Below are positions 1 through 64,000 of a DNA stretch of 64,000 nt, one piece after another (the first letter of the stretch is position 1; each line of letters starts with the position of its first letter). Under the pieces are notes generated by a model that was not told the DNA's origin, did not search any database, and saw only the letters and a program-made list of their open reading frames with translations. The stretch is from an uncultured virus (IMG/VR IMGVR_UViG_3300043313_000272) (Duplodnaviria; Heunggongvirae; Uroviricota; Caudoviricetes), in IMG/VR virus record IMGVR_UViG_3300043313_000272. One strand, written 5' to 3'. The position numbers and the translations under genes are program-made.

Positions 1-233
1 CGGGTGCTTCCCCTAACGCGCGCGCGGGCGTCCAAGGCCCGGCCCGCTGTCACGCAACAATATGGCGTATACCCACCGACCGGCGCGCAACATCGTTCAG
101 CCTCCTGGAGGCGATCGTTGCGTGAACCCTGCGATCGGCGCAACGTGGTCGAGCCCCGGCAGGGTTCAGGGCCGGGGCTCGTGGGGAGAACGTCGAGAAC
201 TTCCACAGACCCAACGCCACCGCGTCGAGGGTA

Positions 234-989
234 TCAACCGCGGCGGATCTCCACAGCCCACGTGCCCGGCACGAGCTGGGCTGGGTCGTATTCGGCGGCG
301 TACCTCCGGAATTCGTACAGCGGGTTCGTGCGCATACCCATCAGCAGGTCCTGGGAGTGGAACGGGGTGCCGACCAGGAACACCTTCGTCGACGGGAAGG
401 TGATTCGACCGTAGCCGCGGATCCGGCGTGTGGTGCCTGGGTGGGCCATGCCGCCGACTGTGCCGAACCACCAGGTGCGCATCTTCTTCCGCTGCTCATC
501 GGTGCGGGCCGCATCATCGGTCAGGACGTCGTCGCCGATGATCACATCAGGGTGCACGGAGCGGACCGCTTTGCCGGCGCCGGCGACCTGCACCTTTGAT
601 CCGTTGGCGTATACGACCTCCATCGTGGTGTCTTTCCGGGCGTTCTGCACCATCTCGGGTGCGACCTCTTCCATGGCGTTATTGATGCGCTCCAGGAGGC
701 CCTTCGCCAAGTCGCCGGTGGCGCAGAACACGTAGGTCCAGATGCCTGGCGTGTAGATGCATCGGTGCACCGTCCGGTTGATCGTCAGCACCTCAGTTTT
801 GGCATGCTCGCGAGGTGCGAGGAGTGCGAGGCGCTGGGAGCGTGCGGCTACCCGGTACCACTCCTTGTGAAACGGAGCATTGACGAACCCGCGTTTCCGC
901 TCAGCCCATGCTGCGATCGAGTTGCGACAGATGAAGTCCTCGCGGTCCGCGGGCTGGCTGTCGACTACCAGTTCCGCGAGCGTGGTCAT
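234..989 (-). CDS. terL: Terminase large subunit, N-terminal ATPase half only
   Basis: Walker A-like APREHAKT, Walker B DVIIGDD, coupling motif VGTP; ends after YEFRRYAAEY with no nuclease domain; directly follows small terminase. Confidence 0.85.
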   Translation of the reverse strand: MTTLAELVVDSQPADREDFICRNSIAAWAERKRGFVNAPFHKEWYRVAARSQRLALLAPREHAKTEVLTINRTVHRCIYTPGIWTYVFCATGDLAKGLLERINNAMEEVAPEMVQNARKDTTMEVVYANGSKVQVAGAGKAVRSVHPDVIIGDDVLTDDAARTDEQRKKMRTWWFGTVGGMAHPGTTRRIRGYGRITFPSTKVFLVGTPFHSQDLLMGMRTNPLYEFRRYAAEYDPAQLVPGTWAVEIRRG

Positions 990-1534
990 CCCAGTCTCTC
1001 GTGCAACAGGTCGGCCAGCTCGTCCAGCGGAATGTCGAGCTTCGCAGCGGCCAGGCGCGACTCGAAGCTGCCCTCCTGCTCAACCTGACCAGCCAGGTCG
1101 GGAAGATCCTCGTGGTTCGCGGTACCCACCGCACCGCGCTCGATTCGGACGGCGATGTCAAACAGCCTGGTGGCGTCCGCAACCGACATCGCCGCGATCT
1201 TCTTCTCATCGAACGTGTTCAGCCACGACACCATCTTGCCCAGCGCAACACTCGCCAGCTGTCGATGCCGCTCCTCCATCTTGCGCCGGTAGCGGACCTT
1301 CTCCTCCAGGTCGACGCGGCCCATGTAGATGTCGTATTCGCGGGCTCGGCTGGCCCACAGCCACGTCATCGACCATTTTCTGGCCGTCGGTCCCTTGTCG
1401 CTGACTCGGCGCTTCTCATCGTTCAGGTACGCCTGGAATGCAGCGTAGGCGTTGTCGGTCTCACCTTCCTGCCGCTCCCAGGGCAGGACGTCGGGGGTGA
1501 GCGACTCCTCACCCGGGATCGTGCCGTTTGTCAT
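986..1534 (-). CDS. Terminase small subunit (probable)
   Basis: PWERQEGETDNAYAAFQAY...W..RAREYD N-terminus typical of actinophage TerS-like HTH proteins; 4-bp overlap with TerL ATPase gene. Confidence 0.7.
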   Translation of the reverse strand: MTNGTIPGEESLTPDVLPWERQEGETDNAYAAFQAYLNDEKRRVSDKGPTARKWSMTWLWASRAREYDIYMGRVDLEEKVRYRRKMEERHRQLASVALGKMVSWLNTFDEKKIAAMSVADATRLFDIAVRIERGAVGTANHEDLPDLAGQVEQEGSFESRLAAAKLDIPLDELADLLHERLG

Positions 1535-2463
1535 GATGAGGCTAAGTATGCATCCGCGAGCACCCGCAGCGCAGCCGCATGGTTCGGTGCCTCTCCCCTA
1601 GCCACAACCTTCTTCAGCGCCTTCAACGTGGCAGCCGCGTCGCCGGCGTGCATGTCGAGACCCACCAGTGTGGACGTCGGCACCAGGGTGCGGTCTGGGA
1701 TGCGCAACTCATCGCCATCCAGGTACGACCCAGACAGGTCTTCACGGTGCGCATCCCAGACATCCAGCAGCAACGCCAGCGCCACCGCGGCGTTGCGTAC
1801 GTTCGCGCTCGATCGGGCATCCTCCATCGCAGCTGAGAACCGGTCGAACTGGTCGAGGCGTGCCACCCACCGGTCGTCGGCCTTCGTCATGGTCGCCGCA
1901 TCGGTGAGCGCGGCGACAGCTCGGGCGTGCTCGTCCGGAAGGAACGTCACCACCACGGTCATGAAATCCAGGTTCGCCTCCGACAGACCGGCGGTGGTCA
2001 CGTCCCTAAACAGGTGCAGCAACTCGTCGTCCAAGCCGGTGGCCTTCCGCAGCTCAATGTCCTCGATCGACTCGTACATGTGGCGCAGCACCGTCGGATC
2101 GTCCTCGCCGAAGATCGCATTGTGCGCCAGCTGCTTGCTGCGCAGCTCATCCGGGGACAAGCCCTCATCAGTGACCGTAACGTCGACCTCGAACACCTCG
2201 GCGTCGATCGCGGCGCGGGTCCGGTTGTGGCCAGAGATGATGTGGAGCTTGCCGTCCGCACCCTTCCAGACGAACGGCCACTGCTCCAGCACACCCGTTT
2301 CGCGGATCGTCTTCACCAGCAGCTCGTACTTGCCCTTCGGCATGAAGTGGGCGTTCACCTCAGCCGGGATCAGCTCGCGCGGGTCTACCTGCTCGTGCCA
2401 GACCTTCACAGCTTCACCCTCTGCCAGACGACCTTGCGGTTGATGAGAAAGCCGTATAGCCAC
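1531..2463 (-). CDS. ParB/Srx-like N-terminal domain protein
   Basis: VDPRELIPAEVNAHFM...IISGHNRTRAA...LAHNAIFGEDD ParB-like motifs; lies between DNA-modification gene and TerS. Confidence 0.8.
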   Translation of the reverse strand: MAIRLSHQPQGRLAEGEAVKVWHEQVDPRELIPAEVNAHFMPKGKYELLVKTIRETGVLEQWPFVWKGADGKLHIISGHNRTRAAIDAEVFEVDVTVTDEGLSPDELRSKQLAHNAIFGEDDPTVLRHMYESIEDIELRKATGLDDELLHLFRDVTTAGLSEANLDFMTVVVTFLPDEHARAVAALTDAATMTKADDRWVARLDQFDRFSAAMEDARSSANVRNAAVALALLLDVWDAHREDLSGSYLDGDELRIPDRTLVPTSTLVGLDMHAGDAAATLKALKKVVARGEAPNHAAALRVLADAYLASS

Positions 2464-2554
2464 CGGCGCCCTCCGAGCCAGATGTGTGCCACCTGGATCG
2501 GTCGAGACCTGCGAAACCCCAGCGCGGCCATCTTCTGCTGCTTCCGCTTGCCCC

Positions 2555-2770
2555 TCATGCCCGCACCTCGAAGTTCTCGACGCCGTGCACCTCGCGGGCG
2601 TGTTCGATCAGCCAGGTTGTCGATCCCATCGTGGGGCGATCAGGCCAGGGATGGAACGGTGGCGGCAGGTACGGCGGACCGAGCTGGCCGCACGTGTCGA
2701 CCCGAGGGCAGTCCTCGGCATGCAGATCCGGGTGGTCCTCCTCCGGGGTGCAGTCCGGGCAGTCGCTCAT
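2555..2770 (-). CDS. Small hypothetical protein (Cys-rich)
   Basis: ORF translationally coupled to upstream gene; CPDC motif. Confidence 0.45.
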   Translation of the reverse strand: MSDCPDCTPEEDHPDLHAEDCPRVDTCGQLGPPYLPPPFHPWPDRPTMGSTTWLIEHAREVHGVENFEVRA

Positions 2771-3171
2771 GACATCTGCTCCGCAACCGACGGCCAGATC
2801 ACGTACGACGACAGGCTCAGCTCCAGGCCCTTCCGGTCCAGCTCGATGCCGATCTCGGACATCAGATAGTCCCGCAGCTCGGACCAGTCGACCTCGCTGA
2901 TCGGCTTGCCGCCTTCGATCTGAGCAACGGTGAACACCATGTCGGGGTTAGGCCCGATCGGCTTCCTCGGCTCCTCCGGCTCGCTGGTCTGCTGGAGTCG
3001 CTCGATGACGTCCAGCAGCTGCCTGGTCTCACAGGGCCACGCCAATAGGCACTTCCGGCACTGGATTGGCTGGTCGGCGGCCAGCTTCCTCTCACCGGGC
3101 ACGCTGATCGGGTTGCCGGCGGAATCCGTGAACGGCACATGTTGCCCGTTGAGCTTCACAACGTCGATCAC
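2767..3171 (-). CDS. Hypothetical protein
   Basis: Coupled by 4-bp overlaps on both sides; CxxCxxxWPC motif common in actinophage proteins. Confidence 0.6.
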   Translation of the reverse strand: MIDVVKLNGQHVPFTDSAGNPISVPGERKLAADQPIQCRKCLLAWPCETRQLLDVIERLQQTSEPEEPRKPIGPNPDMVFTVAQIEGGKPISEVDWSELRDYLMSEIGIELDRKGLELSLSSYVIWPSVAEQMS

Positions 3172-4490
3172 CGCACACCTCCATGTTTCGCGTACCAGTC
3201 AGCGTATACGTTTTGGATTGGCCGGCGCCCGGTTTCGCCGGTGTAGCTGATCGCGTACTTGTGGCCATCCTTGCCGGGGCGCCGCTCACCGATCCGCAAG
3301 CCGCCAGTCCGGTACTTCATGGACACCTGGTTGTCGGTGAAAGCCGTCGTGGCTAGGTATCTTATGTCCCGCGACAGTGACCGGCACAGCAGCAGCCGCA
3401 CCTCCTCGGACTGTGCGCACATCACGATCAGGGCGGCGAGGCGTTTGTATACGGTCGGCGCCACCGGGAAGTCGGAGAGCATGTACGCCCAAGGGCCACC
3501 GAACCTGCCGTCGTGGCTCTTGAACGCCAGACAGCCGGCGATCTTGCCGTCCAGGGTGACCGCGTAGGCGCTGGCAGGGTTGGCCGTTTTGATGCGCGGA
3601 TCGAGGTACTGGACGCGCAGCCACGACAGCTGATCGGCGGTCAGCTCCAGCAGACCTACCCGCTCGTCTCCGGAAAGCTCATCCTGCGGGCCTAGGCGGG
3701 GCGTCAGCACGGGCGCCAGGGTTTCCTTGGGCACAACCACCCGGGTGGGGCCACTGGAGGCGTACAGGTACACAGGGAGCCCGTGGGCGGTCGTCTGGAC
3801 CTCGCCCCTCAGGTAGTCGCGGAGGTGCTCCGGTCGCTCGCGCAAACCCAGGAACCAGTGCTTCCGGTCCATCACGCGCTCGATCAGCTGGTCCTTCTCC
3901 TTCTCACCCATCACCGTGTAGCTCGGGGCGGGCCAGTCGAAGTGTCGTTCCAGCGGCGCCCACATCAGCTCATAGCCGCCGCCGTAGAACGGGGGGAAGG
4001 ACACGAACGGGGCGGACTTGGGGATCTTAGAGATCCAGTCGAGGACGTCCTGACAGGCGTACCCCGCTAATGAGAGGGCCGGCGAGGTCAGCTTCGCCCG
4101 GGTCTTCTCGTGGAGCTTCGCCCACTGGGTCCGGTACGCCTTCACCTTCCGCTCGTGAAATCGATGCCTCCGTCCAACGGAATCCAGGAAGTCGGTCCCA
4201 AGAAGGATCGTCGCCACGCACGAGGCGGGGTCCGATAAAGATCCTTGCAGCCACCCCAGCTCCTCCTCCGATTCGGGTTTCAGGGTGATCGGGACAGGTT
4301 GGCCGGACGCCCACCAGCCGATCGCCGAGCTGTAGATGGTGACGTCGTTGCCGTAGTGCTCAATGCCGGGCAGCGAGCGGGCCACGGTGAAGTTGCCGGC
4401 GCACCCGTTGTACAGCTTCTTGACGCCCCACTGATCGACCATCTCGACCAAGTAGGCACGCATCTGCTGAGTGATGACGCCCTCGAACAT
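3168..4490 (-). CDS. Putative DNA modification protein: adenine methyltransferase-like N-terminus plus Mom/GNAT-like C-terminus
   Basis: GCAGNFT and GNDV (SAM-binding-like), FPPFY (DPPY-like motif IV), C-terminal YAVTLDGKIAGC...LSDFPV...TTAFTD..VSMKYR; adjacent to ParB and terminase. Confidence 0.55.
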   Translation of the reverse strand: MFEGVITQQMRAYLVEMVDQWGVKKLYNGCAGNFTVARSLPGIEHYGNDVTIYSSAIGWWASGQPVPITLKPESEEELGWLQGSLSDPASCVATILLGTDFLDSVGRRHRFHERKVKAYRTQWAKLHEKTRAKLTSPALSLAGYACQDVLDWISKIPKSAPFVSFPPFYGGGYELMWAPLERHFDWPAPSYTVMGEKEKDQLIERVMDRKHWFLGLRERPEHLRDYLRGEVQTTAHGLPVYLYASSGPTRVVVPKETLAPVLTPRLGPQDELSGDERVGLLELTADQLSWLRVQYLDPRIKTANPASAYAVTLDGKIAGCLAFKSHDGRFGGPWAYMLSDFPVAPTVYKRLAALIVMCAQSEEVRLLLCRSLSRDIRYLATTAFTDNQVSMKYRTGGLRIGERRPGKDGHKYAISYTGETGRRPIQNVYADWYAKHGGVR

Positions 4491-4981
4491 CAGTGCACGT
4501 CATCCAGGTACGTGCCCTCGCAGATGATGCCCGAAGCCGGCTCGGAGATGTGCTCGCGAGCTGAATACGCGGGCTCGTCCCTCCGGTCGATCGCCTCGAT
4601 CCACTGGACGGCGACCGCTGCGACCTGCACCAGCTCAGCACGCAGCCTCGATGGGGCGCCTTCAGCCAGCGCCTCGAATACTTCCTCCATCAGGATGTGC
4701 ATCCAAGTCCCTGAGCCGGCGCGATGCGCGTTGTCGCACATCTCCCGGCATCTCGCAGCGAAGTCCTTGGCTTCCACGCGCTCCGGGAACAGGAATACCG
4801 TGTTGGCACCAGTGCCGTCCTCGTGGTTCTGCTCACCCCACTTGGCGTCCTGCCGGGCAAGTTCGCCGGTGATCTCAGACAGCACGCGCAGCAGACTCAT
4901 CTGTTGTTCGTAAGCCATCGGTTCGGGGGGCCAGGTGATACCCATCTCTGCCTCCTTTCGAGCGGTGACCAGGATTCGCAC
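4490..4981 (-). CDS. MazG-like nucleotide pyrophosphohydrolase-fold protein
   Basis: RQDAKWGEQNH...ILMEEVFEAL...LRAELVQVAAVAVQWIEAIDRR; true start may be internal. Confidence 0.65.
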   Translation of the reverse strand: MRILVTARKEAEMGITWPPEPMAYEQQMSLLRVLSEITGELARQDAKWGEQNHEDGTGANTVFLFPERVEAKDFAARCREMCDNAHRAGSGTWMHILMEEVFEALAEGAPSRLRAELVQVAAVAVQWIEAIDRRDEPAYSAREHISEPASGIICEGTYLDDVH

Positions 4982-5131
4982 CTAGATCGTCCAGCTGGAA
5001 GCCGGATGCTCTGCTGTTGAGCTATCACCGCGGGCGCCGACCACGTGCCCGTAATTTCACTGCCGGCTCTCGGACGAGGCAATACGGGCTAGCACGCCTC
5101 GTGATCCGAGCTTTGACCGGGATCGTACCGG

Positions 5132-5587
5132 TCAAAACATGGGTTCGGCCTTCACCTCCGTCGGATCGGCGTAACCCTCTTCTGAAAGCTGCGAGAGGAA
5201 CTGGAGGGCGCCCAGCTCGGGCACGTGCTCGCCGGTCCTGCGGAACCACCAGTCGGCCCACAGGCGGCGGTGGCACCATTCGCCAGGCTTGCGCTCGAAG
5301 CACAGGATGACCAGCGGCACGTCGTCGCCGATGCCGGCGGTGGTGCGCAGCTGCCGAAACCGGGTCTCCAGCATGACGGGGTCCGACGAGCGGTCGAGCT
5401 GGGCCAGGTACTTCTCTGTGTACGACGCCTGCGGGTCCTTCAGATACTGGTACCGCGGGGTCAGACTCTCGATCTTCGACCATCCGGGCAGGTCGTAGTC
5501 GATCTTGAAACGGGGCAACGACAGCGAGGTGCGGACGGGCCACCCCATCTCACGGCGGAACTCAAAATACGAACAGGTCGCAAGCAT
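5132..5587 (-). CDS. DUF488-like protein
   Basis: SLTPRY...YTEKYLAQL...VILCFERKPGEWCHRRLWADW; good SD and promoter upstream. Confidence 0.65.
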   Translation of the reverse strand: MLATCSYFEFRREMGWPVRTSLSLPRFKIDYDLPGWSKIESLTPRYQYLKDPQASYTEKYLAQLDRSSDPVMLETRFRQLRTTAGIGDDVPLVILCFERKPGEWCHRRLWADWWFRRTGEHVPELGALQFLSQLSEEGYADPTEVKAEPMF

Positions 5588-5592
5588 TCAAT

Positions 5593-5649
5593 CTCCTTCG
5601 CCAGGTGTTCTTACAAGATCATTTTCTCAGGTCGCCGCACCCGTGTCAA
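5593..5649 (-). promoter_or_regulatory. Sigma70-type promoter TTGACA-N17-GAAAAT plus CACCTGGCGAAGGAG leader motif
   Basis: -35 at 5644-5649, -10 at 5621-5626, motif 5593-5607. Confidence 0.75.
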
Positions 5650-6560
5650 GGGTTGGCTCCGGGTGATGGCCTCGTGCCCAGCAGCTGCAGAAGGTCACCT
5701 TGTCGTTCTCCTCATCCCAGGCCTCACCGACGCACGCGTGATGTTTGCTCTGTTTGCAGTCAGGGCAGAGCGCCCCGGGTTCGTTGCTCCATTCGGTTCC
5801 ATCGCTGGTCACTATCCCACTGCTCCTTCCCGTCTAGCTCGGCTTCGAGGACGATGTCCTGGATGCTCATCTCCGCCGGCCAGCTGCGACTGTCCTTCGG
5901 CGCCTCGATCGGTCGGTTGCCGAGGCGCCTCCAGACCCCGTAGTACATGCCGACGACGGTGATCGAGGTGGAGGCGAGCACCATAGCGATCGCCAGGAGC
6001 ACGTCACCCATTGAGGGTGGCGAGCGCAGCATCCCGGGCGCGCTGCCATTCGGCGTGCTTGTCGGGGTCGCCGATGCTGAGCTTCAGCGACCGGTATGCG
6101 GTGAGGACGTCGCGGCGCAACACCTCCGGGATCTTCACCCAGCAGCTCATGCACACCAGCTGGCCGGCCATCATCTCCGCCTGGTCGACCGGGCAAACGG
6201 TCGGGGTCAGGTCGTCGATGAAGTCGACCAGCAGCTCCGCAGCCGACGTGGTCATGCCGGGTTTACGTGCTCCACCTTGATCTTGAGCGAGTCGCGCTCG
6301 TGCCCGTCGGCCATCAGCTCGGTCGACTTGCCGACCACGACGCCCTCCACGACGAACTTCACCTGCTCACCCAAGCTGGCCGGCTCGGCGTTCTGGTGGA
6401 ACTTGACGCCGACGAAGTTGTAGATCGTGCCCTCGGGGACGTCCAGCGCCTCCGCTGGGCCGCGCTGGTCGAACTCCGGCACGTCGTTCGATGCGGACGC
6501 TGCCGCGTCGGCCAGGCTGCCGTTGCTCGCGACGACGTCCTCGTCTGTTGTTACTGCCAT
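5627..6560 (-). other. Cluster of four small hypothetical ORFs (6560-6252, 6255-6004, ~6011-5760 membrane protein, 5812-5627)
   Basis: Tightly overlapping minus-strand ORFs; two have Cys motifs, one a hydrophobic N-terminus. Confidence 0.5.
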
Positions 6561-6967
6561 GGATCTGCCACCCTTCCTTGTTGCCCCGCCCTGATGGCGG
6601 GAAAGCTCATCCTCTCGAAATGTTTGAAGCCACGCCCGGTCGGCTCGCCGTGGATGTCGAAGTCAACCCAGCCCATCGCCTCCAGGAACTCCAGCTGGTC
6701 GAACGTCAGCCACTCGGGCGCGTACTTCAGATCGCCGGCGGTCTTCCTCAAGTGACATGGCGTGGAGGACTGCTGCCGACAGAACGGGCAGAACTGGCCA
6801 CACAGCGGGGCCGCGTTCCGTACGTCGCTCGGCCCACCTTGCGATCGCGGAATGATGTGGTCGAACTCGACGTAGCCGTGGTGACCGCAGGCCAGACACG
6901 ATGTCCCGTAGATCTCTGCTGCTTCGCGTGCCCATGGCCCGTCGTCACGCCGCCGTTTCTTGGCCAA
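6551..6967 (-). CDS. HNH endonuclease
   Basis: CLACG...EFDHIIPRSQGGPSDVRNAAPLC...CH..KT; TTG start at 6967 chosen for its GGAGGAG SD. Confidence 0.85.
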   Translation of the reverse strand: MAKKRRRDDGPWAREAAEIYGTSCLACGHHGYVEFDHIIPRSQGGPSDVRNAAPLCGQFCPFCRQQSSTPCHLRKTAGDLKYAPEWLTFDQLEFLEAMGWVDFDIHGEPTGRGFKHFERMSFPAIRAGQQGRVADPWQ

Positions 6968-7214
6968 CCCGCTGCTCCTCCGCCTTCTTACTGTGCTTGC
7001 GCGGAGGGAAGAACTCGCCACCCCACACGCCGTCATCGGTTGGCTTACGCATGCTCTTGCAGATCTCCCGAGCCCACAGCGGGCAACCCCGCCAGCAGAT
7101 CTTCTGCGCCTCGACGGCGAGGATCGCCCGCTGTGGACCCGGCCCCTCCGGGAAGAAAACCTCCGGATCTGTCTGCCGGCACGGCGGCTCGAACCCATTG
7201 AACGGGTCAGCCAT
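6945..7214 (-). CDS. whiB: WhiB-family transcription factor
   Basis: C-RQTDPEVFFP...AQKICWRGCP...C...GVWGG four-Cys pattern and basic tail; start at MADPF. Confidence 0.9.
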   Translation of the reverse strand: MADPFNGFEPPCRQTDPEVFFPEGPGPQRAILAVEAQKICWRGCPLWAREICKSMRKPTDDGVWGGEFFPPRKHSKKAEEQRVGQETAA

Positions 7215-7950
7215 CTTCCGGCTTCCGACGGGACTGGCCCGGCATGTAGAGAGGAGTGTTCGCCTGCTTCCACCGGTCGACGATGCGCTGCAGCTTCTCA
7301 TCTCCGGACAGCGCCGCCGGATCCAGGTTCCCAGTGACCACGGTGGAGCGGCGGGCGCGGTAGCGCGCCTCCACGATCTTCTCCAGCTCCTTGATGTGGT
7401 ACGCACCCATCTGTGACACACCGAAGTCGTCGAGCACGAGGAGGCTGGGCGATTTCAGCCGGGACACGGTGCCAGCAGCGCCCTCGTACAGCGAATCAAG
7501 CAGGGATTGCGTGTACTCCCAGGCGACGCTGAGACCGAGCTTCACCACTTCACCGCAAAGCAGGGCAGCGACGGAGGACTTGCCGGTACCGACCGGTCCA
7601 AACAGCATCAACCCGCGACCAGCGTGGAGCTTGGCTCGCAGGATGATCGGGACCCGCCACTCGCGCAGCTCCGGATAGTCGGGAGCCTCGTCCCAGGTCG
7701 CCTCAGCGTAGCGTCGCGGCACCCCGTGGGCGATCAGCTCACGTTGCAGCCGGGCGCGCTCCTTACCAGCTGATTCTTCCGGCGACTCGAATCGCTCCGG
7801 GTCCGATCGGCGCACCTCCGACAGTCGAGCCCGAGCGGCTCCCACCGCCTTGGCTGCGTCGAACCGGACTGGGTCCGTTGCCTTTCGGGTTTCCCGCGGA
7901 TCCAGATCCGTATCGCTGGTCGTAACTGCACCAGGTTGTGAGTCGGGCAC
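7207..7950 (-). CDS. DnaC/IstB-like AAA+ ATPase (helicase loader)
   Basis: GLMLFGPVGTGKS Walker A, LLVLDDFG Walker B, TVVTGN, RIVDR; start uncertain because of overlap with upstream ORF. Confidence 0.85.
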   Translation of the reverse strand: MPDSQPGAVTTSDTDLDPRETRKATDPVRFDAAKAVGAARARLSEVRRSDPERFESPEESAGKERARLQRELIAHGVPRRYAEATWDEAPDYPELREWRVPIILRAKLHAGRGLMLFGPVGTGKSSVAALLCGEVVKLGLSVAWEYTQSLLDSLYEGAAGTVSRLKSPSLLVLDDFGVSQMGAYHIKELEKIVEARYRARRSTVVTGNLDPAALSGDEKLQRIVDRWKQANTPLYMPGQSRRKPEDG

Positions 7951-8179
7951 GGGGTCTCACCTCCTTTTTCTGGTCGTGGTCGAGCATCCACGCTGCCCAC
8001 TTTTCAATCTCTGCACGGAGGTCCAGCTCAGGGTGTTTCCGCTCCAGCTGCTCGATCATCACGCGATCGCGCACTGGATCCGCCGGCCATCTGACGACCT
8101 TTCCCTTCTCGACCCATTGGATCGAGTGCAGCAGGTTCATCAGGCCGTCGATGCGGTCCTCCCCGAACAAAGAGTCCAC
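7763..8179 (-). CDS. Putative replication initiator-like protein (C-terminal-domain type)
   Basis: PELDLRAEIEKWAAW...ARLTTWC resembles phage replication-protein C-terminal domains; immediately upstream of DnaC-like gene. Confidence 0.45.
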   Translation of the reverse strand: MDSLFGEDRIDGLMNLLHSIQWVEKGKVVRWPADPVRDRVMIEQLERKHPELDLRAEIEKWAAWMLDHDQKKEVRPRARLTTWCSYDQRYGSGSAGNPKGNGPSPVRRSQGGGSRSGSTVGGAPIGPGAIRVAGRISW

Positions 8180-8181
8180 CG

Positions 8182-9360
8182 TTACTCCTTCGTACGTGTG
8201 ACGTGGGTGCCAATCGGCTCACGACCGAGGCAAGACATCAGGTCAAGTTCCCGGTATTCAGCTTGCAGGGCCTGCAGCCGGGTCTTGGTGATGGTTGCCT
8301 CATCGTAGAGCCGTACACCGATCAATTCGTGGAGCTTGCGCAAGTCGATGCGATTCGCCCACTGGGTCTCGCGGAGCCACTTGTAGCCACCGGCTTTGAT
8401 CTCTCCCTCGCTCATTGCGTCGGCGCGGAACCGCTCGTCGATCTCCTTGACCGCCTTGTCCAGCAGGGTGCGGACGGTGGCCGCCTTGTCGCGCCACCCC
8501 ACCAGGTCGTCCCGGTCGTCAGGCTTCACATTCAGCAGCTCCAGCGCGAAATCTGGGATGCCTTGGAAGGCCGGGCAGTCGTCCCGGACGGGGCACTGAG
8601 CGCAGCCTGGGTTGATCCGCGGCTTATGGTCCTCGTCGCGCCAGATGGTGCGACACACCGCCACCGTGTAGGCGTACCAGGCTTCCATCTCGTCGTCGGT
8701 GAACACCACCTCCGGCAGCTCGCGCCACTTGATCAGGTCGAGGTGCACGACGACACGCCGCGGCTTCCGCGGGAACCCCAGCGTCTCCCACAGCTGCATG
8801 ATCAGCCACACGTACGTCTTCAGCTGCGCGGACTCCTTGACGTCCTGCACGCTCGGGTACCAGAAGCCCGATTTCCAGTCGCCCAGATGGACCACGTCAG
8901 GCGTGTCATCGTCGATGGAGATCCGGTCGATGATGCCCTGGATGTTCGTCGGGCCGAACTCCTCGTCGACGTACAGCTCGGTCTCCAGGTGGACCTCGGT
9001 GGCCCAGGTGCCATAGCGGTCGAGCGGGCTGGCTTCGCGGCTGATGTAGGCCCTCAGGTCCTTCAGAGCCTCGGCGTAGCGGGTGTCGGACAGCCCGATG
9101 TCCCAGACCGCCTCCAGCGCCTCCTCGGGGCCGCAGTCGTGCTTCTCCATGTGCTCGATCGCGCGGTGCATCACCCGCCCGTAGCGCAGCCATTCGTTGT
9201 CTTCGCGCTTGACCCGCTGCTCGCCGTAGCGGGCGTAGTACTGGCGGGGGCAGCCTCGCGGCTCAACCTCCGGCCAGTCGAAGCCCAAACCGCCGTAGAT
9301 GCGCAGCGAGTTCGGCGACACACAGGGCACGCCAGAGCGGACCGAGTTGGGGATGATCAT
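8182..9360 (-). CDS. PD-(D/E)XK RecB/Cas4-like exonuclease
   Basis: CPRQY, G..MHRAIE, GIIDRI, DWKSG, QLKTY, C-terminal CAQCPVRDDC Fe-S cysteines. Confidence 0.9.
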   Translation of the reverse strand: MIIPNSVRSGVPCVSPNSLRIYGGLGFDWPEVEPRGCPRQYYARYGEQRVKREDNEWLRYGRVMHRAIEHMEKHDCGPEEALEAVWDIGLSDTRYAEALKDLRAYISREASPLDRYGTWATEVHLETELYVDEEFGPTNIQGIIDRISIDDDTPDVVHLGDWKSGFWYPSVQDVKESAQLKTYVWLIMQLWETLGFPRKPRRVVVHLDLIKWRELPEVVFTDDEMEAWYAYTVAVCRTIWRDEDHKPRINPGCAQCPVRDDCPAFQGIPDFALELLNVKPDDRDDLVGWRDKAATVRTLLDKAVKEIDERFRADAMSEGEIKAGGYKWLRETQWANRIDLRKLHELIGVRLYDEATITKTRLQALQAEYRELDLMSCLGREPIGTHVTRTKE

Positions 9361-10347
9361 GCCTCATCCTCGCCGAGCGCCTCGCGCAGATCCTCCATTG
9401 GGATCTCGACACACTCCTCGCCGCTGGTGATCCCCCACACCGGGTCGCGGTGGGTCGTGCGGCAGGGGGTGTCGGGTCCGCCGGCGAATAGCTGGCGAAT
9501 ACCTAGCTGCCAGTTTTTAAGTCGGCGCACCTCGGCGAGCAGCTCTTGGACAGCCCTGTCTGACACCTTCCCGGTTCTGCTGCGGAGCCGCTCAATCTCG
9601 GCGAGTCGTTCCTCGGTGATCATTCGCAACCACACGTCCCGTTAGCTGCGCGGACCTGGTAGCACTTCGGGCAGGTGTTGGCGACCGCCTTCTCCAGCGG
9701 TGTGATCGAGGGGCACTCGACGTGCCGCCAGTCGTCGCCGGAGGAGTCGCTCTCGATCATGTCGCCGGGCTCGATGTCTTCACCGCACTCCGGGCACTCG
9801 CCTGGGTAGCGCGCGACGATCACGGCAGCAGATCCTTCGACCGGCGCGGAAGGGCCGGCGGGCGGGTCCGGGCAGCAATGATCGGCGAGTGAGCCACCGG
9901 CAGCGCCTGGATCATCTCGTCGGTGATCCGCGGGATCCTGCCCGTGTCGCCGTCCTCAGTGAAGTAGGTGCCCGGCGGCACCGTGGCTGGGACGGGCCGG
10001 ATCTCGAACAGTTTGCCCTGCTCTTGCAGGTCCAGACGGAGCGCCTGCAGCTGGAGGACGATCTCATCGGCAATCGCCGCAGCGAGCGCACGGCGCACCT
10101 CCGGCCACTCCCAGCCGTATGTGTCGGAGGCGAGCTGGAACGCCTCCAGCTTGGCGTCCGGCGAGGTGGCTGCCCAGCACGGCGTACACATCGGCGCCCA
10201 GCGAGCGCCCAGCTTGTGGCTCGTGTCCTGAATCCAGCGCCGACCCTCCGGGACCACCGGCTCGCCGCAGTAGGTGCAGTGGTGCACGTTCGAGAACGCC
10301 CTGCGGATCTTCGCCTCAATGGAATCGTTGACTGCCAATTTCTTCAT
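9357..10347 (-). other. Three small hypothetical ORFs (10347-9820, 9823-9620, 9623-9357), two with Zn-finger-like Cys motifs
   Basis: Coupled ORFs downstream of motif-bearing promoter. Confidence 0.55.
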
Positions 10348-10352
10348 CGGTT

Positions 10353-10404
10353 CTCCCTTTGCCAGGTGTTATTAAAAGCCTATCTCTTGACACACGGGTG
10401 TCAA
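10353..10404 (-). promoter_or_regulatory. Promoter TTGACA-N16-TAGGCT plus CACCTGGCAAAGGGAG leader motif
   Basis: -35 10399-10404, -10 10377-10382; inverted repeat TCTTGACAC-N4-GTGTCAAGA over the -35. Confidence 0.8.
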
Positions 10405-11414
10405 GAGTCTGTCGTATACGCGTCCTGCTCGGGCCATTCATCCCAGGTCCGACCGTCCAGGTTGCGGCCCGCCGCTTTCTTCCCGACCCGCCCAGACACG
10501 GTGCCGTCGCCCCAGTAGTCCACCCGTTCTGGCCAGGCCCCGACGTGATCGGGGCCGGACACCGGCTTCCACTCACCCCATTGCTTGAAGTGGAAGGCGA
10601 CACCCCACTTGACGCACTGGTCACGGATCGAGCGCGCCCAGTCGGGGTGCATCGGGCGAGCCTCATGTCCGGACTCGCCGCCCACGATCACCCAGTCGAT
10701 GCCGAGCTGGTCGTCGACGTCCCACTCGATCCCTGTCCCGTAGTCGACCAGGTTCATGACGCCCTCGCGGGTGACCGCGGGACCGGGCTCCTCGACGTTG
10801 CCGAACAGGTCGATCGGACCTAGCAGCGGCTCAGCCGAGACGAACTTGACCGCCGCCGGCGTCTGCACGAGCGCGGGGATGCGCAGCTCAGCCCACTTCT
10901 GCGACTCGGCGGACACGCCCAACCACACGTTCGGCACCAGCACCCTCTTGCCGTCAGGGGTCAGCGGGAAGTTGCCGTGGTCCTTCACGCGCAGCTTCTC
11001 CCACTCGCCAAGCACGAGGCACGCGAACTCCTCACTGTTCAGCAGGTACCGCATCACGCCCGCCCGTTTGGTGAGGATCTGGAACTGGTGTTGCTTGGCC
11101 GCCGCCATCACCGCGAAGACCCGTGCCAGGTACTCCTTCGGGATGTCCGAGTGGAACAGGTCGGACATCGAGTTGACGAAGATCCGGCGCGGCCTGGTCC
11201 AGCTCAGCGGCTGATCGAGGCGGGCGGGCAGCAGCCTCACCTCCCCGGTGAACCTGCCGTCGACGGCCAGCCCCTTGTAGGCGGGCACCTCCTTCAACCG
11301 CCCAGACGCCAGCGAGGCAGCGTAGCAGTGGTCACAGCCCGGTGAGACGTGCGTGCACCCGGTCACCGGATTCCACGTGGCGTCGGTCCAGTCGATCTTG
11401 CTCTTGTCACCCAT
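10401..11414 (-). CDS. Phage Gp37Gp68/DUF5131 family protein (radical-SAM-like)
   Basis: SKIDWTDATWNPVTGCTHVSPGCDHCYA, IFVNSMSDLFH, NVWLGVS, SAEPLLG, DWVIVGGESG, FHFKQWG. Confidence 0.92.
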   Translation of the reverse strand: MGDKSKIDWTDATWNPVTGCTHVSPGCDHCYAASLASGRLKEVPAYKGLAVDGRFTGEVRLLPARLDQPLSWTRPRRIFVNSMSDLFHSDIPKEYLARVFAVMAAAKQHQFQILTKRAGVMRYLLNSEEFACLVLGEWEKLRVKDHGNFPLTPDGKRVLVPNVWLGVSAESQKWAELRIPALVQTPAAVKFVSAEPLLGPIDLFGNVEEPGPAVTREGVMNLVDYGTGIEWDVDDQLGIDWVIVGGESGHEARPMHPDWARSIRDQCVKWGVAFHFKQWGEWKPVSGPDHVGAWPERVDYWGDGTVSGRVGKKAAGRNLDGRTWDEWPEQDAYTTDS

Positions 11415-12072
11415 AGTCGCGGTCCGGCCCTTCGTTGTCTGCTGGATTCGGCTCCAGTGCGTTGATGTGGCCCAGCGGGTTCAGCAGCGACGCCATCGAC
11501 CGGGAGATTCGCTCACGGGCGACCTGATTGTTGGCTAGCACCGTCAGCCCGATTCGATTCTTGATGTACGCGACCAGCGCCTGCTCCGCCTCGACCGGCA
11601 GCTGGGCGGACAGCTCGCCGTCTTCGTCGACCACCTCAACCCGAGCGAACGTAGCTACGACCGCCTCCTCAGGCGTCAGCGATTGGGTCAGCTTCACTTG
11701 TCCTTCTTCCGGTTGTAGGTGACCCCGATGGTCTGCTCGGCGTGCACCTCGTGGTCTGGGTGCCGGTCGGCATGCTGTGCCGCCAGCCCCACCGCGTTGC
11801 GCTCGTCCTGCTCAAAGCGGCAGTCTTCGCACCAGGCGTGAGCGTCCAGCATCCCGGTGTAGGTGTTGACCCTAGCCACGCCCGCGCCGCTTCTTCAGGA
11901 CCGGGACGATCACGGGCGGAGCGTCGCCGGCTAGTTCGGCGAGCACCTCATTCCGGGTGTGCTCGTCCATCGGCTCGATCAGAGTAGACCGGGCTGCGGT
12001 GCCGCGCCGGATTCTTTTCTCATGCTGCCAGTCCTTCAATGCCTGGGACAGCGCCACCGCGTTCGCATTCAT
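11407..12072 (-). other. Three small hypothetical ORFs (about 12072-11872, 11879-11694, 11697-11407)
   Basis: Coupled minus-strand ORFs. Confidence 0.5.
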
Positions 12073-12500
12073 CAGAACGGAGGCTCGTCGCCCTTGGCAG
12101 CCCACGGGTCAGAGCCCTGCTGCGCGGCTGGCTGCTGCTGTGCCGGCTGGCCACCGGTGGAGAGGAACGCCTTGCCCTCTTTGCCGCGGCGGATGACCGT
12201 CACCGTGTACGGGTAGATCCGGGTGTGGCTTGGACCTTCCTGGCCGGCTTTCTTTTTCTCTTGGGTCAGCTCGCCCATCACGAACACCTTGTCGCCCTTG
12301 AACACCAGCTGCTGCGGGCCGGGGAACTCATCCATCCACCACGACACGCGCCAGAAGGTCGACTGCGGCTCCCGCTGCTGGGTCTGGCTATTCCAGACCA
12401 TCTCCTCCTCCGCCACGGTGAACTCGATCACCCACCGCTCGAACAGCGGCTTGGGGTCGTTGGATTGGGTCACCCCGCCTTTGAGCTCTACCCGGGCCAT
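12072..12500 (-). CDS. ssb: Single-stranded DNA-binding protein
   Basis: OB-fold pattern (FTVA...TFWRVSWW...KGDKVFVMGEL) and Gln-rich tail ending DPWAAKGDEPPF. Confidence 0.85.
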   Translation of the reverse strand: MARVELKGGVTQSNDPKPLFERWVIEFTVAEEEMVWNSQTQQREPQSTFWRVSWWMDEFPGPQQLVFKGDKVFVMGELTQEKKKAGQEGPSHTRIYPYTVTVIRRGKEGKAFLSTGGQPAQQQPAAQQGSDPWAAKGDEPPF

Positions 12501-12859
12501 CAGAAGTCCATCTCCTCTTCGCTGCGCGGCTTGAGCCCCAGGTCGCCGATCGGCTGGTACTGGGCCGACTTGATCAGCGAGCCCTTGACGGCACCCACAA
12601 CCTGCTCGATTGACTTCTCCAGGTCCTCCCAGAGCAGCTGGAGCACCTCGTAGCCGTACGTCTCGACCGCCTCAAGCAGCTCCTGGTCGGACTCGAAGCC
12701 GAACACGTCGGAGGTGTCTGTGTACGTGGGGCCGTCCACGTCGCGCCAGACATGCACCTCCATGTTGGTCTCGTCGTCCTTGAGCACCAGACGGACCACG
12801 CCGTTGTGCACTTCCAGGTCTGCGAATCGCCAGCCTTCGGGCGGCTTGGGGTTGCTCAT
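12500..12859 (-). CDS. Hypothetical acidic protein
   Basis: First gene behind a motif-bearing promoter; strong SD. Confidence 0.65.
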   Translation of the reverse strand: MSNPKPPEGWRFADLEVHNGVVRLVLKDDETNMEVHVWRDVDGPTYTDTSDVFGFESDQELLEAVETYGYEVLQLLWEDLEKSIEQVVGAVKGSLIKSAQYQPIGDLGLKPRSEEEMDF

Positions 12860-12866
12860 AGTGTGT

Positions 12867-12923
12867 CTCCTTTGCCAGGTGTTTTACTGTGTCAAACCTA
12901 TCTGACAGACCCCTCCGTGTCAA
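12867..12923 (-). promoter_or_regulatory. Promoter TTGACA-N17-TAGGTT plus CACCTGGCAAAGGAG leader motif
   Basis: -35 12918-12923, -10 12895-12900, motif 12867-12881. Confidence 0.85.
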
Positions 12924-12996
12924 GAGTTTGGGCCTGTTACAGGGCAGTGCCGGCGACCGGCCAGAAGCCAGTGCCGGCACCACGCTGTTGGGTTCC

Positions 12997-14196
12997 TCAG
13001 AGGTAAGACGCGAGGGTCAGCGCCTCCAGGGCCTTGCCCTCCATCTCGCTGGACATGTCGGGGGACTCGACGACCTGCGCGGCGGAGGTGACCGCCTGCA
13101 TGACGCCTCCTGCGGTTGTGTCGCCGGCCTCGATGAAGTGCTGGAGCACCGCGTCCCGGACATGCTCGGGGAACTTCAGCCGGTTCGTGACCGTCTTGAC
13201 CGCCTCGTCGGCGTGGGAGGTCAGCTTGTGGTCGGCCTTGTTCTCGATCTCCTCGATCTTCGCCTGCAGGTAGTCGACGTCGAGCGCGGTGCGAACCACG
13301 TCCGCCGTCTTGGCCTTCATTAGCTCCAGCTGCTTCCGCTTCGTGTCCTCAGACCAGCGGATGATGCCCTCGTCGAGCCGCTGCCCGAGGTGTACGCCGC
13401 GGATTGCGTCGGCGTTGATCGTCATGCCGTTGCGGCACACCATCACCACGAGGCGCGGGGTGATCGACCAGGCGCCGTTTCCAGTTTCCGAATTCGAAAT
13501 GACGAAGCCGGCGAACACGACCGGGTTATCGGTGCCCGAGTTGTGATTGAACGGGGACCGGTAGTGGCGCAGCAGCGTCGGCGCCAGAGCGTTGACCTGC
13601 TCGGCTACCACCCGGACGTACATGCGGCGGTCTGACAGGTCGCAGGACTCGATATTGACCTCTACGCCGGCCTCCTTGACACCGTCCAGGGCGGCTGTCA
13701 GCGCGTCCAGGTGGTCGACGAAGCCGTACTGGTCGGACAGCAGCGCCCGGGCGATCCCGGTGCCATCCTCGCCGCGGAAGGTGCGCAGCAGGAAGGCGCG
13801 CGGGTCCGGGTCGACACCAGGGCGGACGGTCTCGAAGCCGCTGCCATCGGTGGAGTTCCGGATGAGCGGCCTGCGACCGTGGAGCCAGCCGTTGACGTTG
13901 GCGTCCCACAGGTCGGTCCGGGTGAGCCGCATGCGGCGCAGGTACTCGCGGGGGATGTTGAGCTTGCCGGACAGGCCCTCTTCGAAGACGTCCGTTGTGC
14001 GGTAGGTGCCGTCCACCACGTCGACCCCAGTCTCAGTGAGCAGCGGGTCGGCGCCCTTGACCACGATCTCGCCGTTCACGGCGCGCATCTTCGTGGCCGG
14101 TACCACCATGTCCACCTTGCGTGTCTGCTGTTGCTGGAGCAGCTCCGCCAGGTCGGCCAGTGTGGCGTTCCGGGTCTCGGTGGTCAGTTCGGTCAT
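12997..14196 (-). CDS. DUF932-family protein
   Basis: ARALLSDQY, GFVISNSETGNG, PRLVVMVCRNGM, VHLG motifs. Confidence 0.75.
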   Translation of the reverse strand: MTELTTETRNATLADLAELLQQQQTRKVDMVVPATKMRAVNGEIVVKGADPLLTETGVDVVDGTYRTTDVFEEGLSGKLNIPREYLRRMRLTRTDLWDANVNGWLHGRRPLIRNSTDGSGFETVRPGVDPDPRAFLLRTFRGEDGTGIARALLSDQYGFVDHLDALTAALDGVKEAGVEVNIESCDLSDRRMYVRVVAEQVNALAPTLLRHYRSPFNHNSGTDNPVVFAGFVISNSETGNGAWSITPRLVVMVCRNGMTINADAIRGVHLGQRLDEGIIRWSEDTKRKQLELMKAKTADVVRTALDVDYLQAKIEEIENKADHKLTSHADEAVKTVTNRLKFPEHVRDAVLQHFIEAGDTTAGGVMQAVTSAAQVVESPDMSSEMEGKALEALTLASYL

Positions 14197-14201
14197 GCTT
14201 C

Positions 14202-14277
14202 CTCCTTTGCCAGGTGACCCGCGTTGTGCGGGCTTACTTTCAAGATCAAACCTACGGGAGCACCCTCAGTTTGTCAA
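14202..14277 (-). promoter_or_regulatory. Promoter TTGACA-N17-TAGGTT plus CACCTGGCAAAGGAG leader motif
   Basis: -35 14272-14277, -10 14249-14254, motif 14202-14216. Confidence 0.85.
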
Positions 14278-14386
14278 GAGTTTGGGGAGGTTTTTGGGCC
14301 TGCTGGCCGCCAGTGTGGGAGCGGCCAGCAGGTGGCACATTGCACTCTGACCCGGTGCCGGGTGCCGCAGTCACAGGCCCACACGC

Positions 14387-14728
14387 CTACTGCGACAAGT
14401 CCTCCGCGTGCATCTGCTCGGCGGCGTTGGAGACCAAGATATCCACCACCTCGGACGCCACGTCCTCCAGATCCTCTTGGGGGACGCCGTGCACGTGCTG
14501 GGGTCTACGGGTCGGCTCCGGTACTGGCCGGGTCCGGACGTTCAGCACAGTCTCGTACGCCGCGATGACAGCCGCCATGCACCGCTGGCAGGGGAAGCTA
14601 CCCCTCGGTGGCTCGCCCCGGGTGAACTCCAGGCCAGCCAGCTCGCTGTTGCAGAGGATCGGCCCGTCACCGAAGGTGATGTGCCAGACCCGCCCGTAGT
14701 CGACGCGAGTCCACTGGAGGGTGCTCAC
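14387..14728 (-). CDS. Hypothetical protein
   Basis: Coupled to upstream gene; H...LC...CQRC motif. Confidence 0.55.
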   Translation of the reverse strand: MSTLQWTRVDYGRVWHITFGDGPILCNSELAGLEFTRGEPPRGSFPCQRCMAAVIAAYETVLNVRTRPVPEPTRRPQHVHGVPQEDLEDVASEVVDILVSNAAEQMHAEDLSQ

Positions 14729-15624
14729 TCCGGCTCACCGCGATATGCCGCCTTGGCCTTCGCGTCGTCGAGCTTCTTGCGCTGGTCTTTCCGCCACATC
14801 AGCAGCTGGCCCTTGTTCAGCTCCTGCCACTTGGGCTGGTTGTAGTCCGCGTCCCACATCTGCGGCATCAGTTTGATCTTGTCGAGGAACCATTGCTGGC
14901 CCTCGCGGATCTCCTCGTCGGTCAGCCCGAGCACCTGCTGGGCCTCGAAATAGATCTGCGCCAGCTCCTGGATGATGTCCTGCTTCGTCTCCTTGGCTTC
15001 CGGCTCGGCCTCGGCGGCTGCCTCCATGCGCTGGGCTCGGAACACCTCAGGGTTCTGCATCTCCTCAGCTGAGGCGACACCGGAGCCGGGCAGCACACCG
15101 AAGCCCCACGCGGCGATCGCGCGCCCGTTGGCGGCAGTCTCAGCCTTCTCCCACGAGTTGCTGCCGATGCGGGAGCTGGTGCCGGAGCGTGTCCCAATGA
15201 GCATCTCTTCGCCGGTGTTGTCGATGCCGTACACCTTGCAGTTGACCCGGTACACCACGTTCTCGGCGTAGACCAGGATGCCCGGCATTCCGGTCGGGGT
15301 GTTCGGCTCGGGCTCCAACTCGACGCGCGACCAGGTGTTGATCCCTTGGGCCTTCTCCAGCATCTTGATGCGTCCGGCGACCGACATGTACAGCCGGACC
15401 ACCCACCGGAAGTCCTTCGGCTGGTCGGGCTCGGCGACGTTGGTGCGTTGCCCGATCGCGTGCACGTACTCAATGAAGTCGATCGTGTCCACACCCCAGA
15501 CTTTTGGCAGCTCCTTCAGGAGCCGCTCCACCTCGTCCACCTGCGGGTTGACCTTGTTGTTCATTCGGCTGATCCATTCCCACCGAGAGAACTGCTCGGG
15601 GGTCGTCACTGCTGGATCTGTCAC
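14725..15624 (-). CDS. Putative Rad52/Sak-like single-strand annealing protein
   Basis: YMSVAGRI...EKAETAANGRAIAAWGFG...ASAEEM pattern; RecB-like exonuclease and SSB in the same arm. Confidence 0.6.
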   Translation of the reverse strand: MTDPAVTTPEQFSRWEWISRMNNKVNPQVDEVERLLKELPKVWGVDTIDFIEYVHAIGQRTNVAEPDQPKDFRWVVRLYMSVAGRIKMLEKAQGINTWSRVELEPEPNTPTGMPGILVYAENVVYRVNCKVYGIDNTGEEMLIGTRSGTSSRIGSNSWEKAETAANGRAIAAWGFGVLPGSGVASAEEMQNPEVFRAQRMEAAAEAEPEAKETKQDIIQELAQIYFEAQQVLGLTDEEIREGQQWFLDKIKLMPQMWDADYNQPKWQELNKGQLLMWRKDQRKKLDDAKAKAAYRGEPE

Positions 15625-15821
15625 TTCTTCCTTCCTCCTCCCACTTCGTAACCCTTCGCTATTAGTTGTTGCCTGATCTGTCTGACCCGCTCTCGGGAGA
15701 TCCCAAGCTCGCGGGCGATCTGCGCCTGCGAGACGTGCCGCGCCAGACTGTTCGCGACCTCCCGCTCTTGCGCGGTGAGACCTGAGTCGTCTCGGTCGAG
15801 CGTGTAGCCCGGGTGTGTCAT
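15621..15821 (-). CDS. Small HTH DNA-binding protein (sigma70 region 4/LuxR-like)
   Basis: LTAQEREV...SQAQIARELGISRERVRQI. Confidence 0.8.
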   Translation of the reverse strand: MTHPGYTLDRDDSGLTAQEREVANSLARHVSQAQIARELGISRERVRQIRQQLIAKGYEVGGGRKK

Positions 15822-17108
15822 GTCCGCCTCCGGAACCGTTCGATGTTGCGCGAGATGCGCGCTGAGTCTGAGGCTGACATAACCGGGTGCCCGAAGCACG
15901 CCGGACACTGCTCGGGTGTCGCAGCCGGACCCACCTCGTAGAACGGGTCCTCTATCTCGCCGGCGCCGCCGCACAGCGGGCACAGCGCTTCGCCGGCAGT
16001 GCAGTCAGTGCACACCGGGATCCTTCTCCTCACGTTCGCGGCGGAGCTTCACGGTGAACACCTCGGCCATCTTGTGGGCGGTGTCCTCCTGCATGCGTCC
16101 GGGCGCTACCTCGGCCTGGAAGATGTCGGAGCTGCCCGGGTAGTTCGACGATTCAAGGTGCGCGAAGTACACCACCCAGACCTTCCCGACGTACGCGGAC
16201 GGCTGGATCATCAGCCATTCCTCGGTGACCGTGCCCTTCCCGGCGCACTCGATCGCGCGCCCGCGAGCTTCGGCGAGCGACATTTGGCTGGCGATGATCA
16301 TGTGATCTCACCCCTCGCCAGGTCGTCCATGGCTCGGGCGATCTTGAGCATGCCCTGATCGGCAGGCAGGTCCAGCCCGTTCCGGCGGTTGCGGAAGGTG
16401 TTTGCGAGGTCGTTCCACCCGTTGCGCTCAAGGATGGAGACCCCCCAGTTGCGGAGCCCGTCGTCGGTAATAGTCCCCCGGTTTTCGACGGCCTCCCGCA
16501 TCATCGTGGCCACCATATCGGCGTTCGTACCGGGCATCATTCCTCCCAGTCGATCTGCACGGAGCCGTCTTCGTCTAGGAAGCAGAAGGCGACCGGCTGG
16601 TTCTCGGCCTCCCACATGGCGTCGGTGATCTCGCCGTATTCGTCGTCGGGGTAGACGTCGACCGTCCAGTAACCCTTTCGGATGTCACCCGCCACGTTGA
16701 GAGTGGTCGACTTGATGATCCGGGGCAGCTTCTGCTGCATCCACCGCTCAGCCTCTCCGGCCCTCGCGAACTCGCGGCTGGCGAACGTACGCCGGTAGGG
16801 CTCGTCCTCGTCACCGCCCCAAATGTGGGCCTGGAATCTCGGCTGCTCCAGATGCTTCTGGTGCGCCACGTAGTCCTTGGTCTCGGCCATCACGCCACCA
16901 CGCATACCCAGCTGAACGACATGATGAGCCAGCGGGCATCCTCGGGGACGCGGCAGGCCGCCCACCTCTCTTCGAGGGTCATCGCGAGCGTCATGAGCCC
17001 ACGGCTGACCAGCGCCTTGTGCATCGCCCAGACCGCTTTGGGGGCGTCGTAGTCCGTCTCGTACTGCGTGATGATCCGTTGGGCGGCTCGCGCCAGAATC
17101 TCGTCCAT
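15818..17108 (-). other. Five small hypothetical ORFs (17108-16890, 16890-16537, ~16540-16298, 16301-16005, ~16033-15818)
   Basis: Coupled ORFs behind the promoter at 17172. Confidence 0.55.
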
Positions 17109-17113
17109 TTCAA

Positions 17114-17172
17114 CTCCTTTGCCAGGTGTCTCTTTCAAGATCAAACCTACGGGAGTTGCCAACTCTTGTCAA
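17114..17172 (-). promoter_or_regulatory. Promoter TTGACA-N17-TAGGTT plus CACCTGGCAAAGGAG leader motif
   Basis: -35 17167-17172, -10 17144-17149; 24-bp block CTTTCAAGATCAAACCTACGGGAG identical to 14237-14260. Confidence 0.85.
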
Positions 17173-17181
17173 GAGTTTGGG

Positions 17182-18783
17182 TCACATCATGCCGCGGCTG
17201 CGGAGCCTGACCGGCACTGAGGTGGGGCCGGTGATGATGTCGTTATCGGTCACCCGGACCGGAGTGTCGACGCCGGAGAGGACGGGCACCCGGTCGCCGC
17301 CGACGATGGGGAACTCCAGGCTGTCGTCGGTGTACAGCTGGAGCCCGTTGGGGGCCTTCTCGGGGCACGGAGGCATGGCCCGGATCATGTCGTCGGTGAT
17401 GAACGGGAACCGCATCCTGAATGGCATAGCTGAGCCCTCCATCACCGCATAGGCGATGCCGGGGAGCACGTCGGGGATCTCGTCGCAGAGAGCCCCTCGG
17501 TACCACATGCCGTCCCCGAGCACCATGTTGACCTGCTGTCTCGTGCGCAGCCGGAACGCCACCCGATAGGGGATCAGGTCGCGCATCGGCAGGATGTCCT
17601 TCGTCGCCTCCTGGCTCATGCCGAGGAACAGCACGTTCGCCGCGCGGCCCTTCGAGATGATGTGCGCCATGGCGTTCTGCATCCGCTTCTTGGCCTCGCG
17701 GTTCTGACACCAGGCGGTCAGCGACGCCATCTCGTCGCAGAAGATCACCTCTGCCGGCGAGCCCACCGTTGGGATGTGCTTGCGGGACTCGCCGCGCATC
17801 TCGTCGAGCCGCCGGTTGAGGATCGCCACCTTGTCTTCGAGGGCGTGCACGAAAGGCCACTCGTAGCGGGACGGGTCGTTCTTCAGGTCGCCGAACACGA
17901 AGTCCGAGAAGACGTGCGCGCCCATGCCCAGCTCGGCGCCGCCCTTGGGGTCGAGCCCGGTGATCTTCATCAGCCCGGCCTGGATGGCTGGGATCGCCAT
18001 GTAGACGTAGCACCAGCCGCCGGAGGACTTGCCGGATCCGGTGACGCCGACGAACAGCCAGTGACGCCACAGCGGATGCACCAGCCACGGCGTGAAGTCG
18101 TCTTTCAGCGACAGCGCCCACCCGGACTGGGGGATGGGTTCGGTCGGGTATTGGAAGGGCGACACCGGTTTGATCAGCGGCTCACGGACGATGAACAGCA
18201 GCCGCACCCGCCGCGGTTCGACGTCGACGCCGGCGGGTCCGTCCTTGACCTTCTTGTCGATCGGGTAGACGGCGAGCCGCTGCGCATGGAAGGCCGCAGC
18301 AAGATCAGCAGCGTTCTCCCGCCAGTTTTGGATCGTGACCCCGGGCGGATTCCACGCCTCCACCTCGTCGGTCGACTTCTTCGACTTGCAGCTCAGCGGC
18401 GCCGGCACCTTCGCATTGCCGTCTTTCAAGATCACGTGGCACTCTTCGAGTCGTCCACGCCAACGGATCCGGTAGATGAAGATCGAGCGGTACCACGATT
18501 TGGGCCGGTACACCACCTGCTGGCGGAACATTTCGCCGCCGTGCATGCTCCACGCCACTAATCCGATGAGCGAGCCGGAGACCACGACGTAGACGAGGAT
18601 CGGCGTCAGCAGGTACCAGGCGAAGGTGAGCGCGATCGCCGTACCCCAAAAGCTGGTCGCGAACCGGCTGTGCAGGATGATCAACATCTGCCGCCACGAG
18701 TGATAGGCGCACCACTGCCCGAACCGCACGTAGAACGGGGGTCTGACCGGTTTGGGGGGTGCCTGTCTGATCAGGCGGCGCAT
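17182..18783 (-). CDS. FtsK/SpoIIIE (TraB-like) DNA translocase
   Basis: N-terminal TM segments, HWLFVGVTGSGKS Walker A, LDPKGGAEL, IFCDEMA Walker B, KGRAA, RVAFR. Confidence 0.9.
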   Translation of the reverse strand: MRRLIRQAPPKPVRPPFYVRFGQWCAYHSWRQMLIILHSRFATSFWGTAIALTFAWYLLTPILVYVVVSGSLIGLVAWSMHGGEMFRQQVVYRPKSWYRSIFIYRIRWRGRLEECHVILKDGNAKVPAPLSCKSKKSTDEVEAWNPPGVTIQNWRENAADLAAAFHAQRLAVYPIDKKVKDGPAGVDVEPRRVRLLFIVREPLIKPVSPFQYPTEPIPQSGWALSLKDDFTPWLVHPLWRHWLFVGVTGSGKSSGGWCYVYMAIPAIQAGLMKITGLDPKGGAELGMGAHVFSDFVFGDLKNDPSRYEWPFVHALEDKVAILNRRLDEMRGESRKHIPTVGSPAEVIFCDEMASLTAWCQNREAKKRMQNAMAHIISKGRAANVLFLGMSQEATKDILPMRDLIPYRVAFRLRTRQQVNMVLGDGMWYRGALCDEIPDVLPGIAYAVMEGSAMPFRMRFPFITDDMIRAMPPCPEKAPNGLQLYTDDSLEFPIVGGDRVPVLSGVDTPVRVTDNDIITGPTSVPVRLRSRGMM

Positions 18784-18843
18784 AGTGCGATCCGGTCGCT
18801 CACAACCGGATCATGCCACGTCAAGCCTTGACAACGAAGCGAA

Positions 18844-18869
18844 ACCCCGCCCAACTGCCAAGGCGGGGT
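18844..18869 (-). terminator. Intrinsic terminator
   Basis: ACCCCGCC/GGCGGGGT stem followed by TTCGCTTCGTT on the minus strand. Confidence 0.6.
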
Positions 18870-19145
18870 CTCAGTGGTGGCGGGGATGCCTCCGAAGCTC
18901 GGAGTCTACTACCGCTTCGGTGCGTGCGCCCAGCCGACCTGCGGGTTGGTCGGGAAGGTGCTGTGCACCGACTGCCGATCGAGCGGCTTGGGCTGCTTGA
19001 CGCCGCTGCCCTTGATCTGGCTGGCGCCCTTGCCGGTCGCGCCTGGTGATTTAGCCATGGTGACCTCCTGTGGACAGTCTATAGACGACGTACCCGAGAA
19101 CGATGCACATCACCAGCGCCGGCGCCCACCAGCCGCGCCACCGGG

Positions 19146-19523
19146 TCACTTCTCCTCGGCGAACTGCCTGCAGGCCAGGTGCTCCCCCCACCGGTCGATA
19201 TAGGTGAGCGCGAGCCGGTCGGGCGTCGGGGTTGCCGCTGCCTCGTCGAAGAATTTCACGATCGCTGCGCAGTCACCCGCGTCGCCGGCGGCGTCGATGC
19301 GCTTTTTGAATCCGGGTTGGTAGTCGCCCCAGACGACCCCGGTTTGCGGAGGCCTCTTCATCTCCACCGGCATGTCGGCCTCTTCGGGGTCGTCGTAGGT
19401 CTGAGCCGGTGGCCAATTCTCGTCGGTCGGACGCCACGGATCCGGGCGAAGTGCCAGGTAGGTGATGGCGCTCACCGCGAGGATGAGCGCCACCACCAGC
19501 GAGATGCCTAGTCGCCGCACTAG
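19146..19523 (-). CDS. Hypothetical membrane-anchored protein
   Basis: VRRLGISLVVALILAVSAITYLAL signal/TM segment; start inferred within the longer ORF. Confidence 0.55.
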   Translation of the reverse strand, partial: LVRRLGISLVVALILAVSAITYLALRPDPWRPTDENWPPAQTYDDPEEADMPVEMKRPPQTGVVWGDYQPGFKKRIDAAGDAGDCAAIVKFFDEAAATPTPDRLALTYIDRWGEHLACRQFAEEK

Positions 19524-19993
19524 TGCGGGTACCTCTTGATGTTGGTCAAGCACCCGAAGCAGCCGGAGTGCTTCCGCCAGCCCAGCTTCTTCCAGCGGTT
19601 CCAACCGTCGGGCCAGCCGACGATGTTGGTCGCCACCCGCCAGCCAGGAGGCACGTGGAAACCATCGGTGTCGTGCCAGTTGTAGTCCGACAGCGTTTGG
19701 TCGTTGTGACCACCACCGCCCGCGTAGATCCACTCCCGATTGCCGGAGGTGGTGCCGCAACTGGTGGAGGACCAGTTGTGGCACATCAGGACGCCGTCGT
19801 AGTCCTGCGTCATGTAATGCCGGGCGCAGTACTCGGACCTTTCATCGGGTCGCCCACCGGAGGGTGAGCACGCCGATGCAGATTTCGGTGCGAGCGCCGT
19901 CCCAGCTGGCGCCACCGCCTGCACGCCGGTGAAGGCGATGACCGCCGCCACGATCAAGACCAGGGGCGTGAGTAGACGCTTAATTCTCGTCAC
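19520..19993 (-). CDS. Secreted Cys/Trp-rich hypothetical protein
   Basis: GTG start with SD; signal peptide RIKRLLTPLVLIVAAVIAF...ASA. Confidence 0.65.
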   Translation of the reverse strand: MTRIKRLLTPLVLIVAAVIAFTGVQAVAPAGTALAPKSASACSPSGGRPDERSEYCARHYMTQDYDGVLMCHNWSSTSCGTTSGNREWIYAGGGGHNDQTLSDYNWHDTDGFHVPPGWRVATNIVGWPDGWNRWKKLGWRKHSGCFGCLTNIKRYPH

Positions 19994-21032
19994 TGTAGGG
20001 ACCTCCTGGTGTTGAGCTGGCCACCCACGCCGGTGTCGGATCGGTCGGAGCCGGATCCTGATCGTTGGCGGTTGGGAGACCCGAAGCGTCCTGAGCATCG
20101 TCGACGTCAGCGGCGGCAGTGACACCGCACATCGTTCCGGCTGCCGTGCCGTCGTTGTAGACCCTGATCGTGTGGGTCGCGTGCACCGGAACGTCGCCGT
20201 CGGTGGCGTAGTCGGTCAGGGTGTAGTCCTCGCCATTCGTGCCCACGTCGGAGCCCGACATAACTGAGGAACGCTCACAATCGGACACAACCGGGCCGAC
20301 GGACTTCGTGTCTTTCCACTCGATGGTGCCGTTGGCAAGATCGTCGGACAGGTCGATGCGCAGCGGGTTGAGCCCGTCGGCGTCCTTCCAGTTGGAGCAC
20401 TCGCCTGGAGGCAGTTCGTTGTTGTAGTCCAGGTCGGTGCCGGCGTCCCCGCCGTCCATCTTGAACACATCGAACGTCTTCGTGCTGGACGCGTCGTTGC
20501 AGGTCCGCACCCGATCGCTCAAGTTCGCGCCGCACACTGAGGCATTCCGGATGAGTACCTGGACCTGTCCGCCAGAAACAGCGTTGGCCAAGGTCTCGGT
20601 AGGCGGCAGCGCGTTCTCATTGCTGATCGTCGCCGTGTCCTGGCAGGGCATGTCGTACGACGCCTGCGTGTCGTCGATGCCGTCGTTGTCCTTACCGATC
20701 TCCGCAGAGCCGTTGGGAACGAAGTTGACACCGTCGTCGGTCAGGTCGATCCGCACGTTCGCCGGGTCGTTGACGTTTCCGGTGCAGTCGCCAGGCAGCA
20801 ACTCGTTCGAGTAGGTGCCGTACGAGGATCCGGGCAACCGGTCGACGTCGATGTTCTTACCGTCGGTGCTACCACCGTTGGTATCTGACGAGTCGATCGA
20901 GTTGCAAATCTTGATGGTGGCCGGGAATGCCGCCTGCGCGGGCGTGGCCACCATGAGGGCGGAGGCGGTTCCAGTGATCGCCACCGCGGCGGTACAGGCA
21001 AGCCATCGTTTGGCTCGCGTGGGAAACTTCAT
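19980..21032 (-). CDS. Secreted acidic protein with two tandem Cys-containing domains
   Basis: Signal peptide ending AQA; repeated C-N...DV...Y.NEL.PG.C...RIDL.DD unit. Confidence 0.7.
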   Translation of the reverse strand: MKFPTRAKRWLACTAAVAITGTASALMVATPAQAAFPATIKICNSIDSSDTNGGSTDGKNIDVDRLPGSSYGTYSNELLPGDCTGNVNDPANVRIDLTDDGVNFVPNGSAEIGKDNDGIDDTQASYDMPCQDTATISNENALPPTETLANAVSGGQVQVLIRNASVCGANLSDRVRTCNDASSTKTFDVFKMDGGDAGTDLDYNNELPPGECSNWKDADGLNPLRIDLSDDLANGTIEWKDTKSVGPVVSDCERSSVMSGSDVGTNGEDYTLTDYATDGDVPVHATHTIRVYNDGTAAGTMCGVTAAADVDDAQDASGLPTANDQDPAPTDPTPAWVASSTPGGPYSDEN

Positions 21033-21155
21033 TTACCAGCTCCCTTCTCGGGCTGATAGTGGGGTTCGCACTCGCACCGTATCGCCTGAGAGGGAGCTGT
21101 GTGGCGCATCCGGCAATCCCACGTCATACGTGTCGACGCGCCCGCTACAACCAGA

Positions 21156-21191
21156 AGACTCCCACGGGCCTCAGGCCAGCGGTGGGAGTCT
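21156..21191 (-). terminator. Terminator-like hairpin
   Basis: AGACTCCCAC/GTGGGAGTCT stem followed by TCTGGTTGT on the minus strand. Confidence 0.5.
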
Positions 21192-21316
21192 CAAGGGGTC
21201 AAACACGGAGTGTCTACACACTACCAACCATCACTGACAGGGACCTGAAGACATAGCTGTCCTTCCCCTCCCCAAAACCCAACGAAGATCAACATCTAAC
21301 CAGGGCAGGCTTACGC

Positions 21317-21416
21317 GCAGCCAGTCCCGGGAGAATCTCCGCCTGACCTTGCCGTCTAGGTCGGCTGCTCGCGCGTGGCAGCTCGATCAGATTGCCCGGG
21401 AGTGCGGGCCGGCTAC
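21317..21416. ncRNA. Candidate structured RNA (three-way junction)
   Basis: Nested stems GTAGCCGG/CTGGCTGC, TCCCGGG/CCCGGGA and AATCT/AGATT enclosing hairpins GCTGC/GCAGC and GACCT/AGGTC in ORF-free DNA. Confidence 0.4.
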
Positions 21417-21455
21417 TCCTACGTCCTGAGTTCAGGTGAGGACGCCAAGGAACAC

Positions 21456-21935
21456 CTATGCGATGCCCTGCATGAGCAGGCTGTAATCGAATTTGGCTTT
21501 GAGGGCGTCCAGGATGTCGACCTGTTCGCCCAGGTAGCCGAGTAGTCGGTTGTCATAGACCCGCGCCCATCGGGGGATGGTGATCTCGCGGTGCACAAAC
21601 TGCTGGCCGCGCTCGGTGACTTGCCACCATCCGGCGCGTCCTCCGTCGTCTCGACGCTCTTTCGCTTCCTGGATCAGACCCCAGTGCCGCATGATCGCCT
21701 CGTCGCGCCCGTGGGTGCTGATGGACGCCAGGAACTCAGGCATGTAGAACCACTCCAGCCCGTACCGGTGGTTGGCGAGGATCAGCTTCCGTGCCATGCC
21801 GGCGTTCACTCGGCGCTTCTGCACCCACGCGTGCTGACCGCAGCATGGGCAGCGGGCGCCTTTGTCGACGCGGTCGCGTAGCCATTGCTTGGCCTCTTCG
21901 AGCGTGTCGAAGTGGGGGGCGGTCGGCTCAGACAC
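21456..21935 (-). CDS. Hypothetical protein (Zn ribbon plus winged-helix-like)
   Basis: CPCCGQ...HWGLI...GWWQVTERG; GGAGG SD. Confidence 0.7.
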   Translation of the reverse strand: MSEPTAPHFDTLEEAKQWLRDRVDKGARCPCCGQHAWVQKRRVNAGMARKLILANHRYGLEWFYMPEFLASISTHGRDEAIMRHWGLIQEAKERRDDGGRAGWWQVTERGQQFVHREITIPRWARVYDNRLLGYLGEQVDILDALKAKFDYSLLMQGIA

Positions 21936-21954
21936 AGGCGCCTCCAGGCGTGGA

Positions 21955-22247
21955 AGCGGCCCCGGTCCGCAATTGCATGACCGGGGCCGCTAGGACCACC
22001 TGGCAAAGTTGCCCTGGCCGATAATCGGCCTCCTCGACGCGGCTCGATGGAGTTGGACGCGTCGGTGTTACAAGGGTATCGACTGAAGTCGGAATGATCA
22101 AGATCTGCTCCCATCGAGCTGTCCGTTGCCAGGTGGACTTTATTGCGCCGTGGACTCGCCCGCTAGGGCGTTGCAGGATCGTTGCCAGGTGGCCCGGTGT
22201 TGGCTACCCCGAATTACAATCTGCACGCCCCGAGGCGAGTCGTCTAC
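21955..22247 (-). ncRNA. Candidate ~300-nt regulatory RNA carrying sense and antisense copies of the leader motif
   Basis: Own promoter (22253-22280), multiple long stems, 13-bp terminal hairpin 21955-21991, CCACCTGGCAAC at 22181-22192 and 22125-22136, antisense CTTTGCCAGGTGG at 21996-22008. Confidence 0.6.
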
Positions 22248-22252
22248 GAATC

Positions 22253-22280
22253 ATGATAAGGGACCTACCGCCGGTGTCAA
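22253..22280 (-). promoter_or_regulatory. Promoter TTGACA-N16-TATCAT
   Basis: Immediately after the lysis-cassette terminator; no credible ORF for ~310 nt downstream. Confidence 0.65.
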
Positions 22281-22286
22281 GGGTTA

Positions 22287-22324
22287 GAGAAAGCGGCCCG
22301 GCAGTGACGTGCGGGCCGCTTCTC
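22287..22324 (-). terminator. Intrinsic terminator after holin
   Basis: AAGCGGCCCG/CGGGCCGCTT stem followed by TCTCT. Confidence 0.7.
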
Positions 22325-22333
22325 CGCGAGACG

Positions 22334-22807
22334 CTACCAGCCTTGAGCTGGGTTGACGCGCTGAGCGTTCGGCGCTTCGGGTTGTGCCGGATCCGCCGGC
22401 GGTGTCTTGACGACCACGTGGGAGGTTGCCACGCCGGACAGGATGCCGCCGATGAACACGAGCGCGGCAGCCGCCGGGGTCACCCACTCGGGCGTCGCGC
22501 CGGGAATGACCTGGTACAGCAGCGGGAGGATCGCGAGCAACGCGTTGATGACGCCGGAGATCCAGTTCAGGATCTTCCGGGCCTTCGGTGGCAGCGCCGT
22601 CGGATCGATCGCGTCGCCGTTGATGTTCGTGGCGGCGGTGACTCCTGCGACGCCGGCGAGGACGCCGAGGATCTGCACCGCCCCGTCGATCCAGCCGGGC
22701 GTATCGCCGGTCGATGCTTGCACGATCACGGCGTAGGTGCCAAGCGCAACCACGGCGAGCGTGTTGGCCCAGTAGATGGCGGCGCGGACGCCAGCCGGAA
22801 TGGTCAT
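22334..22807 (-). CDS. Holin (about 4 TM, internally duplicated)
   Basis: Two similar halves (RAAIYW.../RKILNW...; TPGWI/TPEWV); directly downstream of endolysin. Confidence 0.75.
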   Translation of the reverse strand: MTIPAGVRAAIYWANTLAVVALGTYAVIVQASTGDTPGWIDGAVQILGVLAGVAGVTAATNINGDAIDPTALPPKARKILNWISGVINALLAILPLLYQVIPGATPEWVTPAAAALVFIGGILSGVATSHVVVKTPPADPAQPEAPNAQRVNPAQGW

Positions 22808-22817
22808 GGTGCCTTCC

Positions 22818-24182
22818 TCAGGGTTTCTTCGTGGACAGGTAGTCCATCGAGTAGTAGGTGCCGGACGTGGTGACAGCGTTCCAACGGCCCCACCGGTAGA
22901 CCTGCTTGGCGGCTTTGATCTCGTAGCCGCGCGCCCGGTGCGTCTTCGCTACCCGGTCGACGTCGCAGCCGGTGAGGCTGGAGCCGGCCTGCACGTTGAC
23001 GTAGAAGCTGGCCGCGCCGGTCTTGATGTTCACCGGGTTGTACGGCGAGGTCGCCCAGCGTTCGAGCTTCGGTGTGCGCGGGCCGGGGAATCGGAGGTTG
23101 CTGACCAGCCCGTCACCGTCCGGGTTGCCGCCCAACCATTCCTGGTATTCGCCGTGCTGGGTGCGGGCGAGCTGGGCGACGTCGCCGAGGCTCTCAGCTG
23201 ACACGTTGTGGCCGTGCCGATCGGAGTCCCACCCGTCGTCGTAGTTGCCGTACTCGTAGCCGCGGATGAAGAACAGCTGGCCGGAGCGCATGAAGAACCC
23301 CTGGACCTTGACGACGTCGTCGAGCGACTTCCAGGCCGTGCCTTCCTTGACCTTGATGTCCTCGACACCGAGGCCCTTGTGGCTGCCGGCGGACAGGGCG
23401 CCGTCGGAGAGGCCGCCTTGGACGATCTCGATCGGACCCCACCAGGACTTCACCTCGCGCTCGATCAGCGTCAGGATCACGTAGTCGCGGGCCGTCACAT
23501 AGCGGGGGGTTTTGCCGTCGTCCCGCCACCGCAGGTAGTAGCAGGTGTATTCGGTGTTGTACTTGACCGTCTTGGGGGCGTCGGAGAGCTTCGCCGGCGC
23601 TGTGGCGATCGCCGCGCGGAGGAACAGCGTCACCCTGGCCAGGTTCCGGCTGGAGCCTGGCGTCCCGGACAGGCAGTGCTCCATCGCCTTCCACCAGTCC
23701 TGGTTGGCGAGCGCGGTCCGGAAGTTCGGCCACTCGTAGCCGTCGGAGGCTTGCCGATCGGTGAACCGTGGGCCGTAGTTCCACGCCATGTCCCAGTAGG
23801 CGAGCTGGGCGTCAGCCGGCCAATCCTCGAGATCCGGGTACAGGCCCGCCATGATGCCGGCGAACCCGTTGGCACGGTCGATCGTCAGCTTGTCGATGGT
23901 CCCGTCGTCGATGCGGAGCGTCGCGTACTTCTCGAACGCTGCTCCGCCCAGATGACGGATGTCCTGCTTGGAGTTGATCATGCGCCATTCGGCTTCGATC
24001 TCATCCGGCGTCGCTGACCGATCAAATAACTTCCAGGGCAGTTTCTGAGCTGCCTGCACGGAGTCGATCAGGTACCCGACTGCCGTGGTGACTAGGCCCT
24101 TTGAGTCGAGGTACATCCAGGAGCAACGGCCTTCGAACTTCTCGACGAAGTCGGGGAATGCCGCACGTACGGAGTCGCGCAT
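22818..24182 (-). CDS. Endolysin: lysozyme-like N-terminal domain plus M15-like peptidase domain
   Basis: FEGRCSWMYLDSKGLVTTAVGYL (T4/GH24-like E-x8-D-x5-T); QGG...SAGSHKGLGVED...HGH; start MRDSV overlaps upstream stop. Confidence 0.8.
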   Translation of the reverse strand: MRDSVRAAFPDFVEKFEGRCSWMYLDSKGLVTTAVGYLIDSVQAAQKLPWKLFDRSATPDEIEAEWRMINSKQDIRHLGGAAFEKYATLRIDDGTIDKLTIDRANGFAGIMAGLYPDLEDWPADAQLAYWDMAWNYGPRFTDRQASDGYEWPNFRTALANQDWWKAMEHCLSGTPGSSRNLARVTLFLRAAIATAPAKLSDAPKTVKYNTEYTCYYLRWRDDGKTPRYVTARDYVILTLIEREVKSWWGPIEIVQGGLSDGALSAGSHKGLGVEDIKVKEGTAWKSLDDVVKVQGFFMRSGQLFFIRGYEYGNYDDGWDSDRHGHNVSAESLGDVAQLARTQHGEYQEWLGGNPDGDGLVSNLRFPGPRTPKLERWATSPYNPVNIKTGAASFYVNVQAGSSLTGCDVDRVAKTHRARGYEIKAAKQVYRWGRWNAVTTSGTYYSMDYLSTKKP

Positions 24183-24976
24183 CAATAAACCACCCTTGCC
24201 CAGATTGTGTTGTGGTCGGTGGGCGCCACCTTCCGCTCGGTGCTGCGGCAGGTGTGGAACAGCCTGGCCCGCGTGATCCTGGCGCCGGAGCGGGTCAGCA
24301 CGTCGTCTTTCCACCGGAATCTGGCCTCGCACTCGTGGGTCCAGTCGTGGGTCGAGTCGATCGATTCGCCGGCGATCTGGCCGTTGTCGAGCTGCGAGCG
24401 GATCGGGTGCAAACCGAACTCGGTTTGCGCTATCCGGCGGATACCTTCCGGTGCCGCGTCTGCGTCGGTGTTGTCGTTCAGGTCGAAGCCGCCGATGACC
24501 TCCAGGTTGTCCGGGAGCTTCAGGATCGCCCGGCCAATCTGGCGGATCTGCGCAGCCCGGGTGACGCCGTTGCCGGATCCGGACACCAGGTGACCGGAGA
24601 CGAACCAGGCTGCCTCGCCGGTGCTCAGCTTGACCATCTTCTGGATCGTGCACCCCGGGATCACCGGCAGCTGCTGCAGCGTGCCGGGGACCGGCTGCAT
24701 GGTGAGCCCGTTGTACATCAGGATGCAGTTCGAGTTGTCGCCGCCGCCGGAGAACGCCCAATGCCCACCGAGGTCGTTGGTGATCTGCACCGCCATCTCA
24801 TCGGTCCACTCCTGGCCGAACATGACGTCCATGCCTTCGGTGTCGATGATCTTCTGGAGGTGGGCGGCCATGTAGGGCCGCCGCTTGGGCCAGGAGTGGC
24901 TGGTCAGCTTGTCGAGCAGGAGCGTGGAGCGGCGCCCGTTGCAGGACGCCGTGTCGACAGTCGTGTCTACACCCAC
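24182..24976 (-). CDS. Endonuclease/exonuclease/phosphatase-superfamily protein
   Basis: FGQE, SGHL, GGFDLN, TDHN motifs. Confidence 0.75.
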   Translation of the reverse strand: MGVDTTVDTASCNGRRSTLLLDKLTSHSWPKRRPYMAAHLQKIIDTEGMDVMFGQEWTDEMAVQITNDLGGHWAFSGGGDNSNCILMYNGLTMQPVPGTLQQLPVIPGCTIQKMVKLSTGEAAWFVSGHLVSGSGNGVTRAAQIRQIGRAILKLPDNLEVIGGFDLNDNTDADAAPEGIRRIAQTEFGLHPIRSQLDNGQIAGESIDSTHDWTHECEARFRWKDDVLTRSGARITRARLFHTCRSTERKVAPTDHNTIWARVVY

Positions 24977-25034
24977 ACGCCCATCTAATCGGCGGACGTG
25001 TCAAGGGTTGCTGCGGCGCGCCGCGGCGGCTGTA

Positions 25035-25388
25035 TTACGGCCCGGGGTGGTCCTCTTCGGGCGGCGGGAACAGCGGCGGCGGTGGCGGGATGGTGTGCCA
25101 CTCACGCGGCGGCTTCCCCGCCTCTTCGCGAATCAGGTTCAGCTCATGGCGGATCTCGGACATGCCGACCCGCATGTCCACATCCCACGGCTGATGGGCC
25201 TCCGCGCAAGCCTGGAACGCGTCGAGCCGCCGGAGCGCCCGGTCATACCGCCTCTGCTCCCGCTGCTCGTAGCCCTCGCGGAGCTTGGTTCGGTTGTCCC
25301 GGAACGACTTGATCAGGGTGAGCAAGGCAATCCCAATCACTGTCCCGGCGCCAGGGCCGAGGAGCTGCGCCCAGGTGTCACTAGCCAT
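25035..25388 (-). CDS. Membrane protein with coiled coil (lysis-cassette associated)
   Basis: N-terminal TM, helical region, PPPPP tail; start MASDTW. Confidence 0.65.
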   Translation of the reverse strand: MASDTWAQLLGPGAGTVIGIALLTLIKSFRDNRTKLREGYEQREQRRYDRALRRLDAFQACAEAHQPWDVDMRVGMSEIRHELNLIREEAGKPPREWHTIPPPPPLFPPPEEDHPGP

Positions 25389-25776
25389 CGCTTCCCTCCG
25401 GGGTGAGGAGGGACCTGCGGTACCTGTGGATGAGCCACCACTGGATACCGAAGGCAACCGCCAAGCCCGAGTAAACGATGGCACCGAACCAGCTTGTCGG
25501 CACCGCGTTGAGGAGCGCAACCACGAACAGGCCGATCCCGACGATCAGGATGATCAGCCCGAACTGCTCGATCGCTCCGCCGTCGAGCCGGTTGCGCCAG
25601 AAGATGCCCACCAGCGAGACGAAGCAGCCGGCGATGATCAATATGAGGATGGCCCGGACCTGCCATTCGCTTGCGTTCTGGAGGGCCATGGGCAACGGAG
25701 TCCAGCCGAACAGCGGCGGGATCGAGGCGATCATGAAGACCGCCTTCAACCAGATCGCCACTGCGTTGCGGGGCAT
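25381..25776 (-). CDS. 4-TM membrane protein (possible second holin-like)
   Basis: Four hydrophobic segments; position between tail fibre and lysin. Confidence 0.65.
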   Translation of the reverse strand: MPRNAVAIWLKAVFMIASIPPLFGWTPLPMALQNASEWQVRAILILIIAGCFVSLVGIFWRNRLDGGAIEQFGLIILIVGIGLFVVALLNAVPTSWFGAIVYSGLAVAFGIQWWLIHRYRRSLLTPEGSDG

Positions 25777-25873
25777 GCGTGACCCTCGGCCTTTCTGACT
25801 GAGTGATGTCGGGTCAATCCAACCAGTTGCGCAGCCTGATCAGGTGCTTCACTGAGGCCCTGCGTATTACGGC

Positions 25874-28800
25874 TCAGTAGATCTCGGTGACGATGACGCA
25901 TCCGGCACCGCCAACCGCACCTGCTCGGGCTGCGTTGGTGCCGCCGGTTGTCGATCCGCCGCCGCCTCCGCCGTAGACGCCGCCCACGTCGCCGGTGTTG
26001 TTGCCCGCGCGGCCACGTCCCCCTCCGCCGAGTCGGGAGCTACCGCCGAGGCCGCCGAACGAGTCCGACCCACCCAAGCGCCCGCCGACAGCTCCGGCCT
26101 GCCCGACGGCGGTCTGCTGGCCGGTGAAGGTTTGGGTGCCGAAGCCGCCTTCCTGGAGCCCGACCGTGGTTCCGGCTCCGGTCGCTTGACCGCCAAGGCC
26201 GCCTGTCGCGGAGACGAGTGAACCGAATGAGGAGGTGCCGCCGGTGTTGCCGGTGCCAGCTGACACGCCGGTGCCACCTGCTCCGACGGTGATCGTCTCC
26301 GAAGCCCCGAGCGCCGCCGCGGCGAGCAGTGAGCAGGCATACCCGCCGCCCTGGCCGCCGCCGCCACCGGAGCCTTGCGCTGAGGTGGCTGCTGCCCCAC
26401 CGCCAGCTCCGCCGCCGGCCTGGACTTCGATCAGGAACTGCTTCGCCGCCGCCGGTTTGTTGTAGGTCGTACCGGCGGTGAAGACGGTGCGGACGATCGA
26501 CCCTGGCCGTGGCGTCATGACCAGCGAGACAGCGGTAATGGTGCCGTCGCCGGAGATGATCAGCGAGTTCGACGGGTTCACAATCTGCGCCGGGGTCGCG
26601 CCGCCGGCGCCGAAGTTGTTCGACCCGGGCGGCGCGGCACCACCTGTGCCGAGGACGTCGTAGGTAACGGAGATGACACCCGCCGCGGGGGTGGACTGGA
26701 GCTTCATCGCGCCCGAGCTGGTGCCGGCGTACGGACGGATGCCGTTCGGATCATCGGTGCCGCCACCTGGTGGGATGGACGGGCTCGTGATCGTGCACCT
26801 GGCCCGCCGCTTCCGGGTGAAGCTGTTCAGCGGGCTAATCATCGTCTCGTGAGTGCCGCCGGTGGCGTTCGAGTCGTACCAGGTGTACCCAGCCAGCCAG
26901 GCCCCCGCGGCGGTGTCGGTGGTGTGCTTGTACAGCGACCCGTTGGTGCTGAGCCCCCAGAAGTTCGACCCGTCCCAGCCGATGCCTTTCAAGATTCCGG
27001 AGGCAGCGAACTCCTGACTGGTCTGCCTGGTGCCACCGGCTGAGCTGGTCGCCACCCTCCAGTCGCTGGTCGAGGCGGCCTGCTTCGTGACGACCCGCGA
27101 GGCGCCGAAGTCGAAGCTGCCTTTCAGGATGCCGACCAGCGGCCCCGCCCAGACGCTGTCGTCGGCTGTCTCCACATCGGTGACGGTCATCGATACCGGG
27201 TTGACCGTGCGGACCCGCAGCCTGTCGTTACTGCTGGCGTTGTTGTGCTCAGCCAGCAGGACGCTCGTGCCGTCGTTGCCGATGGTGAACGGATCCCCGT
27301 CGGTGTTGGTAGGGGTGAAGCTGAACGACTTTTCCTCATTGTTGAGCCCGTGCCGCACCTCGTCGACGTAGAACACGAGACCTGGGGTGCCGTCGTCCTG
27401 CCCGACAATGCTGAGCTTCGCGGTGTCCATTTCGCCGATGGAGAAGTCGTGATCCCAGCTGGCCCGCTCGGTCCAGTTCACGCCGTCGGCTGAGGTGTAG
27501 AAGTGCAGGTCGCCTCCGCCGCCTGCGGCGTCCACCTCGCTGATCTTCCAATAGGCGTGGGTGGTCGCGTTGTAGGTGATCGAGGTGGTGAATTCGACGA
27601 TGTCCGTCGTCGCCTCGTAGCTGCGGAAGGTCAGCGTCGTGCCTTCGAGCTTGATCTCCGCCAGGTGGGCGTCGGCGACGTCCTCCCGCAGGTTCATGAA
27701 GATGTCCTGGCCGACCGTCCCGCTCTGCCGGGTGATCTTGGCCGAGACGAAGGAGTCCTTCATGTTGTTGTTGAAGCCCGTGCGGATCGAGGAGTCGTCG
27801 GTCAGCTTGGCCCGCCCGTTGCCGCTGCCGGCATCCCACACCGCACCGGCGATCGTGGCCCACCGTGCGCCGCTGATCGAGGCGCCGAAGTCGTCGGTCC
27901 AGACGTGGGTGTAGTTACCCGCCATCGCCTTGTGACGGATGATCTTGTTGTCGCTGGTGATCGAGTAGCACAGCCCGTTGGCCACGATCTGGGTGGTTTG
28001 CAGGGCCGTCGCGCTGGTGATCGCATCGGCGCCCAGCGAGTTGTACGTCCCGTCCGGATTGAACCGGTAGACGCGGTACGAACCGCCGTCCCGGTAGCCG
28101 CACACCCACAGCCCGGACACCCAGCAGATCGAGGTGATGTTGGCCGCATTGAACGTTCCGTCGCCGGCCTTGGTGAATGGGGTGACGGCCCAGTCCTGGG
28201 TGACGGTCGGCACGGTGGACGGGTTGCCCTGCGACACAGCACCGGAGGACAGCTCCAGCTTCGAGCCCTGGGTGAGCTTGTTTCCGGTGCCGCGGATCTC
28301 CGCCTGGCCGCTCACCGTCAGGGTGTTGATGTCGGCGGAGCCCTTGAACGTGGACTCGCTGTTCGTCGAGAGGTCGATCACCGGCTCGCCCGCCGGGTTG
28401 AAGTAGGTCGAGCCGCTCTCGTCGTGCTCGACCCGGGCGCCGGACAGCCCGGTCGCCAGCTTGCCGCCGTAGATCAGGTCCCCGCGGATCGTGCCGCCGG
28501 TGATCTGGTCAGCTGAGACCGATCCTGCGTAGACGAAGGTGGCCGCAATGTCGGGGTTGGTGGCCGGCCTCATCTGGGCGGAGCCTTGCGGGCTCGCCGG
28601 CGAGTCGCCGTCGAGGTCGCTGGCCACGATCTTCACGTAGTAGGTCGTGTCATAGGCCAGCGGCAGGTCGTTCGCCGTGTTTTTGATCGTGACTGAGGAT
28701 GCCCCGGTGGTCGCAACCAGGGTGGTGGCATCCGGGGCGAAGTCGTTGACGGTGGACAGGTGCACCTTGTAGGTCACCGGATCGGGGTTCTCGACCGGGC

Positions 28801-29341
28801 TCCAGTGGGCGTGAAGCGCTCCGATCCAGCCGTCGACGACGGGCGGCGGGCCGAGCAGCGGCGGGATGCCGTCGCCTTGCACCTCCGCGACCTGGGTGAG
28901 CGCCTCGGCGGCGAAGATGTCTGCGATGTACAGCTCGCCGCCGGGCCGGGTTTCGACCGCCACCGACTCGCCGAGGCCGGGCTGACGCATCCCGTCGGCC
29001 AGCACATCCTTCATGGAGTGCGGCACGACGATCGGGACCGCGTCGGCCTCGTCGACGTCGAACTCGACCATGGCGACCTTCACCGGGGCCGCCGGGTAGA
29101 TCTCGATCCGGTCGTCGACGTCGAGGGCGGCCACCAGCGGCGTGGCGAGGGTGATTACTGAGGTGTCGAAGTTGACCGCCGTGTAGCCGTACACCTCGCC
29201 GTCGATCGACAGCTGGCCGCCCGTCTCGTCGAAGGTCGGCGCGTACAGCACCTGGATCGAGGTGGCGCCGACGATCGCCGCGGCTGCCGCATTGTCGCCG
29301 GCGTTGGTGGTCGAGACGTCTGCGATGGTTCCGTAGATCAC
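25874..29341 (-). CDS. Minor tail / receptor-binding protein
   Basis: Fn3-like segment, beta-rich lectin-like middle, Gly-rich C-terminal domain (VQAGGGAGGG...GAGCVIVTEIY). Confidence 0.8.
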   Translation of the reverse strand: MIYGTIADVSTTNAGDNAAAAAIVGATSIQVLYAPTFDETGGQLSIDGEVYGYTAVNFDTSVITLATPLVAALDVDDRIEIYPAAPVKVAMVEFDVDEADAVPIVVPHSMKDVLADGMRQPGLGESVAVETRPGGELYIADIFAAEALTQVAEVQGDGIPPLLGPPPVVDGWIGALHAHWSPVENPDPVTYKVHLSTVNDFAPDATTLVATTGASSVTIKNTANDLPLAYDTTYYVKIVASDLDGDSPASPQGSAQMRPATNPDIAATFVYAGSVSADQITGGTIRGDLIYGGKLATGLSGARVEHDESGSTYFNPAGEPVIDLSTNSESTFKGSADINTLTVSGQAEIRGTGNKLTQGSKLELSSGAVSQGNPSTVPTVTQDWAVTPFTKAGDGTFNAANITSICWVSGLWVCGYRDGGSYRVYRFNPDGTYNSLGADAITSATALQTTQIVANGLCYSITSDNKIIRHKAMAGNYTHVWTDDFGASISGARWATIAGAVWDAGSGNGRAKLTDDSSIRTGFNNNMKDSFVSAKITRQSGTVGQDIFMNLREDVADAHLAEIKLEGTTLTFRSYEATTDIVEFTTSITYNATTHAYWKISEVDAAGGGGDLHFYTSADGVNWTERASWDHDFSIGEMDTAKLSIVGQDDGTPGLVFYVDEVRHGLNNEEKSFSFTPTNTDGDPFTIGNDGTSVLLAEHNNASSNDRLRVRTVNPVSMTVTDVETADDSVWAGPLVGILKGSFDFGASRVVTKQAASTSDWRVATSSAGGTRQTSQEFAASGILKGIGWDGSNFWGLSTNGSLYKHTTDTAAGAWLAGYTWYDSNATGGTHETMISPLNSFTRKRRARCTITSPSIPPGGGTDDPNGIRPYAGTSSGAMKLQSTPAAGVISVTYDVLGTGGAAPPGSNNFGAGGATPAQIVNPSNSLIISGDGTITAVSLVMTPRPGSIVRTVFTAGTTYNKPAAAKQFLIEVQAGGGAGGGAAATSAQGSGGGGGQGGGYACSLLAAAALGASETITVGAGGTGVSAGTGNTGGTSSFGSLVSATGGLGGQATGAGTTVGLQEGGFGTQTFTGQQTAVGQAGAVGGRLGGSDSFGGLGGSSRLGGGGRGRAGNNTGDVGGVYGGGGGGSTTGGTNAARAGAVGGAGCVIVTEIY

Positions 29342-30483
29342 CGCTTCCTCCTGATCCTGGCTGCGTTCGCGGAGATCTTTTTGATCGTGCCGTTGGTCTG
29401 GGCGCCCGCCTTGAGCGGGATCGCGAACTGGTCCTGCATCAGGTTCATCGACACGTCCGGGACGGACAGCAGGAACATGTCCCCGACCTCCAGGTGCGGG
29501 ATCACAAAGGAGTCGATGTCGAACCCGACGTTGGCGTTCTCCACCGTCTTCAGCAGGTCCTCAGCCGCCTGGTCGACCTCTTTCTGGGTGTCGTACGCGT
29601 CGTCCTCAGCCTCCTCCACCAGGTAGGTCTTCGTGCCGTTCCGGCCCAGCGCGGTCGGGGTCGAGCCGCCAGACGTCAAATACCTCTTGGCTGTCAGCTG
29701 CTTTTTGCCGGTCGGGGTGGCGCCCTTCACATAGGCGGTGTTGCGGATCTCATCGTGGTTGTAATCCAGCTTGGGCACGGACGTCAGAGTCGGCTCCGTG
29801 AACGCCCACACGGGCTTCGTGGGGCGATCGCGCATCCTGAGGACGCCGCGACCGTCGTACCAGAGCTGCCGCAGTTTCTTGTCGCCGGCGATGCCCTGGA
29901 GGAACTCCCACGGCTCGGTGTCGATCTTCACCGACTTCTCTTTGCTGAGCGTCCGGGACGTCGACGGAATGTCGAACCTGGTTTCCCCCATCAGCTTGGC
30001 GAAGCTGATGATGACCGAGCTGGCCCGCTCGCCCTTCTTGTAGGTCTTCGTCGTCCAGGCCAGGCGCGGCTTCATCAGCAGCTTCTCCTTGCCCTGGCAT
30101 TCCACGGAGACGATCGCGTCATCGCGCTTCGCCTTGGTCACCGGGCCACAGAAGATCGGGACGTCAACCCACTTGGGCAGCCACTCGGAGTAAACGGAGT
30201 AAACGATTCGGATCATCCGGTCGGCGTACAGCGCACCGTCGGCGGGGGAGGAGGTGTCGAAGCCGATCGCCTGGTCCGGGTCCAGCAGGGTCATGGAGGC
30301 CGAGGAGGTGACAGCCTCGTTGTAGTCGTAGTTCACCTGCCCGTCTTGCAGCATGGTGGAGACGTCGGCCAGATAGGCGTGGTTCAGATCCAGCACCTGG
30401 AGGGTGATCTTCAGCTGGTACCCGTTGTAGAGGCTGAATTCGAACAGCGCCTGCTCCGCCGCCGTCAGCCCCAAACTGATCAT
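29338..30483 (-). CDS. Minor tail (baseplate hub/Tal-like) protein
   Basis: WYDGRGVLRM, IRNTAYVKG, IPHLEVGD; second large gene after tape measure; start MISLG. Confidence 0.75.
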   Translation of the reverse strand: MISLGLTAAEQALFEFSLYNGYQLKITLQVLDLNHAYLADVSTMLQDGQVNYDYNEAVTSSASMTLLDPDQAIGFDTSSPADGALYADRMIRIVYSVYSEWLPKWVDVPIFCGPVTKAKRDDAIVSVECQGKEKLLMKPRLAWTTKTYKKGERASSVIISFAKLMGETRFDIPSTSRTLSKEKSVKIDTEPWEFLQGIAGDKKLRQLWYDGRGVLRMRDRPTKPVWAFTEPTLTSVPKLDYNHDEIRNTAYVKGATPTGKKQLTAKRYLTSGGSTPTALGRNGTKTYLVEEAEDDAYDTQKEVDQAAEDLLKTVENANVGFDIDSFVIPHLEVGDMFLLSVPDVSMNLMQDQFAIPLKAGAQTNGTIKKISANAARIRRKR

Positions 30484-33167
30484 GCGGTGCTCAGCATGCT
30501 CAGGATCGAGTCCTGCTGGTACGCCATGAAGCTGACCTTGATGACGGTCTTCCCGCCGATGCCGGAGACCTTGCCCAGTTTGAACTGCTGGCAGACAACC
30601 AGGAACGTGTAGTCGCTGATGGTGAGCCAGAACCGTTTCACCCGCAGCTGCCGCAGCTTGATGAGGTCGTCGCGCCACTGCTGCGCGGTGCGTCCGAACA
30701 CGTCCCACAGCTCGCCCTCGATCGGGGTCTCAATGCCGCCGAGTGTTTGGTTGATCGCGACCTTCGGCGAGTTGGGGGCGATGGCCTGCAGCACCACCCC
30801 TTCTTCCCCCAGCTCGAAGTCGCGGTCGGAGCGGCCACGGATGCACACCTCCAGGCCGGTGGTGGGGTCGCGCAGCCAGATGCTGTCGCTCGCCGTCGCG
30901 GTCGCCTGAGCCGTGGCATTGCTGGCGGAGGCAACGTTGTTGACCACCCGCTGCACCTCGTAGGTCAGCAGCCGCTTCGGGCTCGGCGAGTGGTCGGTGT
31001 AGGTGTAGGTGGTGCCAGACACCAGGAGGTCCGTCGGCAGCAGATCGGCGGCGATCACCTTGCCGTTGCGCAGGATGTTGAATGCATCGGGCATGGTCGC
31101 CGAGGTCCAGGTCAGGACGATCTTGGGCCGGATCAGGTCTGCGACGGCGGTGAGACCGGTGGTGCCGGTGGCTGGGCCGGGCACGTAGGTGAATAGTCGG
31201 ACCACCTCCACGTACGGCGTGTCGCCCGGCATGTTCTCGCGCTGCTTGGTGTCCCAGATGCGGACGGTGACCGTGTAGGTCGTGTTCGTCGGTTCGTTGA
31301 TCGCACCAGACGGCACGGTCAACGATGTGAGCGTTCCGGTGATCTTTTTGGTGTCCCAGTCGAGCACCTGGATGCCGTTCGCCAGATGCGTGATCTGCAC
31401 CTGGTAGGCGGCCTGGGTTTCACCCGTCAGCAGCCAGCTGATGGGCGGCGTCGCGTCCTCAACGACCGGGTTGACAGTTGAGCCCAGCTTCGTCGCGAGT
31501 GACGTCTCGCCGGCGTCCAGGCGTTCGGTGTAGCCGGTCGGAGGCGTCCACGTCTGCGCTGGGTTGAATGAGCCGCCGCCCCAGATCATGAGCCGGTCGG
31601 TGAGGGTGTTGAAGCCCAGCATTGGGCTGGTCTTGCTCGGGCTGGTGCCGAGAGCGTTGGTGATCCCCTCGAACGGGTTGCCGGTGGTGACGGCGCCGGT
31701 GATCCGATGCAGCGAGGCGCGCCGGTACAGCGATGCGTGAGTGAAGGTGACCGCGCCGGTCTCACCGCCGACTGCCCGCTTGTACCACCACTGCACCCGG
31801 AAGTCGTCTGCACCGTCGCCGAGCTGGTCGACCTCGGCGACCTTGGTCCAGGTGCCGTCTGGAGGCGTGACCGTCGACCCGTCCGGCTCGATGTACTGCT
31901 GCCACAGGAAGATGTCGTTCGCGACACCGGTGGCCGGATAGTTGCAGACCGAGGTGGTGCCGGTGCCGGCGGCCTGCGTGGTGGAGCTCTGCCACACGGG
32001 TGGCGTTCCGCCGACTGCTGGCAGGAGCGAGCCGAGGATGGCCGCCTGCCAGGCGGTGACCGTGCCCGTCCCGTAGACGGGGGCGCCGGTGGGCGGGTTG
32101 AAAACCGTCAGGACGCCCTTGATGTCGCGGGTGAACAGGGCCGCCGTCGAGTAGACCGACCAGGCACCGCCACCGTCGCGGAACCGGATCCGCCAGTAGA
32201 TGGAGGCCCCGTCTGCCAGAGCGGCGAAGCTGCGGGTGATGGTGGCCGGGTTGGTGCCGGATCCGCCGGCAGCCGCCGAGATGGTCGCCGAGGTCCCGGA
32301 GGCGACGGCGGTGATCGTCGCGCCGCCCGGGATGTTAGTCCCGACGATGGTGGCGCCGACGTCGGCCTGCTCGAACGTGGCCACAGCTGCGGTGATCGTG
32401 GTCGTGCCGTTGGTGATGACCGAGACTGTCCGCGGCCACGATCCGTTCAGGTCCAGCTCAGGCACCGAGCTGAGCACCGCACCGGAGTCGAAGCTGGGGG
32501 CGGTCCAGACGTCTGTCGCATTCGCCTGGACTTGGACGGCGGCGAGCGTGGTGTTGCCGGAGACGTCCTTAAAGGTGGCTCGGACGATCGGCTTGGCGAC
32601 GCTCACCGCGCGACCGCCGGAGGGGCTCATCCCGACCGGGATGGACGGCTGGTCGGACCAGTAGACCTCCAGGCGGGGGCGCAGCGACGCGTCCGGCCAT
32701 ATCTCGGAGTACATCCAGAGGACGTTGTCCTCGAACGTGGTGGGGATGATCCGGTAGCCGCCCCAGAAGCCACCGTTGGCCGCGGTCTGCATCCAGTCGG
32801 TGACGTCGAGCCGCCACTCCGTTTTGTCCGCCCACGGGGTCGACTTGCTGATCGTCTTGTCCCCGGAGATGAACGTTGTAGGCCGGGTGTTGTAGGTCAT
32901 CTTCGACGCCGAAAACGTCTTGTCGAGGCGGGTGAACTTGAAGCCGCGCGACCCGCCAGCCGACGGCTCGTCCAGGGTGTAGAAGACGATCTCGGCCAGC
33001 AGGATGTTGACCCCGTTGGGGAACGGCTTTGAGAACCACAGGTAGGTGTTGACGTCCGTGTTGGTGAAGTCCCGGACGGGCAGCTTCGTATACGCGTCGT
33101 AGTTGGTGCTCGGGTGCTCCTCCTTAACCTGGGTCGCGAGCGCGTTGTTGATGACTGCGCTACCCAT
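30480..33167 (-). CDS. Minor tail protein (Dit-like position) with accessory carbohydrate-binding-like domains
   Basis: N-terminal DNRLRE-like domain (PSTNY...LDVTDW...RPRLEVYW), Ig-like segments; start MGSAV. Confidence 0.75.
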   Translation of the reverse strand: MGSAVINNALATQVKEEHPSTNYDAYTKLPVRDFTNTDVNTYLWFSKPFPNGVNILLAEIVFYTLDEPSAGGSRGFKFTRLDKTFSASKMTYNTRPTTFISGDKTISKSTPWADKTEWRLDVTDWMQTAANGGFWGGYRIIPTTFEDNVLWMYSEIWPDASLRPRLEVYWSDQPSIPVGMSPSGGRAVSVAKPIVRATFKDVSGNTTLAAVQVQANATDVWTAPSFDSGAVLSSVPELDLNGSWPRTVSVITNGTTTITAAVATFEQADVGATIVGTNIPGGATITAVASGTSATISAAAGGSGTNPATITRSFAALADGASIYWRIRFRDGGGAWSVYSTAALFTRDIKGVLTVFNPPTGAPVYGTGTVTAWQAAILGSLLPAVGGTPPVWQSSTTQAAGTGTTSVCNYPATGVANDIFLWQQYIEPDGSTVTPPDGTWTKVAEVDQLGDGADDFRVQWWYKRAVGGETGAVTFTHASLYRRASLHRITGAVTTGNPFEGITNALGTSPSKTSPMLGFNTLTDRLMIWGGGSFNPAQTWTPPTGYTERLDAGETSLATKLGSTVNPVVEDATPPISWLLTGETQAAYQVQITHLANGIQVLDWDTKKITGTLTSLTVPSGAINEPTNTTYTVTVRIWDTKQRENMPGDTPYVEVVRLFTYVPGPATGTTGLTAVADLIRPKIVLTWTSATMPDAFNILRNGKVIAADLLPTDLLVSGTTYTYTDHSPSPKRLLTYEVQRVVNNVASASNATAQATATASDSIWLRDPTTGLEVCIRGRSDRDFELGEEGVVLQAIAPNSPKVAINQTLGGIETPIEGELWDVFGRTAQQWRDDLIKLRQLRVKRFWLTISDYTFLVVCQQFKLGKVSGIGGKTVIKVSFMAYQQDSILSMLSTA

Positions 33168-33307
33168 TACGCCGCCACCTCCCGGCAGGCCTCGCACACG
33201 TCGCGCTGGTCCGGCTCGTGCTCGTGCTCGGTCACGTCGTCCTCCAGCCAGTGGTCATCGCCCCGGCATCTCGGGTTGCAGTGGGGGACGTGGACGGCTC
33301 TGATCAT
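33167..33307 (-). CDS. 46-aa Cys/His-rich protein
   Basis: MIRAVHVPHCNPRC...HEHE...CEACREVAA; ATGA and TAATG overlaps on either side. Confidence 0.55.
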   Translation of the reverse strand: MIRAVHVPHCNPRCRGDDHWLEDDVTEHEHEPDQRDVCEACREVAA

Positions 33308-36300
33308 CTGCTGGCCCTTCCGACTGATGCGTGGAACTCGTCGTTCTCGTCGATGACGCCCTGGATCTTCTGGACCAGCCCGTCACCCATGTCGATGTGG
33401 ATCGCGATCGGGCGGCGCTCCATCACCGCCGAGGCTCCGATGACTCGGGGGCGCCGCAGGGCGCTGGTCGGCAGGCGGGTCGGGTCGGACGGCGAGCGGG
33501 CCGCCATCGACTCGATCCGGGACAGGTAGTCGAGCGTCTTGCGGTTGGTCTGGACCTGCGTGCCACCCGGCAGCCGGCCCAGCTCAGGCCCCTGCTCGCC
33601 CATCAGGTAGGTGCCGGCGTTGGCGTGGCGGGTGCCTCTCGCGAGACCGTTGCCGCCGCGGCGGTAGTCCTGCGCCTGCCAGATTCCGGAGCCCTTCGGG
33701 TAGCCGTACCCGGGCAGCGGCACACCGTGGATGTGGTGGCCCCACGGCCCCTGTGAGGGCGTGCGGTGCCAGGCGGCTACGTGGGCACCACGCAGGCCTC
33801 GCAGGACGGCAGGGCGCCAGCTCGTGTCGATGGCGTCCCCTGCGTGGCTGGTGCCGGAGAAGCTCGTACGGGGCCGCCAGCCGCCTTGGATGACGTTGAT
33901 CGCGGAGCGCGACAGCGCCTGCGCCACCCGGAGGGTACGGACGAACCGTTCGGTGAACGTGCCGCCCTTCCACCTGACCCGCTTGCGGGATCCGGATCCG
34001 CCAGGCCCGAGGCCGATGCCCGGGCCGGGGATGGCCTTCGCGAGGTGCTTGGTCAGGTACTCCTTCGTGTATTTGGCGATCAGCATGTCGCCGGTCTTCT
34101 CGATTTTGTTGTGGTCCCTGACCGCCGCGTTGCCCATGTTCGGCGAGTCGCCCGTGTAGGTCACCTTGGTCGAGTGGCCGGCGCCGGTGTTCAGGTGCAT
34201 GCCGCGTTGCTTGGAGCCTTTCTGCACCGCCCCGCCGGCGCGGTAGCCCTTCAGCAGACCCTTCTTGGCGTCCTGCCGCATCCGCTCCATGACGTTGTGG
34301 CCGCCAGCCGCCGCCACCTCTTCGGGGGTCCAGACGTGCTCGTCGACGCGCAGCATCGTCGGCACCGTGTCGTACCTTTGCCGGCCCTTCCCGACGGTGT
34401 CGTAGATCCGGCCACCCTTGTCCCGGTGCCCGAAGTACTCGCCGACGAAGCTCGACTTGTACCCGTCGACGCCGGTGCGGAAGTTGATCGTGTAGGAGTT
34501 TTTCTCGTCCTCCAGCGCCCGGATCCGCTCCTTCAGCTTTTTGATCTCCCCCAGCGCATCTTTCAGCCCGGGGGTCAGGTACTTGGTCTTCAGCTCCTTC
34601 GGGGTCAAGATCATCTGGTCGACCATTTTCTTGGCCTCTTTGCGGTTGCCGGTGGCAGCCGTCATCGAGTCGATGAGCCGTTTCCGTCCGATTTTGAGCG
34701 CGTCGCTGGCCTCGTGGGTTTTCTTCGTGACGTTCTTGGTGGTCAGCCCGTCCTTGTAGTTGGCAGTGATCTTGTCGTTGAGCGCCTTGACCGCGGTGCG
34801 CACCATCTCCCGGTTCGCGAGGCCCTTCGCGGTGTGGTCCGACAGCGCCTTGGTGCCGCCCTTCATCTCCTTCTTGACCCGGATCAGGGCACCCTCGAAC
34901 GCGTCGTTGGCCTCCTGGCTGGACAGCGTGTCGCCGCGGAGGATGGAGAAACTGTTGGACAGCTTGTCGATCTCCCCGTCGAGATTCTTCGAGGCCGTCT
35001 GGAGCCGCTTCTGCGTATCGACCAGCTGCTCCTGCTTCTGGGCGGCGGTGAGTGACGCGTTGCCCATGGTGTTCGTCGCAGTGGCTGCCCCGGACTGCGC
35101 CTCCCGTGCCTGGCGGGCGAGGCGGATGGCTTCCTGCTCCTGCTGCGACTGGTTGCCTAGTGCCTTGGACAGGTTCTCTGCGTCGTTGCGCCGGTTCGAG
35201 TTGGCCTCCGACAGGCCCGGGTTCAGGGCCAGGTTCTCGGCGAGCACCTTGTTGACGGCGTCGATGGCCTCCTGGTTGCCCAGCACGGCGTCGGTGACGG
35301 TGCGGGAGGACAGCCCGAGCCGGTTGGCCATGTCGAGGGCGCCGGCCTGCTGTAGCCGGTTCACCACCCAGGCGCGGGAGGACTTGTCGACTGCGACCGT
35401 CTGCCGGTTGATCTCCCCTTCCATGCTGCCGATGACGTCGGACAGCTCCTGCGCCTCCTGCTTGAACTCGCGCATCCGCTCCTTGGCGTCCAGGTGCTTC
35501 TTGACGAAGAACCCGAGCACCAGGGCGGCGGCGGCGAACGCGATGCCCCACGGACCTTTGAGGAACTTCGCGACGGAGCCGAGCGACCCGAGCAGCCCGC
35601 CTTTGATCTTGGCGCCGGAGGCGAGCGCAGCCTCCCCGTACAGCTGCATCCAGATGATGCCGTTTTTGATGGCCCCGGTCGTGACGACGAAGGCGGTGTG
35701 CATGGCCTTCACCACGCCGATCAGCTTGGCCAGGATGAACAGGCCGGGCCCGACGACGGCGGCGATCTCCAGCAGCGCCAGGATCATCCGGGTTATCCGG
35801 GGGTGCTCGTCGGCGAACCCGCGTACCCCGTTGATCAGCTTGGTGAAGAAATCGATGATCCCGTTGAGGTCGCCCTGCTGGAGCTGCACCAGCGCGATCG
35901 CCAGCGACTCGACCGAGCCCTTCAGGTTGTCGATCTTCTGGGCGGTGGTCTTCTGGAAGGCGGCCCCGATTTTCTTCGCCATGCCATCGCTGGCCAGGTT
36001 CAGCGCCGACACTGCCTCGACGGCGTCGACTGAGGTGGCGACGAACTTGTCACCCTGGGTGTGTGCCTTCACGAAGGCGTTCGCACCGTCGCGGCCCATC
36101 TTGACCGCCAGCCCGTCGGTGAGCCGGGTGAGCTTGTCGGTTTCCTTGTTGATGTCGATGATCAGCGGCTTGCCGTCGGACATGGCGAGGGAGAAGGCCT
36201 TTGCACCCTCCACCCCGAAGATCACCCGGGTCGCGTAGTCCTGGAAGGCTTTCCCGCCTTGGGAGATCGCCTGCTGAGCCTGCTGCGCGACGCGGAGTGT

Positions 36301-37272
36301 GGTGCCGTTCTCCTTGGCCCACTGCTTCAGCTCCTCGTTGTTCAGCCCGATGAGCTTCCGGTACTTGTCGAGCCCCGGGTTGCCCTCCTGGAGGCCGACC
36401 TTGATCTCGCGGATCAGGTCGGGCAGCGGGCGCATGTTGCCCTCTGCGTCCCGCAGCTTCAGCCCCAGGTCCTCGATCAGGTTGGCCGCTTTCGCGGACT
36501 GTGGGGCGGCCAGGGCGGCGAGGCCCTGGCGGATTGCGACACCAGCTGAGGCTGCCGGCACACCCATGTCGACCAGCCGGCCAACGACGGCCAGGGTGTC
36601 TTCGAGCGACTGGTGGAACCGCGGCCCTACCTCGCCTACCTGGCCCATGGCGTCCTGCACGTCCTGCAGGCTGAGCGCCGTGGTGTTGAGGCTGTTCGTC
36701 AGCACGTCCGCCACATGCCCGGCCCGCTCGGCTGGGATGTTGAAAGCGTTCATGATCTTCGCCGTGGTGTCGGCGGTCTGCCCCAGATCCTCGTTAGCCG
36801 CCTGTGCCGCCAGGGTCACGGCGGGCAGGGTCTTCATGGAGTCTTCGGCGTTCATGCCGGCGGCGGCTAGCCGGTCCATGCCCTCGGCTGCCTGGGTGGC
36901 TGAGAACTTCGTCTGGGCGCCGACGTCGAGGGCGACCTTCTTCATCCGCTCCAGCTGCGCCGCACTTGCGTCGCTTTTGCTTCCGGCTGACACGATCGCG
37001 GTCTCGAATTTGGCGAAGGTCCGCACCCCGGCGGCACCCATCAGCACCAGTGGCGCCGTCACACCGAGGGTCAGCGACTTACCGATGTGCTCGATCGCAG
37101 GCTTGGCGATCAGCGCACCCCGGGCAACCTTGGTTCCGAACGATGAGCCTGCGACACCCAGTTTCTCGGCTTCGCGGCGCGCGTCGGTGAAGCTCTTGCC
37201 CAGCAGCTTCCCGCCCCGGATGGCGCTGCCGTAATCGGCGACGGTGCGGAAGACGGCGGTGAAGGTGCTCAC
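33304..37272 (-). CDS. Tape measure protein with C-terminal peptidase-like domain
   Basis: 1322 aa; TP901-type core (TKFSATQAAEG..LAAAG); C-terminal QGG...SGTSHAGDAID...AAWHR...HHIHGV. Confidence 0.93.
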   Translation of the reverse strand: MSTFTAVFRTVADYGSAIRGGKLLGKSFTDARREAEKLGVAGSSFGTKVARGALIAKPAIEHIGKSLTLGVTAPLVLMGAAGVRTFAKFETAIVSAGSKSDASAAQLERMKKVALDVGAQTKFSATQAAEGMDRLAAAGMNAEDSMKTLPAVTLAAQAANEDLGQTADTTAKIMNAFNIPAERAGHVADVLTNSLNTTALSLQDVQDAMGQVGEVGPRFHQSLEDTLAVVGRLVDMGVPAASAGVAIRQGLAALAAPQSAKAANLIEDLGLKLRDAEGNMRPLPDLIREIKVGLQEGNPGLDKYRKLIGLNNEELKQWAKENGTTLRVAQQAQQAISQGGKAFQDYATRVIFGVEGAKAFSLAMSDGKPLIIDINKETDKLTRLTDGLAVKMGRDGANAFVKAHTQGDKFVATSVDAVEAVSALNLASDGMAKKIGAAFQKTTAQKIDNLKGSVESLAIALVQLQQGDLNGIIDFFTKLINGVRGFADEHPRITRMILALLEIAAVVGPGLFILAKLIGVVKAMHTAFVVTTGAIKNGIIWMQLYGEAALASGAKIKGGLLGSLGSVAKFLKGPWGIAFAAAALVLGFFVKKHLDAKERMREFKQEAQELSDVIGSMEGEINRQTVAVDKSSRAWVVNRLQQAGALDMANRLGLSSRTVTDAVLGNQEAIDAVNKVLAENLALNPGLSEANSNRRNDAENLSKALGNQSQQEQEAIRLARQAREAQSGAATATNTMGNASLTAAQKQEQLVDTQKRLQTASKNLDGEIDKLSNSFSILRGDTLSSQEANDAFEGALIRVKKEMKGGTKALSDHTAKGLANREMVRTAVKALNDKITANYKDGLTTKNVTKKTHEASDALKIGRKRLIDSMTAATGNRKEAKKMVDQMILTPKELKTKYLTPGLKDALGEIKKLKERIRALEDEKNSYTINFRTGVDGYKSSFVGEYFGHRDKGGRIYDTVGKGRQRYDTVPTMLRVDEHVWTPEEVAAAGGHNVMERMRQDAKKGLLKGYRAGGAVQKGSKQRGMHLNTGAGHSTKVTYTGDSPNMGNAAVRDHNKIEKTGDMLIAKYTKEYLTKHLAKAIPGPGIGLGPGGSGSRKRVRWKGGTFTERFVRTLRVAQALSRSAINVIQGGWRPRTSFSGTSHAGDAIDTSWRPAVLRGLRGAHVAAWHRTPSQGPWGHHIHGVPLPGYGYPKGSGIWQAQDYRRGGNGLARGTRHANAGTYLMGEQGPELGRLPGGTQVQTNRKTLDYLSRIESMAARSPSDPTRLPTSALRRPRVIGASAVMERRPIAIHIDMGDGLVQKIQGVIDENDEFHASVGRASR

Positions 37273-37748
37273 AGTAAGCCCCGTTCCCTTCTCAGCTCGT
37301 CCGCCCGAGCCTGGATGACCGAGTAGTCGACCATCGGTGGCCCGAACCGAGCGGTGGCTTGCTCGACTGATGATGTCGACTGGCCGCCACCTGCCAGTTC
37401 CTGCGTTTCTTGCTCCTCGCTGGCCTCTGCGTAGAGCTGCCAGCCAGCCGTCTGCTTACTTGCGTCTGTGGCCCCACCTGCGGCCAGCACTGCCGTCATG
37501 AGAGCCCGTGTGGAGCGCTCCTGGATGTCGACGTCGCGCTGCCACTTCTCGTGCTGCCGTTCCCAGATGACCTCTCGGATCTGACGCATCCGGGTGAGCG
37601 TCAGGTCCAGGATCTGGTCGTCGGTCCATCCGTATTCGCCGCTGATCAGGTCGAAGGATCGGGCGAAAGGTCGGGCTCCCCATCCGCTGGCTTCTCCTTC
37701 TTCGGAAACGCCTTCTGGACCGTCGCCGTCAGGCCCTTCGCTTTTCCC
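37269..37748 (-). CDS. Tail assembly chaperone, -1 frameshift extension
   Basis: -1 frame is open from GGGAAAA (37742-37748) through FDLISGEYGWTDDQILDLTLTRMRQ to the stop at 37269. Confidence 0.7.
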   Translation of the reverse strand, partial: GKSEGPDGDGPEGVSEEGEASGWGARPFARSFDLISGEYGWTDDQILDLTLTRMRQIREVIWERQHEKWQRDVDIQERSTRALMTAVLAAGGATDASKQTAGWQLYAEASEEQETQELAGGGQSTSSVEQATARFGPPMVDYSVIQARADELRRERGLL

Positions 37749-38134
37749 AGTATCGAAACCAGGTTGTCCTGCTCCTGATCGAGCAGGGTGTTGATGATGT
37801 CGAGGGCGTCAGCGACCTCCGGGTTGTCCAACTCCCCGCGCAGCTGCTCAGCCTGATCGGGGTTGACGGGCTCGACCACCGTCTTCAGGAACTCCAGCGA
37901 CTCCTCGGCGGCGGCGGCGACCGACACGATCAGCACGCCGACAAGTTCGCCCTTTAGCTCGTCCGGGTCGTCGAACGACAGCCCCTCCAGGTTCCAGCCC
38001 ATGCCGCCGGCCATGATGCGGGCAAGCAGCAGGACCTCGCGGATCCGGATGTGCTTGACACGGCAGGGGATGCCGCCGACGGTCAGCTGGCCCTCTTCGG
38101 GCGCGATCGCTTCCAGGTCTTGCAGTGCACTCAC
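37646..38134 (-). CDS. Tail assembly chaperone
   Basis: Between major tail and tape measure; contains in-frame G GGA AAA slippery site. Confidence 0.8.
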   Translation of the reverse strand: MSALQDLEAIAPEEGQLTVGGIPCRVKHIRIREVLLLARIMAGGMGWNLEGLSFDDPDELKGELVGVLIVSVAAAAEESLEFLKTVVEPVNPDQAEQLRGELDNPEVADALDIINTLLDQEQDNLVSILGKAKGLTATVQKAFPKKEKPADGEPDLSPDPST

Positions 38135-38149
38135 GGTGCTCTCCTTTGC

Positions 38150-39055
38150 TTACGGCAGGACTGAGATGAGCCTGCCCACGCGCTTTTTGACATCCGAGTG
38201 GATGGCGCCCAGCTCATTGACCGGGGACTTGAGGGCGGTGCCGGTGTAGTTGACCTTCAGCCCGTCCTTGTAGCTCGGGCCGTCGAACCCGATGGGGCCG
38301 AACTGCACCGAGTAGAGGCCGATCACGAGGCGGCGGGTCACCTTCAGGTAGTCCTTGGCCGGGCAGACCAGCATGAGAGGCCGGGTCGGCTGGTTCATGC
38401 TGTCCTCGTGCCACAGGTCGATCGACGCCTGCGTATCGACCGCGGTACCTGCGGTGGTCTGGGTGAAGACGCCGCCGGTCGCACCGGTCAGGCCGGTCTT
38501 GTCGATCTGGATCATCGGCTGCGGCAGGTTCGCGAGAGTGCCGGCGAAGGTGAAGACGAGGGCGGTCGTGTTGGCCGGACCACCAGAGACAGTCACGTTG
38601 CCGGAGCCGACCGTCGACAGCGCCTGGATGGCCGACTGGACGGCGGAGTTGATGGCACCGAAGGCGATCGGCGCGGTCGTCTGGCCCTTGAACGTGAGAG
38701 TGAAGGTGCCGGCGGAAGCGCCCGAGCTGGAAAGGCTCTGCACCTCGGACGCGCCGGCGATGGCGGCCTGGGTGAGGGTGGACCCGGTGAGCTTTGACAG
38801 CAGTGGGAAGGACAGGAACCCGGCCTGCACGGATACCTCGGCGAAGTTCAGCCAGTACCAGCGGCTCAGGGTGTCGTCGTCGCCGTTGTTGTCGTAGTTG
38901 CCGACGTCGGCGTTCAGGTTGCCCTCGTTGACACCGTAGATGTCGAGCGAGTTGGCAACGTCAAGCTCTGCGAGCGCATCCACGAAGGACAGGGTCCCGT
39001 CGAGAATCTGTGCGTGAGAGATGGAAAAGGCTTCCAGGACGGGTGCGGCAGGCAT
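38150..39055 (-). CDS. Major tail (tube) protein with inserted domain
   Basis: Synteny; insert SEVQSLSSSGASAGTFTLTFKGQTTAPIAF. Confidence 0.75.
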   Translation of the reverse strand: MPAAPVLEAFSISHAQILDGTLSFVDALAELDVANSLDIYGVNEGNLNADVGNYDNNGDDDTLSRWYWLNFAEVSVQAGFLSFPLLSKLTGSTLTQAAIAGASEVQSLSSSGASAGTFTLTFKGQTTAPIAFGAINSAVQSAIQALSTVGSGNVTVSGGPANTTALVFTFAGTLANLPQPMIQIDKTGLTGATGGVFTQTTAGTAVDTQASIDLWHEDSMNQPTRPLMLVCPAKDYLKVTRRLVIGLYSVQFGPIGFDGPSYKDGLKVNYTGTALKSPVNELGAIHSDVKKRVGRLISVLP

Positions 39056-39109
39056 CCTTGCTCCTTCAGGTGGACCGCGCGGCGGTCGGCTGATGTCGAA
39101 GTCAGCCTT

Positions 39110-39352
39110 TCAGCGATGCTGCGCGGAACCCGGGACCGTGACGTGTCGCTGTGATACAGGGTCGAGCGAGATCACCTGGGTGTCCACCAGCTCGCCCTCG
39201 AAGGTGTAGCGGTGCAGCACGAGGATCACGTACCGGTTCTTCCGCCGCTCCTCGATCCGGCAGTCCTTGCACCCGATCTCGATCTGCCCGTCGACGATCT
39301 TGAACAGCAGCTTCCCCTGGTTGCGGGGGCAGTGGACGTCCCGCCAACCCAT
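39110..39352 (-). CDS. Small Zn-ribbon protein, Mu Com-like
   Basis: MGWRDVHCPRNQGKLLFKIVDGQIEIGCKDCR; second Cys of the first pair is missing. Confidence 0.5.
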   Translation of the reverse strand: MGWRDVHCPRNQGKLLFKIVDGQIEIGCKDCRIEERRKNRYVILVLHRYTFEGELVDTQVISLDPVSQRHVTVPGSAQHR

Positions 39353-39846
39353 CAGGCGACCTGTAGGGCGAACTCGGTGCGCACCGTCTTCGTGTCGCCG
39401 ATCTGGGCTTCGTTGAGGACCGTCGAGCCGTGCATATCGCCGACACCGATCAGCCTGGGCTCCCGCCACATAGCGGAGGAGATCACGTACAGGCCGGGAT
39501 TGGACCCCACCGCCCCGATCCACTGACCCCGCAGACTCGGGTAGGTGAATAGCGGGATCACAACCCCGGTGGCCGCGTACGCCTTATCGGTGGCGTCGAC
39601 TGTGGTGATCTCCCCCAGGTCGTCCCGAGAGCTGTCAGTCGTGACGTCCACAGCCAGGATCGGAAAGCGAGACGAGTTGACAGGGTTGGATCCGGCCCAG
39701 GAGGAAACCCGGTTGAGGACGATCGCTGCTCCGCCGGATCCATTGATCAGCTCCTCCAGCTTGAACTTGAACACCTTCGTGCCAACGTAGGCCGCGACCG
39801 CAGATTGGGCGAGCAGGTAACGCCTTGCAGCAGTTTCTACCTCCAC
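39352..39846 (-). CDS. Tail terminator / tail completion protein
   Basis: Synteny; AARRYLLAQSAVAAYVGTKVF N-terminus. Confidence 0.7.
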   Translation of the reverse strand: MEVETAARRYLLAQSAVAAYVGTKVFKFKLEELINGSGGAAIVLNRVSSWAGSNPVNSSRFPILAVDVTTDSSRDDLGEITTVDATDKAYAATGVVIPLFTYPSLRGQWIGAVGSNPGLYVISSAMWREPRLIGVGDMHGSTVLNEAQIGDTKTVRTEFALQVA

Positions 39847-40214
39847 GACGCCACCGTCCTCAACCACGACTCGCCGAACACCGCTTCGAACACCGACTGC
39901 GACGATTCCCAGGCGAGGGCGAAGAAGTCGTGCTCGCCGCCCCGGTCCAGCTCCTGTTGCGCATAGTCGACCGTGTCGGACCCGTACTCGACGATCGCGA
40001 CCAGGCTGCCATGCTCCAGCTCGACGCGCTCCTGGCCGGACCGCTTCAGGTCGCCCGACACGACGTGGACGAACCGCTGCGTCTCACCGAAGAAGTGCTC
40101 GTTCGCCAGATTCCACTCGAAGGATCGGCGGGCGAATCCGCGGGCCAACGACTTGGCGCCACGCTCCCACGCTTGGAAGCGGGTCGGCACAATCACCTTC
40201 AGCGTGTCAGCCAT
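39837..40214 (-). CDS. Neck protein (HK97 gp10-like)
   Basis: VHVVSGDLKRSG...VEYG..VDYA..E...FFALA. Confidence 0.7.
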   Translation of the reverse strand: MADTLKVIVPTRFQAWERGAKSLARGFARRSFEWNLANEHFFGETQRFVHVVSGDLKRSGQERVELEHGSLVAIVEYGSDTVDYAQQELDRGGEHDFFALAWESSQSVFEAVFGESWLRTVASWR

Positions 40215-43200
40215 CGAGCCTCTCCACCTCCAATCGTGTCGACTCGGGATGATCGACGACCTTCTTGACCTTCCACACCTCGCCGCCAGGCTGCTCGATC
40301 GCGACAACCGACTCCGTCATCGCGACGTCGCCCGGGTTGTTGATCAAGATCGTGCCGCGGGTGTAGGTGATGCCGGCGACGTCGTCGAACTCCTGCCGCT
40401 GCTCCCAGCTGAGCGCGATCTCCGTCAGCAGGTCGTTCCACTCGAACGTCGGGTTGCCGTCGACGTCGTACCCCGTCTTGGTGCGCGCCCGGATCGTGAA
40501 CGTAACCAGCAGCTGGTCTGTCGTCACGGCGTTCTCCTCGGATGCGTCACTCAGCAGTATCCCGGGCCCATCGCCATCAAGCCTGGCGGTGAAGCCCTCC
40601 ACGTAGGACGGGTCGCCCTTGAGGTGCACGAGCGGCGCCTCCCCGAGGACCGCCGTGACATCGGCTGCGAACTCGGGGTCGGTGCGCAGCCAGACAGTCC
40701 GGTCACCGCCCAGCCTGATCTTGGCCCGCACCGATGTGGGGAAAACGTACGGCGGCGGAGGCGGTGGCGGAGGTGGGACGATGACCGTTCCGTCGAGCAC
40801 CCGGGCGTCGGTGATGCCCAGCAGGTCGGCGATCTCGACGAACAGGTCCTGCGCCTTATCGGCCAGATCCGATATTCCGACCTGGTCGGCGATCGAGCGG
40901 ACAAGATCAGCGACCTTGCTGACCGAGTCGGTGATTCCCACGGGGTCGGCGATGAACTTGCCGCGGTTGAGCGCCGTCGCGTCGGTCAAACCAACGGAAT
41001 CGGCGACAGTGCGTGAGATCGACATGGTCCAAGTCACGGAGTCCGTTATCCCGACCGGGTCGTTCTGTAGCTTGCTACGTTCTAGCACCACCTGATCGGT
41101 GATTCCGACCGGATCGGACTGGGCGACGTCCTTCGAGAGGGTGGCCGTCACCTGGTCTGTGATGCCGACCGGGTCGTTCGGGAAGCGGTTCAGGTCGCCG
41201 GCGAAGTCCGCGGAGGACTGATCGGTGATGCCGATGCTGTCCGAGACCGTCCGCTCCCGGTCCATCGTCCAGGTGACCTGGTCGGTGATTCCTACGGGGT
41301 CGGCGGGGGCCGTGCTGCGGGCGAGTGTGACCTGGTCCGTGATTCCCACGGAATCGTTTCGATTCCGATCCAGCGCCTGCTGAGCTGCCGCCGCGTCCGT
41401 TATTCCGACTTGATCTGAGGGGTTGCGGCCCTGCTCGATCGCTGTCGCATCGGTGATCCCGACCGGATCGGTCTGCGTCACGTCCTTGGACAGGACAGCC
41501 GTCACCGCATCCGTGATCCCGACCGGGTCAGCAAGCGACCGCACATTTGCTTGCTGTGCTGTCGCCTGGTCCGTGATTCCGACCGGATCAGCAAGCGATC
41601 GAGCAAGTGCTTGCTCCGCGCTTGCTTGGTCCGTGATGCCGACCGGGTCGCTCTGCGAGACGTCTTTGCTGAGCACCGCCGTGACCGAGTCGGTGATGCC
41701 AACCGGGTCTGGACGGATTCTGTCCAGCGCCTGGACAGCAACCGTCTGATCGGTGATGCCGACCGGGTCGGCTACAGCTCTTACAAGATCTTGTACCGCA
41801 GCCGCCTGGTCGGTGATCCCCACCGGGTCCGCCTGCGACACATCCTTGCTGAGGGTGGCGGTGACCTGATCGGTGATGCCGACCGGGTCAGCCTGCGACC
41901 GCTGCATGGCCTGGACGGCTGCCGCGGAGTCGGTGATGCCCACCGTGTCGGCCTGGGAGCGGACGTTGTCCTGGACGGCGGTCGCCTGGTCAGTGACGCC
42001 GACCGGATCAGCTGGGGTCTTGTCGTAGTCGGTCGATCCGCCTGCCGGCGCGATGGACAGCAGCACCGCGGTCGAGCCGCCGCCAGAGTTGTCGACGGTG
42101 TAGGTGAGGGTTCCGGTGGCGCCGCCGGACGGGTTCCTCTTGATCGCATCGCCGAGGTCGTCGCCGTCGTACTCCTCGCTGAACCCTGACGGCTGAGTGA
42201 AGGTGGACGGGGTGTTGAAACTCGTCATTGCCGCGTACAGCAGCGAGTTGGCCGAGCTGGCGCCCAGTGAGACGTTGATCGACAGCCCGGAGGTGGTGCC
42301 GGAGGTGTACTGCTCGATCGGGTCGCCGGTCGGCGTGGCGCCTCGGATGATCCGCAGCGTTGCCTCGCGGAACACTGAGCCGGTCCAGGTGAAGTTGATG
42401 GTGCCCGATTCGCCGGCGGTCAGCCGCTTCCAGAAGGTGTGCTGCGCCACTGGCCCGCCGGCGGTCGGCCCGGGCGTCTTCTCGGCGAACCCGGAGGCCG
42501 GGGTGACCGCGTTGGTGGTCTCCTTGTACAGCGTGACCAGGGCGATGTCATCCGCCTCGATGCCCTTCGGAAGCGTGAACTGGGCGTTGGCTGCGGATGC
42601 GCCAGCGATGCTGTTCCGGAGGATGACGTTGGGGCCAGGCCCCAGGTAGGCGATCGCCTGATCCGTGATGCCAACCGGGTCGGCGGTGGTCTCTCCGCGG
42701 TCGAGGACGACGGCATCTGTGAGCCCCACCGGGTCGGCGGGGGAGCCGGTGTAGTTGGTGCCCGCCGGAGCTGGCCGAACCGCCACCATGTGAATGACGT
42801 TCCGAGCGTTGCTGATGTCCACCGCGGCGAAGGTCTGAGAACTGGCTTGAGTGGCTTGGTTGGTTTGACGGAAGGCGACCGCGCCATCGACCTGACCGAC
42901 GACGCTGTTATCGGGCGTGGCGGTACCGACCAAGCTCCCGAAGTTGGTCGGCGCAGTCGCGCCCATGCCGGTCCAGGAGCCAGTGATCGCATCCTCGCCA
43001 CAGCCGCCGACCGCGATCCACAGCGTGTCATCCGCGCCCCACGACGGGGTCAGGGCGTTGGACAGCGCAGCGGCAGTAGTGCCGAAGTTGCGGGTATTCC
43101 CCACGGGAGCTGTCGAGGCGTGCGCGCCCGGAATCGACAGCAGAATCCAGACGGCGTGGCCGGTGACCGTGGCGGCCAGCGTGACCGAGATCGTCCCGGT

Positions 43201-43473
43201 CTCTGAGCCGGTGCTCCACTTGTGGGCCATACCGGTCGCCATGGTGGCGGTCGTAGACCCGTCATAGAACTCGGTAAAGCCGTTCGTCCAGCCGGAGAAA
43301 ATCGCATTGGCCGTCCCAGTCGACTGGTAGACGAGACAGATCGCGATCAGCAGATCGCCGGCGTTCTTCGTCAACCCCGAGAGGTTGGGCGAGGTACGCG
43401 TCGTCGAAACGGTCGCGTCGATGCTCGTGAGAACTCGACCGGCGCCTACGGTCGGGATCGTTGGGAACGTCAT
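40207..43473 (-). CDS. Large virion protein: two beta-domains, ~20 DPVGITD repeats, poly-Pro linker, C-terminal head-closure-like domain
   Basis: 1088 aa; C-terminus IRARTKTGYDVDGNP...GEVWKVKKV resembles stopper proteins and sits in the stopper position. Confidence 0.65.
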   Translation of the reverse strand: MTFPTIPTVGAGRVLTSIDATVSTTRTSPNLSGLTKNAGDLLIAICLVYQSTGTANAIFSGWTNGFTEFYDGSTTATMATGMAHKWSTGSETGTISVTLAATVTGHAVWILLSIPGAHASTAPVGNTRNFGTTAAALSNALTPSWGADDTLWIAVGGCGEDAITGSWTGMGATAPTNFGSLVGTATPDNSVVGQVDGAVAFRQTNQATQASSQTFAAVDISNARNVIHMVAVRPAPAGTNYTGSPADPVGLTDAVVLDRGETTADPVGITDQAIAYLGPGPNVILRNSIAGASAANAQFTLPKGIEADDIALVTLYKETTNAVTPASGFAEKTPGPTAGGPVAQHTFWKRLTAGESGTINFTWTGSVFREATLRIIRGATPTGDPIEQYTSGTTSGLSINVSLGASSANSLLYAAMTSFNTPSTFTQPSGFSEEYDGDDLGDAIKRNPSGGATGTLTYTVDNSGGGSTAVLLSIAPAGGSTDYDKTPADPVGVTDQATAVQDNVRSQADTVGITDSAAAVQAMQRSQADPVGITDQVTATLSKDVSQADPVGITDQAAAVQDLVRAVADPVGITDQTVAVQALDRIRPDPVGITDSVTAVLSKDVSQSDPVGITDQASAEQALARSLADPVGITDQATAQQANVRSLADPVGITDAVTAVLSKDVTQTDPVGITDATAIEQGRNPSDQVGITDAAAAQQALDRNRNDSVGITDQVTLARSTAPADPVGITDQVTWTMDRERTVSDSIGITDQSSADFAGDLNRFPNDPVGITDQVTATLSKDVAQSDPVGITDQVVLERSKLQNDPVGITDSVTWTMSISRTVADSVGLTDATALNRGKFIADPVGITDSVSKVADLVRSIADQVGISDLADKAQDLFVEIADLLGITDARVLDGTVIVPPPPPPPPPYVFPTSVRAKIRLGGDRTVWLRTDPEFAADVTAVLGEAPLVHLKGDPSYVEGFTARLDGDGPGILLSDASEENAVTTDQLLVTFTIRARTKTGYDVDGNPTFEWNDLLTEIALSWEQRQEFDDVAGITYTRGTILINNPGDVAMTESVVAIEQPGGEVWKVKKVVDHPESTRLEVERLDG
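40800..42020 (-). repeat. Coding tandem repeats (48-60 bp period) encoding (A/S)DPVGITD(Q/A/S)
   Basis: Recurring plus-strand CGGTGATGCCGACCGGGTC-like unit, all in frame. Confidence 0.9.
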
Positions 43474-43493
43474 GGGCCTTCAGCCCCTATGGG

Positions 43494-44282
43494 CTATGCC
43501 CCAAGCAGAGTATGAGTCCAGGTGACGGTCAGCGTGTCGGTGGCGCCCTTCGACCCTATGCCGGTCAGCAGAGCCCGGCAGATCGTGTCGGCGACCGCGC
43601 TAGTGGCATCTGCGAGGAAGTCGAGGAACAGGACCACCTCCGTGATCGGGGAGCCTGTCGTTGCCTCACCCGCCGCGTAGGTGCGCTTGTAGGTGACCAC
43701 CGTGCCGGCGCCAGCGTTGGAGACGTGCGACGGGAAGGTCGCATCAAACGCCTTGTTGCTGCCCGAGAGATAGGTGACCAGACCCGCCCCTGCGCCGCTC
43801 TTGGCGACCGCTGTCGAGCCCGTGCCCAGCTTCATGCCCTTCGCCACCGGGTACAGGTTGCCGGTGCTCGTGCCGAACGCTGAGCCCGCGCCAAGGGCCG
43901 TTCCGACGTAGATACCGAAGGTGGTGGCGGACGGGGTGGAGACGACCGCCCAGGTGCCGTTGTAGCCGGCTGGGGTGACGCCAGCGATCGTGACCGAGTC
44001 GCCTATCCCGTAGCCGTGCGCAGCTGAGGTGGTGACCACCGCCGTGGTGGCGTTCGAGATCGCGGTGATCGTCTTCGCGGAGCCCTGCGCGTTGATCGCG
44101 CGGGAGCCGTAGTACCGGTCGCCCACATCGGTGACCAGGTTCTTCACCCGGCATTCGCCCTTGATCAGCCCCGACTGGTCGGTCAGGACGGCGTGAACCT
44201 CACCCCAGATTCCGACCGGATTGTCAAGCCCCTTGCCGCGATCGAGCTGGATCTCGTCCAAGATCCCCATGGGTGAATCCAC
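43494..44282 (-). CDS. Virion structural protein with inserted beta-barrel domain
   Basis: NLVTDVG...MKLGTG...ITEVVLF...DTLTVTWT frame with TITAISNATTAVVTTSAAHGY..GDSVTI insert. Confidence 0.65.
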   Translation of the reverse strand: MDSPMGILDEIQLDRGKGLDNPVGIWGEVHAVLTDQSGLIKGECRVKNLVTDVGDRYYGSRAINAQGSAKTITAISNATTAVVTTSAAHGYGIGDSVTIAGVTPAGYNGTWAVVSTPSATTFGIYVGTALGAGSAFGTSTGNLYPVAKGMKLGTGSTAVAKSGAGAGLVTYLSGSNKAFDATFPSHVSNAGAGTVVTYKRTYAAGEATTGSPITEVVLFLDFLADATSAVADTICRALLTGIGSKGATDTLTVTWTHTLLGA

Positions 44283-44369
44283 TTCCGCCTCCTCAGGTCA
44301 TGGTCAGGTTATTGACCGGCGGGATGTTTCACGTGGAACGGCGCGGCTAGCTGTCCTACAGACGGCAGA

Positions 44370-44404
44370 AGGGCCGGAGCCACGTTATGAGTGGTTCCGG
44401 CCCT
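44370..44404 (-). terminator. Terminator-like hairpin after major capsid gene
   Basis: AGGGCCGGA.CCAC/GTGG.TCCGGCCCT stem followed by TCT. Confidence 0.6.
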
Positions 44405-44439
44405 CTCCCCCGAGCAGGGTGGCCAGCAGGGGGTCCAGC

Positions 44440-45546
44440 TCACCAAAGGGTCATCTGGCCGACGCGGTTCATCTCCGGGATAGTCGGAAATGCAGCCGCC
44501 GCTACCTTCTGCCACTCAGCGGGGGGTTCGTCCGTGGCGTAGGTGTTGGCCCAGATGCCCGGGGCCGACGCCGCCAGTGTGTATGGCAGCGAGCGAGACT
44601 CAGCGGTGGGACCCACCAGGAACTCGCCGGGGTTCTGATCCTGCAGCAGGAACGCCTTGTTGATCGCGAGAGGCCGGACAGCGGTGGTTGAGCCGTCCTT
44701 CTCCTCCCGGTACACCACGGCGTCGTACGGGATGATCTGCGGCAGCCGGTACTCGTCGAACACCGACCGCACCTCTTCGGGACGCAACCGGATCGTGGTC
44801 GTGCCAGCGGCGGTGCCGCGGACCAGGCCCTTGATCTCGGTCGAGTGGACGAAGTAGTTCGCCGCGGTCAGCGAGCAGTAGAACCTCGTGGGTCGGCTGC
44901 CCGTTGTGATCTCGATGTAGTCGCAGAACTTCGTGAGGTCGTTGACATAGGTCGCCGTGGTCGGGTTGTTCCACGGGCCACCGAGAGTCAGGACGGTATT
45001 CGCCCCTGCGCCGTCGCGGGTGGCGTTGTCGACCAGACCCGGCACGCTCCACTGGAAGATGCCGCGTACGCCGTAGTCGAAGGCGAACTTGACGCCGTCC
45101 TCGTCGTAGATCAGGTTCGTCTCGGACAGCGCCTGGATAGCCATCCACTCGGTGCGAGCCCGAACCGCTGCGATCAGGTCGAGGGTGTCATTGAACACCT
45201 GCTCGATCGCCAGGTCGACGTCGCGGGAGTTGGCCCGCGGCTGGCGGAACCGGACGATCTCCTTCTCCCCGATACGCGACTTCCGCTTGATCGGGGGCAG
45301 CTCGCCGATGACCTTCTCGCCAGCACCCTGGCGGGAAGCGATCGGTGCCTCCGAGTCCCACGACAGCACGGTGGCCATCGCCTGGCGCCGGTCGGCCCCC
45401 AGGATGTACTCGAACGCGATGTCCTCAACCGTCCTAAACGGCAAGACCTCTTGGCCGCGGAATGAGGGCGGATCGGCCTCGAAGGCTGCCCGGACGAACC
45501 CGAGGAACTGCGGCGCCTTGAACGCGTCCAGTTGCCACAAAGCCAT
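44440..45546 (-). CDS. Major capsid protein (lambda gpE-like family)
   Basis: MATVLSWDSEAPI, GELPPIKRK, RARTEWMAIQAL, AFDYG, TDEPPAEW...AFP; synteny. Confidence 0.9.
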   Translation of the reverse strand: MALWQLDAFKAPQFLGFVRAAFEADPPSFRGQEVLPFRTVEDIAFEYILGADRRQAMATVLSWDSEAPIASRQGAGEKVIGELPPIKRKSRIGEKEIVRFRQPRANSRDVDLAIEQVFNDTLDLIAAVRARTEWMAIQALSETNLIYDEDGVKFAFDYGVRGIFQWSVPGLVDNATRDGAGANTVLTLGGPWNNPTTATYVNDLTKFCDYIEITTGSRPTRFYCSLTAANYFVHSTEIKGLVRGTAAGTTTIRLRPEEVRSVFDEYRLPQIIPYDAVVYREEKDGSTTAVRPLAINKAFLLQDQNPGEFLVGPTAESRSLPYTLAASAPGIWANTYATDEPPAEWQKVAAAAFPTIPEMNRVGQMTLW

Positions 45547-45585
45547 CTCTCTGTCTCCTTAACTCGTGCTTGCTGGGGTCGCCGA

Positions 45586-46338
45586 CTACTGGACCGAGAT
45601 GCGCCCGGCGATCGCCGTCTTGATGTTTGTGAAGAGGGGGTACGGCTGAATCCGCTCCTTCTTCACCGAGCCATGGATGAGCAGACCTACCGCAACATCC
45701 GAGTCAGCCAGGTTGACCGACGCCATCGCAAATCCGGAGATCTCGTTGGCGTAGTCGTCGATCGTGTCGCCCGACAGTGCTGGGCGGTAGTAACCGAAGT
45801 TCGCGCCGGCGGGCTCAGGGACCAGGAAGGTGCCCTGAAGTACCTCGACCACGTTGGCCGCCTGGCCGCGGGTGGTCTCAGAGAAGCCGGTTGTGGTGCC
45901 GCCGGTCAACAGCGAGGTGTCGGTCTCGATCAGCGGCTGATTCGCACCAGCCACCAGTACGCCGTCGAAGGTGATCACGACGGGCGCCGAGTTGGCCGGG
46001 CCGCCGGACGCTGATACGCCGGTGGAGCCGATCGTGGACAGGGCTCGCAGCGCGTCACGGATCTGCGTGGACGTCGCACCGAAAGCGATAGCCGCCGTGG
46101 TTTGACCCCGGAAGCTCAGCTTGAATGAGCCGCCGGTCGCCGTGGACGTCGCCAGGGTCTGAACCTCGTTGACAGCGGTCGCGGATGCGGTCCCCTTCTT
46201 CAGGGTCACACCGCCGACCTTTACGCTGTAGTGCTGCGACGCGAGCCACGCGAGGTCGGGTCCGACTGTCGCCTTGAACCTCTTCAGGTTTGTCGGCCAG
46301 CCGCCGCCAACCATTCCCGGGTATACGGGCTGAGTCAC
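45586..46338 (-). CDS. Head decoration protein with inserted domain
   Basis: GGVTL...GT...GLLIHGSV; between scaffold and capsid; insert NEVQTL...GGSFKLSFRGQTTAAIAF. Confidence 0.7.
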   Translation of the reverse strand: MTQPVYPGMVGGGWPTNLKRFKATVGPDLAWLASQHYSVKVGGVTLKKGTASATAVNEVQTLATSTATGGSFKLSFRGQTTAAIAFGATSTQIRDALRALSTIGSTGVSASGGPANSAPVVITFDGVLVAGANQPLIETDTSLLTGGTTTGFSETTRGQAANVVEVLQGTFLVPEPAGANFGYYRPALSGDTIDDYANEISGFAMASVNLADSDVAVGLLIHGSVKKERIQPYPLFTNIKTAIAGRISVQ

Positions 46339-46347
46339 GTCATGCTC

Positions 46348-47190
46348 CTACTGGGTCTTGGACGGGACTCTGTTGCCCCGTTGTGCCGCCATCTGTCTGG
46401 CCAGCTCAGCCCCTGCGTCGTACTGCTCGCCTGGGGCCTTCTGGCCACCTGCACCCGGCCTGTTCGTCGGGCCTTGCTTGCCGATCTTGTCCTCGTTGAG
46501 GGCGCCTCGGTTCTTCAGCCTGGTCAGGAGTTCCTGCTGAGCTGAGCGGCGGATCTTCTTGACCTGATCCACCACGGCCTTCGCAGCTGTAGTGCCTGCG
46601 CGGTCCGGGTCGCCATCACTCCCGAGAGCCGCTGTTACGACCCCGCCTCCGATGGAGAGTGCGAACTCCCGCTCGTCGCGGGTCAATCCGCCTTCCCGAA
46701 TCTCATCGCGGTACACACCTCGTGCGTCCCGGACGTCCTGCGAGCTGGGTCCGGTCGGCTGCTGTTGCGAGCCTTGCCGGCTTGACCCTGGGCGCTGCTT
46801 CCGAGTGTTCAGACGCCGGTCGATCGCCGACTCGATCTTGTCGTCGATGCCCTTCGCCGCCTTCGTCCACCACGCGGGTGGCTCGTCGCCGTCGCCATCG
46901 CCGTCGCCATCTTCGTCGCCGTCGCCGTCGAGCAGGTCGTCTAGCTCGGCGTCATCGGTTCCCTCGTCGCCATCACCGTCGTCATCGGTTCCGTCTCCGC
47001 CGGCGATCTCGTAGACAAGGCGTCCACGAAATATGACCGGCCAGTCGTCGACAATCAGCGGCTTCGGCTGGCGCCCAAAAGGCTGGGGTCCACTGTGCAC
47101 TTGTAGCTCCTTAGGTTGAGTCCCTTGACGATTCACCCGCCTGACTCCAGCCCGATCGACGTTCTGGAGAGGAGATGCCCCGTAGTCCAA
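46348..47190 (-). CDS. Capsid scaffolding protein
   Basis: IAGG followed by D/G-rich tract then helical region; synteny; start uncertain. Confidence 0.7.
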   Translation of the reverse strand: MDYGASPLQNVDRAGVRRVNRQGTQPKELQVHSGPQPFGRQPKPLIVDDWPVIFRGRLVYEIAGGDGTDDDGDGDEGTDDAELDDLLDGDGDEDGDGDGDGDEPPAWWTKAAKGIDDKIESAIDRRLNTRKQRPGSSRQGSQQQPTGPSSQDVRDARGVYRDEIREGGLTRDEREFALSIGGGVVTAALGSDGDPDRAGTTAAKAVVDQVKKIRRSAQQELLTRLKNRGALNEDKIGKQGPTNRPGAGGQKAPGEQYDAGAELARQMAAQRGNRVPSKTQ

Positions 47191-47247
47191 TGGCTACATC
47201 ATGCCGGGAATGACACTCGTGTTGTGCCGAAGGCGCGCCGCGTCGTA

Positions 47248-47616
47248 TTACGGACGTCTACGCCTGCGAATCCGGCTCACGATGCGCCGCCAGTTCGACA
47301 CCTTCCGCCGGCGCTTGGGGGCGGTTGCCTTCGGTTTGGGCTTCGGCGGCATCTTCATCTTCCGCGGGTCCCGCTGGCTCAGTGGACGATTCTGCAGCTC
47401 GGCGTTGGCCTTGTCGCGCAGCGTGTTGACAGCACCGATCAGGTAGGGCGACACGAGTGCCCGGCAGTGCACGTGCGCCGGCGGCGCGTCGAACGGGCCG
47501 TTGAGGGTGTCGAACGGCTGGTCCGGCTTGCGGGTTTGCCCGGCGGCGTTCAGGCAGACGATGGTGGTCCGCTCGTCGATCTCCGACACCCACTGCTTCA
47601 TGATCAAGTTAGCCAT
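47248..47616 (-). CDS. MuF-like head morphogenesis protein, C-terminal part
   Basis: KQWVSEIDERTTIVC...GQ...F...PPAHVHCR signature. Confidence 0.8.
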   Translation of the reverse strand: MANLIMKQWVSEIDERTTIVCLNAAGQTRKPDQPFDTLNGPFDAPPAHVHCRALVSPYLIGAVNTLRDKANAELQNRPLSQRDPRKMKMPPKPKPKATAPKRRRKVSNWRRIVSRIRRRRRP

Positions 47617-47857
47617 CGCGCTCCTGCCACTCCCCCTGAAGCGCGCGGTCCTTCATCACGTCGGCTAGCCCGGCTGTGGAGTGCGGGTTGGTCCGGTTGT
47701 CCATGGTGGCGATCCAGTAGATGGCGTGGTGGTCCTCCATCGGTTGCAGGTGAGCGATCAGCGCGTAGTCGGTGAGCAGCCCCTCATCGCCCGCGACGGC
47801 AGCCAGGAAGTCCTGCACCGCTCGATCCAGTTTCTGCTGCGCATCCTCGTCAGCCAT
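47609..47857 (-). CDS. Small hypothetical protein inserted in the MuF locus
   Basis: MADEDAQQKLDRAVQ...LLTDYALI...PHSTAGL; coupled on both sides. Confidence 0.6.
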   Translation of the reverse strand: MADEDAQQKLDRAVQDFLAAVAGDEGLLTDYALIAHLQPMEDHHAIYWIATMDNRTNPHSTAGLADVMKDRALQGEWQERDG

Positions 47858-48507
47858 CAGCCACCCGCCCTGTTGAATTCGACCATTGCCTTGTTTGAGA
47901 CGTCGTTGGTTGTGCCGATCGCCACCGTGCGGGCGAGCGCGAGACCCGCGGTGACCGAGTTCCACCAGACGCCGCGCTGGTTGTGGCCACGGATCCCGGA
48001 GGGGGTTTCAGAGAACAGCCGAAGCCTCAGCTCATCCATGTCCTTGGCTTGGGCGATCTGGTGGGTTTGCGCCACCCGGTAGTTGTTCCGGTGGACCTGC
48101 ATGGCGCCCAGCCACTCTTCGGCGCGGATCTTGCCGATCGGCCCGGGATCGACGTGCATCATGGCCCGCTCTGTGATGCCGGCGTACCGGGCCGCGAGAG
48201 CCTCCTCGCAGAGCTGCAGCTGGCGGCGGATAGACACCAGCGCCCGGTCCCCCGATAACCGAGCGAGGCGTCGTACCCACCCGGAGGCCGAGTCGATCGC
48301 GTCGGTGTGCGCGTCGACGAACGCCTCCCGGAGATCATGATTGTTTCGCACACCCGCCACAGTTTTCAAGGGCACGTCTGGAATCCGGATTCGAAACTCG
48401 CGCTCGATCGCCGTAAAGGCGGCGTTTTCGTGGGGCAGCAGAGCGGCTGACAGGTCCCTGCTGAGCTCCAGGATCGCCTGCTGCGCCTCGTTGCGGGAGC
48501 GTTTCAC
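47857..48507 (-). CDS. Helical protein, probable MuF-like N-terminal part
   Basis: Follows portal; ends ...LALARTVAIGTTN..., where full-length MuF has the IARTE motif. Confidence 0.5.
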   Translation of the reverse strand: MKRSRNEAQQAILELSRDLSAALLPHENAAFTAIEREFRIRIPDVPLKTVAGVRNNHDLREAFVDAHTDAIDSASGWVRRLARLSGDRALVSIRRQLQLCEEALAARYAGITERAMMHVDPGPIGKIRAEEWLGAMQVHRNNYRVAQTHQIAQAKDMDELRLRLFSETPSGIRGHNQRGVWWNSVTAGLALARTVAIGTTNDVSNKAMVEFNRAGG

Positions 48508-50255
48508 TTCCGGTTCGTGGAGCCTGTCGCAGCCCCTGCGGTAGTGCCTGATGGTCTCACGTTGCCGTTCTGCTTGCGATCCTTGGCTTCGTCGAGGTTC
48601 TCGCCGGCCATCGCCACATCCGGAGCTGCCTCCTTGACGGCGATCATGTTCTCGGTGGCTTGTGACGCCTCGTCGGAGATCTCCGCCTCGATCTGGTCGA
48701 CCTCCTCCTCGCCGTGGCCGCGCTGCCGCAACCCTTCGCGACGGGAGATCAGCTTCGCCGTGTAGTCGTCCCGGATGGCGACGTCGTCGACGATGTAGCC
48801 GGTGCCCATGCGGATCTCGATGTCCCGGTCGGGGAACACCTGATCCGGGTCGATGTCCCACCAGTTGGGGACGTCGGGTGACGGCTGGTCATCATCCGGG
48901 TCGCGCTCGAACGGCTCGAAGCCTTCCAAGTCCTCGACGTCGTCCTCGGACACCCCGGGCAGCTTGTAGGCCGTCACGTCCAGCATCTGATTGATCATCC
49001 GGATCATGTCCGTTTTGAAGATCCGCCGCACCCGCCGCAGCTTGCCCTCGGACTTGCGGTTCAGGATCTCCAGCGCGTAGCCGGTGATCGCACCCAGGTT
49101 TTGGAAGGTGTTCGGCTCAACCCGCACCAAGCCGAAGCAGGAGTAGATCGCGTCCGCCATGATCGCCCGGACGTGCTCGATCATCTGCGTATCCGTCGGC
49201 AGCGAAACAGCGGTGATCAGGGTCGACCCGGGGAAGCCGAGCACATCCTCCAGGTCTTTGTTGACACCCTTGTCCTGCTGGATCTTCACGAACGCCTGGT
49301 CGCCCGAGACGGCCAGGTTGGAGTGGCTGTTGAATCGGGCGATCTTGTAGGCCAGCTGCTCCACCGCGTTGTACCGGTCGGTGGCATCACGAGCGGCACG
49401 GTTGACCAGCGGGTCGCCGCGGAAGCCCCTGATGCCCTCCTTGTGGACCCGGATCACACCCCACGGGATGAACGGGACGCCGAGGAACTGAGTGTCGACC
49501 GGCTTGTCTTCGCGGTCCCAGAAGGTGGTGCGCCGGCACTCAGTGTGGGTCTCGCCGTCGTCCTCGCCGTTGCCTCCGGAGCCGGTGTCGACCAGCTCGT
49601 ACACCACCTTCTCCTTGACGGTGCGGCGGGTCGTTGTCCCGTCCTTCGTGACGTCGACGTCGATCGTCTGCTCCCGGACGACCCGGCGGATGAACTGGCC
49701 GCGCGGCACATCGAACTCAACCCATTCCGCTGGCCAGAACGTCCAATAGGCGGTGCCGGTGACCGGGTCCCAGTGGGTCTCGTAGGGCACGTCGCCGGCC
49801 TGCGCACCGTCGATCATGATGGCGTCGACCGCGATGTCTTCATCCGAGAAGTTGGACAGCAGGTCGGTGGCGTCAACCGCCTGGTCGATGACCTCCTGGA
49901 GCTTATCGTTGACCTTCGGTGCGCCGCCCTCCTCCTGCTCGCTGTCGGAGACCTTGGCCTTCGCGATGATCTGGAAACCGTCGGTCAGCTGGTAGGAGAT
50001 GAACTCGACACAGTCCCGAATCTGGGTGGCCGCGGCGTGCTTCCGCTCATGCTCCTCCAGGTGCTGGCCTTCCTGGAGGTTCATCTCAGCGGCCAACGAC
50101 TCGTTGTCTACGTCGTACTGGGCGCCGTCGAAGTACAGCCGGTTCGTGGCGATCTCGGCCTTGCGGCGCTTCTCATCCTCCTTGGCGGTGACGCCCATCG
50201 TGTACGTGACGCCGGTGTTGTCAGTCCACACCTCCGAGAACACTGGCGTCGTCAT
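48504..50255 (-). CDS. Portal protein (SPP1-like)
   Basis: RLYFDGAQ, G.PFIP, ITGYALEI, KLISRRE; synteny after terminase nuclease. Confidence 0.85.
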   Translation of the reverse strand: MTTPVFSEVWTDNTGVTYTMGVTAKEDEKRRKAEIATNRLYFDGAQYDVDNESLAAEMNLQEGQHLEEHERKHAAATQIRDCVEFISYQLTDGFQIIAKAKVSDSEQEEGGAPKVNDKLQEVIDQAVDATDLLSNFSDEDIAVDAIMIDGAQAGDVPYETHWDPVTGTAYWTFWPAEWVEFDVPRGQFIRRVVREQTIDVDVTKDGTTTRRTVKEKVVYELVDTGSGGNGEDDGETHTECRRTTFWDREDKPVDTQFLGVPFIPWGVIRVHKEGIRGFRGDPLVNRAARDATDRYNAVEQLAYKIARFNSHSNLAVSGDQAFVKIQQDKGVNKDLEDVLGFPGSTLITAVSLPTDTQMIEHVRAIMADAIYSCFGLVRVEPNTFQNLGAITGYALEILNRKSEGKLRRVRRIFKTDMIRMINQMLDVTAYKLPGVSEDDVEDLEGFEPFERDPDDDQPSPDVPNWWDIDPDQVFPDRDIEIRMGTGYIVDDVAIRDDYTAKLISRREGLRQRGHGEEEVDQIEAEISDEASQATENMIAVKEAAPDVAMAGENLDEAKDRKQNGNVRPSGTTAGAATGSTNRK

Positions 50256-50437
50256 GAGTCGGATCCTAGAGTCTCCGGCGGCTCAGGGTTGCCCGGCGCG
50301 CTCGGCGGCTGTACCTCCGGGTGGGCTTTCCCGTCGTAGTCGAGGTTCAGCACCTCTACAAGCGGGGTCCGTTGCGGCACCTCACCAACCCCCATCCGAC
50401 CGTCTTGCGTCAGCCACAGGCAGGTCACTGCTCCCCC

Positions 50438-51361
50438 TCACATGTTCTCGGTGCCGTAGACCAGGCCCTTGATAATCCAGTCCAGATGCCACAGGCACAT
50501 CACGGTGTCGTCGTGCTCGCCGACACCTTGCAGCTTGCCGTCCTCCCAACCGAACGCCTCCAGCTCGGTCAGCAGGTTCTCCATCTCCTCGTGCAGCCAG
50601 CTGCCCTGCTTGAACGGGAACCGCCACTTCCGGTTCTGGAAGCGGATCAGCATGGACGGCACCCCGTGCGCCAGGTCCTTCTTGCCTGAGGAGTCGTGCC
50701 GGACAACGGGCACGTTCGTGGTGGCGGCGAGGTGCTGCCACCAAATCGACTGGGCGGCGTCGGACTCGATGACCACCATGTCCGCCTTGTATTGCCGCCA
50801 CTTCGCCTCGATCAGCTTGCACTGGGCGTCGAAGCCGAGCCGCTGCCACCGCTCCAGATACAGCAGCTGCGACAGCCCGGTGGGGACGTCGACCATCGCC
50901 GTCATGCACACCAGGTAGTCGCCGCCGGTCTTCTCCGACCAGGCCAGATCCCAGGCTTGGTAGATGGCCTGTTTGCGCACCGGGTTCCGGGTGTACGCCG
51001 GCAGGAACTCCAGGTCCATGTCGAGCATCGGAGCCATCAGCTCGCGCGGGAACAGCGACGATTCGGAGGACCGCGGGTTGGTCAGGAACTCCCGGTCGTA
51101 CAGCAGGGTGCCAACCTCTTTGCCCTTCGCGTTCAGGCACTGCGCGGACAGCTCGCAGGTCGAGCACGGCAGGTGGAACTTGACCTCCGACTGATGGTCG
51201 GGCGGCGTCGCCTCCACCTTGTCGATGCACTCCTGCTTCGCGATCGCCGGCCAGCGGTCACCCCAGAGCGCATGCCGGGTGTTGATCTGTCGGGTAGCCG
51301 GCTTGTTCTCGATGGTGGTAGAGAGGCCGCCGTCAAACTGGAAGCCCAGCTGACGATCCAT
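50438..51361 (-). CDS. terL: Terminase large subunit, C-terminal nuclease half only
   Basis: LWGDRW, REFLTNP...LF, AWDLAWS..GGDY, VIESDAAQ, HDDTVMCLW RNase H-fold residues; no Walker motifs. Confidence 0.87.
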   Translation of the reverse strand: MDRQLGFQFDGGLSTTIENKPATRQINTRHALWGDRWPAIAKQECIDKVEATPPDHQSEVKFHLPCSTCELSAQCLNAKGKEVGTLLYDREFLTNPRSSESSLFPRELMAPMLDMDLEFLPAYTRNPVRKQAIYQAWDLAWSEKTGGDYLVCMTAMVDVPTGLSQLLYLERWQRLGFDAQCKLIEAKWRQYKADMVVIESDAAQSIWWQHLAATTNVPVVRHDSSGKKDLAHGVPSMLIRFQNRKWRFPFKQGSWLHEEMENLLTELEAFGWEDGKLQGVGEHDDTVMCLWHLDWIIKGLVYGTENM

Positions 51362-51364
51362 GCC

Positions 51365-52124
51365 TCACCACCCGTGGAATTGGTACGCGATGAACAGCAC
51401 GATCATCGTCATGATGACCGCGAAAGCCCAGCCCAGACGGTAGTCGGTGCGGCCAATGTCCGGCGGCGGCTTCGGCGGTGGCTGGGCGGGTTGCTGCGGG
51501 GGAGGCTGTCTAGCCAACGGTCTGCCCTCCATCGTTCTCGACGAACACGTGCCAGATCTGGCCGAGGCGGGTGAAGCTGATCAGATGCCGCACACCGGCG
51601 ACCCCCTGAGCCGTCGGGCCGATCAGGAAGGACATCCTGCGCCTGATTGCTCTCTCCTCGGCGATGTAGTGGACCCGCACCACCAGCTCGGCTTCGAGGA
51701 CGTGCACAGCGACCGCCTTCGCGCCGTCCAGCCACATCTCGTCCCGGCTACCCGGCACCAGGGGCAGCAGCACGACCCCGTCAGTTAAGCCCATCGATTC
51801 TCTCCTTCTCAGTGGCCCAGGCGACGGCGAACACGATCAGCAGCAGCCACAGCTCCGGGTAATGCCAGATGGACAGGGCGCAGCAGTACAGCAGGAACAG
51901 CGACATCCCTAAGTTGATCAAGGTCGCGAGCCTCATGGCCGCTCGACCGTCTTGGGTGTTGGGTCGCCGATGAACCCGCCTTGGAAGGTGAAGACGACCT
52001 TCTCGACCTCCTCGCCCGATGTGATCTGCTGGAGGATCTCATTGCAGAAGCCGTCCATGGCCACCTGGTGGCCCTCACCGTTGTCGAACTCGACGCGCAC
52101 CCGGTACTTGGCTGGATAGCTCAC
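51365..52124 (-). other. Four small hypothetical ORFs, two with TM segments
   Basis: Coupled short ORFs including 52124-51933 and 51794-51510. Confidence 0.45.
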
Positions 52125-52750
52125 GGGACCTCCACGGCGATCGCCAGGTGGGTCCGCTGCCGTTGCAGCTTGGACCGGCTGGACAGGTCGTAGGCGAACC
52201 GGATGCCCCAGTTGGGGCCGATCTCAACATGCCCCTCGGAGTCGTCGTTGATCAGCCCGTACGGCAGCTCGAACTTCGGGTTGCTGGCCGCCTTCGCATA
52301 GTGCCAGGCGGTCGGCTTGATCAGGGCGTCCGGGACGAAGTGCCACAGGGTCTCCGCGTAATTCTGCGGATCCCTGCGCTGCCTGCTGGGGAACACGAGG
52401 ACGGCGAACAGGCCGATCTTCGGCACACCCTTCGGCATGTCCTGGGCCTCGCACTCGCGCCGGATCCAGCGGATCCACTTCGACTTAGCGCCCGACTGCC
52501 ACTCCCGCTGCCACCCGTTGTACACGTTCTTGCTCGGGGGGAGGAACGGCAGCACCATGCGGTACGTGAGGACGTGCCCAACCTGCTCCTCAAGCGGAAG
52601 GGCCAGGGCCACATCCCGCCTCGGGGGGAGCGGTTGACGGGTCCTGGCCGATCCATCGGCTACGGTGCGCACCGCATCGGCTATGTGTACCGGAGCACCA
52701 TCAGCTTCCTCCGGCACCTCCATGGCGTCAATAGTTCTCACCTGATTCAT
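52121..52750 (-). CDS. RusA-like Holliday junction resolvase
   Basis: LPFLPPSKN...RRDPQNY...DAL...GLINDD; start uncertain. Confidence 0.7.
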   Translation of the reverse strand: MNQVRTIDAMEVPEEADGAPVHIADAVRTVADGSARTRQPLPPRRDVALALPLEEQVGHVLTYRMVLPFLPPSKNVYNGWQREWQSGAKSKWIRWIRRECEAQDMPKGVPKIGLFAVLVFPSRQRRDPQNYAETLWHFVPDALIKPTAWHYAKAASNPKFELPYGLINDDSEGHVEIGPNWGIRFAYDLSSRSKLQRQRTHLAIAVEVP

Positions 52751-53019
52751 AGGGGCTCGAAGGTGGCGAAGTGCGCACACTGGCCGGTGTTGTGCTCGTC
52801 GCAGCCGACCGGGTGGTGTTTCTTCCGCCACCCGTCCAGCTTGGCCGAGCACTCCTTGCAGATCGGCTTCCGCTCGATGCAGCAGGGGAACTCGATCCGC
52901 ATGAACTGGACCGCCTGCCGCGCCTGGTCGGGATGCCGGCGGCAGTCGAAGTTCTCGCACATCACCGCCAGGTCGAAGATCGTCTCCAGGTCGACGTCTT
53001 CCAGGGTTCCGGTTGTCAT
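52747..53019 (-). CDS. Cys-rich hypothetical protein
   Basis: Multiple CxxC motifs; coupled. Confidence 0.55.
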   Translation of the reverse strand: MTTGTLEDVDLETIFDLAVMCENFDCRRHPDQARQAVQFMRIEFPCCIERKPICKECSAKLDGWRKKHHPVGCDEHNTGQCAHFATFEPL

Positions 53020-53219
53020 GCTTGCCTCGCTTGCAGGAGTTGGGACACGACCCGTCGCACGAACAGGTTGTCCTCCATGGCCAACCCCACGATGACACGG
53101 ACGGTCTCGGAGTGCTTGGGCGCCGCATGGCCGTAGCCCTCGATTTCTGAGGCGATGCTGTCGAGCTTCCGGATGATCGGCGGATCCAGCCGGGTGCTTA
53201 CGGTGTCCTTCGCTACCAC
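53016..53219 (-). CDS. Ribbon-helix-helix-like DNA-binding protein
   Basis: TVSTRLDPPIIRKLDSIA...SETVRVIV; preceded by leader motif at 53224-53237. Confidence 0.55.
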   Translation of the reverse strand: MVAKDTVSTRLDPPIIRKLDSIASEIEGYGHAAPKHSETVRVIVGLAMEDNLFVRRVVSQLLQARQA

Positions 53220-53474
53220 GATTCTCCTTGCCAGGTGGGGCTTACCTGTCAAGGGTAGCGGATCGTATACGTTTCGTCTACGTTTTTTGGCCGCGTTTCC
53301 AAACGTGGCCACAGTCGGGGCAGCGCCACACGTTCGTCTGCTCCTCGGTCGGCTCGTGCGTGTCCTCGGTGACCTCAATGGCCCGAGTGAACAGCTTCTT
53401 GAGGTGCCGGTATTGCCGCTTGACCGTGCGATCGCGCAGCGACACCTTGCAGCTCGGGCACTGCTGGGGGAGCT

Positions 53475-53771
53475 TCATAGCGCCTGGAACGTGGAGCCGC
53501 AGGCGAGGCAGCGGGACTGGCCGTTGACCCTCTCAGATCGCAGCTCCAACGGATGCCGGCACAACCTGGCCGGCGTCATCATCCTCGGCGTCTGCCGGAC
53601 CTGTATTACGCGGGACCGCGGCATGTCACGCGCCAGCTGATCCTGGCAGGCTTTGATCACCCATTCCGACCGATTCATCGCCATCTCCGCCGCCGCCGCG
53701 TCGATTTGGGCCAGCAGCCCAGGCGGCGTACGGACGTTGAGCTTCCCTTGCTCGTCCTGCTCCTCCGGCAT
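53475..53771 (-). CDS. Ribbon-helix-helix DNA-binding protein plus Zn ribbon
   Basis: GKLNVRTPPGLLAQIDAAAAEMAMNRSEWVIKAC. Confidence 0.7.
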   Translation of the reverse strand: MPEEQDEQGKLNVRTPPGLLAQIDAAAAEMAMNRSEWVIKACQDQLARDMPRSRVIQVRQTPRMMTPARLCRHPLELRSERVNGQSRCLACGSTFQAL

Positions 53772-53865
53772 GTATCACCTTCCCCCGATGTGAATCGGAG
53801 GCTACCGGAAATGACAGCCGTGTGATCCGGCTGGCGTAGACGTGCCCAATTGTTATGCTTCGGAT

Positions 53866-54057
53866 ATGTCCACGCGGCGAGCACACCCAGATCACGCGTC
53901 GATAACGGATCGGCGCGCGGCGCTGGAGCGTTCCCTCCGGCACTTCCTGGAGATCCAGGAGGAGGCTCAGGAAATGACCGTGATCCAGGGGCAAGGCCGG
54001 GATGAGGCGCGGAGCACAAGCAGCTCGCCGACCGCCTCCAAGATCGTCTCCCAATAG
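53866..54057 (+). CDS. Possible leaderless plus-strand small protein
   Basis: Extended -10 TGtTATGCT at 53851-53859, ATG 6 nt later; lies in a gap between minus-strand genes. Confidence 0.35.
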   Translation: MSTRRAHPDHASITDRRAALERSLRHFLEIQEEAQEMTVIQGQGRDEARSTSSSPTASKIVSQ

Positions 54058-54093
54058 ACCACAGCCTGGACGTCCCGCACGTCTTCGGCGAGA

Positions 54094-56081
54094 TCACGCT
54101 CCGTTGCCGCTAGGTCGTCCAGCTCCCTCAGCTCTATCTCGGTCATCGTCGACCTCCCCGACCGGACCCCACTTCTCGGGGTGAATCCGTCTGTCAGATC
54201 TAGTCAACCTTGCGACGGCCTCTGCCGGCGTGATCTCGCCGCTTCTCAGTAGCGCGCGTGTCCGATCCATGCTCGCTCGGGCGACGTCATCGGCGCGAGT
54301 GGCGAACCGCATAGCCTGCTCTGACGCCTCAGCTGGGGAGAGCAGGTCAGCCACTTTCGGCGCCCACGGTGGCAGCGGCCACACGGCTCCCCCTAACCCT
54401 TGTCATGGTGACGCACCTCCACCTTGTTCATGGCGACGGGCAGCGCCTCGATCTGGAATCCGCCGAAGGTGGCCGCGTCGAGGCTGAGCGCGAACCCGTT
54501 GTCCAGGTCCTCCAGCATCCACTGGTTTCCGGACCCGTCGCTGATCAGCACATACTTCGGGTCGCCCTGCGGTGTGTCCACCGGGATCGCGATGATCATG
54601 AGGGTTCTCCCAGTTCGGCTGCCCACTTGTCGCGGCGCTCGATCGAGTGGGCCATGATCTCGTTCATCCAGTCGGGGGCGACGCCGTCTTCCCAACGCCA
54701 CTTCAGCCAGTACAGCTCCTTGTTGACGGTGGAGAGGCGGCTGCCCTTCAGCACCTGATGGGCGAACACGCTGAGGTCAAGCTCCCAGACACCGCCGCGA
54801 TGGTCGACCTCCACCTCGCCGTCGACGGTCACGCGCGTCCAGGTGACCTTCGCCAGGTACGGCTGAAAGGGCGGGCGCGATCGATCCTGGATTATCTCCA
54901 CGTGGCCGACGTCGTACTCCAGCAGGATGCTGTCGGTGACCTTCCTGCTCGGGTAGACCTGCGGGCCTTTCACTTCCGCCCCCGGTTGGCCTTCCGGGAG
55001 GCTCGCGCCTGCTTGGTCTTGGCCCGGTTCGCCTTCGCCTTCCGATGCCGCGGCGGCGGCTGGAGCGGCTCGACTTCGTAGTTGCCGGCTATCGGCTTGA
55101 TGAGGCTCATCCCGTCGAGGACGTTTCGCCAATCGATTGTGGCCATGCTTGTTCTCCTTCTTTGCCAGGTGTGTTGTGTGGGCGGCTGACCGCTTCCCTG
55201 AGACGGATCACTCGGGATCGTCTGACAGCCAGCCGCCCTTTCCTCCCCTGTGCGACGCCGTTATGGCGACGACAGAAGCTCCAGATACCCTCGGTCGTGC
55301 ATCCAGTGGTAGATCTCGTTCCAATCGCCCGAGTAGATCACCTCGTCGTTGTCGTCCCAGATGTCGAGCTTCCAGACCGCCGGGTCGGCTTGGATGATCG
55401 TGAACCGTTTCCTCATGCCGGCCAGCTCCAGCATCTCGGTGTCGAAGTAGGCGACCTCCACGCCGGCGGGCAGGTTGTCACGAAGCACTTGCAACGCGTC
55501 GCCGGCCATTTCCCACCTCCTCGTACACCTTGACCGTCATGTTCATATGCCCAAGCAGCTCGGACAATAACAGATCCGGGTTCTCCAGGTCGGGCTCGTC
55601 GAGCGCCTCCTGCAGCCGGCTGGCGGTCCGCTTCCAGGTGTCTATGTTGCAGTTCAGCTCAACCACGGGTTGGCCGTTGGTGCTCATGACGCCTCCTCAA
55701 CCGAGAGGACCTGCACCTCGTAGGCGGGCACGTCTGCGTCGGCTGCGTGGTGCAGCTTGGCCGCGCGCCGGGCTGCCGGCACATGATCCTTCTCGATCTC
55801 GGTGGTGACCTTCGGGCCCTCCAGATCCTTGGTGGCCCATTGGGTGGTGACCAGGAACTTCATGCAGGCACCCCCATCGGGGTGACCTCGACGACAACCA
55901 CGTTGTCCGCGAAGTGCGAGCGGACCTCGTTGAAGCCGAAGCGGGCGGCTGCGTCGGACACCTTGACGTTGATGTCCAGCACCGCGCCGTCGACTAACAC
56001 GCCGTCGGTGCTGTCGCCCTGCAACAGCGACACCTCAGTGCCCCAAGCCTTACGGACCATCACTACGGTGAAGTCGGACAT
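54094..56081 (-). other. Cluster of about eight small hypothetical ORFs
   Basis: Coupled ORFs including 56081-55860, 55687-55478, 55509-55261, 55146-~54970, 54384-54094; leader motif at 55161-55171. Confidence 0.5.
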
Positions 56082-56087
56082 TTTGAT

Positions 56088-56149
56088 CTCCCTTGCCAGG
56101 TGGATTTTCGATCTAGGACAAACCTATGGGACCACCCCGGTGTTGTCAA
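56088..56149 (-). promoter_or_regulatory. Promoter TTGACA-N17-TAGGTT plus CACCTGGCAAGGGAG leader motif
   Basis: -35 56144-56149, -10 56121-56126. Confidence 0.85.
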
Positions 56150-56162
56150 GAGTTTGGGGAGA

Positions 56163-57092
56163 TTAGAGTCCTTTTCTTCCTAGCCAGACGCGACTTGCCT
56201 TCACCAGCTTGCCGGCGGGAGTGAAGATGCTCCACTTGCTGCGCGACCTCAGATACTCCTTCACCGCCACGGCGTACTCGACGTCAGCGGCGTCCGCCGG
56301 GGTGGCTGGGTCGATCGGCACAGGTGGCAGCGGCAGCACACGACCGGTCAGGGAGTGGAAGGCGGCGGCGAGCTTGTCGCGACTGATGCCCTCCTGGAAT
56401 TGGGAGGTTCCGAGGTTCTCGGGCCAGATCACCGCCCACGCCTCGTCCACGCACTCCTGGAAGCCACGATCGGTGAAGGTGCGCACCTGGCCCCACGTCT
56501 TCAGATCCTTGCCGGGGCCGACGCGGTCGGAGTCGAAGCCGCCGAAGACCACCGAGTGGCCGCCGGCGTCGACGTCGCCGGGGTGGTAGTCAAACGGCAG
56601 ATTGTTCGGCCAGTCGTGGGACATATGCAGCTCTTGCACGGTGAACCCGACCCACAGCGCGCCGAAGATCGAGATCGCCGCCTCGACTTCCTCCAGGTTC
56701 TTGTGGTCGACCTTGGCGAAGGCGATCGGGAACACCCCGTCCGTCCCGCCATTCTTGATCAGGTAGTCGAGCAGGAGGTGGATGTACATCCCCTCGTCTT
56801 GCCCATTGTCGAAGTCCGGATTCTGGGTCCGGTAGATCGCCAGGACTTCGTCGAGGGTGAAGTAGCGTTCCGCGCCGACCAGCCGGGACATGAGGCGCCG
56901 GAGGTCGGCGTAAGTGACCGCGACGCAGTCGCCCCACCGGTCGTTGCCGAGCATCTTCCAGCCGGCGATGTTCAGGTGGTGCGCCTCGGGTGGATGGTCC
57001 GGGACGGTGCCGGAGAGGATCGAGCGGAGTCGCAGCGCCGGCTTGTCCAGCGGCGGCTTCTTCCCCAGCTTCAGTCCAAGTTCCCAGCTCAC
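56163..57092 (-). CDS. Papain-fold cysteine peptidase-like protein
   Basis: GNDRWGDCV (catalytic Cys), GGHSV (His), KTWG. Confidence 0.7.
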   Translation of the reverse strand: MSWELGLKLGKKPPLDKPALRLRSILSGTVPDHPPEAHHLNIAGWKMLGNDRWGDCVAVTYADLRRLMSRLVGAERYFTLDEVLAIYRTQNPDFDNGQDEGMYIHLLLDYLIKNGGTDGVFPIAFAKVDHKNLEEVEAAISIFGALWVGFTVQELHMSHDWPNNLPFDYHPGDVDAGGHSVVFGGFDSDRVGPGKDLKTWGQVRTFTDRGFQECVDEAWAVIWPENLGTSQFQEGISRDKLAAAFHSLTGRVLPLPPVPIDPATPADAADVEYAVAVKEYLRSRSKWSIFTPAGKLVKASRVWLGRKGL

Positions 57093-57568
57093 GTCAGCTG
57101 CAGAACGACGATGACCAGAATGATGATGATGAGCACCCCGATAACGGTGCCGATGACTCCACGGTCCATGGCAGAAACGTATCGACCCCAGGGTCCCAAG
57201 CTAGGGATTTACCCGGGGTCGCTGTCACACCGTCTACTTCTTGGGTTTCCCGGTCTTGGGGTTGACCGACTTCGACGTCCCGAAGATGTTCGTCTTGATC
57301 AGCGTCGCCTTGCGTAGCTCAGCCGGCTTCAGGGGTTTCTTGGCCATCGTTCACCTCCTCTCAGTCCATCACGTCGGGATCGATCCACGGCTCCGGGATC
57401 AGGTCCCAACCGGTGATCCAGTCACCGGGGGCGGCGACGCGGGGCGAGCGGCTTTCGAGGATCACCTTGTCGCCGGTGACTTCGACCACTTCCGCCTCCA
57501 CTGTGTAGCTGGGTCCGTCTTTGGCTCCGGCAGCCATATACACCAGCAACCGGTCGCCGGGCTTGGAC

Positions 57569-57793
57569 TCAGGCACGTCTCTTCCTCCGGCCTTGCCACC
57601 AGCCAGGCCCGGGATGGTTCCACCGGTCCTGGTAGGTGTCGTGCTCGTGGTTGATGGTGCGGGAGCCGTTGCCGAAGAACGGGATCCGCCAATGCCAGGT
57701 GTGCGAGTTGATCCGGAACCGCAGGCCCTTGCGGGACCAGTTGTACCGGAGGACCGGCAGCACCGGAATGTTTCCGCGGTCAAGCCAGGGCAT
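57569..57793 (-). CDS. DUF4236-like small basic protein
   Basis: IPVLPVLRYNWSRKG...NHPGPG. Confidence 0.4.
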   Translation of the reverse strand: MPWLDRGNIPVLPVLRYNWSRKGLRFRINSHTWHWRIPFFGNGSRTINHEHDTYQDRWNHPGPGWWQGRRKRRA

Positions 57794-58225
57794 CGGCGAT
57801 CGCCTCACCGTCGACCGGCGGCGGCAGCGGAGGCGCCGCGCCAGCTCCGACACAGGTCACGCAATAGCCGGACGTTTCCATCCGCACATCAGCGTTGCCG
57901 CAGCCCTTGCACGGCGAGGAGATCCAATGCCCCTCCTTCGCGCCGGGCTCCTTGACGTGGCGGTCAGGCTTGTCGATGTTCGGCCACGGCTCCTTGTGCC
58001 GGATGCCATACGCCGACGTGCGCTGGATATCCAGGATCTGGTCGACGGTGAGCGGGGCAGCCACCCGACCGGGCTCAGGATGTGAGCGCACCAGGAACAG
58101 CCGGATGCCCATCACCGTCACGCCGGCGGCGAGCACGGCCAGCACCCACAGCAGGTGCACCTCGTGCTCCGGCGGCTTCTGGGCGATCGAGAAGACAATC
58201 AGTGCGCTCACGGCGCTCCCCTCGG

Positions 58226-58717
58226 TTAGATGATGATCGTCATCAGCAGGCAGTTGACGATCGCCCACAAGCCGCAGAAGGCCAACGCGCCGAGCAGTCT
58301 GTACCCGTCGGCCCGGGACGGCTCCTGAGGTGCCCGGAACCAGCTCATGATCTCCCCAGTGCCACGCCACCAGGTGACCGCCGTGTCCTTGATGACCCGA
58401 CCGATCAGGTGGAAGAACTTGCCGGTCAGCCAGGCGCCGAACCGCATCGGCCAGTAGATGCACGGCACCCACTCGACGTGGTAGCCGTTGTGCGAGTCGG
58501 ACACCCGCACCCGCTGGTAGCTGGTCATGAAGGTCGTCTCGTAGTAGTCGACCTCCTGCGCCTCCATACGCCGGCGATCGGGTGGAACCAGCTCATTCCC
58601 GTAGTTCTGCGGCAGCTCGGGCGGGTACCCGTAAAGCGTGTCGGCGGTCACCATGCGGTCGTCGTAGATGGACAGCTCGCCATAGTCGAAGTCGTCGCTG
58701 CAGACCTTGTTGTTCAC
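58226..58717 (-). CDS. Hypothetical membrane protein
   Basis: C-terminal TM; coupled. Confidence 0.55.
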   Translation of the reverse strand: MNNKVCSDDFDYGELSIYDDRMVTADTLYGYPPELPQNYGNELVPPDRRRMEAQEVDYYETTFMTSYQRVRVSDSHNGYHVEWVPCIYWPMRFGAWLTGKFFHLIGRVIKDTAVTWWRGTGEIMSWFRAPQEPSRADGYRLLGALAFCGLWAIVNCLLMTIII

Positions 58718-59241
58718 CCTTCACCTCTCAGGATCAGGCGCAGCCGGTGCGCAATGTGCCGATACTCCACAGCCAGCGCATGGTTCAGGGCTCGGTTCTG
58801 TTTGGGGCCGGTGCCGCGTCGCTGGTCGTTGTCATCGGCCCACGAGCTGTACAGCGCCACCATCGCGTTCAGCTGCAGCCACAGCTTGTCATACTCGGAC
58901 TCCAGGTCACGCGCCGCACCGAGCACCCGGTCGGCCAGGTCCTTGCGCTCCTCGTCGGTCATGGTGGGCCACAGGTCCTCCAGCGGATGGCTGCTGAGGA
59001 ACACCACGTTCCGGGCCTTCCGGGCGCTCTTCGGCCACAGCAGCTCGGAGGGCGGCGGGCCGTACAGGAAGATCGGGTGCTCGGGTCCTGGCCGGTTGCA
59101 GTCGGCCAGCTCCATGCCACCCTTCGGGTCGTAACCCCAGACCTCGGTGTCGCGGCCATACCGCCGGATCAGGTCCAGCAGCAGCCTCATGCGGCGTTGT
59201 TTGCCGTGCTGGCGGGCCTCTACGAGTACCCGGCGCATCAT
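58714..59241 (-). CDS. Hypothetical protein with FtsK-like DPKGGxEL motif
   Basis: ARQHGK...VWGYDPKGGMELA. Confidence 0.5.
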   Translation of the reverse strand: MMRRVLVEARQHGKQRRMRLLLDLIRRYGRDTEVWGYDPKGGMELADCNRPGPEHPIFLYGPPPSELLWPKSARKARNVVFLSSHPLEDLWPTMTDEERKDLADRVLGAARDLESEYDKLWLQLNAMVALYSSWADDNDQRRGTGPKQNRALNHALAVEYRHIAHRLRLILRGEG

Positions 59242-59666
59242 GCGTCCAAGCACTTGTTATACCGGGCGACGTAGACGTCCAGGGCTTTCTGCATCGCCTT
59301 GTCGGCCTTGGCGACCTTGTCCCACTCGGCGCCCGATTCGTCGTACTTCTCCGCCTTGAACAGCTGCATCGCCTTCACCACGTGCTTGTTGGACTCGACG
59401 TGCCTGTCGACGATCTCCTTGCCCCGGTCGAGCATGGCGAAGCAGGCCGGCGGCATCTGGTCGACGGGCACCATCCAGTCCTTGAACACCGTCTGGGTTG
59501 GCGCCGGCTGAGCATCCGGCGCCGGTGCCGACGTCTTGACGCCGATGATGATCAGGGCGATCACCAGCAGGAACGCGATCCCCGCCATGACCAGCCGCCA
59601 GTTGTCGTCGATCCAGGCGACCGCCTTCCGGACGCCCGTCGGGGTCTCTTCCCGCTTGCCTGTCAC
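59238..59666 (-). CDS. Membrane-anchored hypothetical protein
   Basis: Single N-terminal TM. Confidence 0.6.
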   Translation of the reverse strand: MTGKREETPTGVRKAVAWIDDNWRLVMAGIAFLLVIALIIIGVKTSAPAPDAQPAPTQTVFKDWMVPVDQMPPACFAMLDRGKEIVDRHVESNKHVVKAMQLFKAEKYDESGAEWDKVAKADKAMQKALDVYVARYNKCLDA

Positions 59667-59986
59667 GAAGCCTCCTCGTCCTCCTCAGCCTCCACGCGAA
59701 CGCTGGGGAAGTAGATGATGGAGCCTAGCCCCATGGAGTCGATCGCGTTGTTGCCGGCCATCTCGTCCAGCAGCTCGTCGTCGGCGATCTCGGGATTGTC
59801 GCCGAGCAGCTGACCGAGCCGAATCCCGAACTCGAACGCTGTGGTGCCGCGGTCGACGTCGAAGCCGAGGCAGGTCGTGCCGTACATTCCGCGGCCCGAG
59901 TAGTTGTGCCTCACGGTGATGTCGAGGTCAGCTTCCTGCAGGGCCGTCTCCAGCTCGTCTGCCTGCTCGGGGGTGATGATCATCAT
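59663..59986 (-). CDS. Hypothetical acidic protein
   Basis: YSGRGMYGTTCLG...DSMGLGSIIYFP; first gene behind promoter. Confidence 0.7.
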   Translation of the reverse strand: MMIITPEQADELETALQEADLDITVRHNYSGRGMYGTTCLGFDVDRGTTAFEFGIRLGQLLGDNPEIADDELLDEMAGNNAIDSMGLGSIIYFPSVRVEAEEDEEAS

Positions 59987-59992
59987 GTCAAT

Positions 59993-60053
59993 CTCCTTTG
60001 CCAGGTGGATTTGATCTTGGTCTAAACCTAAGCGACCGAACCCCGGTTGTCAA
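59993..60053 (-). promoter_or_regulatory. Promoter TTGACA-N17-TAGGTT plus CACCTGGCAAAGGAG leader motif
   Basis: -35 60048-60053, -10 60025-60030; 13-bp inverted repeat TAAGCGACCGAAC/GTTCGGTCGCTTA flanks the -35. Confidence 0.85.
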
Positions 60054-60083
60054 GAGTTCGGTCGCTTAAGTCAAGAGTTTCTA

Positions 60084-60929
60084 CTAGCTGGGATCAGCTG
60101 GCTCCACCCGATCGCCGGTGGACACAGTGCCTCCGGAGGTCGCGTTGCCGTTGTACAGGCCACGCCCGATGAAGGGCTCGCCCGGTGCCGGTGCACCCGG
60201 ATCGGAGACCTTGAAGGTGAAGACGAACGCCCCACCTGCACCAGTGGAGATCTCGCCCACGTCGCCGTAGGCAGAGCCGACCACGTCGGTGCGGGTCTGG
60301 ATGTGAGCGTTCCGACCCTCATAGCCGACGTACTTGCCGGTGCTCCAGTTGGCGCGCACGAGCTTGCCGCTGGCCTTCACCGTGTCGACGTACGGCTCAG
60401 GTGAGAAGTTCACCCGGTCCGCGCTGGAGCCGCTCTTGAACTCGGTACGCCGCAGCAGCACCAGGTCGCCGACGTCGTCCGTGTCGACCTCCCAGCCGGT
60501 GCCTGTGGCCGACTCTGCGTCGTTGATGCGGACCCGGACGTTCTTCTCATCGCCGGCCACCGAGTTGCTACCCGGCTTCTCGACGTAGATCACGTCACTG
60601 TCCTCACCAGCAGCCGCCTCGCCGGCGGTGAAGGTGCCCTCGGCGGAGACGTAGCCGCCGGCGCTGAACACCTGCCAGCGATCGCCAGCCTCCACGTTGC
60701 AGACTGCCGGGGCCTTGATGGTCAGGGTGCGCTTGGCATCCGACACCCCGATGACCGCCTCGTGGTCGGCAGTGTTGATGTAGCGGGCCGGGCTGGACAG
60801 CTTCCAGGAAACCGCGGCTTCACAGGCCGCGGCGTCGATCGGCGCCGCTTGGGCGGGCAGCGCGGACAGCGCGAACCCTGCGGTCAGAGCTAGCCCGGAG
60901 GCCACCCCCAATGCTCTCTTGATGGTCAT
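60084..60929 (-). CDS. Secreted protein with Ig-like C-terminal domain
   Basis: Signal peptide ending AQA; VNFSPEP...SGKLVRANW. Confidence 0.7.
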   Translation of the reverse strand: MTIKRALGVASGLALTAGFALSALPAQAAPIDAAACEAAVSWKLSSPARYINTADHEAVIGVSDAKRTLTIKAPAVCNVEAGDRWQVFSAGGYVSAEGTFTAGEAAAGEDSDVIYVEKPGSNSVAGDEKNVRVRINDAESATGTGWEVDTDDVGDLVLLRRTEFKSGSSADRVNFSPEPYVDTVKASGKLVRANWSTGKYVGYEGRNAHIQTRTDVVGSAYGDVGEISTGAGGAFVFTFKVSDPGAPAPGEPFIGRGLYNGNATSGGTVSTGDRVEPADPS

Positions 60930-61490
60930 GCAGTGAATCCTTTCGTTGATGTTGCCTTGCTGACGTTACAGAACGGGTGGGTCGTTGACCTCCTTTGCCA
61001 GGTGATGTTGCGCGGGTAAACCTAGCAGCGCGGTTCCCGCTTGGCTTCAGGCTCCGCGGCTCGCGGCGTGTCGAACATGCCCTCCAGCAGGCCGCGGGTG
61101 TGCTTCGGCATGCAGTCGTGTACGAAGCGGGCGCCCTTCACCTCGCCGGGCATGGTGACCTTCACCTTGTCGTCGGTGTCGTCGAGGTGCCAGCCGCCGG
61201 TGTCCAGCTCAACCGCCAGATCGGCTGTGACGTCTCGCTTGCAGGCCGGGCATTTGGCGATCGGCTCAGCTCGGGTCACTCGTACCAATGTCACGTCTTC
61301 ACCTCCTCTCCCAAGTCCATGCTCATCACAACCCCGGTGTTGCTGACGGTGAAGCGGAGCCGCCGACACTCACCGAGCAGTTGCAGCGGCGACACCTCGA
61401 CGGTCAGCTCGCCGGCAGGGACCTTCTGCATCAGGTAGCGCAGCTGCTCCGCATCCCGTTCGCTGAGCACATACTTCACTCCCGCACCTC

Positions 61491-62555
61491 CTATGTTTCG
61501 CAGACGACGCCGTCGCCGTCTCGGTCGCGGTACCAGTCGTACTCGGGGTCCCGGCCCTTCTTGTACGGGCCGTAGCCGTTCGCGTTGGCCTCATAGCAGT
61601 AGTCGAAGCGCGGGTCCGTCCGGCGGTGCGCCCGGGGCGGCACATAGCCAGGGCAGCCCTTCGTCTTCCAGTTGCTCTCGACACAGCGGGGCCGCTTCTG
61701 CACCTTCGGTTCACCGATCGGCTTCGGCTTCGGCCAATTGAACGCGGTCGCCTTGTCGGGTGACCAGGACTGGCCGTCACAGTCGTCGGTGTCGAGGATC
61801 GTCAGGAGCATGGTGCGCTCCTTGCTCGTCACCGGGATGTCGTACCGGTGTTTGATGTGAGCCACACGGGCCGCGAAGAAGCAGGCGTCCTGCTTGTCGT
61901 CCGGGCGCCAGCGGTCGATCGTCTTGTCGGACTTCCCCTGGTTCGTCGCAGAGTCAACCGCCTCCAGGTTCTCCGGGTCGTTGGCGAACTTCTCACGGTT
62001 GGCCTGGGTCTCGTCGTCCATCACCTGCCAGGCGTTGTGGAGCGACACGACGTGGTCGATCTCCACCTTCCCGTCGCCACGCTCATAGGTGAACGTGTGC
62101 GGGCTGGCGTAGCTGTACTCGTCGTCCCGGATCTTCGCCTTCGCCATCACGCAGCCGTGAGTGCCGGGCTTGGTGTGCCTTTTCACCGAGTCGCGGCGCA
62201 GCACATCATTGCGGGTGTCGCAGCCGTTGTGATCGACGTCCTTCCAGGCTTGGCCGTACGCCGACCTCTTGTAGCCCGTGATGCGGGAGTCGTCGACGTC
62301 GAGCGCCAGCGCGATCCCGAACGCTGATTTGGGGTCAACCGTTTGGCTCGGCGTGGCCGATGCCTGCGCCTTCGACGGGGTAGAGCTAGGCGCCGGCGCT
62401 GAGGTCGAGCGCGCCTTGTCGGCGGCATCCGATCCGCGCCAGAAGTCGCCGGTTGCCATGGACAGGTTGGTGCTGAGCATCGAGAAGCCCAACACCACCC
62501 CGATGATGATCACTACTTTGTGGCGGCTCAACGGCCCCCGAGGTTTCTTGCTCAC
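61491..62555 (-). CDS. Membrane-anchored HNH (DUF1524-like) nuclease with Excalibur Ca-binding domain
   Basis: GCDTRNDVLRRD, EIDHVVSL, FANDPENL.AV...NQGKSDK; C-terminal YC...GPY...DRDGDGVVCE; GTG start after leader motif 62561-62575. Confidence 0.88.
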   Translation of the reverse strand: MSKKPRGPLSRHKVVIIIGVVLGFSMLSTNLSMATGDFWRGSDAADKARSTSAPAPSSTPSKAQASATPSQTVDPKSAFGIALALDVDDSRITGYKRSAYGQAWKDVDHNGCDTRNDVLRRDSVKRHTKPGTHGCVMAKAKIRDDEYSYASPHTFTYERGDGKVEIDHVVSLHNAWQVMDDETQANREKFANDPENLEAVDSATNQGKSDKTIDRWRPDDKQDACFFAARVAHIKHRYDIPVTSKERTMLLTILDTDDCDGQSWSPDKATAFNWPKPKPIGEPKVQKRPRCVESNWKTKGCPGYVPPRAHRRTDPRFDYCYEANANGYGPYKKGRDPEYDWYRDRDGDGVVCET

Positions 62556-62957
62556 TAGATCTCCTTTGCCAGGTGTTTGTTTCATGAATCATGAACCTTG
62601 AAACTAAGTTACCGAGATTCCACCCCCGGGTCGTCGAATTCGGAGCGGATGCCGTATCCGCTCCGATACCGAGGCCACAGTGACATCGGGACAGGTCGGC
62701 GGTGCTCGTCCAGGATCAGCCAGCTGTACCGCCTCTTCACGACCACACCGTTGGCCTGCGGCTCGTCGACGTCCACGGTCCGGCGCTCCAGCTCCTCCTC
62801 GATTGTGTCCAGGCTGGCGTCGTCCGGAACGTCGAACTCGAACGTGACCTGGATCCTCACGAGTTCTTCCTGACCTCGCGGGCTACGAAGATGAGCATCG
62901 GCAGCACCACGAACAGCAAACCGCCAACGACTACGAACCATTGCCAAGCCATTGTTT

Positions 62958-63020
62958 CCCCTTGCCAGGTGGAGTTTCTGTTTACGAGATCAAACCTACA
63001 GCACCTACCCCGCTTGTCAA
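62958..63020 (-). promoter_or_regulatory. Promoter TTGACA-N16-TAGGTT plus CACCTGGCAAGGGG leader motif
   Basis: -35 63015-63020, -10 62993-62998. Confidence 0.8.
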
Positions 63021-63316
63021 GAGTTCAGCTGTCGATGATGGCCAGCAGCTCCTTCAGCCACTGGCAGTCCTGGCAAATGTCGTCCGGGTGGAGGTGGCAG
63101 TGCTTGTGATAGGCCGGGTGCGCCGAGCCGTGCTTCGCGGCGTGCTCGATCAGTCGACGTCGTAGCCGGTCGAGCGCAGCAGCCTCAAAGCCTGGTCCCG
63201 GTTGCGTTGACAGCACCGGCGATGAGTCCAGATCCACCGCGGACAGTCGTGCACCATGCAGTACTTCAGGATGTCGTGTTGGGTCAGCCAGATCGCGACC
63301 GTGCTCAGCAACCACC

Positions 63317-63955
63317 TCACGTCGTGCCGTTGACGCAGGTGGCGTGCACGGTCATCGTCGAATCCCCCACGCTGTCGCCTTCGTTCTCGTGGAAGTTCTC
63401 CGACGGCGTCGGGATTCCCCAACGGTTGGCCGCGGTCGGTATCCCACTGGTGTTGACAGGGTTGGAGGGGCCGGCGGGTCGGCTGTCGATGGTTCCCCAT
63501 CCGTAGATGACGACCTTGCCGGTCGGGCAGGTCACCGACGTCACCTGGTCGGGCCACTTGTACATCGGGCAGGGGTAGCAGCTCGCGTCGCGCTCCCCTC
63601 CGGTGGCGTACTGCACCGACTGCACCGTGTGGGTGACGAACTCGTAGCCAGACACGCCGCCAGGAGCACCGTCGGCACCGTCTTTCCCGTCAGCACCGTC
63701 TTCACCGGCGGCGCCTCGTGGCCCTTCGCGACCAGACACATCCCAGCTGACCCGGGTCTCACCGGAGGCGCATGGCTGGTCGTGGTCGACGAACCGGGCC
63801 TTGCCGTCGGACGGCTTGTAGCAGGCGGAGAGCTTGCCGTCTGGCCCTGGGATGGAGGCGTCAGCGTCAACCACCGTGAGCGCGAGTATGAGCAGTCCGA
63901 GGAGGAGGAGGCCGGCCAGCACCGTCGCCAGCCGACCCCGCATCCAGGACGCCAT
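63317..63955 (-). CDS. Secreted protein with short collagen-like repeat
   Basis: Signal peptide; GREGPRGAAGEDGADGKDGADGAPG Gly-X-Y run; flanking Cys domains. Confidence 0.75.
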   Translation of the reverse strand: MASWMRGRLATVLAGLLLLGLLILALTVVDADASIPGPDGKLSACYKPSDGKARFVDHDQPCASGETRVSWDVSGREGPRGAAGEDGADGKDGADGAPGGVSGYEFVTHTVQSVQYATGGERDASCYPCPMYKWPDQVTSVTCPTGKVVIYGWGTIDSRPAGPSNPVNTSGIPTAANRWGIPTPSENFHENEGDSVGDSTMTVHATCVNGTT

Positions 63956-64000
63956 CAGTGGCTGTCTACCCAGGTCTGGGCGGCATCCGGGGTGTTGGCG

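What the first reader, a model, noticed from the sequence alone, without database searches (positions are those of the whole stretch)
21955..22280. Candidate phage sRNA holding both sense and antisense copies of a genome-wide SD-overlapping leader motif
Seen: between the holin terminator and the next gene lie a TTGACA-N16-TATCAT promoter, ~300 nt without a credible ORF, several long stems (GACTCGCC/GGCGAGTC, GGGCGT-GCAG/CTGC-ACGCCC, GCTCGATGG/CCATCGAGC) and a closing 13-bp hairpin. The transcript would carry CCACCUGGCAAC twice in loop positions (one as GUCC-ACCUGGCAAC-GGAC) and, just 5' of the closing hairpin, CUUUGCCAGGUGG, the exact complement of the consensus CACCUGGCAAAG that abuts the Shine-Dalgarno of about 12 phage leaders. 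Known analogies: CsrB/RsmZ sponges display in loops the motif their protein binds at SD sites; antisense sRNAs use a seed to occlude SDs. Inference: one RNA could switch a whole early regulon off or on, with the internal sense copies either masking the seed or titrating a binding protein. I know of no described phage system with this layout.
Basis: partly seen in the sequence, partly recalled or inferred. Interest (0 to 1): 0.9.

Follow-up and report, generated by a model that had tools for sequence, protein, structure and literature searches.

The report
Phage leader-mimic and anti-leader RNA element
A soil actinophage carries a highly folded non-coding stretch holding both a copy and the exact complement of the short motif in front of about a dozen of its early genes; distant relatives share this layout, which gives a testable idea for how such unexplained "start-associated" motifs are controlled.

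Summary
All genes lie on the minus strand. Between a holin-like gene's terminator and the next gene lie a TTGACA-N16-TATCAT promoter, about 300 nt with no coding signature, and a very stable predicted fold (z -7.4). This stretch has two sense copies (CCACCTGGCAACG) and one exact antisense copy (CTTTGCCAGGTGG) of a motif. The motif occurs 13 times in sense and once in antisense across the window. Eleven copies (ten exact, one one-mismatch variant) abut a Shine-Dalgarno sequence and start codon.

Distant relatives have the same layout with their own motif version (GGCGAAAGG): Arthrobacter phages KellEzio, Kitkat and BeatusComedenti, and DanielleIgnace. In each, a sense copy and the single antisense copy form the arms of a long hairpin, followed by a GC hairpin and the next gene. 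G-U pairs favour the sense-strand RNA in the relatives. Soil metatranscriptome contigs cover the element.

The antisense "seed" is predicted to be masked by the internal sense copy. A trans-acting switch is therefore plausible but unproven. A cis-acting leader and DNA operators remain rivals.

The motif is of the SAS kind known from Cluster K mycobacteriophages, whose function is unknown. K1 phages also have one inverted SAS in a non-coding gap; Cluster EF phage AnnaSerena has none.

The parts
22334..22807 (-). Holin-like membrane protein gene (157 aa) directly after an endolysin-like gene
   Evidence: Translation. Four hydrophobic stretches by Kyte-Doolittle. No Pfam or PHROG hit. The upstream protein has relatives, one of which its source names a GH24 lysozyme.
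22286..22319 (-). Terminator-like hairpin GCGGCCCG-N11-CGGGCCGC followed by UUUCUCU
   Evidence: Read directly from the sequence.
22253..22280 (-). Sigma-70/SigA-type promoter TTGACA-N16-TATCAT. The predicted start of transcription is near 22247-22245.
   Evidence: 11 of 12 consensus positions and the only promoter-like hit in 20500-23500. Its -35 context CCCTTGACA resembles the CTCTTGACA of the early promoters.
22153..22241 (-). 5' domain: nested stems GACTCGCC/GGCGAGTC and GGGCGTGCAG/CTGCAACGCCC enclosing sense copy 1
   Evidence: MFE and centroid structures.
22180..22192 (-). Sense copy 1, CCACCTGGCAACG (leader motif without an SD)
   Evidence: Mean P(unpaired) 0.33.
22124..22136 (-). Sense copy 2, CCACCTGGCAACG, the 5' arm of the long-range helix (leader mimic)
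   Evidence: It pairs with 22008-21996 in the MFE; P(unpaired) 0.10.
21996..22008 (-). Anti-leader CTTTGCCAGGTGG. It is the exact complement of CCACCTGGCAAAG and the only antisense copy in the 64 kb.
   Evidence: P(unpaired) 0.12 in the full-length RNA.
21955..21991 (-). Closing GC-rich hairpin (13 bp plus an inner 3 bp), followed by UU only
21456..21935 (-). First gene after the element (159 aa, phrog_2693). It has SD GGAGG and a GTG start, and there is no room for a promoter of its own.
   Evidence: Relatives at 37-45% identity in Mycobacterium and Gordonia phages.
62962..62971 (-). Leader motif abutting an SD and ATG. Preceded by a CTCTTGACA -35 and a TAGGTT -10.
62566..62575 (-). Leader motif abutting an SD and GTG (gene for a GmrSD_C/Excalibur-domain protein). 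No TAGGTT upstream.
60995..61004 (-). Orphan leader motif with SD AAAGGAGG but no start codon nearby. The real ATG lies 66 nt downstream.
59998..60007 (-). Leader motif (exact 13-mer CCACCTGGCAAAG) abutting an SD and ATG, with a full promoter upstream
56093..56102 (-). Leader motif abutting an SD and ATG, with a full promoter upstream
55162..55171 (-). Leader motif abutting an SD and ATG, with no promoter consensus upstream
53228..53237 (-). Leader motif abutting an SD and GTG. It lies only 9 nt after a CCCTTGACA.
17119..17128 (-). Leader motif abutting an SD and ATG, with a full promoter upstream
14207..14216 (-). Leader motif abutting an SD and ATG (DUF932-like gene), with a full promoter upstream
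12872..12881 (-). Leader motif abutting an SD and ATG, with a full promoter upstream
10359..10368 (-). Leader motif abutting an SD and ATG, with a full promoter (TAGGCT -10) upstream
5598..5607 (-). Variant leader motif CACCTGGCGA abutting an SD and ATG

Best explanation
The 21955-22247 stretch is a conserved non-coding RNA element at the junction between the lysis/late block and the next early-type block of a KellEzio-like actinophage.

It is transcribed from its own SigA-type promoter. It folds into three parts:
1. A 5' stem domain that displays one leader-motif copy.
2. A central domain closed by an 11-bp helix. One arm is a leader mimic (the motif without an SD). The other is an anti-leader segment that is the exact complement of the start-associated leader motif, including the first SD-extension bases.
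3. A GC hairpin.

I think it most likely works at the RNA level on the motif-bearing mRNAs. Once freed from the internal mimic, the anti-leader can form 12-13 bp duplexes over the motif and the 5' edge of the SD of about 11 promoter-proximal genes, lowering or retiming their translation. It could be freed by processing of the long helix, as the P1 c4 and P4 CI RNAs are cut out of operon leaders. It could also be freed when something binds the mimic. The internal mimic keeps the seed masked until then.

Shown: the sequence anatomy, the statistics, the conservation of the layout with a co-varying motif, the strand-specific RNA stability in relatives, and presence in RNA libraries.

Inferred: a discrete RNA, unmasking, trans pairing, and the direction of the effect.
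For: 1. Motif statistics and strand bias: 13 sense copies and 1 antisense copy. The lone antisense copy lies in this gap. A 12-mer is expected about 0.004 times per strand of 64 kb from base composition (my arithmetic).

2. The motif is tied to the SD and start codon, not to the promoter. The distance from the -10 to the motif varies from 8 to 32 nt, while the motif always abuts the SD. Four of 12 leader sites lack the TAGGYT -10. In KellEzio some copies sit at internal gene starts, after a stop codon.

3. Relatives share about 17 syntenic genes at 27-61% identity and use the motif version GGCGAAAGG. Counts are 9 sense and 1 antisense in KellEzio, and 14 sense and 2 antisense in DanielleIgnace. 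One antisense copy in each lies in the equivalent junction, 5-10 nt before a 13-16 bp GC hairpin and shortly before the next gene.

4. In all 3 lineages the antisense copy pairs with an internal sense copy: P(unpaired) 0.12, 0.09 and 0.00. All 3 junctions fold far better than shuffles: z -7.4, -7.0 and -9.4.

5. The sense strand is more stable than its complement in DanielleIgnace (-176.5 vs -141.9 kcal/mol; 20 vs 7 G-U pairs) and in KellEzio (-153.6 vs -145.3). KellEzio and DanielleIgnace show both-sides-changed pairs flanking the motif core, at columns 9/114, 10/113 and 13/110.

6. The Cluster AT gap is 97-100% identical among 3 phages, while the flanking gene ends differ.

7. There is no coding signature in the window or in DanielleIgnace 'gp33' (GC3 0.58).

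8. In 3 of 4 soil RNA runs laid, a contig covers 22002-22237, 22019-22225 or 22049-22225. Two studies stop at 22225, 20 nt from the predicted start, with no loose end. This is a weak hint only.

9. Cluster K1 mycobacteriophages have one inverted SAS each (PMC3203893 passages). I located it in the large non-coding gaps of Anaya (59870) and Adephagia (58682). For Adephagia, RNA-seq places the start of late transcription in that same gap (PMC11373665 section 19).
Against: - The seed is predicted to be almost fully paired in the full-length RNA of all three lineages, so trans action needs an unshown unmasking step.
- The window's own element shows no strand asymmetry (-142.9 vs -143.4 kcal/mol).
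- The only close copies of this phage are identical here (L040), so there is no covariation within the lineage.
- The closing hairpins lack U-tracts, and the downstream gene has no promoter of its own. The RNA may therefore simply be that operon's 5' UTR.
- The RNA evidence comes from assembled contigs. These show no strand, no ends and no level, and DNA carry-over was not excluded.
- Co-variation of all copies would also be expected for sites of a DNA-binding protein.
- An antisense copy is not universal among SAS-bearing phages. AnnaSerena (Cluster EF) has 10 sense SAS and 0 antisense at up to 2 mismatches, and none of three 9-nt cores.
- Relative G001 shows neither a genome-wide motif nor an outstanding structured junction.
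- No Rfam family matches.
Confidence: 0.35

Rival explanations
1. Cis-acting 5' leader. The element is the long 5' UTR of the downstream operon (the genes from 21935 downwards). The mimic:anti-leader helix and the closing hairpin control read-through, processing or stability of that operon only. For example, they could work as a sensor: whatever binds the leader motif on mRNAs (ribosome or protein) also binds the mimic and remodels the leader. There would be no trans pairing with other mRNAs.
For: - The next gene starts 20 nt after the hairpin, with no room for a promoter. The holin terminator lies upstream of the element's promoter.
- The closing hairpins have no U-tract in the window or KellEzio.
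- The seed is masked in all three lineages.
- RNA contigs also cover the downstream gene, with upper ends at 21952 and 21940, just past the hairpin.
Against: - This does not explain why the 3' arm is an exact 13-nt complement of the trans leaders. That match is better than its match to the cis mimic, which pairs over 11 bp.
- DanielleIgnace has a second antisense copy in the loop of another hairpin, in a different gap (36061).
- The K1 inverted SAS sits in a predicted hairpin loop with no sense partner.
Confidence: 0.25
2. DNA operators. The motif is the asymmetric binding site of a phage DNA-binding protein, such as the conserved HTH protein at 15621-15983. Leader sites would block or tune transcription just downstream of the early promoters, as stoperators do. 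The junction would hold a three-site cluster (two direct, one inverted) that regulates its own promoter.
For: - All sites change together between lineages, as expected for a change in protein specificity.
- An HTH protein with Sigma70_r4/HTH matches is conserved in the window, KellEzio and DanielleIgnace.
- Eight of 12 leader sites lie 8-32 nt downstream of a -10 element.
- The window's junction folds equally well on both strands.
Against: - The motif's position is fixed relative to the SD and start codon, and variable relative to the promoter. Four of 12 sites lack the -10.
- In KellEzio and DanielleIgnace the motif core is the SD itself (GAAAGG).
- The junction inverted repeat extends well beyond the motif. 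It contains many G-U pairs that favour one RNA strand: 20 vs 7 in DanielleIgnace.
- No repressor or integrase was detected among 79 ORFs scanned with Pfam or 43 scanned with PHROGs.
Confidence: 0.2
3. Protein decoy. A phage or host RNA-binding protein recognises the motif on leaders, as the T4 RegA translational repressor does. The junction RNA would offer SD-less sense copies that titrate it, and the antisense arm would only set the fold.
For: Two identical SD-less sense copies (CCACCTGGCAACG) lie in the element. Copy 1 is partly unpaired, with P(unpaired) 0.33.
Against: - There are only two copies, and only one each in KellEzio and DanielleIgnace. The conserved one is paired.
- No RNA-binding domain was found in 79 ORFs.
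- This does not explain the exact antisense copy, or the loop-displayed antisense copies in DanielleIgnace and Cluster K1.
Confidence: 0.08
4. No functional link. The copies are decayed remnants of duplicated leader modules at a recombination-prone module boundary. Alternatively, the structured region serves something unrelated, such as a transcription-primed replication origin next to replication genes.
For: - The element sits at a mosaic boundary, and the flanking genes differ between Cluster AT phages.
- KellEzio's downstream gene is annotated as a replication initiation O-like protein.
Against: The same sense/antisense/hairpin order is kept in three lineages whose sequences no longer align, each with its lineage-specific motif version. 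The Cluster AT gap is better conserved than its flanks.
Confidence: 0.07

Closest known systems
[quoted passage not shown]
   Same: - An asymmetric motif of 10-13 nt in 10-19 copies, in one orientation, overlapping the SD a few nt before start codons.
- It is found on non-structural genes that follow intergenic gaps.
- It is often preceded by a SigA-like promoter module (the ESAS).
- K1 phages have one inverted copy that is not at a gene start.
   Different: - The sequence differs: CACCTGGCAAAGGAG here, against GGGATAGGAGCCC and GGGAAAGGACCCC.
- The phage lineage is different and apparently lytic.
- Here the inverted copy is paired with an internal sense copy next to a GC hairpin, in a junction conserved across three lineages.
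- The function of SAS is still described as unknown in the 2024 and 2025 papers. No anti-SAS RNA is proposed in the passages I read.
Phage P1/P7 c4 RNA and phage P4 CI RNA (recalled from general knowledge; no paper read here)
   Same: These are small antisense RNAs encoded in, and cut out of, the leader of an operon. Their complementary target sequences lie on phage transcripts and include a ribosome-binding site. Antisense and target co-vary between heteroimmune relatives.
   Different: - Those systems have one to a few targets on the same operon and serve immunity in temperate elements.
- Here there would be about 11 dispersed targets in an apparently lytic phage.
- Processing and trans action are not shown here.
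Stoperators of Cluster A mycobacteriophages (mentioned in PMC3203893; details recalled)
   Same: Many copies of a 13-bp asymmetric site in one orientation relative to transcription, in short intergenic regions.
   Different: - Stoperators are DNA sites of the immunity repressor and are not fixed to the SD.
- Here the motif contains or abuts the SD.
- No repressor was found here.
- The junction helix shows RNA-type G-U pairing in the relatives.
CsrB/RsmZ-type protein sponges
   Same: A non-coding RNA that repeats a motif found at the SD regions of target mRNAs.
   Different: - Sponges carry many (about 7-20) loop-exposed copies and no antisense copy.
- Here there are 1-2 sense copies, and the conserved one is base-paired.

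Membership tests
SAS/ESAS-type start-associated motif | Asymmetric motif of about 10-13 nt in roughly 10-19 copies per genome, far above chance | tested here: met
   There are 13 exact sense copies of the 10-mer. With up to 1 mismatch there are 17 matches against 4.16 expected.
SAS/ESAS-type start-associated motif | Overlaps or abuts the SD within a few nt of start codons | tested here: met
   Ten of the 11 exact copies outside the element, plus 1 variant, abut an SD and an ATG or GTG.
SAS/ESAS-type start-associated motif | Essentially one orientation, restricted to non-structural gene regions | tested here: met
   13 sense and 1 antisense. The leader sites lie at 5.6-17.1 kb and 53.2-63.0 kb, and none lies in the 23-51 kb virion block.
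SAS/ESAS-type start-associated motif | Sequence related to the Cluster K consensus GGGATAGGAGCCC | tested here: not met
   The consensus here is (A/C)CACCTGGCAAAGGAG. Only the SD core is shared (consensus from PMC3203893).
SAS/ESAS-type start-associated motif | Upstream promoter-containing module (ESAS) at a subset of sites | tested here: met
   Seven of 12 leader sites have CTCTTGACA, a 16-17 nt spacer and TAGGYT. One more has the -10 only. An ESAS-type inverted repeat was not examined.
Trans-acting antisense RNA (c4/CI-like) | Extended exact complementarity to the ribosome-binding regions of its targets | tested here: met
   A 13-nt exact complement. It can form 12-13 bp, counting one G-U, with each leader, as read from the sequences.
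Trans-acting antisense RNA (c4/CI-like) | A discrete, stable RNA species with defined ends | tested here: inconclusive
   RNA-library contigs cover 22002-22237 in 3 of 4 runs. Contigs give no strand, no ends and no level, and DNA was not excluded.
Trans-acting antisense RNA (c4/CI-like) | An accessible seed | tested here: not met
   P(unpaired) in the full-length predicted RNAs is 0.12, 0.09 and 0.00. Unmasking by processing is hypothetical.
Trans-acting antisense RNA (c4/CI-like) | An effect on target translation or transcription | not testable with these tools
   This needs reporters and mutants.
CsrB/RsmZ-type sponge | Many loop-exposed copies of the protein-binding motif | tested here: not met
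   There are two sense copies in the window and one each in KellEzio and DanielleIgnace. The conserved one is paired.
Stoperator-type DNA operator | Binding by a phage repressor, with function as a DNA site | not testable with these tools
   No repressor or integrase was found. A conserved HTH protein exists. The positional and G-U arguments lean against this reading.
Any Rfam family | A score at or above the family's gathering threshold | tested here: not met
   Only a tRNA was found in the window at gathering thresholds. In E-value mode the best hits were 16.8 bits (window) and 23.4 bits (KellEzio), far below gathering.

The most novel reading that the evidence does not exclude
Start-associated sequences are the target sites of phage-encoded 'anti-SAS' RNA. 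One RNA segment is carried in a structured leader or junction transcript. It is either masked by an internal SAS mimic or displayed in a hairpin loop. It pairs with the SD-overlapping motif of ten or more early mRNAs and retimes their translation as a regulon. This would explain the single inverted SAS of Cluster K1 mycobacteriophages, which lies in the gap where late transcription starts. It would also explain the junction elements of KellEzio-like Arthrobacter phages and of this soil phage.
Probability: 0.3. Interest if true: 0.85.

Novelty: new variant of a known kind. Interest (0 to 1): 0.7.

Why it matters
Start-associated sequences have been catalogued in actinophages since 2011. Papers from 2024 and 2025 still describe their role as unknown.

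This finding supplies a concrete candidate partner: a conserved non-coding element that carries the motif's complement. It also shows that the partner co-varies with the motif across distant lineages.

Three of the phages that carry it (KellEzio, Kitkat, DanielleIgnace) are cultured on harmless Arthrobacter strains. Adephagia already has RNA-seq data. The idea can therefore be tested directly.

If it is confirmed, it would be a phage RNA that controls a whole set of its own genes through a shared ribosome-site tag. If it is refuted, the element remains a well-defined structured leader of unknown role.

Tried and rejected
Close relatives:
- None in the phage collection (megablast of 21400-23400; blastn of the gap).
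- None in IMG/VR using the lysin-like, 159-aa or FtsK-like proteins.
- The 15-mer motif+SD gave 34 IMG/VR loci with one match each, consistent with chance. One of them was a fragment of this same phage.

Metagenome scan with lysin alignment A1: 80 loci kept of 146 relatives.
- Only L040 is this phage. It is identical across the element and so uninformative.
- None of the other loci carries more than one exact copy of the motif.

IMG/VR relatives found through the TerL-nuclease alignment:
- L127-L129 are fragments of the same phage.
- G001 (52 kb) has a local repeat, CTGCGGGAGGTG, 6 forward and 0 reverse. It shows no genome-wide motif by k-mer counts, although strand skew makes those counts weak. 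It has no outlier structured window in the 18 kb scanned (best -72.9 kcal/mol per 160 nt).
- G003 has GGCGAAAGG 4 times in gene orientation, but its contig does not reach the junction.

Other attempts that led nowhere:
- RNAduplex energies of the seed against all start regions were uninformative in this GC-rich genome. Background energies reached -39 kcal/mol.
- In the three-way RNAalifold run, MAFFT misaligned the window's 3' arm. Only the KellEzio/DanielleIgnace pairs are usable.
- An internal promoter that would give a short, unmasked sRNA: -10-like TAGGCT/TAGACT boxes lie between the arms in KellEzio and DanielleIgnace. There is no matching box in the window and no consistent -35, so I dropped the idea.
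- No whole genome is held for the window.

Metatranscriptome contigs: no RNA contig covered 22238-22371 in the four runs, and X14 had no contig on the element. By the tool's own caution, missing cover proves nothing.

AnnaSerena has no antisense SAS. Generality across all SAS phages is therefore rejected.

The ZoeJ paper (PMC6452893) is not held. It may contain relevant RNA-seq on SAS genes.

Literature searches listed no description of an anti-SAS RNA. I saw only listings, abstracts and the passages cited, and I did not open any supplements.
Full report
**What the window is.**
- The 64-kb window is 65% G+C, and every gene lies on the minus strand.
- PHROG and Pfam scans identify a tailed-phage genome. 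It has a small terminase and a large terminase split into an ATPase gene (234-989) and a nuclease gene (50438-51361). It also has portal, major capsid, major tail, tape measure and tail-fibre genes, and replication/recombination genes. No integrase or repressor was found among the 43 and 79 ORFs scanned.
- It has no close relative in the phage collection.
- The nearest named phages are Arthrobacter phages KellEzio, Kitkat and BeatusComedenti (Cluster AT) and DanielleIgnace. Portal identity is 37% and 32%. About 17 syntenic genes are shared at 27-61% identity, including the same split terminase.
- The same phage turns up, identical, as fragments in soil metagenomes and in IMG/VR.

**The observation.** Read on the minus strand, the order of features is:
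- A 157-aa membrane protein gene (holin-like, four hydrophobic stretches).
- Its terminator (22319-22286).
- TTGACA-N16-TATCAT (22280-22253). It matches 11 of 12 consensus positions and is the only promoter-like site in 20500-23500.
- About 300 nt in which no reading frame has the phage's coding signature. GC3 is 0.58-0.63, against 0.71-0.90 in 13 genes.
- A closing GC hairpin (21991-21955).
- Twenty nt later, the GTG of the next gene.

The predicted RNA folds at -147.9 kcal/mol, against -110.4 for shuffles (z -7.4).

The element carries CCACCTGGCAACG twice (22192-22180 and 22136-22124) and CTTTGCCAGGTGG once (22008-21996).

**The motif across the window.**
- CACCTGGCAA occurs 13 times in sense and once in antisense. 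The single antisense copy is the one in this element.
- Ten of the 11 exact sense copies outside the element, plus one variant, sit directly against an SD and a start codon.
- One copy (61004-60995) has an SD but no start codon nearby.

**The motif-bearing genes.**
- Seven of the 12 leader sites follow a full promoter: CTCTTGACA, a 16-17 nt spacer, then TAGGTT or TAGGCT. One more has only the -10. Four have neither -10 nor full promoter.
- The distance from the -10 to the motif varies from 8 to 32 nt, whereas the motif always abuts the SD.
- The motif is therefore tied to the start codon rather than to the promoter.
[quoted passage not shown] Their extended form (ESAS) contains a SigA-like promoter. 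Their role is still described as unknown (PMC3203893 passages; PMC7302621; PMC11373665; PMC12699233).
- The sequence here is different, so this is a new member of that kind and not the same family.

**The comparative result that matters most.**
- KellEzio and DanielleIgnace have their own version of the motif, (C)AC(C)GGCGAAAGG, again abutting or forming the SD. Counts are 9 sense and 1 antisense in KellEzio, and 14 sense and 2 antisense in DanielleIgnace.
- In both, one antisense copy lies in the equivalent junction, after the tail or membrane-protein genes and before the first gene of the next block.
- The order there is the same as in the window: a sense-like copy, then 70-130 nt, then the antisense copy, then 5-10 nt, then a 13-16 bp GC hairpin, then the next gene.
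- In all three lineages the antisense copy is predicted to pair with the internal sense copy: P(unpaired) 0.12, 0.09 and 0.00.
- All three junctions fold far better than shuffles: z -7.4, -7.0 and -9.4.
- The version of the motif differs between lineages (GGC-AAAG against GGCGAAAG, with or without CACCT). The leaders, the internal sense copy and the antisense copy all carry the same lineage-specific version.
- The Cluster AT gap is 97-100% identical among three phages whose flanking gene ends differ.
- DanielleIgnace's annotated 'gp33' over this region has no coding signature (GC3 0.58).

**RNA or DNA?**
- An inverted repeat that co-varies is expected both for an RNA helix and for sites of a DNA-binding protein.
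- Two points favour RNA in the relatives. First, the helix extends well beyond the motif. Second, it is rich in G-U pairs that exist only on the sense strand. DanielleIgnace gives -176.5 against -141.9 kcal/mol (20 against 7 G-U pairs), and KellEzio gives -153.6 against -145.3.
- KellEzio and DanielleIgnace also show pairs changed on both sides next to the motif core.
- The window's own element gives no such asymmetry (-142.9 against -143.4).
- In soil metatranscriptome assemblies, 3 of the 4 RNA runs laid hold a contig on the element (22002-22237, 22019-22225, 22049-22225). Two studies stop at 22225, about 20 nt from the start predicted by the promoter, with no loose end.
- These are contigs. 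They give no strand, no ends and no level, and DNA carry-over was not excluded. I count this as a weak hint only.

**How it probably works.**
- My best reading (0.35) is a self-masked anti-leader RNA. The 3' arm can form 12-13 bp with each motif-bearing leader, covering the motif and the first bases of the extended SD. That is better than its 11-bp match to the internal mimic.
- It would act after release from the mimic, for example by cleavage of the long helix. The P1 c4 and P4 CI RNAs are cut out of operon leaders in a similar way (recalled, not read here).
- The masking is a real objection to simple trans action, and I could not test unmasking.
- The closest rival (0.25) is that the element is only the 5' leader of the downstream operon. 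That operon has no promoter of its own, and the closing hairpin has no U-tract.
- The other rivals are a DNA-operator reading (0.20; a conserved HTH protein exists), a protein decoy (0.08) and no functional link (0.07).

**Wider pattern, for and against.**
- I located it in Anaya (59870, gap between gp96 and gp97) and in Adephagia (58682, gap between gp92 and gp93). Its core lies in the loop of a predicted hairpin.
- The Adephagia study places the start of late transcription between genes 92 and 93. Late RNA may therefore carry the anti-SAS. This is an inference, because the exact start is not given.
- DanielleIgnace has a second antisense copy in a hairpin loop in another gap.
- Against generality, AnnaSerena (Cluster EF) has 10 sense SAS and no antisense copy.
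- The IMG/VR relative G001 shows neither a genome-wide motif nor a comparable structured junction.
- No Rfam family matches the element.

**Verdict.**
The element is real, non-coding, conserved in layout, and linked to the motif.
- Whether it is a trans-acting switch is open.
- It is a new variant built from two known kinds: SAS motifs and leader-encoded phage antisense RNAs.
- Its value lies in making the SAS question experimentally approachable in cultured, harmless phage-host pairs.

Noticed in passing
window 234-989 and 50438-51361 (minus strand): The large terminase is split into an ATPase gene and a nuclease gene, as in KellEzio and DanielleIgnace. In those phages the two genes are 1-2 kb apart, with a RusA gene between them. 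Here the ATPase gene lies at the low-coordinate end of the window. At least 12.6 kb of motif-bearing early-type genes (51.4-64 kb) precede the RusA-like and nuclease genes. No long repeat shows the window wrapping round.
   Followed up: partly
window 60995-61004 (minus strand): An orphan leader motif with a strong SD (AAAGGAGG) but no ATG, GTG or TTG nearby. The gene's real ATG, with its own SD, lies 66 nt downstream.
   Followed up: partly
window 40900-42012: Tandem 60-nt (20-aa) repeats inside the 1088-aa protein gene at 40207-43473. There are up to 10 copies at 60-83% identity.
   Followed up: no
window 22121-22138 (plus strand): On the non-coding plus strand, the complement of sense copy 2 forms a terminator-like hairpin followed by TTTATTG. 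It could stop antisense transcription, or it could be chance.
   Followed up: no
window 61491-62585 (minus strand): One of the motif-led early genes encodes a protein with a GmrSD_C nuclease domain and an Excalibur calcium-binding domain.
   Followed up: no
window 3168-4490 and 10401-11414 (minus strand): A phage DAM-like plus GNAT-like two-domain protein, and a DUF5131 protein. Together they suggest a DNA-modification function.
   Followed up: no
L120 (DanielleIgnace MT889387) 29116-29349: The annotated gene 33 (77 aa, hypothetical protein) lies over the structured junction. Its GC3 is 0.58, against 0.67-0.88 for six other annotated DanielleIgnace genes. It is probably not a gene.
   Followed up: yes
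L120 (DanielleIgnace) 36026-36219: A second antisense copy of the leader motif (CCTTTCGCC at 36061) sits in the roughly 30-nt loop of a terminator-like hairpin after gene 51.
   Followed up: partly
L036 (KellEzio) 5658-11238 and L120/L121 (DanielleIgnace): Each relative has its own family of repeated early promoters. KellEzio has CCAACCCTTGACGG...TAGNCT followed by a short GGGG/CCCC hairpin at the start of the leader. DanielleIgnace has ACTATTGACAA 8-9 times, all in sense.
   Followed up: no
window 4960-5031 (minus strand): A tRNA-Gly(TCC) gene.
   Followed up: no
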